DNA from: Laetmonice hystrix
Taxonomy: Eukaryota
Direction: 5' to 3'
Length of the DNA stretch: 64,000 nucleotides
NCBI GenBank assembly: GCA_965235115.1
Contig: OZ249440.1
Location: 17,112,001-17,176,000, forward strand
Shown: positions 1 to 64,000 of the stretch, piece by piece
Layout of the letters: each line of letters opens with the position of its first letter
Position numbering within the stretch: position 1 is the first letter of the stretch
The notes under the pieces: model-generated
Databases searched by the model: none
What the model was told of the DNA's origin: nothing
The model's input: the letters and a program-made list of their open reading frames with translations, nothing else
Position numbers and translations under genes: made by a program

Positions 1-451
1 TATTTTAAAGTGACCAACTATCTGTGTTATATCGAGTTGTGAAGATTTTGCACAAACATTTTGATGACAGCATTAGTGCTGACACCTAGTGGCTGGACAA
101 CTAGTTTTACACCAGGTGCCGTGACTGTTACACGGAACATCCAGAAGTACAAAAGTTCTCAGAACAATCGAATAACCCCCCTTCTTTTTTTCCTATCCCC
201 TTTGCTAAGATTCATACAATTTTTCGGAGGGGGATGATTTTGAACTGTAGCTTTTTAATTATATTGCTCAAATAGCAGTAATGACTCTACACTTGCCAAA
301 CCTTTTACAGTTTACAAATAATTGAACATCAGGTCATTTTATTATGTTCTGTAAATCCCGTACAATAGCTAGTTAACTTTCTTACTTGCTAGTGTTATAA
401 ATTCCAACACCACATCCAAACCCACAACCTACCGACCGACTTACTTCTACC

Positions 452-495
452 TCACATGTAGCCATAACCACTAACAATCGGACTGTTACCTGGAC
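452..495 (-). CDS. REEP: Possible REEP terminal coding exon (GPGNSPIVSGYGYM*)
   Basis: ttacacag acceptor, open in phase 1 to TGA at 452-454. The polypyrimidine tract is weak, and other candidate acceptors exist near 590 and 125. Confidence 0.22.
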
Positions 496-848
496 CTGTG
501 TAACTTTTCCACACGGGTGAACTTACTACAATCATAAAATGTCGGGTTCCTTACTTAAAGACAGAAATTACAGTGCTGCACTTAGCTATCTGTTGTTTAG
601 GAGTACTTAATCTTCTCTGCAATGTTAGACGTACACTTGACCTCGCTCTAACTGAATGTATGACAAAGGATCAGCTTGTAAACTGAAATGTATTAGGGTA
701 TCTGTAGGGGTGGCCCTGCCACGACCACACTTAACTCGACTTAACGTGGGGGTTTGCTTTCAGAACTAGAGAGGCGGTTTTCCGTCACAAAACCACTGCA
801 CCGACACCAACTTTATTTACCCTGTTGGATTCTCCTCTCTCAGCTTAC

Positions 849-854
849 CTCCTC
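849..854 (-). CDS. REEP: Putative 6-nt REEP microexon (GAGGAG)
   Basis: Minus strand: ctgtttttgttttccttccgaccattccag|GAGGAG|gtaagctg; strong acceptor and donor, frame-preserving. Confidence 0.4.
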
Positions 855-1271
855 CTGGAATGGTCGGAAGGAAAACAAAAACAGGTGATGAACAACAACA
901 CTTGATGCTCGAGAGAAACGCAGAAAACGGGACAAAAACAATAATGGTATGCAGTCTGCAGTGTGTAGGGTGGAAACTGTGTTGAAATTTTCACTGTTGA
1001 AAACAAAAAGTAAAATTAAACATCGAAGTACACGCTGTTCAATGCGGCTGTGGGTCCTGTGAATTTTTAACCCAAAAAAACCCAAACAAATAAGAAACAA
1101 ACAGAGAAGGGTTCATGTCATCTTCCCTCTTCCCTGCTTTCCGTATTTTGTTGCTCTTCAATATGAGGGACACAAGGGGTTCCCATGAATCCATCTTGAG
1201 GTTTGGTGGTCTACTCTAAGAGTTGACACAACCACGCCAAGGGTCATTCAGGGATGCAATCTACACTATAC

Positions 1272-1353
1272 CTCCTGGTCGGGTCGTCGTATTACGACGT
1301 ATAGTACTATCTATGTTAGGGTGTATGTGTGAGGTTCTGGCTAACTTCAAGTT
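1272..1353 (-). CDS. REEP: Putative REEP coding exon 9 (NLKLARTSHIHPNIDSTIRRNTTTRPG)
   Basis: tttctttctgtcag acceptor and gtatag donor; 82 nt, open in phase 0 after exon 8; no recognisable homology. Confidence 0.55.
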
Positions 1354-2708
1354 CTGACAGAAAGAAATCTTCTAAATGTTTCTACAGATACTCTTCTTCC
1401 ACCAACTAGACCCAAACAAGGCAGAACCTCCACCATGCTATTTGCTACCGAGTACCCCGTAATTCCTTCTTACAGTAGCAACTTTAAATTTTGTTAGTCT
1501 AAAAGGAAAGTACCGGTTCCTTGCGTGTTATCACACACATCACAGTCTATACAAAATGCATCAAGGCCTTCCACAGACAGCCATTCCATTCTTCCGCTGC
1601 AAACGACAAGATTAGGAGGGTGGGCCGGAACTACCATACATGTAAATTACAAATCGCCATCCCCCAACTCTTACAGATGGGTGTTATTTACTATCAGACT
1701 CAGTGCCAGATCAGAACCAGCAAATTTGACTTGTTTTCAAAACAGGTAGTTCAGGCCCAACATAACAGTACTAGTTTAAACGTCACGTCATCAACATGTA
1801 CAGAACTGTTATCGCATCCAGAGTGTGAAAACCTTGTGGGGTTAGTGGAACTGCCGTGCTAGCATGACTAGGCAACCTACAAAAGGGAACAAAGTGCTCT
1901 TACTCCACCTGCTTAAGACGAATGTGCTTCTAAAACCCTGGGAGTGGTGGTTAAAAATCATTGTAGGGCCCGGCAAAGGTGGACGATCTTTGGAGAAGCC
2001 GTCTTTTCTAAAATAAAGCGGTTTCAGTGGGGACATGTTTTTAGTGTGCTCAAAGTAAGCACCGGGAACTAGCCATACCCCAGGCACTTTCTGCTGGCCG
2101 GTGACACGACTAATGTATAATTTTTTCAATCAATATAAAATGTCTAACAGAACCATGAGAAAATTACCTCTTATTCTCACTCTAGCATTTTAAATGTCTG
2201 TATGGTTACTCCTATTTCTACTTTTACTCTTAAACGTAACAACCTTTTGCCCAGACTCTTTTTCACTGCAAGGAGGGGTTTCAATAAAATAAAATCGTGA
2301 AATCTGCACCCGCATGTAAGTTTCATAATATGAATCCACTAGGAAGGTCGGACCACCGGTAGTTACCAGGGGCTACGGTTAAACTCCATGCAGACACGCT
2401 TTCCACAGTTCTACCCAAAAGATTTGCAGGCAACACAGTGCCATAGGTTCCATGGTGACGTTCGAAACGTCTTCCTCAGTAGGATATTGTGGTGACATTT
2501 GTGTATTGCCATAGAAAGAACACTGTGGTGATGTTTCTATATTGTCATGGAAGGGACACTGGTGATATTTCTGTATTGCCATAGAAGGAACACTTGGCAT
2601 GATGTTGTGAGGTGCCATAGCAGGGATACTACCAGAACTGACGTTTCTGTAGTGTCACAGCAGAAGTAACATGCAAGTTTGCCTGTGTAAAACCCCTGTC
2701 AGACTCAC

Positions 2709-2782
2709 CTCCTTGTGAGAGTAGGATTTCCGCCCCGTCTTTGCCATCGCCTCTTCCTCCGTCTCCTCGAGCCTGTACAAGC
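2709..2782 (-). CDS. REEP: REEP coding exon 8 (GLYRLEETEEEAMAKTGRKSYSHKE)
   Basis: ttgtag acceptor and gtgagt donor; 74 nt, phase 1/0, in frame with exon 7. Confidence 0.8.
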
Positions 2783-3193
2783 CTACAATGGTAACCCCCC
2801 AATCATGCCATCAGATACTTTTGATCTGGTTGTATCACAGTTGTCTGTTTAATGGAAAGCTATGGAAATATCATAAACATGTGAAAGTAATTGTAAGGTA
2901 TTTATTGCATATCTGGGATATGCAACGAACAGTACGAACTGAGTAATAGAATATATTTTAGTGCAACAATTCTTGTTACCTTCAAAATATTCAAAAATAT
3001 TGTCTTGCATTTATCATGGTTTTAACACATATATTGAGAGTATTAAAAGAGTTTTCGCCCAATATATATTTGTTGATACTCAATACAATTTTTTGTTTTG
3101 TTGGTTTTGGAACATGGTCAGTTCAGATAACAGAATTTAAATGATTATTATTCCCCGACCTAAGGAAGACTGCTGTTTGTGAGCTGGACCTAC

Positions 3194-3349
3194 CAGGGTC
3201 TTCCTTAGATAGGTTAGCCCTGCGTCTGCGGGGGCGATCTTCCTTCTCTTTCTCCTCAAACTCGTAGTCATCGTCGGCGTCAATTCCAGACAGGCGGCGT
3301 TCCTTCTCCATCATCTCCTCACGGTAGCTCTCCTCGATCAGACGGTTAT
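3194..3349 (-). CDS. REEP: REEP coding exon 7 (DNRLIEESYREEMMEKERRLSGIDADDDYEFEEKEKEDRPRRRRANLSKEDP)
   Basis: gtgcag acceptor and gtaggt donor; 156 nt, phase 1/1, open and in frame with exon 6; charged, coding-like composition. Confidence 0.85.
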
Positions 3350-3988
3350 CTGCACCATGCGAACATTTTTAGCTCCAGAACATAAACAGTGATTAACTTT
3401 TATACTGCCACATTGTTCACACCATCCTTCTAAAATAACTATTCATAACTATTTAAAAACACCTGTTTTACAATACGGATGTCACAACAAAAGTGGCATC
3501 AAGTAAATGTATATTTCTCTTTTAATACCATAAAATCCATCTGAAATTTATATTTAACGAGTGAAAATAATTCACTGGATATTTCCTAACCTTGGAAAAC
3601 AACTTTTAAATATGTTCAAAAATTGAAATTTCAATGGATGCAACATGCTCCACTTGGAATGACGAGGCAGCATCTATGTTAGTAGTGGCCAAACTACAAC
3701 CGGCAACGCTTCAAAACAAATGCTGACCCCTCAAGGTCACGACCCCTAGGAAACACCCACCAGGGGTCGTCGTCAGTCCACCCGATGCCGGGTCAGTTTT
3801 GTGTAGTCAAAGTCTGGGTTCTAGCCAGCAACAGCAGAGAACCAGTTCTAAGTTTCTGATGGGATGTTGTGCATCGATTTTAATGTTGCTGAGAAAACTA
3901 TAACCGAATCAAAAGCGGTAAATTCATGAGATTCTACTGAAAAACGTAGTTATGGTGTGGGAGAGGAATCAGCTGGTTGTCAAGTCAC

Positions 3989-4103
3989 CTGTTTCATCAT
4001 CGACGTCTTCGCTCTCTTCCCGTTGGAACCGGCGCTGATTGTCACCGGAGAGGTCGCTCATGCTGTAACTCTTTCTGAGGTGGTCTGCAATCTTCGTCTG
4101 ACC
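3989..4103 (-). CDS. REEP: REEP coding exon 6 (GQTKIADHLRKSYSMSDLSGDNQRRFQREESEDVDDET)
   Basis: gcctag acceptor and gtgact donor; 115 nt. GQ...LRKSYSMSDL corresponds to the REEP1-4 GQG...LRSFSMQDL motif. Confidence 0.93.
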
Positions 4104-4238
4104 CTAGGCACATGAAGCGAAATATACAACACGCTTGTTTAAAATAATCAATCAATTCTACCAAAATAAAATGTCCTCTGAAAACGGTTTGAGGAACCAT
4201 CTTTTAATGATGCAATCAGAAACATCAACATACTATAA

Positions 4239-4408
4239 CAGGGCCGTAACTAGCATTGAGGCAGACAAGGTATGTCACCCGTAGGTACACTGATAATGCA
4301 CGAACTGGCGCCCAAAAATTAAAGAATTTCTGGGGGAGCATGCCCCCAGCCTCTCCTTAGAAGAACCGTCTTCGCCTTGTCGCTTTTTAAGGTCTGGTTA
4401 TGGCCCTG
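4239..4408. mobile_element. hAT-like MITE
   Basis: TIRs CAGGGCCGTAACTAG and CTGGTTATGGCCCTG; internal GGGGGAGCATGCCCCCAG motif typical of invertebrate hAT MITEs; no intact 8-bp TSD. Confidence 0.55.
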
Positions 4409-7287
4409 TTTGATTTTTTGCAGATGTATGTTTGTTTTACAACCGAGTGTTGATAAGAAAGATCTGCAACACTCAAAACCTTCTGTATCCCTCAGAGTCT
4501 TCCAGCATACACTGTATGTTTCCTAAAGCCGATGGAATCCTACGTGACAACATTACTGGCACAGTCTGCGTGCTAAGATTCACACCAAAACCTCCTGGAG
4601 TGGACTGGAACATCAGCCAATTTTTACTGTTATTATCCTATACAGAAGTATGACTAACATGTTCCCAAATTCTCTGTTCATTTACAGTAAAAATGACTTT
4701 AAAAAGCAGCATCTCCTTAGATTCAGTGTGACCTCCTTTAAAGCCTTAGAATTTGCCATGACTCTTCCCTACGCTGAGCGAGATATTTAAAATAAGGCTA
4801 TCTCTGACAACACACACAATCTATTGAACCAATCTACGTACGTGATACTGTATAAGACGGAAACCAGACACAAATTTCCTCATCAAGCAAACTTTCTTTC
4901 TGCTTCTGAACTTAATAAACCGTTTTGGCAGTCTTTCTAAACCAGCCAACATCAATTCCTTCATTTTCCTGGGTCAGTCAGATCCTTACATTGTGATGAA
5001 GCCATCCTGAACTCCACAATACGATAATTTGAAGACCTTCTAACTGTGATCTTTGGGTTAACAGTTCTATCTGAGGCCTACCACTGCCCATCATGCAAGT
5101 CTGAGGCCAATTTGGTCATGTGACATGCTTCACAAATCATCAACTTGTCCTTTGTGAAGCGTTTCCTGACCAACTCTTTTGTCTGTCTCCGACTCTGAGT
5201 CGTTGGAGGCCGTTTAAGTTATAGAACGATTCATCTGGTTCAACACTTCTGACTATCTCTAAATTTGGGCATAGATCGTAACGAAATGTTTCTGTGATTA
5301 ATTTGTTAATGAGAAAAAAATCAAACAACAAGCAAACACCATCTTATCTAGACCGACTTAAGAATGCAAACCAAGGATAATGCAAATTCTCTCACTAGAG
5401 TTCCCTGAGGTTTCAGATTATAATTTCAACTTTCAATTAGAATTCTAAGACAATTGTTAGGCGCGCCTTGCCCCAGTTCATGCACAAACCTGATCATGTT
5501 CACACTTACACATTACTCTAGCACCACAACTGTGCAGTAAATATTCTAACACTTGACACCTTGTGATTATGGGATCATCGTCACGTATACTGACACGCAT
5601 TTGATTATCTCAATGAAACAATGAAAAACGCAGTGCAGTATTACAATCGACAACCAGAAATCTTCCTGCGGTGAAAGCAAGATTTACACTTCAAATCTAC
5701 AATCCATTTTACAACAATGAACAGTTATGCTAAAGAAGCATAAATGGCAACAGAGACGAGAGTCAATAATTTGATGAACTTCCCAAACAGACACACCTAT
5801 AATGAAATGCCTGGCCCTTTGCCACCAAAGACGGAGTAACGATTTTCTACCGACGTCTTGACTGTGATAAACTATATTGTTTGCCTCTTTGAGGACTTCA
5901 TTCCAGTTTCTACACCAGAATGGATCAAATTTGTGGTTCTTACCAACAGTCACACCTGAAAGATGAGTGATTCCACACTGCCAATTCAAAGCATAGGTAT
6001 TATTGGTAAATCTAGAGTTCCTAAATATATTTTTCAATTTTTTATTTGTCTTGCAATTTCACACACCAACCATGAGTGGGCCGTATTGAAAAATGTGCCA
6101 ATATCAGTGGTGCGGTTGTTTCTTATTGCTATATAACAATGTTTCATTTTTCTATGGGTTTTAAAGCAACTTAAACGGAATAACAGCAAATCCAAATAAT
6201 CAGAATGACAATCTTCTACCTACACAGACTTCATATCACCAGCCCACCCCTTCCCACTTCTAGGCTGTGGCATTATTCAAAGAAAGCTCATCATATGAGT
6301 TCAGACGACAGAATTTAATACAAAAAAGATGTACTTGAGTAGCATTACATTACATAGGCAGAAACGAAGAATGCTTGCAAATGAAGTCTACACAAGACAA
6401 AGACCACGAGTAGCATTCCTCTAGAGCCGTGGTTGATCAAAGTGGCGAAGTGTCAACCCACCTGCAGGATTGCGTCATGGAGCTTAAGCTGACCCCAACA
6501 TTAATTAACACATTAATTAACATTAGTTAAATACATAATAATTGCATTATTATGGAAAAATGAGAATGTAATTTAAAATATTAGTTATGGATCGCATGAC
6601 TGTGGTTTGGCTAGTCTCATGAAGGCTGCTTGAGGATAAAAATTTAAATATTTAAATAGCAATATTTTAAAATGACTATTGTGTTTAAGTGGACATTCTT
6701 ACCACCATAATGAGGTGCAGAGACTAGAGTACCATCACACGGAATGAGATACCTGACTGGTAGGTTCCCCAAGCCAAACTAGGCACCAATGTGGCTCAAA
6801 GGCAAAGAAATAGACGGTAGGTAATAGTGCACAAGCCAAATAATCGATACCAAGGTGCCAAAGCAGCTGATGAAATTTGTAAATGTAATTTTGGTTAGTT
6901 CCATAGATGTTTCTAAAGTTTTGTGATGGTCTTTTACTTGTTGGACACCCCTTCCCCACCGAAAGTGACATCTACTGTCGAATAAAGGTTACTTCCCTAA
7001 TTTCAATACATTCTAAACATAATGTCAAAGTGACTACATTGATAATTCAACATATACAATCAACTAATGTGAACAGTCCGAGGCATACACTTGCAGGGAC
7101 AATTTTCCTTGGTGGTCATTTCAAATTGCCAACTCCTCATACAATAATTAATTCATCATTTAACAGTAACCTTCCTAATTGTTTATCCATAGTGTATGGC
7201 AACTCTACATTCATATTATTCTACACATTCTTTTCCTTAATTGATCTTACAAAACTTTTAGTGACGGAGTACCCTTTCAGTGCCTAC

Positions 7288-7401
7288 CTTAATCGCCGTT
7301 GTGAGGACAACATTGGTCGCATAGTTGAACCCTTTGGACCCAAGGTTTAATAGAGCAGAATAGCCCTGGTCACTAGCCTTGGCAATATAGGTGTCGATTT
7401 C
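7288..7401 (-). CDS. REEP: REEP coding exon 5 (EIDTYIAKASDQGYSALLNLGSKGFNYATNVVLTTAIK)
   Basis: ttgtag acceptor and gtaggc donor; 114 nt; matches the REEP1-4 amphipathic helix region EID.YI..A...GY. Confidence 0.96.
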
Positions 7402-7650
7402 CTACAACAGAGCAAACAATATGACAGAGAACTTACAATTCTATTGAGAAAATAAAAGGCCATTCTTGAGATGGTTTAGCTAGCTGTCAAAATCACATAT
7501 ACTGAGAGGCTAGACTGTCTTCTTCTGTCAGAAATATATTTTTTCTTCCCCCCCCCCCCCCCAAAAAAAAGAATTGCTGTACTGTGGTTTATCAAGTCTG
7601 TAAAAAGCTCAGAAATGTTCACCAGACTAACCCATGTCTTCCACTCATAC

Positions 7651-7771
7651 CTTTTCCCTCTTGGCCAGCTGAGGGTGTAGGAACTTCCTGTAGAGGATTG
7701 ACGCCCCTTTTGTAGCGGGAGACAGCAGCCACAGCACGAACAGGATCTTGAGCTCATAGTAGAATGGAAGC
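7651..7771 (-). CDS. REEP: REEP coding exon 4 ([40 protein letters not shown])
   Basis: ttgcag acceptor and gtatga donor; 121 nt; in frame with exons 3 and 5. Confidence 0.98.
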
Positions 7772-8162
7772 CTGCAACAAAGCCCCAACTTCACATACTA
7801 CTTACACTCAAAGCACCGGCACTCAATTCGTCACCTTCAGCAAGTACCGTAATTGGCAGTCTCATAATATAAAAAAATTCTTGACTAAACCTAACACCTT
7901 TATGCAACGCAGTACCTATATCTGCCACAAGGTGGCAGACACGTGCTTCACACGACGTATTACATATAAAATTAAATGTATCGACTGCCACTGTAGTCTG
8001 TACACAAAACATGAGGGTTTCACCTGTACACGTTTCATTTACCCATGCCGCTGGCTCTCCTTGCAGACTCACACACGATATGTGCATCCCACTGGTAAGT
8101 TGTCGAAATATTTCATCTTAAGCAATGTCAGACTCCCTTTTACGTAGAACGACCTGACTCAC

Positions 8163-8239
8163 CATGCTAAGAAGATGTCTGCAAACGTCTCTATGCAGGT
8201 AAAGAAGGCGAAGACAATCCAGTACATCATCCATTTTAC
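8163..8239 (-). CDS. REEP: REEP coding exon 3 ([26 protein letters not shown])
   Basis: tttcag acceptor and gtgagt donor; 77 nt; TB2/DP1/HVA22 domain motif [10 protein letters not shown]. Confidence 0.98.
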
Positions 8240-10949
8240 CTGAAACCGGTTAACAAAGTTAGTTTAGTGGCTTAATATACATAAAGATTGGTAAAAAATG
8301 GATTCAACATGACCGTACTAAAACTTGTGTATTTTAGTCAGAACATGTCAGCTAGCTGTTTAAACTTTCCTCTCCCTCTTTTGGGGTGGGTGGGAGAGGG
8401 CATACTTTGGAGCAAGCCATTGCCAGCTCCCTGCACGGCCTGCGTAAAGGCCACACTCTTTGTAAAATCTCCAAAATGTTAACTTACGTTTACAGTTACA
8501 CAACAGGGCACGGGAGAAATACATGGGAGAAGTTATTATTAAGTTAGGAATATCAATGAATTGGAATAAAATATGGAACTAATTAAACTTCTAAGGCCTC
8601 CCATTGTCTTTTTGAATTTCACATTTCACCCATGACACTCTTAATGTCACCATATTATACGGATCCCATGTGGTAAGATTGAACAATCCTGGTTCAGTAC
8701 TGAACGACTTGTCACAAACAGTATGAAAAACGACAAGTTTCGGCTTAGGCCAAGCCTACTTTTCCATACTCAGTTGGCATGACAACTAAACCCTTCCTCC
8801 CATAAAATAAAGCCTTAGTTCCCAAGTGGAGCGCCTGGTTTGGGGTTTGGTCTACTGTGTCACTCCCTGTCGTGAAATAACTGAATAGACTGACGGCAAA
8901 CCCAGATTTTGGTTCCTGACCGTAACCCAGTGCCTAGAGAGCCGCGGGAGCATGCTCTCCCCCATTCCTTCTCGTCATCATCACGGCTAGCCCCCAACTG
9001 CAATCATCTCAACATACCAACCAGGCCACCGCCCAAAACGTTATCTTGGATTTAGTGCGAGAGCCACTTAAAAAAAATTACTTGAAGGCAATTCATTTCA
9101 GGAACGAATCCAGGGATTTGAGGCAGTTTTATGAAATGAATCCAGGATCCAATATGCCGATCCAGGCCCCACAAGATGACTAAGGCAGCAAAAACACAAA
9201 ACTGAGCTACGCTGCGTTTCATAATGGTCGGAGACTCGGAGTCCATCGTATATGATAACACTGTAATACAAGATCGTGATACCTGGCTAATACCAAATGT
9301 TATCTAGGATTTGTATGGTCAGGTTACATGCAGCGGTTTTATTCAAAGAACTTTACTACGTGTTGATTGATCACGACTCTTAATAGTTCCTTTCACTAGA
9401 CCTTTTCATACAACTATGTTAAATTGTTATGGTCATGACATTTGGCAAGTAAATCTTATACTTTTCACTTGAACGTTCAGATGCACTACTATAACTTGCA
9501 ATTACTTTCAAGTACGTCTTAAACTCTTTGGCATATTTAAAGGTCTAGACTCTTTAAAGAAAACTCCAGGGCTCAATTTTGGGAATTTTCGATGGACACA
9601 GATACCATCAGCATCAGTGGTCAGCATTTTAGGTAGCAACCTCTCTGCTTGGATAATCTTCACAATCAGAGGAATGCGCAGTTTGAAAGCACTTCTTTTA
9701 AGAATCAATATGCCAAGCGTTCTACCCTTGATAACATGGATCCAAACAAACAAAGCGCCAAATGGAGCTGTTAACCACATTAAAAACTTTGAAGGAGCAA
9801 AGATTAAAGGTGTATTTTATGGGAAAAAGTGACAAATCGGTATTTCAAAGAACTTTTGCTGCCTTGGTTTCCAAGATTGACTTGCTGTCTTTTCCAACTT
9901 CTGTATCTTTCTTTCCTTGCCCGCGTCACTGCTGATTCCGTAAAATATTTTTTGGGTGGCATTTTGATGCGAACGATAAGCCGAGTGCAGAGCTCTGCTG
10001 AATTGTTTACAACTAAGCGAAGCACGTGACCAAGCACCCAGTGACCCACTCTCCAACGGCAGAGGTCAGAGGTCGTGCATGCGCGGTGGGAACAAGTTTG
10101 CCAAACACCTGTAGAGTGTACAATCAGGATGTGACGCAGTACGCGATTACACGGGTTGGTGGGAGGTTGTCTCCTAAATTATGGCGGGAGATGTCCTATC
10201 GTGAGAAATCTATAGGTTTGGTCGAATAGAATCTACTTGTGCTGCATACGCAGCGAAAACACGTCGGAGGACAAAATGCTGTGGTAGGATTATTAACTTA
10301 GTCCCCTAGTACACGGTCATGTTGGATAATCGCCGGAAATCCTCAAAAACGTACATTTTAGCATGTCCCTTTAAACAATCAATGTGGCAAACCAACTGTT
10401 CGTCTGTCAGAGTAACTGGGGAGGAGGCCATCTGACTGCGGGCTGGGGTTTGGGTGGACCACCACGACATCCCCCCCCCCCCCCACCTATGTCAATATAG
10501 TCTGGTACTGTTATAAAAACTTACTGGCTCGACTAAATCAATGCGTCTGGTTTCCCACCAAAGAACATTTTGTTTAACTTTTTCTTACATTTTATAATTT
10601 TTTTAATGTTGCTGGTGTCTGAGGCAAGTCATGTCCATTTTGCTCTCAATGAACCGCCTGCCAGGCCCCTTGCCCTGCTCGCTGAGCGTAAATATCTGAC
10701 GCTAGCAGTCTATACATAGCTGGGTGAGGGATAATGTTGTTTTAGTTGTTCTGTATATTGGTCCAGGAGTGGTGGCGGGCACCCAAAGGTGGCCAACCCA
10801 GACCAGTACCTGATCAGTCGCCATCCCCCAGCCAGCTGTACCCCTGCAGCTGTTCCCACATCCATCTGTTCCTCAACCAGAGTACATCGTCACCCTGGAC
10901 AAGCTCTCCCTTGACATCTAAAGCAGAGCACTATCCCTGATCCTGGAAC

Positions 10950-11090
10950 AGTAGCCATCCCCTTACACCTAAAACAGCCATCCCTGAACCAGCTGTCCCC
11001 TTAAGCAGCCATCCCTAGACCAGCTGCCCCCTTACACCTAAAGCAGCCATCCCGAGACCAGCTGCCCTCTTACACCTAAAGCTGCCATTC
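10950..11090. repeat. Degenerate tandem repeat, unit about 38 bp
   Basis: Recurring AGCAGCCATCCC.AGACCAGCTGCCCCCTTACACCTAA, about 4 copies. Confidence 0.7.
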
Positions 11091-11584
11091 CTGGAGTGGA
11101 CCGGCTGTTTCCATTGTATCGATGCCTTGTCCATCACCCCACGTTTCACCACCACCAGCCAGCCTAACAACCGTACAAGTTTGTGCATGTTCACACTGCC
11201 AGTCCGGAGACGGAGTATTACTCTGGATGATCAGAGGGTAGCTCGGGTTATTCAGAAAGGGCCAGGCCGCCTTGCTCGAATACCCACTTTGATAATACGC
11301 CTTATGGAATGAACCGATATGCAATTTTCTCAAGATCAGAATTCTTCGGAGTACTTCTTGCTCTTTTGATGTGAATACGGGTAATGCTGAATGTGGGTTA
11401 CCGTGGACACGTATATATTTGGGGGCGGCCTTGGACAACAAACACCTGCCTCCAGTCCGGGTGGCACTGTTTAGTGATCGTCGAGTTTTGTTGGGGATAC
11501 TGGAAGCCACATGTAGACAGTGTGGCACTGCCTGCGGAGCCACAAACGGCTGCCACACACGATGCTGCTGCTCTGGCATAGGGC

Positions 11585-12036
11585 TATCAGTGACACGTAG
11601 CATTGCCAGGTAATTCATTCCTACACCCGAGAATGTCTTCCTGTATCAGTGACACGTAGCTCTGCCAGGTAATTCATTCCTACACCCGAGAATGTCTTCC
11701 TGTATCAGTGACACGTAGCTCTGCCAGGTAATTCATTCCTACACCTGAGAATGTTTTCCTGTATCAGTGACACGTAGCCCTGCCAGGTAATTCATTCCTA
11801 CACCCGAGAATGTCTTCCTCTATCAGTGACACGTAGCTCTGCCAGGTAATTCATTCCTACACCCGTGAATGTCTTCCTGTATCAGTGACACGTAGCTCTG
11901 CCAGGTAATTCATTCCTACACCCGTGAATGTCTTCCTGTATCAGTGACACGTAGCTCTGCCAGGTAATTCATTCCTACACCCGTGAATGTCTTCCTGTAT
12001 CAGTGACACGTAGCTCTGCCAGGTAATTCATTCCTA
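11585..12036. repeat. 59-bp minisatellite, left part (about 7.7 units)
   Basis: Unit TATCAGTGACACGTAGCTCTGCCAGGTAATTCATTCCTACACCCGAGAATGTCTTCCTG; starts at 11585, 11644, 11703 and onward to 11998. Confidence 0.97.
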
Positions 12037-13147
12037 AGCCGGCCACACACCAAGGAAACTGGGTCAGTCGCAGAGACTGACCAGTCGGGACCAGTTTTAT
12101 GGCGCTAAGACTAGGTGTGTGCCCCCCGCACACACCGAGCCGACTCCCGACTGACAGTCGTTGATGCGATGGATGCGCCCCACCCGGAAATTTTTCATAC
12201 TAAGCGTGCAACTACAGCACTCCACGTGGAACTTTGCTCAAACCACCAAAGTAAACAGTTTGCGATTGCGCAACTTCGAGTAGGTCGTACAGGATCGAAA
12301 ATTGATCAAATTCATCCAGGTGAATCCAAAGACCTGCTTCTGAATGGAGACATTGAATGACTGCAATAGTATACTGTATTATATGACTTTTTATACAAAA
12401 ACGCATAGTGGATAGATCACACTGCAGAAATATTTTACAGTGAATTAAGTAACAGTATTTTGTACCTTTTTATGCATTAAGATAATTTTGTAAGAGTTCC
12501 AATTAATTCCATGTATTGAGACTGAGATAGGGTACTTAAGCTTTAAGCTTCAACCCTACGTCACCATAGGGTTTTTTCTGTCCCACATATTGGTCAAATG
12601 TGAATATTCATCTAAAGTTATTACTATGTACATGAAAATACAATAGCACACTGCCTTGTAAATGTCTTGTGGTGAAATAAACGACATTACATATATATAT
12701 ATAATATAATTTAGTTTATAATTATGGAAAATGGACCCGAAATTTGCTGGTGGTTTGAGTCTGATGTGCTTGCCATCCAGTGCTCCAACACAATGAGGAA
12801 AATTCCACTTTTCCTCAAACTCTGCTGCTACTTTCTTCCATGCCTCTTCTTTTTTTCTGTATGGACACTAGGCCTATATTGATCACATGACACGAATCAT
12901 CACATGGTACTTTGCCGAGCACTGATTGGCTATTGCCTCTCAGCCGACTATAGACTGCCGACTGTTAACACACACCGAGTCGGGAGTCGGGAGTCGCAGT
13001 CTTTCATATTCAACATGTTTAATCTGAAAAACTGGCCGTCGCGGACTGGCAAAAGCCGTCTCGTCGGGTCGTAGGGGCGCACACACCAAGGAAACTGTCC
13101 AGTCCGGTCGGGTCGGATGACCCAGTTTCTCTGGTGTGTGGCTGGCT
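12037..13147 (-). mobile_element. PIF/Harbinger non-autonomous DNA transposon with transposase fragment
   Basis: About 30-bp TIRs (AGCCGGCCACACACCAAGGAAACTGGGTCA and TGACCCAGTTTCTCTGGTGTGTGGCTGGCT); 3-bp TSD CTA (12034-12036, 13148-13150). Minus-strand 12715-12867 encodes EEAWKKVAAEFEEKWNFPHCVGALDGKHIRLKPPANFGSIFHNYK, the Harbinger DDE transposase WNFP..VGA.DGKH motif. Confidence 0.92.
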
Positions 13148-13516
13148 CTACACCCGAGAATGTCTTCCTGTATCAGTGACACGTAGCTCTGCCAGGTAAT
13201 TCATTCCTACACCCGAGAATGTCTTCCTGTATCAGTGACACGTAGCCCTGCCAGGTAATTCATTCCTACACCCGAGAATGTCTTCCTGTATCAGTGACAC
13301 GTAGCCCTACCAGGTAATTCATTCCTTCACCCCAGAATGTCTTCCTCTATCAGTGACACGTAGCTCTGCCAGGTAATTCATTCCTACACCCGTGAATATC
13401 TTCCTGTATCAGTGACACGTAGCTCTGCCAGGTAATTCATTCCTACACCTGAGAATGTCTTCCTGTATCAGTGACACGTAGCTCTGCCAGGTAATTCATT
13501 CCTACACCCGAGAATG
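13148..13516. repeat. 59-bp minisatellite, right part (about 6.3 units)
   Basis: The same unit resumes in register after the Harbinger insertion. Confidence 0.97.
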
Positions 13517-14265
13517 CTTCCATGGTCTCTTTGTGTCACCATAAAGTCTTAGTATAAGTTCAGTTACAAAATGTATATCAATTTCCAACAGGTAATTCCA
13601 AGGGATTTCAGTCTCTGGGTTAGATTCGTTGAAAGAGCACTAGATGTTTATCTCATCCTACTTTAAGGATATTTTATGTTGTTCTTACCATGAGGGAATC
13701 AACCAGGTTGGCCGAGTTTTGAAACAAAATGACAGATGACAAGTGAGGTTAGCCAAGGTGACCTCGCAGTAAGTACAACCACGCCAGTCCCCGAATACAC
13801 CGCCTAACCTAGATGACAGATGGTCTGTCGCTGAGGTGCTCAGATCAGGGTATATCACGCCCAGTTTATACATATGTCCCACACTGACCTACGAAACGTT
13901 GACAGGAGTTCCTATTACTACGGTTAAACTACATGGTGATGAATAGCTCCCCCTAAACCCCACGCAACCCACAGTGGAGTGGCGTTTAGGAGGGAGGGGG
14001 TTAACTCTATAGTCAAAGGTCGTTATTTCGTCCCTTGGACATCAAGATTTAATTTTTTTTTAGACTAATTCGAGAGCTCTAGAGTTGAGGCGCTCCACGG
14101 GCTTATCTTATGGAAAAAAACATTCTCTTCAGGTGAAAACTATCGAGAGTAAAATCGGCCTCTTCTGAAACTACAGTAGCTTGACCTGCAGAAGAGAAAA
14201 TCACGACCTTTCACATTGGCGTATATAGCGTACTTAGAAACAAAATGAAGAATTGTACTACTCAC

Positions 14266-14338
14266 GTATTCTTTGACGTTCTTGGTCTTGACCGCCTTGT
14301 ACGAAGCATACGCAGGGTAGAGGGTCCCGAACAGGAGT
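14266..14338 (-). CDS. REEP: REEP coding exon 2 ([24 protein letters not shown])
   Basis: ttttcag acceptor and gtgagt donor; 73 nt; hallmark REEP1-4 N-terminal sequence. Confidence 0.98.
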
Positions 14339-15506
14339 CTGAAAATTTCATACAAAGTTGGCGTCATGATGGCAGTCTGATGAAGTGAACTAACTAGAAC
14401 ATGAGAACTACAATATATCCAGTGACATCTGGGATCAGCGGCTGATCACTGGCCCTCCTCATAGGCCTTTGGTCCACCGGCGGTGAAGAGGGAATAAGTA
14501 GGTCAAAAGGTTAATGAGTGCAGGTTTGGTGTCTTTCTGGTGATGGTGGCCAAGGTATATAATTCTGCGCCACCTGCTTATTAAGTTATATAGAGTTCCT
14601 ACAGCTGCTGATCTAGCTGTATGAGGTGGGCCCACTGGGTGTGCAGGGGCTCTGAGCGGTGGCCCACTGGGTAGCACGGGCCAGAAGCTGAGGGAGTGGG
14701 CCCCACTGTACAGCCAGGACTGCCTGAGGTGGTAAGATCAGGCGCCGATCATGGCTGTATGTGTATGGCTGCTATTCTCAGTGGGAACACACGGCCTGAC
14801 ATTGACATTGAGTCCTTCCGTTGGAGGGGATTGAGCGGGGGGTGTAGCCCTCCAGGGCGGCTTCGACCTCTCCCGTAACCTCCTCCCTTCTCCAGGGAGT
14901 CAGTCAGTGTACTTCCCACTCCGTCCCAGCTGTTCTTCCACCTGCCCGGAGAGGTTAGTTCGACTGCGGGCTGTGAAGGTTTCGACCCTGGGGGCTGCTG
15001 TGGCTGCTGCTAGCTACGTCTGCTCTAACTGATGTGGCGTCCTACTTTACACTGGGAAGGACATTTTACCAGCACCCACTCACTACTAGTTCTCCAGTCG
15101 ATAAGCCAGGCGGGCCTAACACTAATACCCAGATATACCCCCGCCCCATTCCCCCCACCCCCTTACCAACCGGCTGCTGACCTGCTCAATAACGGTCCTG
15201 TGTGTGTGAGGGGGGGATGCTATTTTAGGCTAGGTGCCAAGATGGCTCGGGTCTGTACTCTTTCTGGAGCTGGGTCTCCTCTCTCATACACCACCACCAC
15301 CACACACACACTTACATTATAAAATACATGGCTCCCCACTTAGGCTCGATCCATGCATATACAGGAATGTATGGGGGAAACTAAAGTGTCCTTTGCTTGG
15401 AAACCGTCCTGTTCAAAGCAAGTATACTCTCAACTTGTGAACCACTTCAATCTACATGGGCCTACTTTCAATGACACTAGTTAGCCAGTGTACGGGGCTT
15501 CCATTT

Positions 15507-17000
15507 ACACCAGCCACTGTACTGACCTGGGCTACCCCCACTGAAACCAGCCACTGTACTGACGTGGGCTACCCCCACTGACACCAGCCACTGTACTGGC
15601 CTGGGCTACCCCCACTGACACCAGCCACTGTACTGACGTGGGCTACCCCCACTGACACCAGCCACTGTACTGACGTGGGCTACCCCCACTGACACCAGCC
15701 ACTGTACTGACCTGGGCTACCCCCACTGACACCAGCCACTGTACTGGCCTGGGCTACCCCCACTGACACCAGCCACTGTACTGACGTGGGCTACCCCCAC
15801 TGACACCAGCCACTGTACTGACGTGGGCTACCCCCACTGAAACCAGCCACTGTACTGACGTGGGCTACCCCCACTGACACCAGCCACTGTACTGACGTGG
15901 GCTACCCCCACTGACACCAGCCACTGTACTGACGTGGGCTACCCCCACTGACACCAGCCACTGTACTGACGTGGGCTACCCCCACTGACACCAGCCACTG
16001 TACTGACGTGGGCTACCCCCACTGACACCAGCCACTTTACTGACGTGGGCTACCCCCACTGACACCAGCCACTGTACTGACGTGGGCTACCCCCACTGAC
16101 ACCAGCCACTGTACTGACGTGGGCTACCCCCACTGACACCAGCCACTGTACTGACTTGGGCTACCCCCACTGACACCAGCCACTGTACTGACGTGGGCTA
16201 CCCCCACTGACACCAGCCACTGTACTGACGTGGGCTACCCCCACTGACACCAGCCACTGTACTGACCTGGGCTACCCCCACTGACACCAGCCACTGTACT
16301 GACCTGGGCTACCCCCACTGACACCAGCCACTGTACTGACCTGGGCTACCCCCACTGACACCAGCCACTGTACTGACCTGGGCTACCCCCACTGACACCA
16401 GCCACTGTACTGACCTGGGCTACCCCCACTGAAACCAGCCACTGTACTGACCTGGGCTACCCCCACTGACACCAGCCAGTGTGCTGACCTGGGCTACCCC
16501 CACTGACACCAGCCACTGTACTGACCTGGGCTACCCCCACTGAAACCAGCCACTGTACTGACGTGGGCTACCCCCACTGACACCAGCCAGTGTGCTGACC
16601 TGGGCTACCCCCACTGACACCAGCCACTGTACTGACGTGGGCTACCCCCACTGACACCAGCCACTGTACTGACCTGGGCTACCCCCACTGACACCAGCCA
16701 CTGTACTGACCTGGGCTACCCCCACTGACACCAGCCACTGTACTGACCTGGGCTACCCCCACTGAAACCAGCCACTGTACTGACCTGGCATACCCCACTG
16801 ACACCAGCCACTGTACTGGCCTGGGCTACCCCCACTGACACCAGCCACTGTACTGACCTGGGCTACCCCCACTGACACCAGCCACTGTACTGACCTGGGC
16901 TACCCCCACTGACACCAGCCACTGTACTGACCTGGGCTACCCCCACTGACACCAGCCACTGTACTGACTTGGGCTACCCCCACTGACACCAGCCACTGTA
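15507..17000. repeat. 37-bp minisatellite, about 40 units
   Basis: Unit ACACCAGCCACTGTACTGAC(G/C)TGGGCTACCCCCACTG; head-to-tail with no spacers, so not a CRISPR array. Confidence 0.98.
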
Positions 17001-17241
17001 GGTGTACTGGGCTTCCACTGATACATATGGACTTCCAGATAGGAACTGAATTGTATCGAACAAAATTACAATATGCTCTACAAATCTGTTATTTGATCAT
17101 ATATCAGCCTTGACCTTTCCCCTGTGAATTACAAGAATTGCCCTGGTTTGACCCCCCAGAAAACTCGGGCTAGTCAAGCTTAGCTATGGTTATATGTTGA
17201 TCTGATGCCAGTGATGGCAGTGTTTTCAAGTCAGAACTTAC

Positions 17242-17324
17242 CCTTGTAAAAACAATCTGCGTAGTTGCTCACCAAGTCTGCCTACCAACGGTGCTCTATC
17301 TACAGAGCCTTGAGCCCTGGGCAT
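17242..17324 (-). CDS. REEP: Putative alternative first coding exon of REEP (MPRAQGSVDRAPLVGRLGEQLRRLFLQ+G)
   Basis: ATG at 17324, open to CAA GG|gtaagttc. The phase-2 donor splices in frame to exon 2 (GG+A = Gly, then LLFGTLYP). An X-box lies 106-119 bp upstream. Confidence 0.5.
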
Positions 17325-17429
17325 TTCGAGAGGCTTGATCTGATAGCAATTTAATAAAGCTATATATGAAGTGGAGCTATAGATCTCATGAACCACAAAC
17401 CACCATCTGGGTTGTGGCGCCACCGTGTG

Positions 17430-17443
17430 GTTTCTATGGCAAC
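17430..17443. promoter_or_regulatory. RFX X-box (GTTTCTATGGCAAC)
   Basis: Fits the 14-bp X-box consensus GTHNYYATRRNAAC; lies just upstream of the putative alternative REEP exon. Confidence 0.55.
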
Positions 17444-19219
17444 TGAGCCGCCCTGAAGGTCTCTGGTTGCTTACCCCCCTCATTTGTAGGCCTTGTCATC
17501 CAGGCATCAACATATCACGCAAAAGTAACCCAATCCCCTCACCTCAACCTTTGACAAGAGCATGATCTATTCTAAAATTAATGGTACCTAGTTATATTGG
17601 ACATTGCGTATTTTGCGAGTATCACTATCAGACAGATTCTCACTATAAATTAAACATGTATTGTGACCCCCAGGTATAACTATAAGAATGGATCTGTTCC
17701 GGGTCATACCTGCGCGTCAACTCATTCCAGGGGATCACAATGGCACATTCACACTAACACAAGCCCATCCTCAAGCTCGTCGGAATGATTGGCACTAATT
17801 ACAATTTCATAAACAAACTTTTAAGTTGCCAATTTTTATCAGTTTGAGAACTGAATCATGTTTTTCTGTTTGTGCTGCCTTATTTGTACTGGCTTCTCTG
17901 GCTGATGTGAATAGTGGTGATTACCAATTCTAATTCAGTAACTGGCTTTTTTGGTTTACCATCTTCAATTTAGAGACATTCACTTGGAATTCAGGTCCCT
18001 CTTGAACGAGTGGTTGTTCCTTTGAGACAAATAAAAGCCAAGAATTCCATCACAAATGTCGCTCCTGCCCTGGTGCATTTAACAAAAACGCTGTCCTTAA
18101 TGTACATGTTTGTGTGTTTGATCAATAAACTCCAGTGCAAGTTGATTTTAGATTTTTACTACATGTGCAGACAATACCGTTACATAAAATATGTACAACA
18201 TTATAGGTACTTGGACTATCTCTATAGACGGTTGCTGCAATTACATTGTATAGTGAGACTGAGAGTTTAATGTTGTCCTAAATATCATAGAAAATGCACT
18301 GCAATGCATAATGCTGCATTATCATGACGACAACCCTCTACTGATCCACTGGCATGGACTGTTAGTGTTACGTTTACAATGTCTCGCTAAAAGTAGCTCG
18401 GTATTCTAAAGAATATTTGGAAACACATGTTTTGGCTAGGAACAATATTTCGTGTCACCCAGCAACGTCCCACCAACTGTACCGAAGTGATCAATGACCC
18501 TGCAAAAAAAGCTATCGTGGCTTCTCTGCAGGTGGCAGCACTGAAGAATGTCTGCACCACCATAGGGCTCCATACCCTTAATCTCTTTCTTATGGCCGTA
18601 GAACTTCGCAGATAGTAAACACGTAAAATGTCTCCCTCATGACAACAAAATGAAACATGGGGCGATTCTCCCAAAATTCATAAAATCCACTGAAAAAGCT
18701 TTCATCTCATGAATGTAAAAATAAAAACACTGTTGGATCATTGAAATTGACTGATTCAGGGATATAATAACCAAACGAGTGTCTGACGGCCAACCAACCA
18801 GCCAGTTGGTATACGTGTACATTCTGCCGAGTGCCTCAGCTAGTAGATCTGAGATGTGTACAGTAAATAAAACCAGTTCCACCCGACTCGTGCCAAGTCA
18901 ACAGCTTCCTACGTTACCCACGCCAGCGCCCGAGTACGGCCCACATTCTCACTGTCTGTTGTTGAACTGGTTTGTGGCCTTAACAAAAAACGCCCATATG
19001 ACCTAAAGTCCTTGAGGTTCAGGCTTTGGCCACTGATGTTGCGTAGAAATAAGGTTACATGTCATTTTCACTTAAAAGCTGAGGTTGCACCTTATCTTAC
19101 TGCCGTAGTTTGGAAATGGTATACAACTTACACATGTGTCCCAGAATTAGAATGGGACACTTTTTCTTTATCTGCGTAAAATGTCACTTTCTAAGTATTA
19201 CCTAGTGTACCTAGGTAGT

Positions 19220-19620
19220 TAGACAAACTTGTGCAAACCCTAGTCAGTACTCCGCTTCGCTCCTGACGAATTTGGTTGTCTTGCTGTACTATGAAAGAAG
19301 TAGTAGCAGGCTGACAGTGATCTTTTTTTGCAACTTATCCCCATATTTTCCCGTTTTGACTCACCAATTCATCAAGATAAATTAATGCACTTACCACCAC
19401 CGCCGGTTTAGAGGTACATGTACTGAGATTACAGAGCCTGTAGATCTTATATTTGAAGAACAACCGAAATCAGCATGTGATCGTGTGGGTAAGTGTGTTA
19501 GCTTTTAAAAGAGTACCGTCAGCCTGCCACTAGTTCTTTCATACTAAAGTATGACACCAAAATTGTCAAACCGTATGTCAGGAGCGAAGCAGAGTACTGA
19601 CTTGGGTTTGCACTTATCTA
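19220..19620. mobile_element. MITE with about 37-bp inverted repeats
   Basis: GTGCAAACCCTAGTCAGTACTCCGCTTCGCTCCTGAC (19231-19267) pairs with GTCAGGAGCGAAGCAGAGTACTGACTTGGGTTTGCAC (19578-19613); exact ends and TSD are uncertain. Confidence 0.72.
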
Positions 19621-20979
19621 GAAGTGTACCTGAAGCCCATCCAAGAGAAACAATCATCTTTTACTATATAACCTGCTATTACCTTAATTAACATATCAGC
19701 AGGAACCTAGCATTCTGGCATTCCTTTCAGGTTCCCTCGTGCGGCACTTGGAATTCGCCATGATGGGAGGGGGTGGCGTGGGGGCAAGAATGATGGGGTT
19801 TCATGTTGTTTTCCTTAATCTCGGTTCTGGAAGTGATGTCAATCTGAGCTTATTACGCTGTTCCTGACAACAAAATGGCCTCTCCCTAGTCTTTTTATGG
19901 AGGCCGGCCAACGGCAATCCTGCCCACAAAAGACACGTCTTGGGTGTAGTCAGCCTAATGACGCAATGAATGAATCAAGGGCTTATTGCCACGCGTTGAG
20001 AAAGGCATTAACTACTCCATCCCTTGGTGCACTCATTCATGAACTAGGTTAATCTCCAAATCTGGTGGTCATTGTTCTGCCGAAAACTTTTAAAGACCTG
20101 TGCATCAAGACAAAAGTGAACCGTGTTATTATAATGCATATCACTATCAGTAAAAAATTCTGGGGGGAAATGCCAGACTCTTGCTTCTGGACTCTCTCAG
20201 CTCAGCATGAGAATGCTTTATTATAGGCAAGATGGTGGCGAAGTCTTATGGATCAGTGGCCAAGAGCGACCTCTGGTGGAAGTTTGGATTAGTGGCCACT
20301 AAACTGGGTTAATAATCTAGGTCATTCTCCAGGTGATTGAACCGGTCAGTGCCTAAAGGATTTAGGTCACTGAAAGGGTAATCTAGGTCAATAACCAAGT
20401 CAAGTAGGTTAGTGGCCCAGTTGCCAAGGTCACTGGCCTAGTAATCAAGGTCAGTCGGTGATACACTGGTGAGACAAGTGGCTGAGAATAGGCGACCGGC
20501 AGGCCAAGGCAAGGAGAGTGCAGGGCCGGCTGAAAAGGACCTAGATTACATACTATTACATAACCATCTTCAACGTCAATATATCAGTTAGATGGCCAAG
20601 TCAACTGATACTCACTTTTCAACCTTCTGCGCCCCCCGCCCCCATTTCCTGAACTGGTTTTTGTTCTTCCAGACCCCCATACTATAAGCCAATCAATGAA
20701 TTGCGGCCAGCATACAGAGCATGCAGCCTGGGGTGCCTGGACTTGGATCCTGCGCAGCGTACCGAGTCTGTATAGATGAGGCGGGATCAGTTTCACTGAG
20801 CACAGTTGTTGTAGGCGCCAATGTATCCCCTCCCCCACCCCCCACGGTCATCTTGGCAACATGAACCATCCAATCAGTAGGCTGCCTTCTGACCTGAATC
20901 TTTCTCCCTTACCATTTCAAGGTCACATTCACATTCAGGCCAAAACCCTGGTGGAGAATCCCAAAGGCCATTCTTTTGC

Positions 20980-20993
20980 GTTGCTATGGCAAC
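20980..20993. promoter_or_regulatory. RFX X-box (GTTGCTATGGCAAC)
   Basis: One mismatch from the ideal palindrome GTTGCCATGGCAAC; in REEP intron 1. Confidence 0.55.
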
Positions 20994-22135
20994 TTGGATC
21001 CCCTGGCAGGGCTCTCTATAAGGTGGGGTTGCCTGGGATTTCACGCCTGTATCAAATAATTGAAATATCAAGGGGGGATGCTTACATTACAGTGTACTGG
21101 CAACAATGTGAACCATGGGTAGGGCAGAGGGGGCCAATTTTACCTCAATAACCCATTCATTACCTCTGGTTGTTTAGGGGATCACCGATTCCCACCAGTA
21201 TCACTGACAGTGACTTGACTATGCATGTGTTGATCCAATAGGTTTGATATGACACCAGTACGACTATGGCCCATCAAACAGCGAACAGAGTTGTTCCATG
21301 ATTAAGAAAACCCCTTTTATTCATCAAATCTAATATTTTTTTTACGACTTTTGCATGTGGATGGAAGAAAGAGAGAAAGAAGGAACTTTATATAGAAACT
21401 TTAAGAAAGACAGAAATAGCATGATACGAAAATCATGTCTCTGACTATGCTGCTAATTTAAACGAAAGGTCTCTCTGCTCTAGCTCAGGGATACCAATGA
21501 AAATAGTTTTCTATATATCTGAATGTTTAATCATTAACAGTGAATCTTAAACTTAAAACTTTCATGGTAAAAAAATACCAACCCTGTCAGATAGGCCCCC
21601 AAAACCCAAGAGCGGGTAGACAAATGGGGGTGGGGTGGAGGGGGCAGAGCACTGGCCCTAAAATATGAATATTTTCTGACTTAGCCCGCATTGTGCCTGT
21701 GGACATTGAAAAGGTCTTGCCCTCAGCCAATTCAGAATCTGTTAGCTGACACTTCCATAATGCAAAAGCGACGCAACGCGATGCCACACAATGGACAAGT
21801 ACTACGGCGTCCAGGTACTTACTCAGCCCTATAAATAGCATGGTATAATTTTTTTTCTTTGCCAAGTAACGTCATTAGCCAGCTTGAAAATACCAACCAC
21901 ACTTGGCTATATCGTGGCAGTTCTACACAAACCTCTGTAGTCGCATTGTCTGCCGTCAGCACTTTGATCAATGGATCCAGGCCACGGCTTTCAGTCACCC
22001 CAGCTGTGCACACATTCTGAATACATTGGAAACTGGATCAGAAACTAGATCCTGATCAATGTTTATATTTAATACCCATACAATTTAAAGAAACAACTTT
22101 CCTAAACCCTAAATTTCCCATATACCAAGCCTGCG

Positions 22136-22320
22136 CTGCCTGCCCCAGAACCTCAGTCTACCCCAGAAACTCACTCTGCCAGCCCCAGAAACTCATCTGC
22201 CTGCCCCAGAACCTCACTCTACCTGCCCCAGGACCTCACTCTGCCTGCCCCAGGACCTCACTCTGCCTGCCCCAGGACCTCACTCTACCTGCCCCAGGAC
22301 CTCACTCTGCCTGCCCCAGG
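22136..22320. repeat. 22-bp tandem repeat, about 8 units
   Basis: Unit GCCTGCCCCAGGACCTCACTCT; degenerate at the left end. Confidence 0.9.
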
Positions 22321-25300
22321 ACTTCATTGTGCCTACCCCAGAAACGCACCCTGCCTGCCCTTTTTCAATAGAAGATTGGAAACATGGAAGACATGAAAAA
22401 CTGCTAAGAATAGTTCTGTCAAGTCTTTCATAGATCGATGTTACATTGTTTTGTACACGGTTTGATGTCACAGCACTGACAACTATGACATGTGGGTCTG
22501 CCATCCTAAAGTGGCACAAGTAACCCAGTTAGGGAAGTCGTGTATTACTAATTATGTATTTGCTGGCACTGACTACCAGGTAGTCAGTGCCAGCATTGCC
22601 CGGATTTATCCGCCTTCTGACCTTCCCGACTTTTCCTACATTTGAATAAAATTTCCGCGCTCATACAAGTGCAAGCCTTTTTTCAAAGAAATGTTTTAAC
22701 AACACGGCACAGGAATGAGCCATGACACAGCAGTTGTGAAGAGAATCGTGAATCTTTAGATTTAGTGAAACAGAAAACGGCAAACATGTTGTTTACAAAT
22801 ATTTCACTCTACACCATATTCTTTCAGTTTCATCATCAATTCTTACGTGCTGTCATTTAAATTAGGTAAACTAGCATTCAGCTGTCACAGTGAAACAACG
22901 CATTACGCGTAAATTTATAGATGACCAACACGTGGACATGTGCAGCATTTTGAAGCACAGGGGTAGTATTCCTTCAGTTCAATGAGCAAACAGAAAACCT
23001 TGCCCTATTATTTATAAGAGTTTGGGACATATAGCCTCTTTAGTGGTGTGCTTCTAAACTTAGAAATTTGGACTACATTTTTCATCCACATATCATGAGA
23101 ATTCAGAGAAAGATAGAATTTTATATTTGCACCCAAAGCCAAGAAAGGGTTCATTATTTAAAGCTCATGACATCTGATTGTAGATCCTTTTTCTACCATT
23201 AAGACTCTATAAAGATGTTTTTTTTAAAATAAAAATTGAAATGCTAATGCAATGTACAGACCAGATGTAAATTATATCTAGGCCATCTACTGATACAGCC
23301 TGTTTTTTTCTCCCCATCCTAGGTCAGCCATCATAGATCAATGTACTATCATAGAGTGCAGTCTATATTTAGCCAAAGCCAGCCTGCCGCAAGAAACAAG
23401 CCTGTGGCGTTTTCTATTTTAAAATCTTTGAGGCTCCACCTCGACCTGCTTGACATTTTCTACTGACATTCAACTCGCTACGAAATCAATATTTACAAAT
23501 CTTTTGGATATATCTCATAATCTGCAGCATGACACTGACAACAAGATTCACACACAACGCAGCAATTTTATAGATTTGTCTAATGTATACCAATGCCAGA
23601 ATGGCAAATCAGCCAAAAAATGCTTAATGGTGCTCTTGAATTAAAAGAAGGGAGAAAAAGAAAATAAATCTGATCTCTCTCAATACAGACTGATCACTCT
23701 GCTGTTTTTCATCAATTGAGAAATAAACAAAATTATAGAAATCACGCCTACACCTTGGTTATTCTTGTAGCCCGAGTCGGCCTCGGAATACATAATATAT
23801 TTGTGTGCTTTGACAAAAATTCAAAATGCCTCACATGCCATCCTTAAAAAAAATGGTGGATTTATGTACCTCCTGGGGTATACTATAATGAAAGCTTTGC
23901 ATATTTTAAGAAGAGACATGAGTGCATAGATCTATTCAATGTTACTTCTTCATCAGTTTAAAAACAATCTACAATAATACTCTTCACAGAAACGCTTGCA
24001 TCGAGCCTTAATAAACAATAGAGAGTATCAAAATGGCACAAACTGGTTGTTTCAATGTATGTCTTTGAAAGAACACAGGAAGCTCTGTGAGTCATTCAGG
24101 ATGTTTGTATTCCCAAGATCATTTTTGTGAAAGAAAACTCTGGTTCAAGACCTGGACCACATCCGACATTATTCATGCTGAACTCAACTGGTTGCATGAC
24201 AGGTCACAGACTTCTTCATATCATTTGACACTGAACCTCTCCACTGGCATCAGACACCCGGACTTGAAACATTCAGTGGTGCAGGGCACATATTTTCGTT
24301 CCTTTGTTATGGTTGACTTTTCTATTGTTTGGTTGCTCCTGCGCAGTAGTGCTCTATCAACTTCCACTTCAAGGTGGTTCGATAGATGGGGCAAAGACCC
24401 ACCCCCCACCACCAAATTGGCGAGAATATTGTGGCGAGAATTCCTAGTGAAACACCTCCCGTTCCCTAGATCACCAGATTGGCGACGGTGTTGGCCAAAG
24501 TTGGCGAAAATCAACGTTAGTGAAACGCCTCCCAGGGACAACTAACGGTAATCTATTTATCGCTTGACCCTGAAATTTTAACATGGTGTCCCACTCTCCA
24601 GAAAGAGCTCGTTCACTTGATTCAATCTCTGCCACACGCTGGGTACTAGCGTTCGAGTGACCCCTGACCTGACCTAGAAATCCCCGACCGGAACAGCCGA
24701 ACATTGCCGAGCTTGAATCTCGGCTGCTCGATTTTGCCGAGGCACTCTTGTTGTTCACTTTTACGGCGCAGTCTGTCAGAATATATATGCCACATTTAAA
24801 TCTTCGGAGAAATCATCTGCAGCTGCTATGTTGAATGGAAGTACCTAGTCGGAAAGACCCGAAGTATTTCGAATCATCCCGAAATTGGCCAACTGACTTG
24901 CAAAGTTCTATAGCTGATTTCCCTCTGCAAACTTCTTAATATTTCACCAGATATTTCTCTTGTAGGGTGAATGTCACTTGTTATAATCTCGGTTTGGAGA
25001 TTTAACTTTATAGATCTATACCGGTACCATAAAGGGTGGCCGACTGAAAAAAAACAGGGTTAAACGCGTACCGGCCTGATTTTGCCCGTAAAAAGTCAGG
25101 TGTGGCAGACGGGTAGTGGAGCGAGCCCCTCTGCATTATGGGAGATTGATGGTGTTCCTAGGGTTCAAAGGTAAGTATCTGAGGAATTTTTGGTGTAACT
25201 TTAAAACAAACAGGGAATAATTCGCAAATTATGTTAAAGGCAGTAGTTATTTTGCCAAACTCTCAAAGGGCTATTCTGTCAGAACGAGATCTCCCTCTAC

Positions 25301-25722
25301 TTCCGGTGGGCATGCGCACTTATTGCAATTGTGGACTTAGAAATGTTTTCTTTATATTCCTGCCGGCAAGTGTTCAACAGACACTATTCTGCCAGCATTA
25401 TGGTCAGTCCGTTGGTCTCGGAACTCCGGGAGCATGGTTTCTTATTGTTTAGATACTGAATCGGACTAAGTAAGCACGCCCGAGTCGCTGTTTGGGCTCA
25501 CACCTCTGGTCGTCTGCTACCTGATGGGCAGTGGAATTTTCTTCCAAACAAGAATAAAAGAGAGTTGAGATAGGCAAATTGTAAACCAAATATCGCAGCG
25601 GAGATGATGGAGTTATTACTTGTGACTCAACCAAGACCTGGGGTCTATTCCACTAACGAAAGACGTCTTTAGCAAAGATGTCTTTGTGGGGCCAATGTTA
25701 AAGAATAGGACTGAGGTTAGTG

Positions 25723-26057
25723 AGTGAGTGAGTAGTTGGTGTTTAACGCCCAGTCAACAGTATTTCAGCTATTTCAGGGCGAGAACAAGGTAACTAACTC
25801 AGTCGGTGAAATCCATTGGGTGATAATGAGATGATAGGAGGAAACATGGCATCAGGGCGAACCCCTACTCTTATCGATAGGTGCCAAGGGATCTTTAACG
25901 TGCCCCTCCACATAGACGTATCGTGACACGGCCGGCCTTTGATAAAGCAGTCGGCATCACTGCTTATGCAGGAAAGTCCGGCGCGGCCGCGGATCGAACC
26001 CCGAACCCTTGGATCAAAGGTCCCGCGCTCTAACCACTGCGCCACCCCGGTCCCCCT
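25723..26057 (-). mobile_element. tRNA-derived SINE, full length, with 15-bp TSD
   Basis: Pol III A box TGGCGCAGTGG (26044-26034) and B box GGTTCGATCC (26000-25991); LINE-like 3' end GGCGTTAAACACCAAC with an (ACTC)n tail; identical flanks GGACTGAGGTTAGTG at 25708-25722 and 26058-26072. Confidence 0.92.
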
Positions 26058-26516
26058 GGACTGAGGTTAGTGGAACACCTTCGCTGCAAAGACCTCTTTG
26101 GGCTGCAGCTAACCGCCTGGAGATCTGAGACCGCGACACAGGCAAAATCAAGACCCAGTGACACTCCCCACATGGGCAGCGAGTGTAGACAGGAAAAAAT
26201 GACCGACGTACGGTACCTGGTAACCCCAAAAAACATCAGCAAATGTCGACGATCATCAGTCATGACCAAATGTCCAATGCAAGCAGCAAAAAAACCTGTT
26301 TTGCATCACAAATTGCTATACAACTGATGCATTTTGCTAATCATTTTCCAAAATATTCAGTATGATGTAGTACGATTTGCGAATCAATCTTTTGCGTTGC
26401 GTCGCGTTGCTCTGTGTGAGCTCCCCCGTCTTTCAGTCGTGTGCAACTTGCGATTCCTTGCAACTGTTGCCGTTGCAAGGAATCGTGCTGCATCGCTCTG
26501 TCTGAGCCCACCATTA

Positions 26517-26859
26517 GGCCAAATAAAACAAATTACTTGTTTAGCGTCCCTGCCCGACCTGTGAAATGCCATTACTTTTCCGGTCATGTCAGCTGCACAA
26601 GTTTAACTTTCATTGAACAAAGACTTAAATAGAATTTTCATGTTTTCTTCAAATTCTAGCTTAGAAGTTTTCATAGTCTTTTATACCTTCCTAACTTGCC
26701 GTCTGACCATGAATACCATGCCCATGGCATGGTTGTTTTCTTCCTACAGCCACGCCGCCACTCCGTTCATACAATAAAAAATAAAAATAACCCCCCCCCC
26801 CCGACCTGGACAAATTTGATGAGGCGGACGCTAAACAAGTAACTTTTTTTTATTTGGCC
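26517..26859. mobile_element. MITE with about 33-bp TIRs and TA flanks
   Basis: Left GGCCAAATAAAACAAATTACTTGTTTAGCGTCC; right end reverse-complements to GGCCAAATAAAAAAAAGTTACTTGTTTAGCGTCC; TA at 26515-26516 and 26860-26861. Confidence 0.85.
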
Positions 26860-27372
26860 TAATTAGTAGAATCTGTAACGTGTAGCCTGGCTTGTGTGTA
26901 GGGCTAACTGTAACTCACTAACTGTGGAGTCAAAACGGAACACTAAGCGCTAAGTGAAGTCTAAGGCTAAGGACGACTAAGTTAGCTGTACTGCAAAGTC
27001 TGCATGCCACTGCCTCGCCCAACTGTAAGTGTAACGGTTACAAACCGAAAGGACTGACTGAGCCACTGACTCACTAGTACGAATGGTAGTGCCTGTGCTA
27101 CCCTTGACTTGACTTGCATGCTGGCTTGCTGTGGGACCGCTTGTGCCTGTGGCAGTAAGTTCTAACTGTCGACTGTGGCAATGCCATAGCCAATATATCG
27201 ACCACTGCACTGCGTTACTACGTTACACTACGTTTGTAGCGTTAGGATGGCCACATCTAGCAATGCCAATGCCATGGCAATGGCCGCGAATGGGGGCCCA
27301 GTGGCAGTGTTGACCTCCCCAGCGAAAGATGGAATTTTATATGAATAGCGATCAAATAAGCATTCAACTTAC

Positions 27373-27404
27373 ATCACAACCCTGGAGATGATTGCAGACA
27401 CCAT
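27373..27404 (-). CDS. REEP: REEP1-4 family protein, coding exon 1 (MVSAIISRVV+I)
   Basis: Minus strand reads gcttcgcc ATG GTG TCT GCA ATC ATC TCC AGG GTT GTG AT|gtaagttg. It is 32 nt and phase 2, the same size as vertebrate REEP1-4 coding exon 1, and joins exon 2 in frame. Confidence 0.95.
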
Positions 27405-28040
27405 GGCGAAGCTATCCAATCGACAAATTAATTCAGAAAGAGCTTTTTTCGTGCGTAATTATGTTGCAAATTGTGTTTATGCTCAGGCATTTCTTACATT
27501 GCGGCCATCTTGGAATCTGACGTCACGAATAGGTCATGTGACAGATGTACCCGGAGATTGTCATCCGCAGTTTGACATCTACAATCATTTATTCGTTGTA
27601 TCTTCAATAATTTCATAGTTATACGGAAAGAAATTCGTTTTATTTACTTGGAATAATATAACTGAAAAGAACTGTCTTTTTATCCGTTATATAATGATGC
27701 AAGGGCTGATATTTAATGTCTGTTGATCAGGACTACTTCTTTCTTAGAAACCCTAACGCGAAGTGTGATCGTCGTTAAAAGAGAAATTTTTGCAACAGTG
27801 AATCATTCCTGGACCTCTTTTCTGCTTTTTGTGCTAAAATATAGCTGGACACTTCAGAACTATTTTCTTAACATGGAAAAGCGGAAGGAGATCCTACAAC
27901 TTTTTGACCTTTCGACCTCACGAGTTCACAGATGTATTCTTCCACGTTGAGATCCACAGGGAGACACATTCCAGAGAATTTTGCCCAGTTTTACTGAAAT
28001 TTTCTGGTAAATCTATGAAGATGGATACGTGATTCGTGTC
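27405..28040. promoter_or_regulatory. Bidirectional promoter region between REEP and KDM3 start codons
   Basis: 636 bp between divergent ATGs. Contains YY1-like GCGGCCATCTTG (27501-27512), perfect CRE TGACGTCA (27518-27525) and E-box/CLEAR-like GTCATGTGAC (27533-27542). Confidence 0.75.
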
Positions 28041-28196
28041 ATGGCGCATAAGTACAGAGAGGAGATCGTCGGAAAGAGATTTCTATCCGTTCGGAGCGCC
28101 TCGAAGTTGAAAACGAACAAAATATCGGAGTGGGAATGGCGGTCAGGAGTCGTTCGAGCAGTCACCCACAAAGATTCTTCTCATCCGGATATTTCG
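28041..28196 (+). CDS. KDM3: KDM3/JMJD1C-family JmjC histone demethylase, coding exon 1 (MAHKYREEIVGKRFLSVRSASKLKTNKISEWEWRSGVVRAVTHKDSSHPDIS)
   Basis: Matches the JMJD1C N-terminus pattern (R.E.VGKRFL.V ... WR.GV.RAV.H.DS..PD). It ends with TCG|gtaaga, a phase-0 donor at the equivalent position. Exon 2 (expected V.VEFD..W..REW) was not found in the window. Confidence 0.9.
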
Positions 28197-31100
28197 GTAA
28201 GATTTTCTCACGTTTTTACACTCAACGCTTGTATGTTGCTTACACAGTTTGATTCCCCAGGATCTCAGGATTCCAATAATGTACAGCTTTTCACTTTTGG
28301 TTCTTCCATTGCTATACTACAGAATAAAACGCGGAATAATGTCTCGTGTGTCAGCCTTGGCGAAACGTGTCCCATGCCATAGGCTTAGGCCTAATGTTTG
28401 TGTACTCGTCGGGCGGCAGCAGGCAGAAACTGCAGGCGCGCTGGCCACATTACATTTGGGGCTGGGTAGGGGGCTCTTGTCGTTGGGCAGCTTGCTGAGG
28501 TTGGGGACAAGCTCCATTGAATTCTGTGTAGATTTTCCAGACCTTTAATGTTTTAAAACTTACACAAAACACTATGTTTGGATGAAGAACGGTGTTGACA
28601 CTTGTGACTGGGAATTGAATTGGGATGAGTTTGTTGGGAATGGGATGGACGGGCCTGGGCCAATCATCCTGAGACTCGGCATGCTCAGCAGGGAGAGTGA
28701 GACGGGTAGAGCAAGTCGGGGAAGCCCAGCTCGGCTGACAGTGACAGTCAGTCAGACTCAGAGGAAGAATATCGGCAGACATTCAGATCGGCTCCAGCAC
28801 TCGGTTCAGGGGACTGAACTGATCTAGTTGGCTTGCTCAGGACTTTGCTTTATCCGTTGAATCTATCTTTATCAGGAATATATGAATGGTATTTAATTTA
28901 GGCTAGGGCCGTGGCGTTGGTTTTGTAAAGTAGGAATGGAAAGAGAAGCTGTCACTGTCAGTGATCTGAAGTCAAGATCTTCATGACTCTGTTGTAATCA
29001 CAGTAATGTAACTGCCTTCTGTTAGAGGCAACACCTACGCTACGGAATGACCTTAATCTACTTCTTTGTTCAATGTTGACTTTCAGCTGTAATCCTCACG
29101 CCTGAGATTAGGTTCATTCCAGTCAGGCTAATGTATCATTCAGATACACGTTCTCCTAGCCTATGGCCTATATTATAAGGCTATGCTCAATTTTTGGAGG
29201 AGAGAAAAAAAAATTGAAACCCTGACCTGAAGGGCAAAGGGGTTTAAAGGTTGCTGATCTTGACAAAAAGCACAAAAAGCACAAAATCTGCATGTACATG
29301 GTGCATCATGCACCTTTTATCTGTTGTACAGACATTATTTGTTGACTTTGAAACTCAGCTCTGGTGCATGTTCAGTTGTATGGTAGCACAAAATTTGTGG
29401 CATTCTTATTAGGTCTTGAATGTATGGATCCATTTGAAAATTGAGGGAATGATTCATATGAACTTTCACAGAAACTTTATTTCCTTCAAGAACTTCTTAA
29501 ATTCTTAAATTACATGTACATCTATAGTAGAATATGGATTCACGATTCCACTTCGACTTGCGTAAATCCTGCCAGAACTATGACTAGTCTTTGTATTAAT
29601 GACACATTCCGACAGTCAGGCTTTTTCCAGACAAACCTACCGGGGTAGTTTAGTTTTGTGAAGCAGGGTATTGCTGTCTTAACAAGTTTAATCAGGCAAT
29701 ACTTTGAAAAGGCTTGGAGTCTTCTCCAGGAAAGTTTCAGTGTTCATGAAAATGCTACATCGCAGTTAGTTGTGTTGGTCATCATACGTGTACCTATATC
29801 GGCAAAAGATTGCTGAACAAGAACTTGAGGAAGTCAGAAGTCTTTTAATGTTCCAGGTATTTTTACCAACTCGTAGTACTTATAGTTCAAGTGCTTGTCC
29901 TTACTTGCACAGCTTCTTAGAGAGGCACATCAACGTGTCCAGAAAAGGGTACACGTAATCCTTCCCAGAAAGGTGTTTGGGGACTACACAGCCGCAGGTG
30001 AAATTTATGGTATAGGTTTTTTTTCCTGAAAACTGGAAGTCATAATTTAAAGTATGCATCTGTGCTGCTCATGTATTAATACTAAATATTACTATGCTCT
30101 AGATTGTGATATTATCACATGGGAATGAAGTGAAGAATCAAGGAAGGGCATAAGACTATCGGTATTTTTGTCAGGCAAACTCATCAATCAGAAAAGGCCT
30201 TGTGTGAGCGGCATACATACATGTATGGAGTACCCTGCGTCATGAAATCGTTTAGACTACAAATTGACTTATAACTTGTTTTTTTCACTGTTTGAAGTCA
30301 AGACAGGAGTAGAGCCATCTAGAATTTATGTACATCTTCGCATACAAAGTTCTGTATTTTTCCACATGTCAGCAGGTCTAAAAGCTGAATGTGAACTTTT
30401 AAAACCAGTAAATTCAGATAGCCAGAAATGTGGTCCTAAGTCAACCAACCATGTTGATTCAAGTGACAAAGTCTGAACTGAAGCAAGGTAAACCGTAATC
30501 ATGTTTAGTTTATCCCAAACAGCATGCTCTATGCTCGGCAGAATTTTCAGCATCTGTACTCATGTCTGTCTCATAGGGATCACAATCGAAGACACGTGAG
30601 AAGGGAGTGGGTAAATTGCTTTTCTTTAAAAAGCTTTAGTGTGCAGCCATTGGCCCACCATTTTCATTAATTATCGGCTTAGCAGTCGAGGTCATCTTGA
30701 TAATATCGGCTAAAATGAAGTTTATTATAAAAATAAACAAGAAGAAGACAAACTGATATTCAAGCCTTTTCTTGTCAATACTCATCAGACATTTTAACTT
30801 AAGTTTTTGACCACTGCAGTTTCTTCGCCAAGAAGAGAGTTCAGAAAGTTTTCAAATTCAGCGTTTTAACAGTGCAATCTGAGGATCATCTGCAAAGATT
30901 ACGCATCCAAAAGGTTTAAGTTTATGAATGCAAGGCCACTGGCCTAGGGGACCAGCTGGTAGCCTGAAAATTATACAATAGACTTACAGAGACGAGTTTC
31001 ATTTACTCCAAACGACGACGTCTGATTTGACAGGCAGTAGCTTCACTTTTGAAGGATGATTTTTATTCTTTATGATAATTTGTCAGGGAAATCAATCACA

Positions 31101-33299
31101 CTAGCCAGGCAGCTGAGATCCAAAGTTCTTCTCAGTCTGAAGGATTTTGAATGGCCCAGTCTTAAATCTAGAGACTAAGCACTAACCATTTGTACTGACT
31201 GCGATGATCGGGCATTCAGACTACATGGGCTAAACCTGCCATATAGATGCATCATTAGGATCATCTAGAAAAAAATACGCCAAATCTGAACTCGATTCTT
31301 TGAAGCTAATATATTGTAAGAGTTCTTGGAGGATAATGATATCATCATCTTCTGCTTCAGGACTATTTATATTTTTACGATTTATTATGTAGTGTGGAAA
31401 GCCTAGCCCTGTACATCAGAATTATCAGTCACACTTTTTAAAATCGTGGACGGCATTAGTTTGGTAATGATTAATTATGACCCGGTCGTAGACTACGAAC
31501 GATCTATTTCCACCTTGGAAGTAAATCAGACCAGTTAGGCCTACATGAAATTTGGAAGCAAACATTTATAAAGATAGTTGACCAATGACGGCTATTCATG
31601 GCAGCTCTTTAGATGTCATTATTTAAAAATGGAATGGCAACAAGTTCTGTTATTCCTTCTGAGAACTAATGAAGGCTGTTTGATAATTAGTCCTAGAAGT
31701 TTTGAAAAGTCCTAGAAGTTTTGAAAAAAATATGATTCATTAGTGAAGTCAAAACGGCAGAGGGCTCTTTGAGTAGTGTCATACAGGAATTGAATGAAAA
31801 TCAGGAAGAGTGGCCCAGTTTGCCCGGCATTTTGTATAAATTTATAAAGATCCAAATATAAAAGATATTTAATATGTACATGTAGCATAAGAAACTGACA
31901 GACCTATGTTTTCAAACGACGATTGGACATGCACGCCTTCTGAAGAATCATACATTGACAAAGTCAGTTTGCTGTTTTAATACTCGCTGTTAATGCAACT
32001 TACTAGACGGCAAATTTTAGTTAATTTAAAGCAATTTTGAAGGAAGCAGGGGAGGGGACGGGATGGTAGCGGCCGTGGTCCAGACCTTACAGTACAGTAG
32101 GCAGCAGTCCAGTTAATTCTTATGCCCTGGAAGTTGAACCTTTCCCCTGAGAGGTGTGACCGATGTGAATCTATTGAATTTATTGGAGCAACAGTCCCCC
32201 CTCCGTTTCGGCCGCCTGAAAGGCTGAGACTAGTGGTACGCTTGCTCCTAATGCCATGTAGGAGAATGGGGAAGGACTGGTCTGAGTGGCGTCAGTTGTG
32301 AGAGGTTCTCGGGACGGTGAAATGAGGCTCGGTCCTTCCTTCATTATGGGGATGGGGATGGGGGGGGGGGGGGGGGGTTAGGTCATCCATCACACGGCGC
32401 CGGCTCCCCTGTGACGGCGGTCCGTGTGGATCGGTCGACCGGTCGGTCAGAGCCGCTGACCGGCACTGGGTCGGCCGGACGCCGGGCCGGCCGGCCGGTG
32501 ACCTCGGTGAAGTCGTGGCCTGCAGGACGGCCTCGGGCCTTCCTTGCCTGCTGACTGCCACACTGAACACTGACATACATCCAACCAGAGCCGGACACTT
32601 ACTCCTCAAGTCATGTTTGTCCTGTGACCGCAGCTCTTCATCATCTATCAGTGGAGAGGTCTATCAGGAGAGGTCTACACAGTTTGGTTGGAGGCGAAGC
32701 TCCTTTTGGTAATATTCCAACAGTGTGTGTTGGGGAGGGTGGGGTGGGAACTGGAGGTCCTGCATTGTGATCAGAAGTCAGGGTGTAACTGGGTAAGGTG
32801 ATAAGTCAAGATGGTTTAACCATTGACCAAACGACATGAACTACACACAGTCCATGGGGTCGAAAGGTCAAAATCAAAAGGTCATGCCCCTCCTTGAGGT
32901 TGGCTATTTGTGACCAGGTAAAGTTTAAAACCAGATTGATAGGAGAGCACACGCTCTTGGGGGTCGGCACTCCAATTTGTGACTGCACCTTAAGAACTAA
33001 TAGATTTGAAGTTCGATAGTAAAGACGACAGAATCAGATTGGCTGATTTTTTAGGAAAAGCCAAAGGAAAAGAAATCCATGGTTTACGTGAAACATCGTA
33101 GAACTGAAGAACACCATACTTCCTTCTGAGGAGAAGCACCATCGAGAGTTATTGCGAGAGTTATTGCGGCATTTCCTTTCTTGCCAGGGGGCTTGACTTC
33201 AAAGAATCCATTAATAGGTCAATAATGGTGCTGCCAGGTAACTGGTACTTCAATGTAGGTACAGGAAATTAAGGAATCCATCGCTCAGGGGACAGGGAA

Positions 33300-34320
33300 A
33301 CATGTCTGATATAAAATTATTGTTCTGATAATGTTGATAATTATTGAAGTTTTAGAATACATCTGACTAACTTTATGACTACAGTGGTAGTCGTTTAAAT
33401 CAACTAATCTGTTGTGGTAATGAAAAAAAACATCAATTCGGCGGCGTTGAGTGGGGCACAGCAGTGGTCGAATATGTTAGCTTTCTTTAATTTTTTAATG
33501 CCGGCCTTTTCTTATCTTCACTCCAGTAGACCGATCACAAGCAATGTCTTGGCTGGTAGTGCAAAGAGTGTCCAGATCATCAGAAGGAATTACAAAAAAG
33601 TTTAGTCCTGGTGGTGTCATTGATCGTTCCCACCTGACTACAGTTTTCTTGGCACCATGGACCAGGATTTTAAGATCCTTAGCCGAGGAACTAGGTTTGA
33701 ACATGTTTGATTTTGAAGGGGAAATGAAGTCACTGAAAATTATAGATAAAATTATTTTGATCAGAATGAGGTCCACTGGCTAATGTCATTGAGGTCATCA
33801 GTCATGGCAGTGTTAGTACAAGGCTATATGTTGTAATTTGTAAATTGTTTCCAGGAGACTGGGGCAATGTTGAGGCCAGCTGTTCAGGTCAGTGAGTGAA
33901 GTTCTAAAGCTGTTCATGCTGTGAACAGAAAGGTATGCCAGTGGGGAGAGACGGAGAGAAAGGCAGATTGCCGGTCAGGTGGGGTCATGGAAGTAGGACA
34001 GCTTGCAGCGATTATCCTCAACCGAGCAGGTTCGGCATCTCCAGGCAACAAGAGCCCAACCCTGCCTGACCTTGCCTGCTCCCCTACACCTTGTCGAACT
34101 GGTGGGCTTACTTTTGTCCTTACCTATGCAGCATAGCGGCAACGGATATACAGTCAAGCCTGTGATCTTGTTCACACGGTAGCTCGACCCTAGAAATCTT
34201 GTGCCATCGAAACTGATTTTCAACCCAAAAGATGAACTTTGGTGTCCTCATATTTTGTAGAATAATAAGCAGCAGCCAGGCACCCAAAATTTTAATCTGA
34301 GGACTGGCCAAATGATGTGA
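33300..34320 (-). mobile_element. Decayed CR1/L2-like non-LTR retrotransposon 5' region
   Basis: Across frameshifts: hydrophobic start MASPQIKILGAWLLLIILQ, then LLLPGDAEP (2A-like remnant, 34028-34054), then PHD-like remnant RCKL...PAIC...HWH; many stops. Confidence 0.35.
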
Positions 34321-35899
34321 AGTCTGGACAGCTTTCTACCGACATTGGTAAAAAATCCAGAAGTAACCAAAGAACGTTATCAAGGTCATTCGAATTTTGA
34401 ACATTTTTTTAAAAACAAATCAGTCTGATTCAAGGGCATGTGAGGCAGGTTTACTGGCAGTGGACGGAATATCTATATTGAGGCAAGGTATATATATTTC
34501 TTAAGCCAACGGATCCAGTGGCCCAAACGGGATCATGTATGGGAAAGCTTTGGGAGATTGCAACAAATCTGAGGCCCTGGGACTAGCTATTATCGACGTC
34601 TGGTATAGCTAGATAACAGTACCGTTAAAAAGTCATGTTACCACACATGTATGTCTTATGTCCAATGGACTTCATTGTGTTAGGCACACACTGTCTATGG
34701 TTGTTGAGCCTCTCCCCCTCTTTGCGAATGCAGCAGCAGAACCCACTACTAGAACATGAACGGACTGCAAAATGTGTTTGCTTTGAACATCTTCCACCCT
34801 AGGCCTCTTTCTGTGTATGGCATGCTTTGAGCGTTGAATTACACACACCGCCACTGCGTGCCTTCACAGCAGCTGACTGGCATTACATCGCAGGTCGGCT
34901 CAATGTGGCGGCCCAGCAAAGCCTGTCGGAACTACACTGGAGATGACCTCTGCTGTGAGCAGGTGACCTTAGTGTGGCCTACATTTCCCTCACTACATGT
35001 CTGTTGTGTCACTGGTTTGTGTTGGTGTGTGTACCTGTTCCTTGCATGTGTGCAGCTGCAACGCCAACCTGCCTTTGACTGCCAGGGGTTCAGTGCATTA
35101 TGTACACCTGTGTTTGTAAAGTGCACATGCACTCCGTGATAGGAATGAATGCATAAAGCCAGGAATCCATGTGGGCGTGATAGGTAGTGCGTAATGCCAA
35201 CGTCAACCAAGTTGGAATGATTCCATGTGTGCGTAGTGCGTAAAGCCAGGAATCCAGGTGCGTCTTGCATAGTGCGTAATCAAAATAATGAAACCCCACA
35301 TTACACACTACGCTTGGATTCCTGTCTTTAGCGGTACTTATCTTCCCGTGTAACTAAATGGGAGGTGCAGGGCACTAGATCATGCTTTCGGTGCCGTCAG
35401 AGTATTGGAAAACCAGATGAGTTTAGGAGACTCAACTTTTCTAATTTTAAGATCGATTACATTTGGTTATCTTATAATAACGGGCAATTGATGCACATAT
35501 TTCTGTGTAGATTTGTTTGTGAAATCTTTGAGAAGTCCACTTTCATTTTAAGTTCTGTATACATATAAGACATGCCCTTATCCTTCAATAGTTTACTTGC
35601 TTGAGTTTCATTTCTAAAAACTAAAAGCTGGAATTGCTCTTCAAAGTATTTTATGGTCATTTGTATCGTTATTTATGCATCCATCTGTGATATATCTAAT
35701 ATCTCTGACATGATTTCGAGCTGTGCTGCTTTGCAAATTGGGAATGATTGAAGTCGATGTCTACTTCTAACTGATCATGACCAAGGTAATTATGGTCCTG
35801 ATTCTTACCACAGATATTGGGAATGTTATTTGGTGCCGGATGGATTTTCTAAGGCATATTAATCAGGGCAGTAGTAAGGTCAGATAAAGGTCGCGATGA

Positions 35900-36900
35900 G
35901 GGATGGTTTAGGGAGGTGGGTTGTTGGCTGACCCAACGACAGTAGTGATTTTACAATGCCCATTTAGATATACATTAACAGTGGGGGGGGGGGGGGTGCA
36001 GGTCGACCTAGGGTCTGGGGAGGTAATGGTAGGGCACTTGTGACAGCCTGGATACCAGAGGGCCTCATTAAAACAATCAGTCACTACACAAGCCTTTGTG
36101 GCTCCCACAAGAAGCCCTTTATGGCGCGGTGACCTTCCTAGTGATTGTGGCACCCGCTGGGAATAGTGATGGGCCTGTTAGAAACAGGGTAACTATTAGT
36201 GGTGGGTCATTTTAATGATATAGAAAATGTTGTCAGGTGACTGGGGCATTGTACCGTATAATAATAGGCTGAAGGGTTTCGGTACTTAGCGACCTTTCTG
36301 ACCATTTGTTCAAAGATTATAATTTTGAGTAGATAAAATAGATAGGCGAGGAAACTGGAATATAGTTTCAGATTTCTTAGCTCAGTCTGGTCAGTGTGGC
36401 GAAGAATTTCCTGGGACATACGGTGGTTTGGACTCAATGTGGTAAGGCATGTCTCGGGTTTGGCTTCACGTTGGTTATGTCTGGGGTAGCCTTTAGAAGG
36501 GTTCCTCCATGTGACAGGCCCTTTGTCAGTGTTGGACACGATCGTTGGTGTGAGTTGTGGGGAGGAAGGTTTAGTTTAATCTAGGTCACTGAGCACACTT
36601 GGCTGCCACCAACTCTACAACATTCCTGCGGTTATGCACTACTCTAAGGGTTTGCACAAAGAGTTTTCTTCTTGTATTCCCGCTTGAATTTTAAGTGGAG
36701 TTGTGGGGAGTTTGAGAGTGGCCAACAATATAGAGCCCTTTCCTGTGAGGTTAGATAATGAGAGATGGGTTGGGCACCAGGATTTCTCCCCCTTTTCTCT
36801 TGTTCCACTCAGGTTGAAAGCTTGTGGTGGTCCGTAGGGACTCATCGACCTGACTGCTTAGTGTGTCAAGAACAAGTTACGTCCTTGGGGAGAATAAAAA
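35900..36900 (-). mobile_element. Decayed I/Nimb/Jockey-like LINE relic (ORF1 zinc knuckles, endonuclease start)
   Basis: Frameshifted remnants GEILVPNPSLII..., VHNRRNVVELVAAKCAQ, CCRVGG...HQRSCP, ETCL and ITTVVGSANNPP resemble gag-like CCHC knuckles and APE motifs; heavily degenerate. Confidence 0.3.
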
Positions 36901-39900
36901 ATGGGAGGGATATTATCAGGAAGTCGTGTTAGTCATCAGATTCAGAGAATTTAACCAGTCTGGCTTGATTACATTTTAAAAGGATTTTTGCCCAGGGTTG
37001 ATTTAATTTGTTTCAGTCTATCTAGATCAATTTAAGGAGGCGAGGGGAGTAATTATCAAGGGTTCATCACAATAGTGGCTTGTACAACACGAAACCCCAA
37101 GGCACGGATCCAACTCATGACCTACAGTTTATTTCGCCAAGTCCAAGTTTTTTGGTGTATTTTTTCATGTTCCAGGTAGGGGTGTTAGTAGGTAGCTTGT
37201 CCTGACCACAAGTTGGACTTAGCTACGCTATGTAATAAGCTACCAGCCACAGTTTGCTGGGCTACCACTGTGACAAATGGGTGCAATATCCTGGCAACGG
37301 CGGCCGGCCCGCCCACACTGATCGGCCATTACTGGGGGCGTGTAAACTGTACAAATCATTTCTAGTTTCTACTGTGGGGCTGTGGCCGGCCACTGACTAT
37401 ACCCCACGGGTCGGCCAGGTGAGGGCTTGGTCTGACCCAGCTACCAACGGCAACCGGGGCAGATCTGATCTCAGTCGTAATGGTTAAGTTTATGTGCACC
37501 ATGAATCAGGAGTAGATAAAATATTAACTTTGTGTTCAAAGTGAAATGTTTTTGTCTCTCCGATATCTTCTTGCTGTAGTGTCAGAAAAAACGTCTTATT
37601 AACTTGTCAATATTGAATAAGATCATTATTAAAGGGAAACGACTGTTTCGTTTGATGGGCTCAGTTTACGGGTGCATTCACTTCCTCAGGATTGGTTTCA
37701 CACACTGTCGTTCAGAGATAAATGGCATCAGAAATGAATGGGGGTTATGTAAGAGGCTGGGTTTGGGAGATCCTAATGTCTGACATTAGAAGTGTGGCCA
37801 TCGCTCAGGTTGAACCCATTAGGGCCAAGGTCGGAGGGCCAGGGAGGTCAGCCCGAGTTAGAGAGGCTGCAGCTATTGAGGCCAGTGGTCTATGGGATGT
37901 TCACTTGAGGGATGGAGAGATGGGGACGATTTGACATTGAAGGACATCAGTCATCTGACTGAAGGGCGGCAGCTAGGGGGGGGGAGGGCGGATCCCCGTT
38001 TTAATCTGGGCACCCGGCGCTGGCCAGGAAGGGTCCGGCGGCCCCGGTATGCTCAGCGGCCGCCGCCTGTCCCAGTCGGGCGTGGGACCCTCGGCAGGGG
38101 TAGGTTGTGTGGGGTGTTGGGGAGGGGCGGGGGCTGAACTAGGAGATTGGATCCAGAACGTCCTGCAGTAAGAATCAATACACGAGCAGCAATTTTGTGC
38201 GGGAAATAATCTCAGAAAGAAAAGCTCCTTATCTTGTGTCCGCAATGCCCTGAGATGTTTGAGGACTGAGGAGTAGAATTAAAGGAGCTCTTGGCCTTGC
38301 TCGCCGGCCTACACGTTGTGAAATTACGGCTGCGGTAATGCGCGGTTTGATATTCTCATTAGGAAGTGAGTGGTGACTGACTGTCCTCCGTTTGACCCCG
38401 GTGTAAAATGGTATGCTTGTTCCCAGCCCATAACTTGTTGTCACGCTTTCGTATATAGTTTGAGGCGCTTTACAATCTGTAGTTCACATCATTTATAGTG
38501 GGCCTAATTTTATGTAAATTTGATTAGTGTTGAGCGTTTCCTTGAAGGCAGAATTGCCCTGCCCAAGGTATGTAGAAAGTCACAATTTACGGTAAACCAC
38601 GATTTACATAATTTTCAGATATTTTTTGCGCCCAAATCTACTTGCAATTAATAAATGTTTGAAATGAAAAGTTGGGAACACTGATTAAAAAGTTAAAAGT
38701 ACAACTGGAGCTTCCAACTGGTCCCAAGACGAAGCAATTTCAGCCTGATTAAAACGACAGTCCTAGATTTCCTTATGACAAACGTTGTTCCAACTCGCCC
38801 AGTAGAAATCCTACTGTTTTTAGTGTAGATTACTTTCAGAACCTGCAAGGGATATTATGTTGAAGAACCTACATGGTGAAAGACTGGTGAAAGTCGTGAT
38901 CCCAGTTTGTTCATGAATGCCTAGAATGCCCCCCCCCCCATTCCCCAGTGGACCGGCTGGGACGTCCTGGGCTGGGCTGCAAACACCTGGTTCTGGGACC
39001 GGGCGTGTTGGACTGTTGTGTTAGCCCGTGATAGGCCTGTATTAGCCTCAATTTAGGTTTGCTAAAGAGAGAAGGCGGGGGGGGGGGAGATTATCAGGAA
39101 GGGTTACCGTTAGGGTAAGCAGTGGTAGAATAGGCTAATCCCGGTGAGAGAGGTTGCCGACAATTTCCACCAGTCTGAGGATTGACCTAATGATTATAAC
39201 GGATGGATTAATGTATTTCTAACATCAGTGTTCCCACAGATGTCCGGGACCCGCGCTGTGATCTTTGGGTACCCACAGGCCACACATACACGTAACTGGG
39301 TGTTTATTAGTGAATAACGTCCGACATTATTTATTTGTGTGAGACGGATTGTGTTAACCTTGCGTCATCCTGGTAAGTGGGTAAACTCTGTGGGCCTCGG
39401 CTGTGCCAGCATACTCGCTGAGGTTCTGGGACAGCTGGCTGGGTTGTGGTTTGACTGGCTGAGCCCATGACCAATGTGCTAACTTTATGTCATCCTAGGG
39501 GGGAAATCTGGAGAAGACGAGAATAATTTGGGATAGTGTGCATGGCTCAATGGAACTGTTTATCTGCTACATTGTTAGGAGTGTGTTTGTGAACTTTGGA
39601 TGAGATGTGTTCTGGTTGATTGACAGGGTTGTCCAATAAATCGACACCCTTACAATCAGCTGGGAAACGTGGAGCCCTGTAACTGTTTAATCTGGGCAAC
39701 CGGGCAGTCATGTCAAATGGTGATCTCCAGTACAGCACCGAGTTTGATTGCCGAATAATGCACTGTTTGCACCAGGACGGCCCGTGTTGTGTTGTGGTGT
39801 ATGTAGGCGGAGGCGGAGACAGAAAGCAGGGTAATGAGGACTTGGTGAAGGATACATTGAGTACTCGCATGACAGACAACGATTAGCTGTGGATGTTGAG

Positions 39901-40570
39901 ACGGCTCGATGTTCAGGACCCCAGGCCAAGAATTATCAGGTCTCAGGTTGCCGGTGGGGTTTAAACTAATAATAAAAAGTAGTTAAAAACGGGGTGTGGG
40001 GGTGGAGGTTCAGTGCTGGTAACAAATTGTATTTTTTTCGTAGTGATTCCAAAGTGAGCCAAATTAAACCCAATCTTGATGACTTCTTTTTGATTGGTTC
40101 ACGCACAGGAGTTTGCGACACCGCACACTTGCTCACACACAGGCTGCTCCATTCCTAACGCTAAGGTTGAATTAAAATTAACACCAGCCGGGGTTCTCTT
40201 CCAGAAATGAGAGCCACAAAATACCGTAAGATTTGCATAGCTTCCATGTTTATCCTGCAGGGTACCCACTGAGAACCCTCTGGAACCGGCCTGGAGCAGG
40301 GCCTTGCCATGACAGACAGTGGAGAGAGTGAGGGTCTGCCAGCCAAAGTGTGCACACTATAGCTGGCTGGGGCAGGGAGAGGAGGGCCTACACTGTTCTC
40401 TGGCTGCATATAGAATACCTTATGAATGGCTAATACTGTAATAGTAGTAGTACAGCTTGGCGGGATGCTGTGCCGGGGGATGAGGGTCATTGTGGAGCCA
40501 GGTTCTCCTAAACGATCGACTCAGACGTCGTAATATAACTCCAGTCACAGCCATCGGCAAAGTAACATAC

Positions 40571-40670
40571 TTTAGTCCCAGTCACTGTAGTCCCACTTTA
40601 GTCCCAGTCACTGTAGTCCCACTTTAGTCCCACTCACTGTAGTCCCACTTTAGTCCCACTCACTGTAGTC
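40571..40670. repeat. 26-bp tandem repeat, about 4 units
   Basis: Unit TTTAGTCCCA(G/C)TCACTGTAGTCCCAC. Confidence 0.9.
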
Positions 40671-43240
40671 ACAGCAATCGTAGCTGTATCCAAAGTAGCT
40701 TACTAAGTCCAACGAGTATAGAATCTATACTCGTTGCTTAGTCTTACCATCATGATAACTATACCCAGTGATCGGAACTGAAGGTCCAGCCATCATATGT
40801 ACAGTCTCGGCCATCCTAACGGTAAGAATGACTACATTCTAGTCTCAGATGTCATCTAAATACACTATAGCGCCATCGTAACAAAAAAAGGCAACAACAG
40901 AAGGGCCGGGCCCAGCTGTAGATTCCCATGTTACTGGCCATTGTTACTGTAATCCCAGCAGCCCCCCCCCCCCCACCCCCACCAACATACCGTTGTCTCA
41001 GTTAATCGTTTAGCAGTCACTGAATACTCCCTCTGTATACTATACCGCGTGCTGGATGCCAACAGTAGCGCCACTGCTTTAGCAGAGATTGCTCGGCGGA
41101 CGATGCGATTATTGATTTAGCCGTGATAAGCTGAGTGACGGCAGAGCTAGTAAATGCTATTCACTTAGGAGCCATATCGAATTGTCGCATCAGATATAAT
41201 TTCCATAATGTGCGCACTGATTTCCCTTTGTTAGGGCACCGACCTGGTTGCGGGGGAGAAGTTCAAGTTAATATAACAAAGTTAGAGGCGGAAGCTATCA
41301 GTCAAGTTTGTGGAAGTGGCCAAGTTGCTGAAGTGACAGACAGGTGGCTGGTGGCATGGGGTTAGTGGCTGCACCGCCGAGGTTTAATAAGCCTTGGAAT
41401 GCTGGGTCCTCGATCTGGAGAGGAGAGGTCCACCGGGCTTGGAGGACATTTGAGTTAATCTTATCTGTTAGTGGCAGTGGTAATGAGGTCAGTGATATTG
41501 AGGTAGGTAACTAAATCTGTCTGGACCACTGAGGACATCTGCTGTCGTTCCCATAAACTGAGCTCTTTATTAGATCCGTCCACAGTCCCATTGTAAGGTA
41601 GTTGTTGTACAGGTATGTCTCGGTATATGTCAGTTAAATCGGGGGATGGCATCGTTCATGCAACGACCTGAGATCAGTCTTGATAGATTTATGGTGTACG
41701 TGAATACATTGAACACTGCAGATTCGTGTTATCTAGTTGTGTGTACGGAATAATGCATTGAACTTTATCGTGTACAATCAGTTCAGTTTGTCGGTCAGAT
41801 TGGACAACTTGATATCTGAAGGGTAATTTAGAATCACGGAAATACTAATGGAGAAGTACTGCGATGGCAAAGAATTTTGAAATAATCTGTCCGTCTATTG
41901 TCTGCTATTGTGGATCCACCTCTAAGGTCAGTCAGTATGTCCGTATTTCTGTTTTGACTATATAGGAATGTGGTTTAAGGGGACAATTGTTGAAAGGTAC
42001 GTTCAATCTTTATGGGATCATGCGGGTTCCATCAGACCTCCATGGCCAGTACAAACACAAACCGGGGATATTGTTAGGTGCAGGAACCTGGTGATCGCCT
42101 TCTAATCAACATCTCAGCTTACTGGCACTCAGCCTATTGCTATACCAACAGCTCTGGCCTAGGACCACCTGTAGATATTGAACTCACACATTTAATGTTG
42201 TCCCTGACCTACATCTGAACGTAAGGTGTGAAGGTGGTAGACCCTGGGGGGTGGGGGTGACACAAAACAAACACAGTCAGTTTACCTTGGATAGACCGCC
42301 CCCTTGTTATAACCTGACCACCTGGGCCACCCGTCACAGCCGGCAAATACAGGTACTGTGGTACGAGCCACAGGTAGGCCAAGTACTACCACCTACCCAA
42401 ACCTATCGCTAGTCTTCCAGAACACACTTGTTGTTTGTTAGCAGTGATATTTACTACTCCAGGGGACTCACTCACTCAGCCTCAGGACGGAATATAACGG
42501 CCTTCTCTTCTCGGAGGTCCCCACCCCCACCGACGGTCTCCCCTTCCCGGCACGTTCTGTAGGTAACAATGCGGCACGCCCAGTCCACACTTACCATACC
42601 TGAGCTCAGCTCCAGTTACCACGGCGGGTGTGGAGAAATGTCCGGAAATGCGGCTGGCGACCTCTTAATCTTAGAACATCAATTTTAAAGAAAGAGGGTG
42701 AACGGATATCAATTATGTGGATTTTCTTGCCCGGCATAGCATTTAGCAGAACATAATTATTGAGGATAATACCTGACACAATTATAGAGAAGTTGATGTT
42801 TGAGATATGTCACTGCCAGCCGTTAGTGGTTTCCCCACTGATTATAGTACTGCCCTACTGGTAGTAGGATCAGGACAGGTGTAAGAGGTAGTACGAACCT
42901 AACAACTGAAGAACACGCACCTTGTTTTTGAGGGGGAACTGGCCATTGTAATTTTGGATTGAACTATATCAGAGTTGTCTCCCTGCATCGTGTACCTTGG
43001 TCGGTGTGTAGCCTTAATTGTTACTATAGTATCCTGAGTTGAGAGTCAGTCCAGAACGTTGCGTAACCTTGGATGAACATCTATATATTACCGGGGTACA
43101 TATTGATCTCAAAGACACTCGCCTGGCTTGATGCACATTGTACAGACCTGAGCCGTTGGATTTGTGTACACGTGTTTCCGCACGCATTGTTGTCTGTAAC
43201 CCCTCTGGGTCTGCACACATGGCGGCAGAGTATCGAACGC

Positions 43241-43271
43241 TATTCTCTCCTTTGATCTGTTACAGGTAAGT
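43241..43271 (+). other. Candidate recursive splice site RS1 in KDM3 intron 1
   Basis: tattctctcctttgatctgttaCAG|GTAAGT: polypyrimidine tract and acceptor immediately followed by a consensus donor (junction 43265/43266). Confidence 0.5.
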
Positions 43272-46133
43272 TTCTGGTGTACGATTTACGGATCAGGCAG
43301 TAGGTAGCAGCGGTGTGACCTTGTCAGTGTTGCGGGGCTAAGGAAAATAAACTTGTCTTCTTTGAGCAGTCAGGAAAATGCCAGGTTCACAGCTCGATTT
43401 GTCATGATACTTGGCTTAACTTTTTATTGGCCGGCTGCCTGGGATAGGCAGTTCATGTACTAGTATAAGGGATTTAGTTGACAGATAGTACAAGGGCTGA
43501 CATTTAACATAAAATGCGCAGAGCTCAAATGTGCATAACATAACTATCGTATTAAATAATGCCCACATCTTGACACTGTCGTCTCGTAAAATATGTAGCC
43601 GTCTCAGAGTCTCGGATAAATTTGGTGAAAGTGCCAATTTTTTTTATAAGCTGTAAATCTGCGTGATATAAACATAATATGGTTGTTTAGGCACCTGGCC
43701 AACATCAATCATTAAATGTGTACGAGTGCAGCCAGTCCACTTCAGGTGTCACAGTAAATGTAGGCCACGCTCATACCTGTGAAAGTTCTTGCTGGCATGC
43801 CTAACCCGAGCCGCTGATCGAGTCACTGCTTTGGGTTCAGAGCCGCTTTGCATGGCAATCTGAAAAAGTTCAGTTCTGTGTTAGGTTATAGGCATTGTTA
43901 TTGCTATGACGGCATGTAAATATTTCCCACGGTGGGCGTTTTATTTGGACCTTTTCTTTGAGGAGGGCTTATTTGGCTTTGAAAGTCTAGATAAGGAAAT
44001 TTTGCTCCAAATTAGACTCTTTCACTTACCCATTGCTATCTCAGTTTTCAGGTTTAGACTCCAGGAATCAGAGAATTATTGCACTTGAACTTTGCATTCC
44101 TGTGGCAGGGCTGGGAAGGTTTCAAGCTGTCTCAGCATGGCAAGGGTGTAGCCTGCTGTAACAAGGGGACACATAAAAATGAACTATTGAACGGACAGCC
44201 TGCTGTGCAGGGGAAATTTATAACTGGATGTGGGTTGACAGGTGCAGTAAATATTGTCATATTACGGGTGGGCCAGGTCATGTTGATCTTCCATGCTGTT
44301 TCGTCAGCAGGTGTTCTTCCCGATTTTTGTAAACTTGGGCGGCCAGAAAAAGTCTCAAGTGTTTAATAATTTGGGTTTAATTTGTGTAAAGGCGTTGAAT
44401 CTCAAATCAGGACATAGAGGAAGCTTTTCCACAAGCCACACCGGGTGGAGATGATTACCTGTATATATTGGCAGTGGGGTGGGGTAGGGTCAGGGTTGTA
44501 AATTAGCCTGGTTTACTAGCAGTCATATCATAGGATCAGCGGGTGCATTTTCTAATGGCTGAGTGATCACAGGGGATGCAGCATGCGATCTACGCCTGCG
44601 CTGATGAACCCCAGGCCTCCGTATGTTGGAACTTGGTGTGGAGGGAGGCTGGGGACCCGGGGGGGGGGGGGGGGGTTGAACGTTTTTATGCGTGCTGCGT
44701 TTTAAACATGTCGGAGGCAATGCTCGGCCTGATTTACGGCATTCACACGGCAGCATCATGTCATGTTGTAGCTGGACGTTGATGTTAATCAAGGTGGGAC
44801 CTGCCAAACCGGGCCGCCAGGGGGAGGACGGAGCTAGCGTTATAATATATATGGTCCTCACACCGACTCTTGGTGAAATGGTCTAAAGATGCTTTACCCA
44901 AGGCTACTGTACCTGGGTTCTTTTAATTTAAAAGCTTATATGTGACTGCCAGTCAGAAGCGTTAAGAATAAGAGCGGATTTTTAACAAACCGGCGGGGCA
45001 CCTAGCATGACTTGACAACCGGACTTGGTGCTTGGGCAGGTGAAGTGGAGGACTATTGAGGCCATCCTCTGCCAGGTCCCTCAACCCATTCCAATTTTAT
45101 TCTTGTCTCACTTGGTTGCCATGGTGATGCCCACTACCAACATCCATTTGTTGTGAGGGGATGGGCGTGTTGGACCTGTAAATGGCCCTGCTTGCTTGGA
45201 GTGTGGGAGTAGGATGGGCTGAGGGAGGGGATGTTGGCATCACCATAGCCTCAACTTGCAGGTCGATGATCATTGATGGCGATCTTGTCAGTGGGTAATC
45301 TGATGGTCAGACGGGGTCAGGGGCAGCCCACGGTCAAGGTGATCTACAGGCCACATGAGTTATTAATGTTTCCAGAGCGGTGACCGGTGAGCGGTGACCG
45401 GATTTCGAGAAGGAGTGTTTTAAAGGTGCTATTCGTGAACAAAAATTCCATTTTTTTATTTTTAATTTTGTTGACGTTTATGTGATCCCGCCTATCATGG
45501 AAATAGATTCACAACAAAGGAAATCAAAATTTTTCATGGATAACGGCACAAATGGGGCTCTCTCAGAAGGCCTGTGGAGACCCTGACACGCCCCACCATA
45601 GGAAATGGCTCTATCTCGGTGCGCACCGAGATAGGTTTCAAATGCTGCACACAAACTAATAGAAGGTTTATCAGGCCAATGGTATCGGTAGGAATTTTTT
45701 CTAGTACTATGTGCACAATGTATGATAGGAGAAATGCCATTCTGTGCGAGACGAATAGCACCTTTAAGTTGTCTAACAGGTTTCTATGTTGTGGCGCTGT
45801 AGAGAAGACCAAAACATGAGTAAAAAATGTGTATACTATGGCATTTTATTAATCGTATGTACATGTACGTCGAGTGGTCAATCAATATTGTACCTCATTC
45901 AGACATGGTGAATTTGTTCTGGAGTGCCAGTGAACATGGGAAAGGCATTGCGGGAATTTTGAGAGGCTAGTTATGGCGCTGCTTAGTGACGTACTCGAGT
46001 CAGGCTACGGTTTAGGTGGTGGTTGTGGTGTAATGGTGGCCAGGCAGTCCCCGCCCAGCTAAGGAAGTTTTTATGGTTATGAAGGCAGGGGAGGAGAGGA
46101 AGGATTTGTTGGTGGACTAAGCTCTCTCGCATG

Positions 46134-46388
46134 GCGTGTTTGAGCATCCCACCTCATGTTGTGACCAGCGCTGTGTTTGAGCATCCCACCTCATGTTGTG
46201 ACCAGTGCCGTGTGTTTGAGCAGCCCACCTCAAGTTGTGACTGCTCAGCGTCGTGTGTTTGAGCATCCCACCTCATGTTTTGACCAGCGCCGTGTGTTTG
46301 AGCAGCCCACCTCAAATTGTGACTGTTCAGCGTCGTGTGTTTGAGCAGCCCACCTCATGTTGTGACCAGCGCCGTGTGTTTGAGCAAC
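46134..46388. repeat. Degenerate tandem repeat, unit 37-42 bp, about 6-7 units
   Basis: Recurring GTGTTTGAGCA(T/G)CCCACCTCATGTTGTGACCAGCGCCGT. Confidence 0.88.
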
Positions 46389-47259
46389 CCGTCCGAGATA
46401 TATCACCTTTATCTAGCCAGCAGGTCATCGGAATTGAATAAATCTGGCGGTAGGAGACCCCAGGCAGGGCGGGGGGGGGGGGGGGGGCGTGGGTTCCAGG
46501 GGGATGGGGGTGAGATCCCCTTGCTTCACTGAAGGGGACTTGAGCTGGAATAAATGCTCCACCCGGCTCATCTTCCAACCTCGCCATCCCTGGACGTGGA
46601 GGGGAGTGTGTGTGTGTGTGTGGGGGGGGGGGTAGTTTTATGAGTCTGGAGGGGGCAGCTCCAGCTCCCCCTTCCCCAATCCTAGAGCTAGCTTGGTCCT
46701 AGTACACCCCACCCACAACCTACCTCCAAAGATATTGTTACATCCCCCCACCCTGTGGGAGTTTGGCTCATGGACATCGGAACTCTACAACTCCCCGTGT
46801 GTCGTTTTGGACAGGTTTATGGCGGCCGGGAAGCGTAGATATATCAGACTTACAATAAAATAAGCTTTGAGGGGATATTTTCCTTACCGAATGGCTCAGG
46901 AGCAAATTACTTTCCTCCATGTGGTGAGCTCTCTTACAAAATATTTCCGACCACTGGGACTCCAAGGATTAATGTTAAGTTCAACCTAATAACGCAGTTT
47001 TTCGGTGTTAAGGTAGTTAATCTAAGGCTTTCTTCTAGAGTTTTAAGTTATTTATAGTTCACTTGTCCTGTGAGTGTCCATCGCACATTATGTGATAGGT
47101 GTTGTACAGAAAGAGCAGGTTTGATTTAAAGACACAAATTTCCAAGTATGTATTTCACACCGAGATATGATGCATATGGCCATGTTGCAATGCTTACGTA
47201 CGACTACTGTCCTGAGTGTAGCTGTAGGTGTAGAGAAAGTAACTGAATGATACCAGATG

Positions 47260-47870
47260 TAATATGAATAGAACATGTACCTCAAGTGTTTACACCTGTC
47301 CTTGCAGTGATCCTACACATAGAGTTCTTTATCATAGAATGTCGCAGACACATACTCCTTCGTGTGGGAGACGTGATCTAAGTCAGATTTTTCATTCAAG
47401 TCCACATGATCGTCAAGATGTTAGTGAGAACTGTTCACACGTGTGCCCCGCTGGCAGACATACCGTTACACAAGTCCCGTCACGCCTTCTTTACTGGAAG
47501 CTTACAAAAACTGCACGGACCCCTGGAGACGGTTAGCAAATTGCGTGGTACATGTACACAAGTTTCACTGCCAACACAAGAGTTCCCCTGTTGTCCCTCA
47601 GCTAAGCCGCCGCCCCTCCCTCCCAAAGAGTCACCAGAGAGTGTTATGGAGGACGGGTTGGATTCCAAGTCCTTTTGACACCTCGATCTCGGTGCACATG
47701 GGGGTCAGTGGACGAGGTTGGAGCCCGGCCATTGAGGAGGCAGCCTTTAGTGTTACTCGAGTGTCTAGACTGTGGTGCTGCTACCTCCTGCCACCGGAGG
47801 ATAATGGCATTCAGGAAGTGATCAACAGGAGTTTTGTTGACTCTAGAAAAGGCACACAGCCTTTATGACA
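47260..47870 (+). mobile_element. Possible decayed L1/Tx1-like ORF1 relic
   Basis: IFHSSPHDRQDVSENCSHVCPAGRHTVTQVP resembles eroded tandem CCHC knuckles. Confidence 0.2.
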
Positions 47871-48687
47871 GCCGGGCGTCCCGAGCAAACCACTTCACAT
47901 AGAATTTGCCAAATGATAGTGTTGCAGATTAATATTTTCTTTCACGTTGGATTCACAAGAAATCTCTTGTTCCAGCCATGATTGAAAACCTAGGAAACAT
48001 ACACAGCAGACAAACTGCAGATGAATTGAGTGCGGAAGTGTCTAGCCAGACCTTCCGGTAGATTTGGAGATTATATTTATACAGGATTTTTGTGTAAATT
48101 CCAGCCATAAATAAGACATTGTCCATGTTTCTTCAATAAATTCATACTGGATGATTTATACATAAGGCGTTGCCTAGTTGCTTTATTTACATGTTTTCCA
48201 GAGGTTTAGAAGCTCGAAGCCTCGAAAATAGAGATCCTCTCACAGCCATTGGTTAAGGTGCTTATTTATAAAAATGTTTGTATCTTTAAATAAAAAAGTA
48301 TGAACGTGATTGAAATGTGCTCGTTCTAGCCACCCTATACAGAGTGCCAGTTTGCGGTGGGTGTTCACTGAGTGCAGTGTCATCTGAGACATAGCTCACT
48401 GAGGCTGAGGATTGAGGGGTGGGTGGCGGTTGGGGGGGGGGGGGGGCAGGATCAGTCGTGTGATGTAGGGGGACTGAAAGGCGACATTAGACGGGCCCTT
48501 GATGGGTGACCCCTTTCAAGTTTCTGTCGGATTCAAGGAACTAGGCTGCACACTTTGTCTTCATCTATTTGGGAAGCACTGAGTCCTGGCAGCATGACAA
48601 CCAGCTCTCTACAACTGAGTAATGTGTCGGCGTCACCACGCCTGTTCACCGGCCTGATGTCATGTTGGGGAACAAGTTGCCAGGGGA

Positions 48688-48925
48688 GTGAACAGACTGG
48701 TCTGTCAGGAGAGTGAACAGGCTATCATGATGGTGAACAGTCTGTCAGGGGAGTGAACAGGCTGCCATAGCAGTGGACAGGCTGTCATGGTAAACAGGCT
48801 GCAAAGGGAGTGAACAGGCTGTCGTGGTGGTGAACAGGCTGTCGTGGTGGTGAACAGGCTGTCGTGGTGGTGAACAGGCTGTTGTGGTGGTGAGCAGGAT
48901 GTCAGGGGAGTGAACAGGCTGTCAT
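48688..48925. repeat. 20-bp degenerate tandem repeat
   Basis: Recurring GTGAACAGGCTGTCGTGGTG. Confidence 0.85.
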
Positions 48926-49677
48926 GGTGGGACTGAGATCCGCATACTCTACCCTCTGTCCAGTCTCGATCATCCAGACCCTCAGCGGCTCGTACAGCAA
49001 GAGAGTCGGGTGTGAAACTGCCCTCTGTAGAACTATACAACAAATTTAAATACCTCCACATAGCACAAACAAGTGCCTTACTTTTGTCTATACTGTATTA
49101 CACTATAATATAAGAGATTAGATAAGAGAAGATGTACTCTGACAGAGATTAGAAGTGGAAGTGGCTGCAAACGGCAACAGTGGTCTGATGGAACCTGACT
49201 ATCACTAGTATCAGGCTACAAATCGAGATCTCGTGACGGGACCCATTCATTATACGGCGAGCCCTACTCTGACCTCAGCCCGTATTAATAGGACCGGGCG
49301 GCCGTATAGTGCGGCTAATGCACTTATTGCCTGCTAGTTCTGGCCACCAGAAAATGATAGGGTGTTGTAATGTACCAGCAGTAAATAAAAGAGCGGATTT
49401 TTGTTAATGCTGACAAAGCAACTAAGGTGATTATCGGTTGTAACAGTTGTATTGTGACTGGCAGGAGTTCAATAGTTCTGCCTTTAGTGAGACGGGTTGG
49501 TGGGTGGAGATTGGGTACAATTACGGGCGTATATAGTGGGCCTCATTCCTGCTATATTAAATTCAAAGAGGCAAACACTTTACGATATTTTAGTCAGTGG
49601 TCGCCTTTAGGCTGCTTGATTTACAAACTGTTCACACGGTCAGATCTGATGATTTACAGACTGGAGGTGCCGCTTTA

Positions 49678-49975
49678 TGCCTGCCTCATACTACACGATT
49701 TTCTAATGATACAAGTATATGTGAGACAGAACAAGTTTTCAACATGTTGAAAGTTTTCTGTCATATGACAACCTGTCTTGTGTCGTAGACCAAAAATCGT
49801 GCTGTGAAAAATCCAAGAGAATCCGTGTATATCGGAGGAAATCGTGTGATACAAAGTTATCGTAGGAAATTGCAGGAAATCGTGGAGTGTGAGGACGCCT
49901 GTCATACAATTATACACAACAAAAATTTTGGCCTGATACATTCACAGTTCAAAATCATGTAGTGTGAGGCAGGCT
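49678..49975. mobile_element. PIF/Harbinger-type (Tourist-like) MITE
   Basis: TIRs (T)GCCTGCCTCATACTACACGATTTT and AAAATCATGTAGTGTGAGGCAGGCT; TTA TSD at 49675-49677 and 49976-49978; an internal degenerate TIR copy near 49880-49900. Confidence 0.82.
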
Positions 49976-51467
49976 TTAGAGTAAGAGGGACAAAGGCTGG
50001 ATTCATACTTCTTATTCCAGAAAATACGTATGTCAAAAGGATTACGTAAACTTCTATATTTGTTGATTTCGCTAGCAATCGATGGCTTTCATATTTTGGG
50101 ACGGACACTGCAGCGACTATAAGAAGCATCTTGCAATATTCAGATCTTTTCATGACAGCATTGTACCAGCGAATTCGAAAATCAAAAAACGTGTGTAACA
50201 TTAAAGGATGAAAACCCATTGTCACATGAATGAACCGAATTCATTTTGGTTTAAAATCAATTCAAGCAATGAAAAAAAACCCCAACAAATTCTGAAGTTC
50301 TGGCATTGCATTCTTGCCTTATCAGAGTTCCACACTTTTTAGCCCAAATCTAGGCGTCCTAGTTGTATTTCATCACTTGGTATTAACCGAAATGAATCCC
50401 CAAGTGAACGATGGAGATGATTGGTTACACCCCGATATAACGGTCAGATGGCGGTATGTGACAATATGAGAGCGGGTCAGGTGAGATTAACCCTGTGGTG
50501 GTCGTGGAGATCATGTGGATAAAACAATGGGTTGTGAACAGAGAAAGGTGGTGTGAGAACTCAATGAGAGCTGGTGATCTGGTCACGTCTCCTATAGTTC
50601 ACCGGGATGTGGGCACGGTAGGCCGTGGGATGAGGAAGGGGTCGGTCATCATGTTTACTGTACGTGTCGTCGTCTGTCTGTCCCTCCCGAGGGTGCTCCG
50701 AGCACTCCCAGCCCGACCAACCGACCGGCCCCCGAGTCGGACAGCCCGCAGTCGGTTGGTCACCGCTGGCCCTCCGACCTGGGCAATCTTGGTAGTGCGG
50801 GAGTTTTTCAATCAGAAAACTCTTCTTGGAATACAAATGACAAGGTCACATGGCCAGGACATCTCTAAAGACAAGTGGTGTACTTGAACTAAGTTGAAGG
50901 ACCCAAACCATTCTTTACCAGGCTACAATTTGTATTTCATAATTTGTTGCAACTACCGGTACAAAATTATGTCAAACAGTGACGATCGACTGTTTGTCTA
51001 TGTTTCCAGAGAACATGTCTTGCATTTGAAGTTCAGGTTGAAAGCTGTCAGATGTAACCGTTAACTGCACCTGTAATTGGTTCAATACTTTCTTTGCCTT
51101 ACATTATAAATCATTTATGTCATTAACCATACGTTTATGTATTATTCCACGTTTAAGTTAAAAATGTATTTATATGAAAGTTTTTTTAGGTAGATTTCCA
51201 TAGTTCCAGGAGGAATATTGAGTAATTACGACAATATGTAATGTTCACTGTGGACGGAAAATTCGACTCTTTCCCTTTTTTTTTTGCCGTTACCAGGGAA
51301 ATCATGTAGGAAGTTTGCTGATTCACAGGAACAATTAAACAAGTTAGCATGGACATATTTGATGTGTTCTTGAATCTGTTAAGTTCCTAGAAACCTGTCA
51401 ACATGTTACTTCCTTTCCTGTGATGAAGGCTGTGTAAACTTTGAAATGGCTGTTTTAATGTAATGAG

Positions 51468-51503
51468 TAACTAACCAGTAATCTGTTGTGTTTTCAGGTA
51501 AGT
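51468..51503 (+). other. Candidate recursive splice site RS2 in KDM3 intron 1
   Basis: aCTAACcagtaatctgttgtgttttCAG|GTAAGT: branch-point-like CTAAC, U-rich tract, acceptor and consensus donor (junction 51497/51498); downstream donor CAG|GTGAGG at 51585/51586. Confidence 0.55.
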
Positions 51504-52314
51504 TGACGTTTCCTACTATCGTCTAAAGGTGGTGTACGGGTCTGTACCAGGGACGGGCTGGAGTGGATCGTCTTGTCACTGACAGGTGAGGTGGGGAGAC
51601 TGGGTGATGGCAGTCTCCTGTTTGACGGCCTTTAATGGCATCATTATAGTGTCATTGTAACATCAGGCACAGATGTGACGGATAGAACATTATCTACTGC
51701 TATATTACAGTAGAAAGTTAATCTATTGTGTCAGGCGAAAGGAGAGTTGAGAAAGGTGTAGTGTTAAAGGCCCGGAGGCTGATTAAGACAATCTTCGAAG
51801 TGCCAGGCCCAGGTTACTCAGTAGGCAGGTCGCTCGTGGCAATTAACTATTTTTATGATGGTTGAAAAAGTTTGAAATGGCGAATTTCAAGGTGAACGGT
51901 GCATGGAGGCCAAAGATAAAATAGCTAATGAAGCTGCCATGTTTAGCTGATTTTCTCGTTGAAGACTTTTTGAGCACTGCCGGTGAGGTCTCTGAACTGA
52001 GTTTGTTTGGTTACCTTCCAGCCATTGCTGTCATGAATTTGAAGTTTTACTAAAGTCAAATGACTTAATATTGTGAAGTAATTTAGGTTAATTAAGAGGT
52101 GGGTTGGTTAGATGTGTACTCTCATTGTCGAGGTTGAGAATTTTATGCCTTAGTGTAGGAAGGTGAAACAATCGATACGAGGTGGCTGAGACCGTGATGT
52201 GAGAATTTAGTGGTACTGTGACTAAGTATTTCAGATTGTGTAATCGGTCAAGATAATGGCAAAGTTGACCATCCGTTTAGATCAATAGATGTGACAAAAT
52301 CATTGCAACAAATT

Positions 52315-52461
52315 CCACTCAGTGGATACATTCTCAAAGGCAAAATTAGCTACTTTCTATGCTCCACTCAGTGGATACATTCTCAAAGGCAAAATTAGCT
52401 ACTTTCTATGCTCCATTCAGTGGATACATTCTCAAAGGCAAAATTAGCTACTTTCTATGCT
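52315..52461. repeat. 49-bp tandem repeat, 3 units
   Basis: Unit CCACTCAGTGGATACATTCTCAAAGGCAAAATTAGCTACTTTCTATGCT. Confidence 0.95.
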
Positions 52462-52599
52462 ATGCTGTTGATTTAATCGTTTAAATGAAGATCTAAATAA
52501 ATACAAAATGTAACTTTATGTCAACAATATTTTACGAAGACCTTCAATCGTGCTTTTGGTGGTTTATATAAAAAGAGAAATCAGCTAAGGGGAGAGAGA

Positions 52600-53300
52600 T
52601 GGAGAAGAGGGGAGAATGCTCCTGGTTTTGCTTCCGTTTCCTTCTCGGTGGTGGCAGGTCGGGATGGTGGGGACAGGTTTGGTGTGATCAAGGTGTCACT
52701 CACTGATCAATGGCCGCTAGAGTTGGCGGGACATGCTCCTCCTGGTCCTAGACCTCTTCAAGGTCCGGCCGAACTGATGGCTTCACGCACCGTCTACCAA
52801 GGACACGTTCAATGGGAGAGAAATTCCTTGGGATGTTTTGACAACACTTGGGCACCGTGCCAAAAGTACAGTTGTTCTTGTAGTTGTTCCGCCGGCCGTG
52901 GCCATAAATGGGTTGTCGTCCTGTCCACACAACAAGTGTATTCTTTGTATTCTGTGCAGGGTTAGATCCTGGGCTGGGGGGGGGGGGGATTTACGAGGGT
53001 TTAAGTTTCCATATTGCAGCTCAGAGCTCCCACCGAAAAGTGTGCCGGAAGGAGAAGTCAGTTAGTGTAGAGGATGTCCGTACCTGGTGAATTGTTTGTG
53101 AAGTTGAGACGCAGGATGTTCAAACTCAATAAAGGCCTTGAAGATGTTGCCCAGAGCCAGCCAGGGTCCTTATCCCGCCTGTTGAGTGTGCCCCCCCCCC
53201 CCCCCCCATCGTCAGCTAGGTGGCCTCCCCTCCCTGTTCCTCTCCCCACCCCGTACCTCTTCCAATCTGTGCTGGCCGGGTACCGTACATATGTCCGTGT
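52600..53300 (-). mobile_element. Possible decayed I/Nimb-like ORF1 relic
   Basis: Remnants TRTTVLLARCPSVVK..., SHQFGRT, HLDHTKPVPTIPTCHH and AFIEFE resemble the RRM and zinc-knuckle region of LINE ORF1. Confidence 0.22.
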
Positions 53301-55499
53301 GTTAGCCAACATGTGTAATCAGATTGGTGATTTACTCGTGTTGAGGATGGAGATAACCAATCCAATCTGACCTCGATCTCGGCGAGTCCCGCCTGGCCTT
53401 ATCAGGACCTGCGGACGATGGGGGCTGAGTTATGGACTTTTTAAGTAAGCAGTGGCTCGGAGGGGGCAGACTACGGGTGGGTGGGGGTCAGACCTCCGGG
53501 ACCAGTGACACATGTGCAGATTGTGAGTGTACATGGAGACATCCTCCTCCAAACTGCTCCGTCATACGTCATACAAAGTAGCAGCATTCTTTAGATCACT
53601 ATCAGCTGTCGCCTCCACTCGGGTGTTACAATGAACAGGAGCGGAGATTGGCTGCAGGAAATTCTGTCCTTGCACAGAGGTATCCCATTCACGTTTTGCA
53701 TTGATTTTAGCGAAATTTGATACCTTCTGGTAAATATATCCTAGGAAATAGAAAATATAGGTTCAGTGGCTGTGAGTACAACACTCGCCGCTCATGTGGC
53801 CTAACCTTTTGCAGTTGATGATGGGAGCTCAGTTCTGTCTGTCGGTTGTCCTGTGCGCGCCTGTCTTTCTGTCCATCAATCTGTCAGACAATCCGGCCCT
53901 GTCATGTCAGGTCCCGGTGATGGTCTATGTGGAGGTGGTCCTCCGTTAGCCACATTTACTGGGGCATCCCCACAAACCTGTACCAGGGAGAGATATCCCC
54001 CTACTTTAATTGTGACATGATGAAAACTGTATTCACCTGGACGGATTGACATTGAAGACATGAAATGAGCGAAAGCCCTCTATTAAATGCCGAGTACAAA
54101 GTATTGTCGCCCCCTACAAGTTAGGGTAATAAGCCCCTAACTTCCCTTCATGAGTGACGTTGTCAAAGAGCTCCTCATGCTGTGTGATCTATTTAACGGG
54201 TGTTTGGACTCTGTGGTTTTGAAAAAAATACCACTAGACTATAGTCGCTGGAACCGGCCGGTCGCTGCATTCAATTACAGTGAGAAAGATGAGTCGATCC
54301 TATTGTAGGTATTTTCTAAAGGAGACACCTAATATGTGAGCCACAGGTAGAGAGTGGGTTTTTCCTCCGGTTGGCCGCTTAGCGTTGTAACTAAGCGACC
54401 AATGATCAGTCGGTGGGTGGCTGGCTGTGAGGGGTTGCCGTTGTAGGTCTGGCTGGCTGGGACCGATTCCCCAGTCCCTGGATCCCTGTGGGCCAGAGCC
54501 AGCTGTTGTGTTTGGCACGGAGCCAACCAAACTTTACTCCTTGTAATGGCAGCAGGCGAGGACCAGCATCATGACTGCAAATGGTCTGCTAAGGGCCAAC
54601 CACCATCAGATGGAGAATGTGGAACACCAAACTCCAAAGGATGGCCAAGGTCTCACTTAACTTCACCGACAGAAATAACCGGGCACACAACTTTTTTTGG
54701 CTTTATACCGATCATGATTTCTGTTTAAGGTCTGTTTCTCGATCTACAATCATTTAGAAGGTTACCATGTTTCCTCAGGCATTTCGGAAGTTTCCTAGTT
54801 ATACCTTCTTGAATCATGAGCTGTTTCCAGACCTACAGAGAATCTGAAGTCTGAAGTGTAATATCAGTGCTTGAAAACATGAAAACATTGTGGTTGTTGT
54901 TTATAAATGACTAACAAAACCTGTTCAGGTTCTAATTACACATGTCAGAACCGCTAACCATGACATTCACAATTACAGTGATTCAACATCACTAGAGAAT
55001 ATTTGTACATGTATTGTCCTCTGCTCTATAAAGAGAAAAGAAGTCCGCGTGATTTAGAGTTCTGCATTTATTACAAATTACAAAAAGTACATTGATGATT
55101 GATTATGAAGGATGCTTTCTGTATGTTACCAATTAACTCAGATGTGGAGCCGTATGTAGTGTAGAGTATATTAGTTGTGGCAGACAGGAGCGCAGACTTG
55201 TCGCCAGACTGTCTGTTAATAGCCCCGGCTATATTATCTTTGTAAGGACATATTTTGTACCATGTTATCACGTCACTCATCAAGTATCGATTGCAGTCTC
55301 TCTGGATGAATGACAGGTACCGAAAGCGAGAGATGCTTTAGGTAAGCTAGGGTAAGGGTAGAACGTTGTGTCTTATTCGGACTGAATTTATAGGCGCAAG
55401 CAAGAAAAGTTAATACGATACCGCTTATACCAGTATCATGGTATAATATTGGTCTATAATATTAGAAAGACATGGACAAACGTAGACTTAAAGGAGAAG

Positions 55500-55700
55500 G
55501 AATTCATGTCCGCTAAACATGGCATTCCACGTTACTCAGGTCCGACAGAATAGCATACTAGTTCTGGATGATGTGTATAGGCTTCGTCTTGACCTAGAGT
55601 CATCCCAACCCAATGATCCACCTTTGGAGCTGTGCTGGGAGGGCCAGGATTTAAACAGACCCTGCTATTCCTGGTGTGCCGGCCCAAGTAGTTCACTGGG
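55500..55700 (-). mobile_element. Decayed CR1/L2-like relic with 2A-like NPGP and PHD remnant
   Basis: ATA GCA GG..GTC TGT TTA AAT CCT GGC CCT (IAG/VCLNPGP, 55640-55668), followed by LFCRT*VTWNAMFSG (PHD with Cys codons mutated to TGA and TTT). Confidence 0.35.
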
Positions 55701-57799
55701 GCAGGAGGTTGAAATCTCAGATGGAAGTGAACCCAGGCAGGGATGCATTGCGCTCAATAAATATCTTCTGTTACAGCGGAGCTCCGAGACTTTTTTTACA
55801 ATAAAGGGCGTATCAGTGTTAAGTGGTTAAAATTGGCTGCGCCGGGTCTTCAGTGACCATCGTCAGCGCCCACAGCAGGAGGAGGAGCAGGAATAGGTGA
55901 TTGATGGCCAAAGCCTGGTCCTCCTGCTGTCCTCCAGTGATCACAAGCTCCCTGTCCCATCCCTCCTCCCAGCTATCTAACCAGCCCCAACCCATAAACC
56001 ACGCACACGGCCTCCATCCTCCATATCAGGGCTTGGGAAGGCTTGCTCAAGTTAGGCAAATCTTCCACGGATTTTTCTTCTTTGAATAAGCCAGGCTAGT
56101 TTAGGATATGCTCACCTGATGCATAAATAATGAGTTCGGTTCGGCGAGCAGAAATGATGTGATCGACTTTTCTGCTGTATCTGTGTTGGATTCAGCTAGA
56201 ACCCACGGTATATATATTATATGCAATATTTGTAAAGCACTGATATGCACACTCGTCCCGTAAAATTGCAGCTTAGGTACCCTGAGAGGATGTTTGGAAT
56301 TACAATGTATGTAGTTTCAGTCACAGAACGCGTTTGATGCGGTCTTCATTTATTCAGATAGAAGGCATGATTGTAATTGTAGGATTTCTGAAACAACAAC
56401 AGCTGACCGGATTTTGTGTGGCCATATTTGTTAAGCTCAGAGAGAAGTAAAGATCTCGTAGATAGGATTTCATATGTATAAATTTTGGAAATCACTACAT
56501 AAATGTCTACTTTATTTCGGAGTACTCCAGTGTGCAAGTAGTGCTGGAATGAAGGCTTCTTAGCAATCAGGGACTTGGACCTGAGGCCCTTTCTACTAAC
56601 TGGGACAGGTCAAGTCGTGATGTCCTACTGAAGTGGTAAAACCTACTGGGCCCCATTTGTTATGAAAACAAGTTTGGGGAGGCAAACCACACTGGTCGTT
56701 TTGGAATTTGTCTGACGGACGGAATTGGCTGAGTCACTGTAGTCTGCTCTTCTGGCTACATAAACTCGAAAACATGGGACATGTTGTTTCTGAACTCGTG
56801 TTCAAGCTATAAATGTCTAGGTGAAAACTTATCATGGTGCGGTCAGAAGTGGGGATTTGTAGGGGGTTATTTTAAGGGGTCATTCAAATTTTACAACCTC
56901 TGACAGCGTTGCTCCAGACAAAACTCGTCCCAGAATGTTTTCAGAGCTTGACATTCAGGAAGAGTGATCAGTGTTCATGTATGAGAGCTCGAAAGTGGCA
57001 GCAAAATTTTGTTTAAAATTCAAATAGTGTAATTAAGATGTTGCTTCATTTGTCAACTACCGGTAGGGTCCAAGGTTTGTGTCAATATCTTGAAAAATAT
57101 TCCGTGAAGTGAAACACGATTCCAGATTGTATGAACTGTGTTTGAGGAGAGATCACGCCATAATTTATGGGATCAAAAGGGCACTGGTGTGTCCATATCC
57201 TGTATGTGATCTATGACCACAGTTCCACAGTTTACCTATTTTGGACGCAGTGACCTGTATAGACACTGAAGGACTGAATGTGAACTGGTGTAAATCTTGG
57301 CACTCCTTCAACCCACTGTCTCCCCGCTGACTTTATATCCTCAGTACTACCTGACCCTTTAGCTATTTTACTCCAGACCGAATCTCATCAAAGGTGCCGG
57401 TGCCTTAAGTCCTATTGCACAAAGATAACAGGTATATGTAGAGGCAACTATAGAGCTCCAGGTATTGTTTGCGAATTTCATTATCTGTTTTGATGATGGT
57501 CCGGTAATACTGGTACATGGATTTATGATATTCTGTCATTTACATTTACCTAGAACACCGCGGGAGAAACAAGCCGCCACTCCCCACCCCTTCCGTAGAC
57601 ACATGTGCTTGACCTTGTTTACGGTAATCCGTACAGCGGCTCTGCTGCACTGGCTGTGGATTGGGTGAAGCCATCAGGAAAATACCTGGGAATCCATGTC
57701 AGGTTGTGTGGGTCAGAGCGGTTTTTGTTGGTGTGCCTGGCGGATCGGATGCACAGGTGACGGGCGTGTTTTTGGCAGTGTGTGGCTGGGGGCGGTGGG

Positions 57800-58750
57800 T
57801 GGATGGATGGACTGGCAGTATAGTGGTGGGGTGATGTGTCAGACTTTCCTGGCAGAGGATACGGGACGATTTAGGTCACCCAGAATGGCGACCCACTCCC
57901 AGCATCGCAATCTCTAACTCTGTCTCTGTGGCTTCACACTCGGCTTTGGTTCGGCATCTGAGGTGAGAGGCCGGTGTGTGGGTATATCATTGTAGGTATA
58001 GAGGGAAGTGGCCAAGGGTCCCATGTTGTCCAGCATCTGGGATCTATGTGGTAGTGGTGGTGGATTCTAGCTTCTGTGACTGACTTCAAACTTTCGCAAT
58101 TACCAAATAAAGCTTCCCACATGGACCAGAATGACAAAAAAGAAATTTGACGCCGTATATAGGGTCCCGAGAGGGTAGGTTGAGGAATGTATGATGCCTA
58201 GGTTGTTTTCTCGGCGCCGGCCGGCCAGACAGCGCTGTCGGTCAACACGAGTGTCTGGAGGCTGAGACTGTCCAGGAGAAGGGACACTGGGAACCGTCGG
58301 GCCATCGTGTGATGGCCGAATCTTGTAACCGCTCGGATACCGACAATGGCCAGGGCACATGTCAGTGGGGATTATAATGGGAACGTTTTCATAGGACGTA
58401 GGGAGGTTTTCATTTGACGTGGGGTTACCCCTGCACCGGCCCATCGGGAGCAAGTTCTCCAGAAACCGGGGCCAAGGGGACGAGGCTGTTCATCAAGAGA
58501 ACGGGGCCACTCGGGGAGAGGATGTCAGCTATCGTGATGAGGAATGATCGATGGTGGAGAACCCCGCTTGCAGAGAGAGGAAGAAAGAGCCCTCAGCTAA
58601 TGCCAAGAACCTTTTTCATTATTCCGTGCCGTGGAAAGCCCTTTTTTTACAGGGCTCTTGACACCAGAGCAGTGTCTAGGAACCCAACGGCATTCGTCTA
58701 GTGTTGTAAAGGTTGACACCTGCCAAAGAATCCTATGTTCGGAAGCTGTT
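57800..58750 (-). mobile_element. Decayed CR1/L2-like relic (PHD and APE endonuclease remnants)
   Basis: In order along the minus strand: LDECRWVPRHCSGV (PHD), PIIIPTD...YPSGYKI (endonuclease N-terminus), AILGDLNRP (GDxN motif); many stops and frameshifts. Confidence 0.45.
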
Positions 58751-58932
58751 CTGTAACAGTAAAGTATTATGGGGCAGAATTCCAGATGGCTTATTCTGTA
58801 GCAAAGATTAAGGCCAGCCTTAGGGTGGGCCCAAAGTCTGTGGAGGCAGACCTATTACCGCAGGGTTAATCCACGTAAGGGTCAAGATTATGATGCCCGC
58901 TGTGTGAGGAGATGATTGGTCCAGGCAGTGGA

Positions 58933-59408
58933 CCCAGACCAATCATCTCCTTGCTCTCTCAGTCCCGACCCTCCGTCAAGTCTGCTCCACGGCCCAGACC
59001 AATCATCTCCTTGCTCTCTCAGTCCTGACCCTCCGTCAAGTCTGCTCCACGGCCCAGACCAATCATCTCCTTGCTCTCTCAGTCCCGACCCTCCGTCAAG
59101 TCTGCTCCACGGCCCAGACCAATCATCTCCTTGCTCTCTCAGTCCCGACCCTCCGTCAAGTCTGCTCCACGGCCCAGACCAATCATCTCCTTGCTCTCTC
59201 AGTCCCGACCCTCCGTCAAGTCTGCTCCACGGCCCAGACCAATCATCTCCTTGCTCTCTTAGTCCCGACCCTCCGTCAAGTCTGCTCCACGGCCCAGACC
59301 AATCATCTCCTTGCTCTCTCAGTCCCGACCCTCCGTCAAGTCTGCTCCACGGCCCAGACCAATCGTCTCTTCCTGCCTCCCAACCCTCCCTCAAGTGTGC
59401 TCCCCGCA
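58933..59408. repeat. 60-bp tandem repeat, 7 near-identical units plus one diverged unit
   Basis: Unit CCCAGACCAATCATCTCCTTGCTCTCTCAGTCCCGACCCTCCGTCAAGTCTGCTCCACGG; accounts for the 173-aa and 187-aa ORFs. Confidence 0.97.
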
Positions 59409-62400
59409 CCCACTGCCTGGACCAGTCATCTCTTCCCTCCGTGCCTCCAGTCTCTGGTTACCCCGACTGGCGGCCTTGAAGAGCCCCAACCAAGATAAAT
59501 GGCACCCGTAAGATTGGATCATATATAGCTTAGGCTTCATGAATAAGACAACAGAGCTGCATGCGAAATGCATGGTAATGCCTTGCCGTGGGAGCCGGCG
59601 GATCTGCATATTAGTTATCGTTCGCTGACTCTAGGTTTAGTAGAGTCAGCAGCTCGCACCGGCATGGAAGCTAGGCCGTGGGAACAAAACACACACACGG
59701 ATTTATTTTTTTAATACCGCAATAAAATATTGAATTCTTTATGAAGAACATCGACCGCGAGTCATGGACAATGATCACAGCCTGGTTTATTCCTGTCTTT
59801 TCATTTTTCTGTTTACCTTTTTTCCAAGAGAGTTTAGTTATTTATTCGTGGAGGAGTTTGTCGGCTCATCTCCTGCCAGTGGACTAGTAGGGAAACATCC
59901 CGAGATGACCCTGCCCATAGGGAGGACCATTATGGAATTTGTCTTTGACATCTTAGTTTGACCTTAGCTTGATCATTTGATGAGGAACACAGTAAGATTA
60001 TATGCTTTTAGGACGATAAAGGGAATTTAACCTGATAGAGTCGGATAACTCCAGCGGGGTCAGCCATGTGGATTGGCTCCGACTCCGTTAAGGCGCTCCC
60101 CACTGCCGGGGTTACTGGGACAGACAGTGCAAGGACCGGCCCGGTCCACAAGGACCGGAGATTATGGTCCATGGCTAGATCCAGAGCCACCAGTCTGTTT
60201 AAGATTGGGAATTCACAAGATGGAACTCACCTGCAATCCTTGCAGTCCGTCTCTTACTGTAGAATGGGGCCAGTCGTGAAACTGCCATCGAGCAGGGAGG
60301 ATCTCTCCCATAGACCCCGGGCCTTGAAGATAGATGAATACTCTCATATAATTGATTAAAATCCGGCAATATAAGTAACTATAAGAAGCTGTATAATGTA
60401 TTTTAATTTATAATGAAAGTAAAATGCCCCGAGGTACCAGAGGGACGAGTTAGAGGGTGTGGTAGATAGGTTCTTTGTTGGAAGCTAGTCCACACAAACA
60501 TGTACCTTAATTATTACATATTAATTTCTTTATTTCCAAATGTGACCCTTTAAATATATTAAGTGTGGCGATGATGGATTGTTGGTGAGCAGATTTAGAG
60601 TTAATACAGTTATAAAATGTAAGTAAGTAATGGCGTTAATTCCATTAAGTAATAATACTAATATATCATGTTTATTTTGAATCCTATCCCATTGAGACAT
60701 GCCGAGTACTTGGAATAATAGAAACCTCTCATTATCTTTTATGGGTGTCTGTATTTCATTGACCTGGTATTGAAATTTATTCACTTTTAATGTGTGAGTT
60801 TCATGTTGATTATTCCTAGACTTTGTAGTCGGGACGCGGGGGGGGGGGGCTGGATCATTGTTTAGTTTCATTTGCATCAGCCTTTTGTTTGCCTGAAGTG
60901 TGATCCATTTCCAGGAAGTGATTTAATGGAAGCAGTTCTTTAGAGAAACGTCGGAGCACAAGAAATATCCCATTGCTATGATGGATTCCTGCTGTAGCCA
61001 TTGGTGGCCGTCGTTAATTGTGCTTGTTGATGATTGCCCGTGCTGAATTCATCAGGATCCCGCGTAGATTGCCTCATTCCATTCGTACCGACCGTCGGCC
61101 GTCCCCACCGCCGCCGGTCCCCGCCGCCGCCGCCGGTCCCCACCGCCGCCGGTCCCCGCCGCCTTGCGCCGGGCAGGCCGGTGATGGGTTGGAGGAACCG
61201 GGTTGGGGTGAGGGGCGAGCGTGCTATTCCACCAAGTCGGGGACTCGAGTCGGGGCGGGCGCCGCGTCGTTTTGCATCTCGCGGTGTGGCTGATTAATAG
61301 GTTGCCTCCATTAATAATATCCCAATAGTTATTGTGGCGGCGCATTGAGGTAGCCGCATGTATGGATTAACTCGATCAATCACCCAGTCCGGCACCATGT
61401 CCCGCAGTTCGCAGCAAGGCCGGCTGATCGTACATGTACGTACTACACGAACTGATGCTTCCAAGGATCTAACACATCACCACAAAGTCGAAGATCATTG
61501 GTCCATAAAAACAAGTAACATCGATTCTCTTCGGCTCCATGGTTGCCTTTTTTCTTTTTTCCTGAAATACCAAATCACAAACAGTATAAGTGCGTGGAGT
61601 GTGATCCCAAGAAGCTTGGTGGAATACCCCCCCCCCCCCCCAAAAAAAAAAAAAAAAAATCTATCATGAGTCTATCATGATGTTAGGCAGACTTTGCGGA
61701 TAGTGTGGCGATGGTTGCATTAGCCAAGGAGGCTGGTTTTAACTTCCAGCCTGGGCCCTCGGCATGTTGCAAAGATCCTATTTTCGTCCACCTGTATCAC
61801 GAAAGAGGAGCATGCACGCATTCTGGCAAACTGCTCAAAATGGGTGTGAAACATTATCCTTCAAAGGCCCACAACCCCAAGGCCTGGACGCCAAACATCT
61901 CACGGTGCCCTCTCATATCATCGTGACATACGTAGGCACACACTGTAGCTACCCGGAGTTGTTCGCTGCGGTCTGGCCATGTTTAACAAGTATCGAAGCG
62001 TACACTGTAGCGAAGCCACTGTTGACGGCAGGCGATGCCCAGGCGGAGCACCTTGCTGTTTGAAGCGTGGCCGACCGCAGCTGTAGAAGGCGGTCACTCT
62101 GACCCCATTATGTCAGGATATATTTATGCTATGTGACACAAGTAGGTCAGGGTGACATGACAAGTGGGGGGAGTACCCGCAGGTACACCTGTCATTATGC
62201 CACACCCCCTGGGAGCCTGGATTGCAAGGCCGACCCCTTTTTAAGGATGATCTTGAGGGTCATAAAGACCATTAAAATTCAGGGATTGTCACACAGAGGT
62301 CAGAAAAAAAACACCAAAAAGCTGATGTAAAAATATATAGTGTAAATATACTGAACGGCATCACTCGTAGAATGTGCAAAGTGTTTTTAGTTGAGAACAG

Positions 62401-64000
62401 GAAAGTTGTTTTCTGAGTAGTCTGTTCCGTTGAGTTTCCTCTCGTACGTCTGGTTTCTAGTCAAATATTGAATGTGACTGTTCTTTTCAAATAATATTTG
62501 AGCTATATTTTCAGCTGATGCGTTTTCATTGCTGTTCAGTTGTATCTTTTGGAGCAGAATGGGTGCCTAACTGCCCCCTTTCCTCATCTGTTCGGTTAAG
62601 GCCTGATGTGTCAGGTCCCAGTAGAAAACATCGAAATAATGAGGTGAATATATGTCATGCTCCCTCAAAACTATGACATAGCTGCCATTTTTTAACCGTA
62701 GAGCTACTGTCAAAATTGAAAGCGTAGCAGTATTTTATTGTCACGTCATGATGCTTAAGTGGGAATCCTACTCTGAAAACTTTCATTCCTTGTTGAACTT
62801 CACGTCCACTCTTTACATCTACTCCTGTCTTTTAATAGAAGGCCAAAAAAAACGATACGAAAAAGACTACGGTAAAGTTGTGCGAGCTTTGTTTGTTTCT
62901 GCCCTACTTTTACACGCCTTGTGATTTAAAAGAACACGAGAAACTAGGCTTGCTTGAACGAGGTTATAGTTTTTAGCAGTATACCTGACTTCAAGCATTT
63001 TAGAGAGTGCTTAACATTCAAGAAGGATGTCTCCATCAGACCCCCTTCTAAAAAAGAAAAAGTCTATGTTTTCTTTTTATGCATTAGACTTAAGGAACTA
63101 TCTGCCAGTGTTTGTGATGGGACTTAAACCTACACCAGAATCCGACCTTTTTCGATGTTAGATTCTCAGAGAAACCTACTCTACAGTCTGGTAAGTGTCT
63201 GCGAGAGGTTTTTCTGCTAAAGTCCGTTAAAACTCGCTGTAGGTGGGTGATGTTTGACTAAGCATGATTGATAAAAATCGGGGAGAGTGTTGGAATCTAT
63301 GAGAGTATTTTTTGCTGGTGGCTGGTATTTGATTTTGCTGTCATGATTGAATTTGATAGAAATCTAGGTGAAGATTGTGAACACGACATTGTGACCCCTT
63401 AAAACACGAAGTTAATTTTAACAGGTACGATATATATATAACCGCCCTGAACCGAACACTCCTGTAAAACCATTTCTGTTTCACGTCTACCAAATGTGTA
63501 TGACATTGCAGGGCTCCAAATTATCTACTGGCCCTTAGGCGCAAATAGGGACATGACTTGCTCATGGCACTCTTACTCAGGAAGGTCCTCGAATGAAACT
63601 TGCTCTTTGTGCTCGTTCAATTCGAGGCTGCTGGTTTCTTCAACTTGATTTTGCCATGAGAAGCTGATCATGTAAGGTTGTTAGGTGTTAATATTATTTC
63701 TGTTATGAATATGTATGTCTGTTTACTTGAAACCCGTCGATTGCCCTGGATGTCGTAAGCCTGGCGCAGTGACAACAGTACAAGGACCACACAGGGAGAT
63801 ACCAATAAAGCGTAGGTCTGTTACATTACGTAAGAGGCCTGCAGATGAAGCAGCTATGGCACTGCACTGCCACTAGTGTCCCGTAATTACCAGGGAAATG
63901 ATCTTCTCCAGGTAACCAGGCCGGCGCCACACTTTCGTACCTGCTGCACAGCTAGTGGCGTTGGTCCTGGCATCCCTGACCGTCCGTCAAGAGGACAATG

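Follow-up and report, generated by a model that had tools for sequence, protein, structure and literature searches.

A predicted series of fly-type recursive splice sites in the 64-kb first intron of KDM3 in the spiralian Laetmonice hystrix

The stretch of DNA analyzed here, referred to as the window, comprises 64,000 nt of the Laetmonice hystrix genome (G000:C5:17112001-17176000). A further 160 kb located 3' of the window was added, and positions in this added part are given in "window-extended" coordinates, which continue the numbering of the window. The plus strand of the region encodes KDM3. A JmjC match was found 172 kb beyond exon 1, and orthologs were retrieved with the JmjC-region exon that lies just 5' of this match and were mapped exon by exon on the plus strand. 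One of these, P0113, aligns to the later exons and possesses PWWP_KDM3B, Tudor_KDM3B, and JmjC domains. The exon-by-exon mapping and the domains of P0113 together identify the gene as KDM3.

The coding part of KDM3 exon 1 (28041..28196, plus strand) is composed of 52 codons, starting with the ATG at 28041 and ending in phase 0. Over 28041-28199, it shares 62% identity with residues 1-53 of the ortholog P0010 (tblastn). The exon ends at its native donor, TCG|GTAAGA (28197..28202, plus strand), which has an approximate donor score of 3.18. Exon 2 (VLVEFDDCEW...) begins at window-extended position 92532, after ...ttattccag, and residues 49-121 of P0010 align to 92520-92765 on the plus strand. The peptide across the junction of the two exons is ...HRDLA|VLVEFDD in P0010 and ...HPDIS|VLVEFDD here. 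Because the ortholog joins the exon 1 peptide directly to exon 2, there is no coding sequence between the two exons. With both exons fixed by homology, KDM3 intron 1 extends from 28197 to 92531 in window-extended coordinates (G000:C5:17140197-17204531, plus strand) and is therefore 64,335 nt long; the part within the window is 28197..64000. The acceptor of exon 2 reads CAG|GTACTG (92529-92537). This true, constitutive exon thus also starts with GT directly behind the AG, where it weakly resembles a donor.

In this genome, REEP and KDM3 exon 1 are arranged head to head. At the locus of P0113 (GCA_030686945.2), the annotated KDM3 range covers 144 kb and encloses a REEP (TB2_DP1_HVA22) gene on the opposite strand. 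The N-terminus of P0113 differs over ~96 residues, owing either to an alternative first exon located further upstream or to an error in the gene model. Inside the KDM3 gene, at window-extended 165090-176199 on the plus strand, there are three very long open frames of 532, 1002, and 1008 aa. The 1008 aa frame matches residues 369-712 of the ortholog P0013 and is probably a large KDM3 exon, and the frames of 532 and 1002 aa may be transposon ORFs.

The site of interest, RS1, occupies 43241-43271. A preliminary description of this DNA had reported a pyrimidine-rich tract and CAG abutting a perfect GTAAGT donor, 15 kb into KDM3 intron 1, and both the motif and its placing are borne out. ctattctctcctttgatctgtta and the CAG that follows it run to 43265, GTAAGT follows on the plus strand, and position 43266 is 15,069 nt into the intron, counted from the end of exon 1 at 28196. 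The polypyrimidine tract (43241..43262, plus strand) contains 17 pyrimidines among its 22 nt, with TT at -6/-5. The acceptor CAG (43263..43265, plus strand) is followed without a gap by the donor GTAAGT (43266..43271, plus strand), and the sequence before the donor reads gTTaCAG. Pyrimidines make up 77% of positions -25..-4, a level reached by only 2% of the YAG sites in intron 1. Upstream of the acceptor is an AG-free zone, with the nearest AG ~36 nt off.

In the current fly model, a cryptic RS-exon of ~50 nt begins at the ratchet point; this exon is always skipped, and its recognition depends on a weaker donor of its own located downstream (PMC8605326). No good donor, scoring above 3, was found within 200 nt downstream of RS1. 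The sole candidate cryptic RS-exon is 38 nt long (43266..43303, plus strand) and is of low confidence; it ends at the weak TAG|GTAGCA at +38, which scores below 0 with the approximate matrix. A canonical branch-point motif is absent at the usual distance from RS1, and a TTGAT is located only 11 nt upstream. The want of an RS-exon donor appears to be the main anatomical weakness of RS1, and the want of a branch-point motif the second. The preliminary description had termed RS1 a zero-length exon. The current fly model calls for a cryptic RS-exon with a downstream donor, which is unconvincing at RS1. DNA read contigs from three runs of one sample (~35-50x) have no variant in 43241-43271, which is uninformative on constraint because stretches of 300-800 bp without any variant are frequent in the vicinity. 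No Rfam families were found in 28000-64000.

RS1 is one of four sites of this type on the sense strand of intron 1. Numbered by the first base of the GT, these are RS1 at 43266 (GTAAGT; pyrimidine fraction 0.77 at -25..-4), RS2 at 51498 (GTAAGT; 0.59, U/G-rich, with CTAAC upstream), RS3 at 70076 (C5:17182076; GTAAGT; 0.77), and RS4 at 80917 (C5:17192917; GTGAGT; 0.73, with CTGAC upstream), all on the plus strand. In all four, positions -6/-5 are TT and position -3 is C, so that every sense-strand YAG|GTRAGT site in intron 1 conforms to the consensus published for the fly, TTNCAG|GTRAGT. No fly-consensus site is present on the antisense strand of the intron, where the core YAG|GTRAGT is matched only once, with 27% pyrimidines upstream. 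The element at RS2 (51476..51503, plus strand) is composed of a branch-point-like CTAAC, a U/G-rich tract, and TTTTCAG|GTAAGT. RS2 also has a candidate RS-exon of 88 nt (51498..51585, plus strand), with a good donor, CAG|GTGAGG, at +88 and a stop in its third codon. The four sites cut intron 1 into segments of 15.1, 8.2, 18.6, 10.8, and 11.6 kb, which is a more even spacing than that of four random cuts (P = 0.035 for the maximum segment and P = 0.013 for the standard deviation).

Repeat origin of the motif was considered and is ruled out, with the flanks of RS1-RS4 all being single-copy. The 500-750 bp around each site match only themselves in the genome, and a repeat control, a stretch that enters a high-copy repeat at ~45.4 kb, returned 251 candidates. 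None of the seven ORFs beside RS1-RS4 was found in the protein collection. The repeat entered by the control, at 45300-45900 of the window, is dispersed and of very high copy number; the contig word depth there is 200,000-700,000, compared to ~50 elsewhere, and the repeat edge at ~45410-45450 matches hundreds of places across all contigs. A further ratchet-like site is located on the plus strand at window-extended 184710 (G000:C5:17296710). It reads ...ctctttgatcgcctttaCCAG|GTGAGT, with 73% pyrimidines and no TT at -6/-5, and lies roughly mid-way in one of the later KDM3 introns, which is ~17.5 kb long and is flanked by exons at ~176.1 and ~193.8 kb.

When read from exon 1 in phase 0, the sequence behind RS1 reaches a stop after 13 codons, and the sequence behind the other three sites does so after 2, 13, and 23 codons. 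Due to these early stops, none of the four can be a coding cassette. Alternatively, 43265/43266 might be an ordinary 3' splice site, and an exon starting with GTAAGT might sometimes be included, with degradation of the resulting transcripts as a form of regulated unproductive splicing. Such a poison exon would be in keeping with the stop reached at RS1 on read-through and with the frame shift that a 38-nt exon would cause, and exons bearing RS features do enter the mRNA of vertebrates and of some fly genes (PMC8605326). However, there is no good donor within 200 nt of RS1 to end the exon, and the ortholog protein joins exon 1 straight to exon 2. Moreover, the GTAAGT with which the exon would start is far stronger and should outcompete a downstream donor (PMC8605326). 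A cassette or poison exon at RS1 is thus rather improbable.

CAG|GTAAGT is also an ideal donor for the end of an exon, and RS1 could be read as the 3' end of an internal alternative first exon. An intronic promoter would then start transcripts at ~43.0-43.2 kb, and these would be spliced from 43265 to exon 2. The preliminary description had offered this alternative, and it is disfavored here: there is no ATG in frame with exon 2, and the CpG o/e is 0.63, compared to 0.97. The frame that continues into exon 2 has a stop, with no ATG between this stop and 43265. The sole ATG nearby, at 43219, is in good context but out of frame, and translation from it meets a stop inside exon 2, which itself has no methionine. 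The CpG o/e at RS1 is 0.63-0.67, which is to be compared with an intron median of 0.58 and with 0.97 at the real REEP/KDM3 promoter. The models P0028 and P0113 of relatives differ from exon 1 at the N-terminus, so alternative 5' exons may exist in the gene family. Nevertheless, a pyrimidine tract and TT-N-CAG before the donor would be useless at the end of a first exon, yet they are present at all four sites. The chance that RS1 closes an alternative first exon is judged to be slight.

Another alternative to a recursive splice site is that the juxtaposition of acceptor and donor at 43266 arose by chance and is unused, or that any use amounts to no more than rare splicing noise. Two copies of the 9-mer CAGGTAAGT are present in the window, at 43263 and 51495, and each is on the plus strand. 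The preliminary description had argued from an expected 0.14 copies per 36 kb of one strand. This value holds if all bases are equally frequent; at the actual composition, the expectation is ~0.2, and the count is not significant. Markov models that use the real composition give 0.30-0.42 copies per 64.3 kb of one strand. In dinucleotide shuffles of the whole window, counted on both strands, the mean was 0.73, and at least two copies were reached in 15 of 100 shuffles, so the bare 9-mer count is not beyond chance and falls within the expectation for the window. The YAG|GTRAGT core alone is marginal on the sense strand of intron 1, with four sites seen and 1.2-1.6 expected (P = 0.03-0.08).

The composite of acceptor features and donor, joined by two further sites of the same intron outside the window, is beyond chance. 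A conditional test took as given that the sense strand of intron 1 has 30 GTRAGT hexamers, which allows for any general excess of donor-like motifs. The probability that a random intron 1 position lies behind YAG and at least 72% pyrimidines is 0.0014. At this threshold of at least 72%, three sites were seen and 0.042 expected (P = 1.1e-5); at a threshold of at least 59%, four were seen and 0.27 expected (P = 1.5e-4). The genome can also serve as its own reference. The fly-consensus motif TTNCAGGTRAGT is found 1169 times genome-wide on both strands, which predicts 0.060 occurrences for the sense strand of intron 1, where four are seen (P(>=4) = 5e-7). Once multiplied by 19,500, the number of 64-kb strand windows that make up the genome, this probability becomes 0.01.

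These values weigh against chance as an account of the series, since four fly-consensus sites on one strand of one intron stand against 0.06 expected, the antisense strand has no such site, and the spacing is even. In addition, two of the four sites were found only after the hypothesis had been formed: the idea came from the window, and 70076 and 80917 are both located beyond it, which makes them an independent test rather than part of the discovery. The excess holds for the series, whereas RS1 taken alone is not significant genome-wide. A site of RS1 grade (CAGGTAAGT with a pyrimidine tract of at least 77%) is expected ~0.008 times per such intron and more than 100 times in the genome, the latter being estimated as 6974 9-mers x ~0.02. 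Chance also draws on the missing RS-exon donor and the lack of a clear branch point at RS1, and on the strictest tract patterns described below, which are no commoner than their reversed controls. Overall, a chance origin of RS1 is unlikely, though it deserves to be taken seriously. The recursive-splicing reading given in the preliminary description is the one best supported by the sequence statistics (four fly-consensus sites compared to 0.06 expected), while the 9-mer count on which it had leaned is insignificant by itself.

Donor-like motifs may also have a function that does not involve splicing. Strong motifs of this kind might be kept on the sense strand of the long intron as decoys that attract U1 snRNP, and thereby prevent cleavage and polyadenylation from occurring too early, while remaining unspliced. 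The five copies of AGGTAAGT in intron 1, all of them on the sense strand, accord with such a role, and two of the five (68215 and 85526, plus strand) have no acceptor features, being preceded by AAG and GAG with no tract. This skew may reflect a general sense-strand excess of U1-type sites. Decoys would leave unexplained why four of the six AG|GTRAGT sites lie behind YAG, TT at -6/-5, and a pyrimidine tract, and any surplus of donors is already accounted for in the conditional test. As an account of RS1, U1 binding is given almost no weight.

The reading preferred here is that RS1 is a predicted fly-type intronic recursive splice site, or ratchet point, the first of four in KDM3 intron 1; the probability of this is put at about 0.65. 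That the four-site series as a whole reflects real recursive splice sites is held with greater confidence and is regarded as likely. Since RS1 is one of four same-strand sites, intron 1 is probably removed in steps, as long introns are in flies. The steps described here, including the use of the sites by the spliceosome, their order, and any branch point, are predictions from the DNA. The exon 1 donor, original or recreated, would be the upstream partner in each recursive step. During transcription, the native donor (28196|GTAAGA) would be spliced to the RS1 acceptor, ...TTACAG| (43265), and this first step would free 15,069 nt as a lariat. The junction of exon 1 and RS1 would recreate a donor, TCG|GTAAGT, and the sequence across this junction would read ...ATATTTCG|GTAAGTTT. 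With an approximate matrix that was not trained on this species, the predicted TCG|GTAAGT scores 4.83, compared to 3.18 for the native TCG|GTAAGA, which suggests that joining exon 1 to RS1 would regenerate a donor at least as strong as the native one. The recreated donor would then be spliced to RS2 (51497/51498), and the same process would be repeated at 70076 and at 80917 before exon 2 (92532) is joined. Intron 1 would leave as five pieces, and no sequence of the sites would be kept in the mRNA.

The motif class was also counted across the genome. TTNCAGGTRAGT was found 1169 times and its reversed control 710 times, an excess of ~460, and YYYYNYAGGTAAGT was found 743 times, compared to 708 for its reversed control. 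The strictest patterns, composed of eight pyrimidines, N, and YAG followed by GTAAGT or by GTGAGT, have no excess genome-wide; ~70 and ~50 matches were counted, compared to 64 and 44 for the reversed controls, after removal of satellite arrays that were identified by eye. Because these patterns are no commoner than reversed controls, many or most single sites of such shape are the product of chance. Among strict-tract sites within 75 kb of each other, there are six same-strand pairs and no opposite-strand pairs, with 0.88 expected of each (P = 3e-4). Strict-pattern matches at C5:27.97 Mb (two matches) and C20:8.78 Mb were set aside as copies of a single repeat. For TTNCAGGTRAGT on contig 1, pairs within 35 kb number six on the same strand and none on opposite strands; within 75 kb, the counts are eight and four, which is not significant.

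Two same-strand triples of ratchet-type sites were observed in this survey. The first (G000:C3:8365605, 8391795, and 8421763, plus strand), which is among the strict-tract groupings, is composed of textbook sites with unrelated sequences, located 26 and 30 kb apart, and every site has a second donor 33-52 nt downstream. The second (G000:C1:15934599, 15962320, and 15989691, minus strand) has a spacing of 27.7 and 27.4 kb. Repetitive DNA also contains the motif. A tandem array at G000:C1:26798520-26827524 (minus strand), with a period of ~4.1 kb, carries TTACAGGTGAGT in each unit, and satellites at C1:19.017 Mb, C12:26.31 Mb, and C4:33.497 Mb likewise bear a tract with YAGGTRAGT. Satellites of this kind inflated the genome-wide motif counts. 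That fly-type ratchet-point splicing, in which a long intron has several evenly spaced (Y)n-TT-N-CAG|GTRAGT sites, is not confined to insects and is widespread in this spiralian genome, with some hundreds of sites, is given roughly even odds. If such widespread use is true, then the mechanism and the grammar of its sites are at least as old as the protostome ancestor.

Experimental demonstrations of recursive splicing come from flies and from vertebrates. A literature search returned no article that links it to annelids or molluscs, as the co-mentions retrieved were only incidental, so that the mechanism, if validated here, would be extended to a group of animals in which it is new. The KDM3 series may thus represent a known mechanism in an animal group for which no report was found. 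If the reading is true, fly-type ratchet points extend to Spiralia, which helps to date the origin of the mechanism. In addition, the series sits in KDM3, which is a housekeeping chromatin gene and not a neuronal giant gene. For genome annotation, the series is a warning that sites of this kind are not to be called exons or promoters.

Zero-nucleotide recursive splicing is known in Drosophila from genes such as Ubx, kuz, osp, and luna (Burnette 2005, Duff 2015, Joseph 2018, Pai 2018). Like the Drosophila ratchet points, the KDM3 sites juxtapose (Y)n-TT-N-CAG and GTAAGT on the sense strand of a long intron, here of 64 kb. TT is found at -5/-6 in 196 of 197 fly ratchet points (99.5%), compared to 44% of ordinary fly introns (Duff et al., 10.1101/006163). 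Recursive introns in the fly are 11-133 kb long and have 1-6 sites each, which divide them into segments of 2.6-63.6 kb with a mean of 18 kb; among fly introns that exceed the minimum recursive size, only ~6% undergo recursive splicing (Duff et al., 10.1101/006163). KDM3 intron 1 likewise has several sites, four in number, and its segments of 8-19 kb are within the fly range. The cryptic RS-exons of the fly carry early in-frame stops or shift the frame (PMC8605326), and the sequence behind the KDM3 sites is similarly out of frame or stopped, with nothing retained in the ortholog protein. Unlike the fly cases, the host is not an insect, and RS1 is without a clear cryptic RS-exon of ~50 nt, although RS2 has a good donor at +88. 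In flies, weakening of the GTAAGT leads to obligatory inclusion of the cryptic exon. Moreover, the fly set was defined by conservation and by RNA intermediates, whereas the sites in KDM3 are predicted from the DNA sequence.

A second comparison is with poison or cassette exons that begin with a strong 5' splice site motif. RS1 resembles these in having a candidate acceptor followed by sequence that stops translation, and differs from them in having no downstream donor that would delimit an exon. In vertebrates, recursive splice sites are few, are mostly found in long neuronal genes, and depend on a recognizable RS-exon and on donor competition (Sibley 2015; Blazquez 2018). The KDM3 sites share with vertebrate RS-exon splicing an AG|GURAGU in a very long first intron, where the donor would be regenerated after the first step. 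They depart from it in that RS1 has no recognizable RS-exon, and the presence of four evenly spaced sites in a single intron is the fly pattern and not the vertebrate one.

Follow-up and report, generated by a model that had tools for sequence, protein, structure and literature searches.

To our knowledge, flies and vertebrates are the only animals for which experiments have demonstrated recursive splicing. Drosophila ratchet points with cryptic RS-exons were reportedly described by Burnette 2005, Duff 2015, Joseph 2018 and 2021 and Pai 2018 (PMC6110457), and vertebrate RS-exons reportedly by Sibley 2015 and Blazquez 2018. As far as we know, few vertebrate cases have been found in long introns, and the genes affected are neuronal adhesion genes; we know of no KDM3 gene, i.e. 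no gene for this H3K9 demethylase, among them. Poison exons in the classical sense are defined by their observed regulated inclusion and are often ultraconserved.

Ratchet points in flies combine a tandem acceptor and donor with a short, out-of-frame cryptic exon in a long intron (PMC8605326). For vertebrate RS-exons, exon definition comes first, the regenerated donor and the RS-exon donor then compete, and inclusion leads to a premature stop and NMD (PMC6224609). Shepard 2009 compared the frequency of RP sites on the sense strand of introns >50 kb with that on the complementary strand and found a 22-fold excess in fly and an 8-fold excess in sea urchin; the study covered insects and sea urchin and included no lophotrochozoan (PMC2773006). 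Our literature search revealed no paper that ties recursive splicing to annelids, molluscs, Lophotrochozoa or KDM3.

Here we describe RS2, a candidate ratchet point with a candidate 88-nt RS-exon in the first intron of a KDM3 gene, together with three similar sites of the same intron. The window is the whole stretch of 64,000 nucleotides that was analysed; positions beyond its end are given in window-extended coordinates.

The KDM3 gene and its first intron

28041 to 28196, + strand: KDM3 coding exon 1, with the ATG at 28041, 52 codons, a phase 0 end and the donor TCG|GTAAGA at 28196/28197
28197 to 92531 (window-extended coordinates), + strand: whole intron 1, 64,335 nt; the part within the window is 28197 to 64000

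Searching exon 1 against Pfam showed a match to positions 1-44 of the 60 positions of DUF7030 (PF22989; E 1.4e-19), which is the N-terminal domain of KDM3 proteins. Positions 44-60 of PF22989 and positions 1-30 of PF22988 (PWWP_KDM3B) matched C5:17204526-17204699, and exon 2 lies 28.5 kb past the window end. The acceptor of exon 2, ttttgcttttttcgtttattccag|GTACTG (junction L004:8531/8532), has an acceptor score of 8.5. Alignment of the exon 1 and exon 2 product with a KDM3-like protein of the mollusc Pomacea was gapless over the junction (59% identity, E 2e-41), which shows that no coding exon is missing between the two. Intron 1 is a true, uninterrupted coding intron of KDM3. The initial annotation had put it at over 35 kb; with exon 2 found outside the window, this figure had to be replaced by 64,335 nt. 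Further downstream, tudor exons were found at +109 kb and +116 kb and the JmjC exon 172 kb from exon 1. An unbroken run of ~28 G (L004:8813-8840) was noticed directly after exon 2, ~120 nt into intron 2.

Architecture of RS2

51277 to 51296, + strand: competing strong acceptor (T9 tract, ccag|GGAAAT), score 8.5, 201 nt upstream of RS2
51471-51475, + strand: branch-point-like CTAAC, branch A at 51474, 23 nt 5' of the RS2 AG
51479 to 51497, + strand: U/G-rich tract and acceptor CAG of RS2, acceptor score 2.3
51495-51503, + strand: CAG|GTAAGT of RS2, junction 51497/51498
51498 to 51503, + strand: GTAAGT, the donor that RS2 would regenerate, reading TCG|GTAAGT once joined to exon 1
51498 to 51585, + strand: candidate RS-exon of 88 nt; stops occur in each of the three frames, in phase 0 as TGA at codon 3
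51583 to 51591, + strand: RS-exon donor CAG|GTGAGG, junction 51585/51586, PWM score 11.4, U1 duplex -11.6 kcal/mol

The CTAAC, the tract and the two junctions had been reported in the initial annotation and were found to be correct to the base; the 88-nt spacing and the phase 0 read-in GTA AGT TGA were confirmed as well, exon 1 having 52 codons and ending in phase 0. Between 51482 and 51495 the tract contains 11 pyrimidines among 14 nucleotides, three G and zero A. A single AG (51477-78) intervenes between branch A and the RS2 AG, and at 3-4 nt it is too near to branch A to be usable. The RS2 acceptor is moderate, with a score of 2.3 vs 7.3-8.5 for RS1, RS3 and exon 2, and belongs to the top 3.8% of AG dinucleotides in control DNA.

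RS2 thus has a tract and YAG acceptor directly abutting a consensus GTRAGT donor, as expected for a ratchet point. It lies on the sense strand of an intron that is tens of kb long, and a downstream donor at +88 nt bounds a short, stop-containing cryptic exon. A donor at least as strong as CAG|GTGAGG is found 30-150 nt downstream of 1.4% of sense positions of the intron and of 0.2% of antisense positions. At RS1, RS3 and RS4 the downstream donors are weak, or none exceeds the cut-off; RS2 alone has a near-perfect one.

As every frame is interrupted by stops, the 88 nt are excluded as a coding exon, whatever the phase. Their GC content is 52%, vs 36% in the 300 nt upstream. Such a GC-richer segment might belong, as an exon, to a nested or non-coding + strand transcript that lies within the KDM3 intron and is unrelated to KDM3, and long introns frequently host transcripts of this kind; however, no Rfam family was detected in 28000-64000, nine nearby ORFs contained no Pfam domain, and the stops in all frames of the 88 nt also argue against it. 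We consider this origin, which the initial annotation had named as a finding that would speak against its model, highly improbable.

Three contig sets that cover the RS2 stretch are DNA-like, derive from one sample and contain variants on both sides of RS2. Among the variants listed, none falls into 51410-51608, the nearest being an 8-nt insertion after 51409 and a G>C exchange at 51609; at ~1 variant per 94 nt, a variant-free gap of 199 nt has a P of about 0.12 and is not significant. In the surroundings of the site, word depth in the contigs rises from ~45 to values of several hundred or several thousand at 48797-48993 and 49585-49978, where many loose ends occur as well. These two segments, situated 1.5-2.7 kb 5' of RS2, resemble interspersed repeats of high copy number. 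On the other side, 0.8 kb 3' of RS2, a 49-nt unit is repeated x3.0 with 98% identity (52314-52461).

A series of four sites in intron 1

Both strands of the whole intron 1 were scanned with a generic acceptor plus donor score. Its weights are textbook frequencies; it was used for ranking only, and the null was scored identically. The following sites were ranked highest:

37175/37176, + strand: fifth juxtaposition, ttccag|GTAGGG, combined score 12.3, with a weak donor
43241 to 43271, + strand: RS1, ctattctctcctttgatctgttacag|GTAAGT, junction 43265/43266, combined score 16.4, which exceeds the 99th percentile of the maxima seen in shuffles
51497, + strand: RS2, combined score 11.4
70075 (L002:6075/6076), + strand: RS3, combined score 17.0
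80916 (L003:6916/6917), + strand: RS4, donor GTGAGT, combined score 11.3

All five sites with a score of at least 11.3 lie on the sense strand (5 sense vs 0 antisense), and the best antisense site of intron 1 reached 8.7. A full GTRAGT is present at four of the sites, and these divide the intron into 15,069, 8,232, 18,578, 10,841 and 11,615 nt. They are spaced more evenly than four random points (P = 0.036 for the maximal and P = 0.016 for the minimal segment). Steps of about 15 kb, 8 kb and over 12 kb had been proposed initially; the first two were retained, and the remainder amounts to 41 kb with two more sites. A CTRAC branch motif is present 18-25 nt 5' of RS2, RS3 and RS4, in the form of CTGAC in RS3 and RS4.

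Each of the sites RS1-RS4 is single copy in the genome. A repeat or transposon origin of the sites was therefore rejected, and the concern that RS2 might be part of a repeat was not borne out.

Near the fifth juxtaposition, a CAG|GTGAGG occurs at 37418/37419, 243 nt after 37175/37176, with a phase 0 stop at codon 10. This region (37156-37427) lies 9 kb into the intron and may form an additional exon of the cryptic or poison type. Strong sense donors AG|GTAAGT that have no abutting pyrimidine tract were seen at 25170/71, which is 2.9 kb 5' of exon 1, and at the extended positions 68214/15 and 85525/26 (spans: window 25163-25176; L002:4213-4220; L004:1524-1531). Either alternative first exons or recruitment of U1 could account for them.

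Donor-like 9-mers that match or exceed CAG|GTGAGG in strength were counted in intron 1 on both strands (8 sense vs 1 antisense), and three of the eight (37419, 68215, 85526) have no abutting acceptor. This distribution would also be compatible with RS2 as a U1-binding or decoy element, at which U1 snRNP is recruited against premature cleavage and polyadenylation or for intron definition and no catalysis takes place. Such an element would leave the abutting tract, the CAG and the branch motif at 4/8 of the 9-mers unexplained, and we regard it as a very unlikely explanation of RS2, although part of the sense-strand donor excess may reflect U1 recruitment and not splicing.

Chance expectation of the sites

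In 400 dinucleotide-preserving shuffles of the intron, a mean of 0.415 sites reached a score of at least 11.3, and the observed number of 5 was reached in 0/400. In 20 arbitrarily chosen 10-kb stretches of this genome, scanned on both strands (400 kb), 3 sites had a score of at least 11.3, none of them with a GTRAGT donor. These random pieces were combined with 184 kb of local sequence (the antisense strand of the intron and both flanks) to a control strand of 584 kb. It contains 12 AGGTRAGT octamers, the best of which has an acceptor score of -1.8, so that 0/12 reach 2.3; on the sense strand of the intron, 4/6 octamers have an acceptor of at least 2.3. As 3.8% of AG dinucleotides reach this score, 0.05 GTRAGT sites with such an acceptor are expected per intron, and four were seen (P = 2.6e-7); the cut-off of 2.3 is RS2's own score and thus mildly circular, and an a-priori cut-off at the top 5% of acceptors gave the same result.

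Within the series, RS2 belongs to the two weaker sites, and it is rare once the full GTRAGT donor is required, not on its combined score alone. It might be a functionless CAGGTAAGT that happens to lie behind a T/G-rich stretch, with RS1 and RS3 maybe being real ratchet points. For CAGGTAAGT the expectation is 0.73 per 64-kb window on both strands; 3 copies were found on the sense strand of intron 1 and none elsewhere, on either strand, in 124 kb. Combined scores of the rank of RS2 are reached by chance ~0.4-0.5 times per 64-kb strand, in shuffles as well as in random pieces of the genome. Moreover, the 12-mer TTTYAGGTAAGT showed no enrichment genome-wide, with 286 matches vs 326 for the reversed control. 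Against a chance motif stand the drop of the expectation to 0.05 per intron under the full GTRAGT requirement, the background of 1.4% for a strong donor at +88, the presence of a branch motif, and the position on the sense strand with three similar sites alongside. A chance origin of RS2 thus appears quite unlikely to us; very probably, the RS2 sequence is a feature under selection.

When the halves of TTTYAGGTAAGT were set 5 nt apart, 146 matches were obtained genome-wide, so the abutting form is at most 2-fold in excess. Genome-wide counts of Y8NYAGGTAAGT gave 102 matches vs 64 for the reversed control; ~33 of the 102 lie inside two tandem arrays. Genome-wide counts do not show the signal; it becomes visible only in its context, the sense strand of long introns.

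The two arrays are located at G000:C1:19017247-19018041 (16 copies) and G000:C12:26313684-26316377 (~17 copies) and contain a pyrimidine run and YAGGTAAGT in each unit, so that genome-wide motif counts are inflated by them. In a further array, at C3:533773-534477, TTTCAGGTAAGT occurs every 99 nt. Clusters of Y8NYAG|GTAAGT on one strand were observed twice on C3, with three matches in 56 kb (G000:C3:8365605-8421780, + strand) and two in 70 kb (G000:C3:30686283-30756133, - strand). From the ~71 matches outside arrays, ~0.8 pairs within 100 kb are expected. Both clusters are likely to represent further multi-site long introns.

Intron 1 of a relative was available in one long contig (ENA ERZ21939214, ctg11872l), the sole one of this kind. 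Its exon 1 is 76% identical and its donor TCG|GTAAGA is the same as here; its exon 2 likewise starts with GTAC (contig position 30592/30593, L008:10001-10162). The intron between them, read within 57 kb of contig followed from exon 1, measures 20,436 nt vs 64,335 nt here and contains no RS-like site. A short, site-free intron in the relative fits with RS-like sites accompanying very long introns; it is uninformative for RS2 itself and lends it no support by conservation.

Possible competition between the regenerated and the RS-exon donor

Since exon 1 ends in TCG, splicing to RS2 would regenerate the donor TCG|GTAAGT, and for the same reason all regenerated donors in intron 1 would be sub-optimal. 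For TCG|GTAAGT we obtained a PWM score of 8.8 and a predicted duplex with the U1 5' end of -9.3 kcal/mol, which makes it weaker than CAG|GTGAGG; as the donor PWM consists of textbook frequencies, the comparison of the two donors is approximate. The stronger of the two donors in flies and mammals is usually that of the ratchet point, and its weakening turns cryptic RS-exons into included ones (PMC8605326). Relative donor strength predicts the outcome only partly (PMC8605326). In silent ratchet points the regenerated donor is typically, though not in an absolute sense, the stronger of the two. At RS2 the RS-exon donor is predicted to be stronger, and inclusion of the 88 nt is thus a live possibility.

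With sub-optimal regenerated donors and a near-perfect downstream donor only at RS2, the RS-exon may be included at a substantial and regulated rate. An RS-exon donor that is predicted to outscore the reconstituted one gives a hint toward a poison-exon switch. In this reading, a ratchet point would have been turned from a silent intermediate into a quantitative switch, with RS2 as a poison-exon checkpoint that sets KDM3 dosage in a lophotrochozoan; we regard it as possible but unlikely.

The same donor relation would also suit a conventional cassette or poison exon that enters some KDM3 transcripts, triggers decay and involves no re-splicing, the abutting tract being incidental. Such an exon could comprise the 88 nt (51498-51585) or 201 nt (51297-51497), the latter with the T9 acceptor at 51296 and the CAG|GTAAGT of RS2 as an ordinary donor. 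The acceptor at 51296 scores 8.5 vs 2.3 for RS2's own, and every candidate exon is filled with stops. However, the exact juxtaposition of acceptor and GTRAGT, which RS2 has in common with three other evenly spaced sites, would be left unexplained, and CTAAC lies at the ideal distance for the acceptor at 51497. We therefore regard a conventional exon as unlikely.

RS2 as a candidate recursive splice site

Overall, we consider it reasonably probable that RS2 in KDM3 intron 1 acts as a ratchet point (recursive splice site) and is accompanied by a cryptic RS-exon, and intron 1 is probably removed stepwise as in flies. The recursive-site model with an RS-exon, as put forward in the initial annotation, is backed by the architecture and by four evenly spaced, single-copy sense sites beyond chance, and it is weakened by the RS-exon donor being predicted as the stronger one, by the moderate acceptor of RS2 with a much stronger one 201 nt upstream, by a combined score that is not rare by chance, and by the missing enrichment of short motif versions in genome-wide counts.

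From the sequence anatomy, the gene structure, the four-site series and its statistics, all of them shown here, we infer the following use in splicing. Exon definition of the 88-nt segment 51498-51585 would come first, based on the acceptor at 51497, with branch A 51474, and the donor at 51586. Exon 1 would then be ligated to 51498, directly or after a step at RS1; the upstream 8-23 kb would leave as a lariat, and TCG|GTAAGT would be recreated. Normally, the regenerated donor would pair with the next site, and removal would proceed via RS3 and RS4 to exon 2; with the regenerated donor used in this way, the 88 nt would be absent from the mRNA. If the RS-exon donor wins instead, the mRNA would be extended by 88 nt whose third codon is a stop, encode a stub of 54 residues and probably be degraded.

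A four-site series in a conserved chromatin-regulator gene would provide a compact locus for the mechanism in a third major animal lineage. The stronger predicted RS-exon donor, an unusual trait of RS2, would make the site naturally suited to examine the donor-competition model in a non-model organism.

Comparison with known systems

RS2 most likely represents a known mechanism in a lineage without an earlier demonstration of recursive splicing. The closest resemblance is to the ratchet points of Drosophila, which share with RS2 the Yn-CAG|GTAAGT consensus, the tandem acceptor|donor arrangement and the location in a very long intron, often the first of its gene, on the sense strand. As in KDM3 intron 1, several sites occur per intron, with segments of ~8-19 kb. 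The RS-exons of Drosophila are, like that predicted at RS2, short, out-of-frame, stop-containing and closed by a downstream donor. There are also differences. The host here is a lophotrochozoan-type invertebrate and thus belongs to a different phylum. For fly RS-exons a length of ~50 nt is stated, whereas the sequence predicts a somewhat longer exon of 88 nt here. In flies the ratchet-point donor is generally the stronger one, whereas at RS2 the RS-exon donor is predicted to be stronger.

As in NMD-coupled poison exons, inclusion of the 88-nt exon would, in silico, place a stop 2 codons past exon 1; the classical members of this group are, however, defined by observed inclusion, whereas the stop considered here was read from the sequence. 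With vertebrate RS-exons, the model for RS2 has in common that exon definition comes first, that two donors compete and that inclusion results in a premature stop. For KDM3 intron 1, as for the predictions of Shepard 2009, the evidence consists of an excess of sites on the sense strand.
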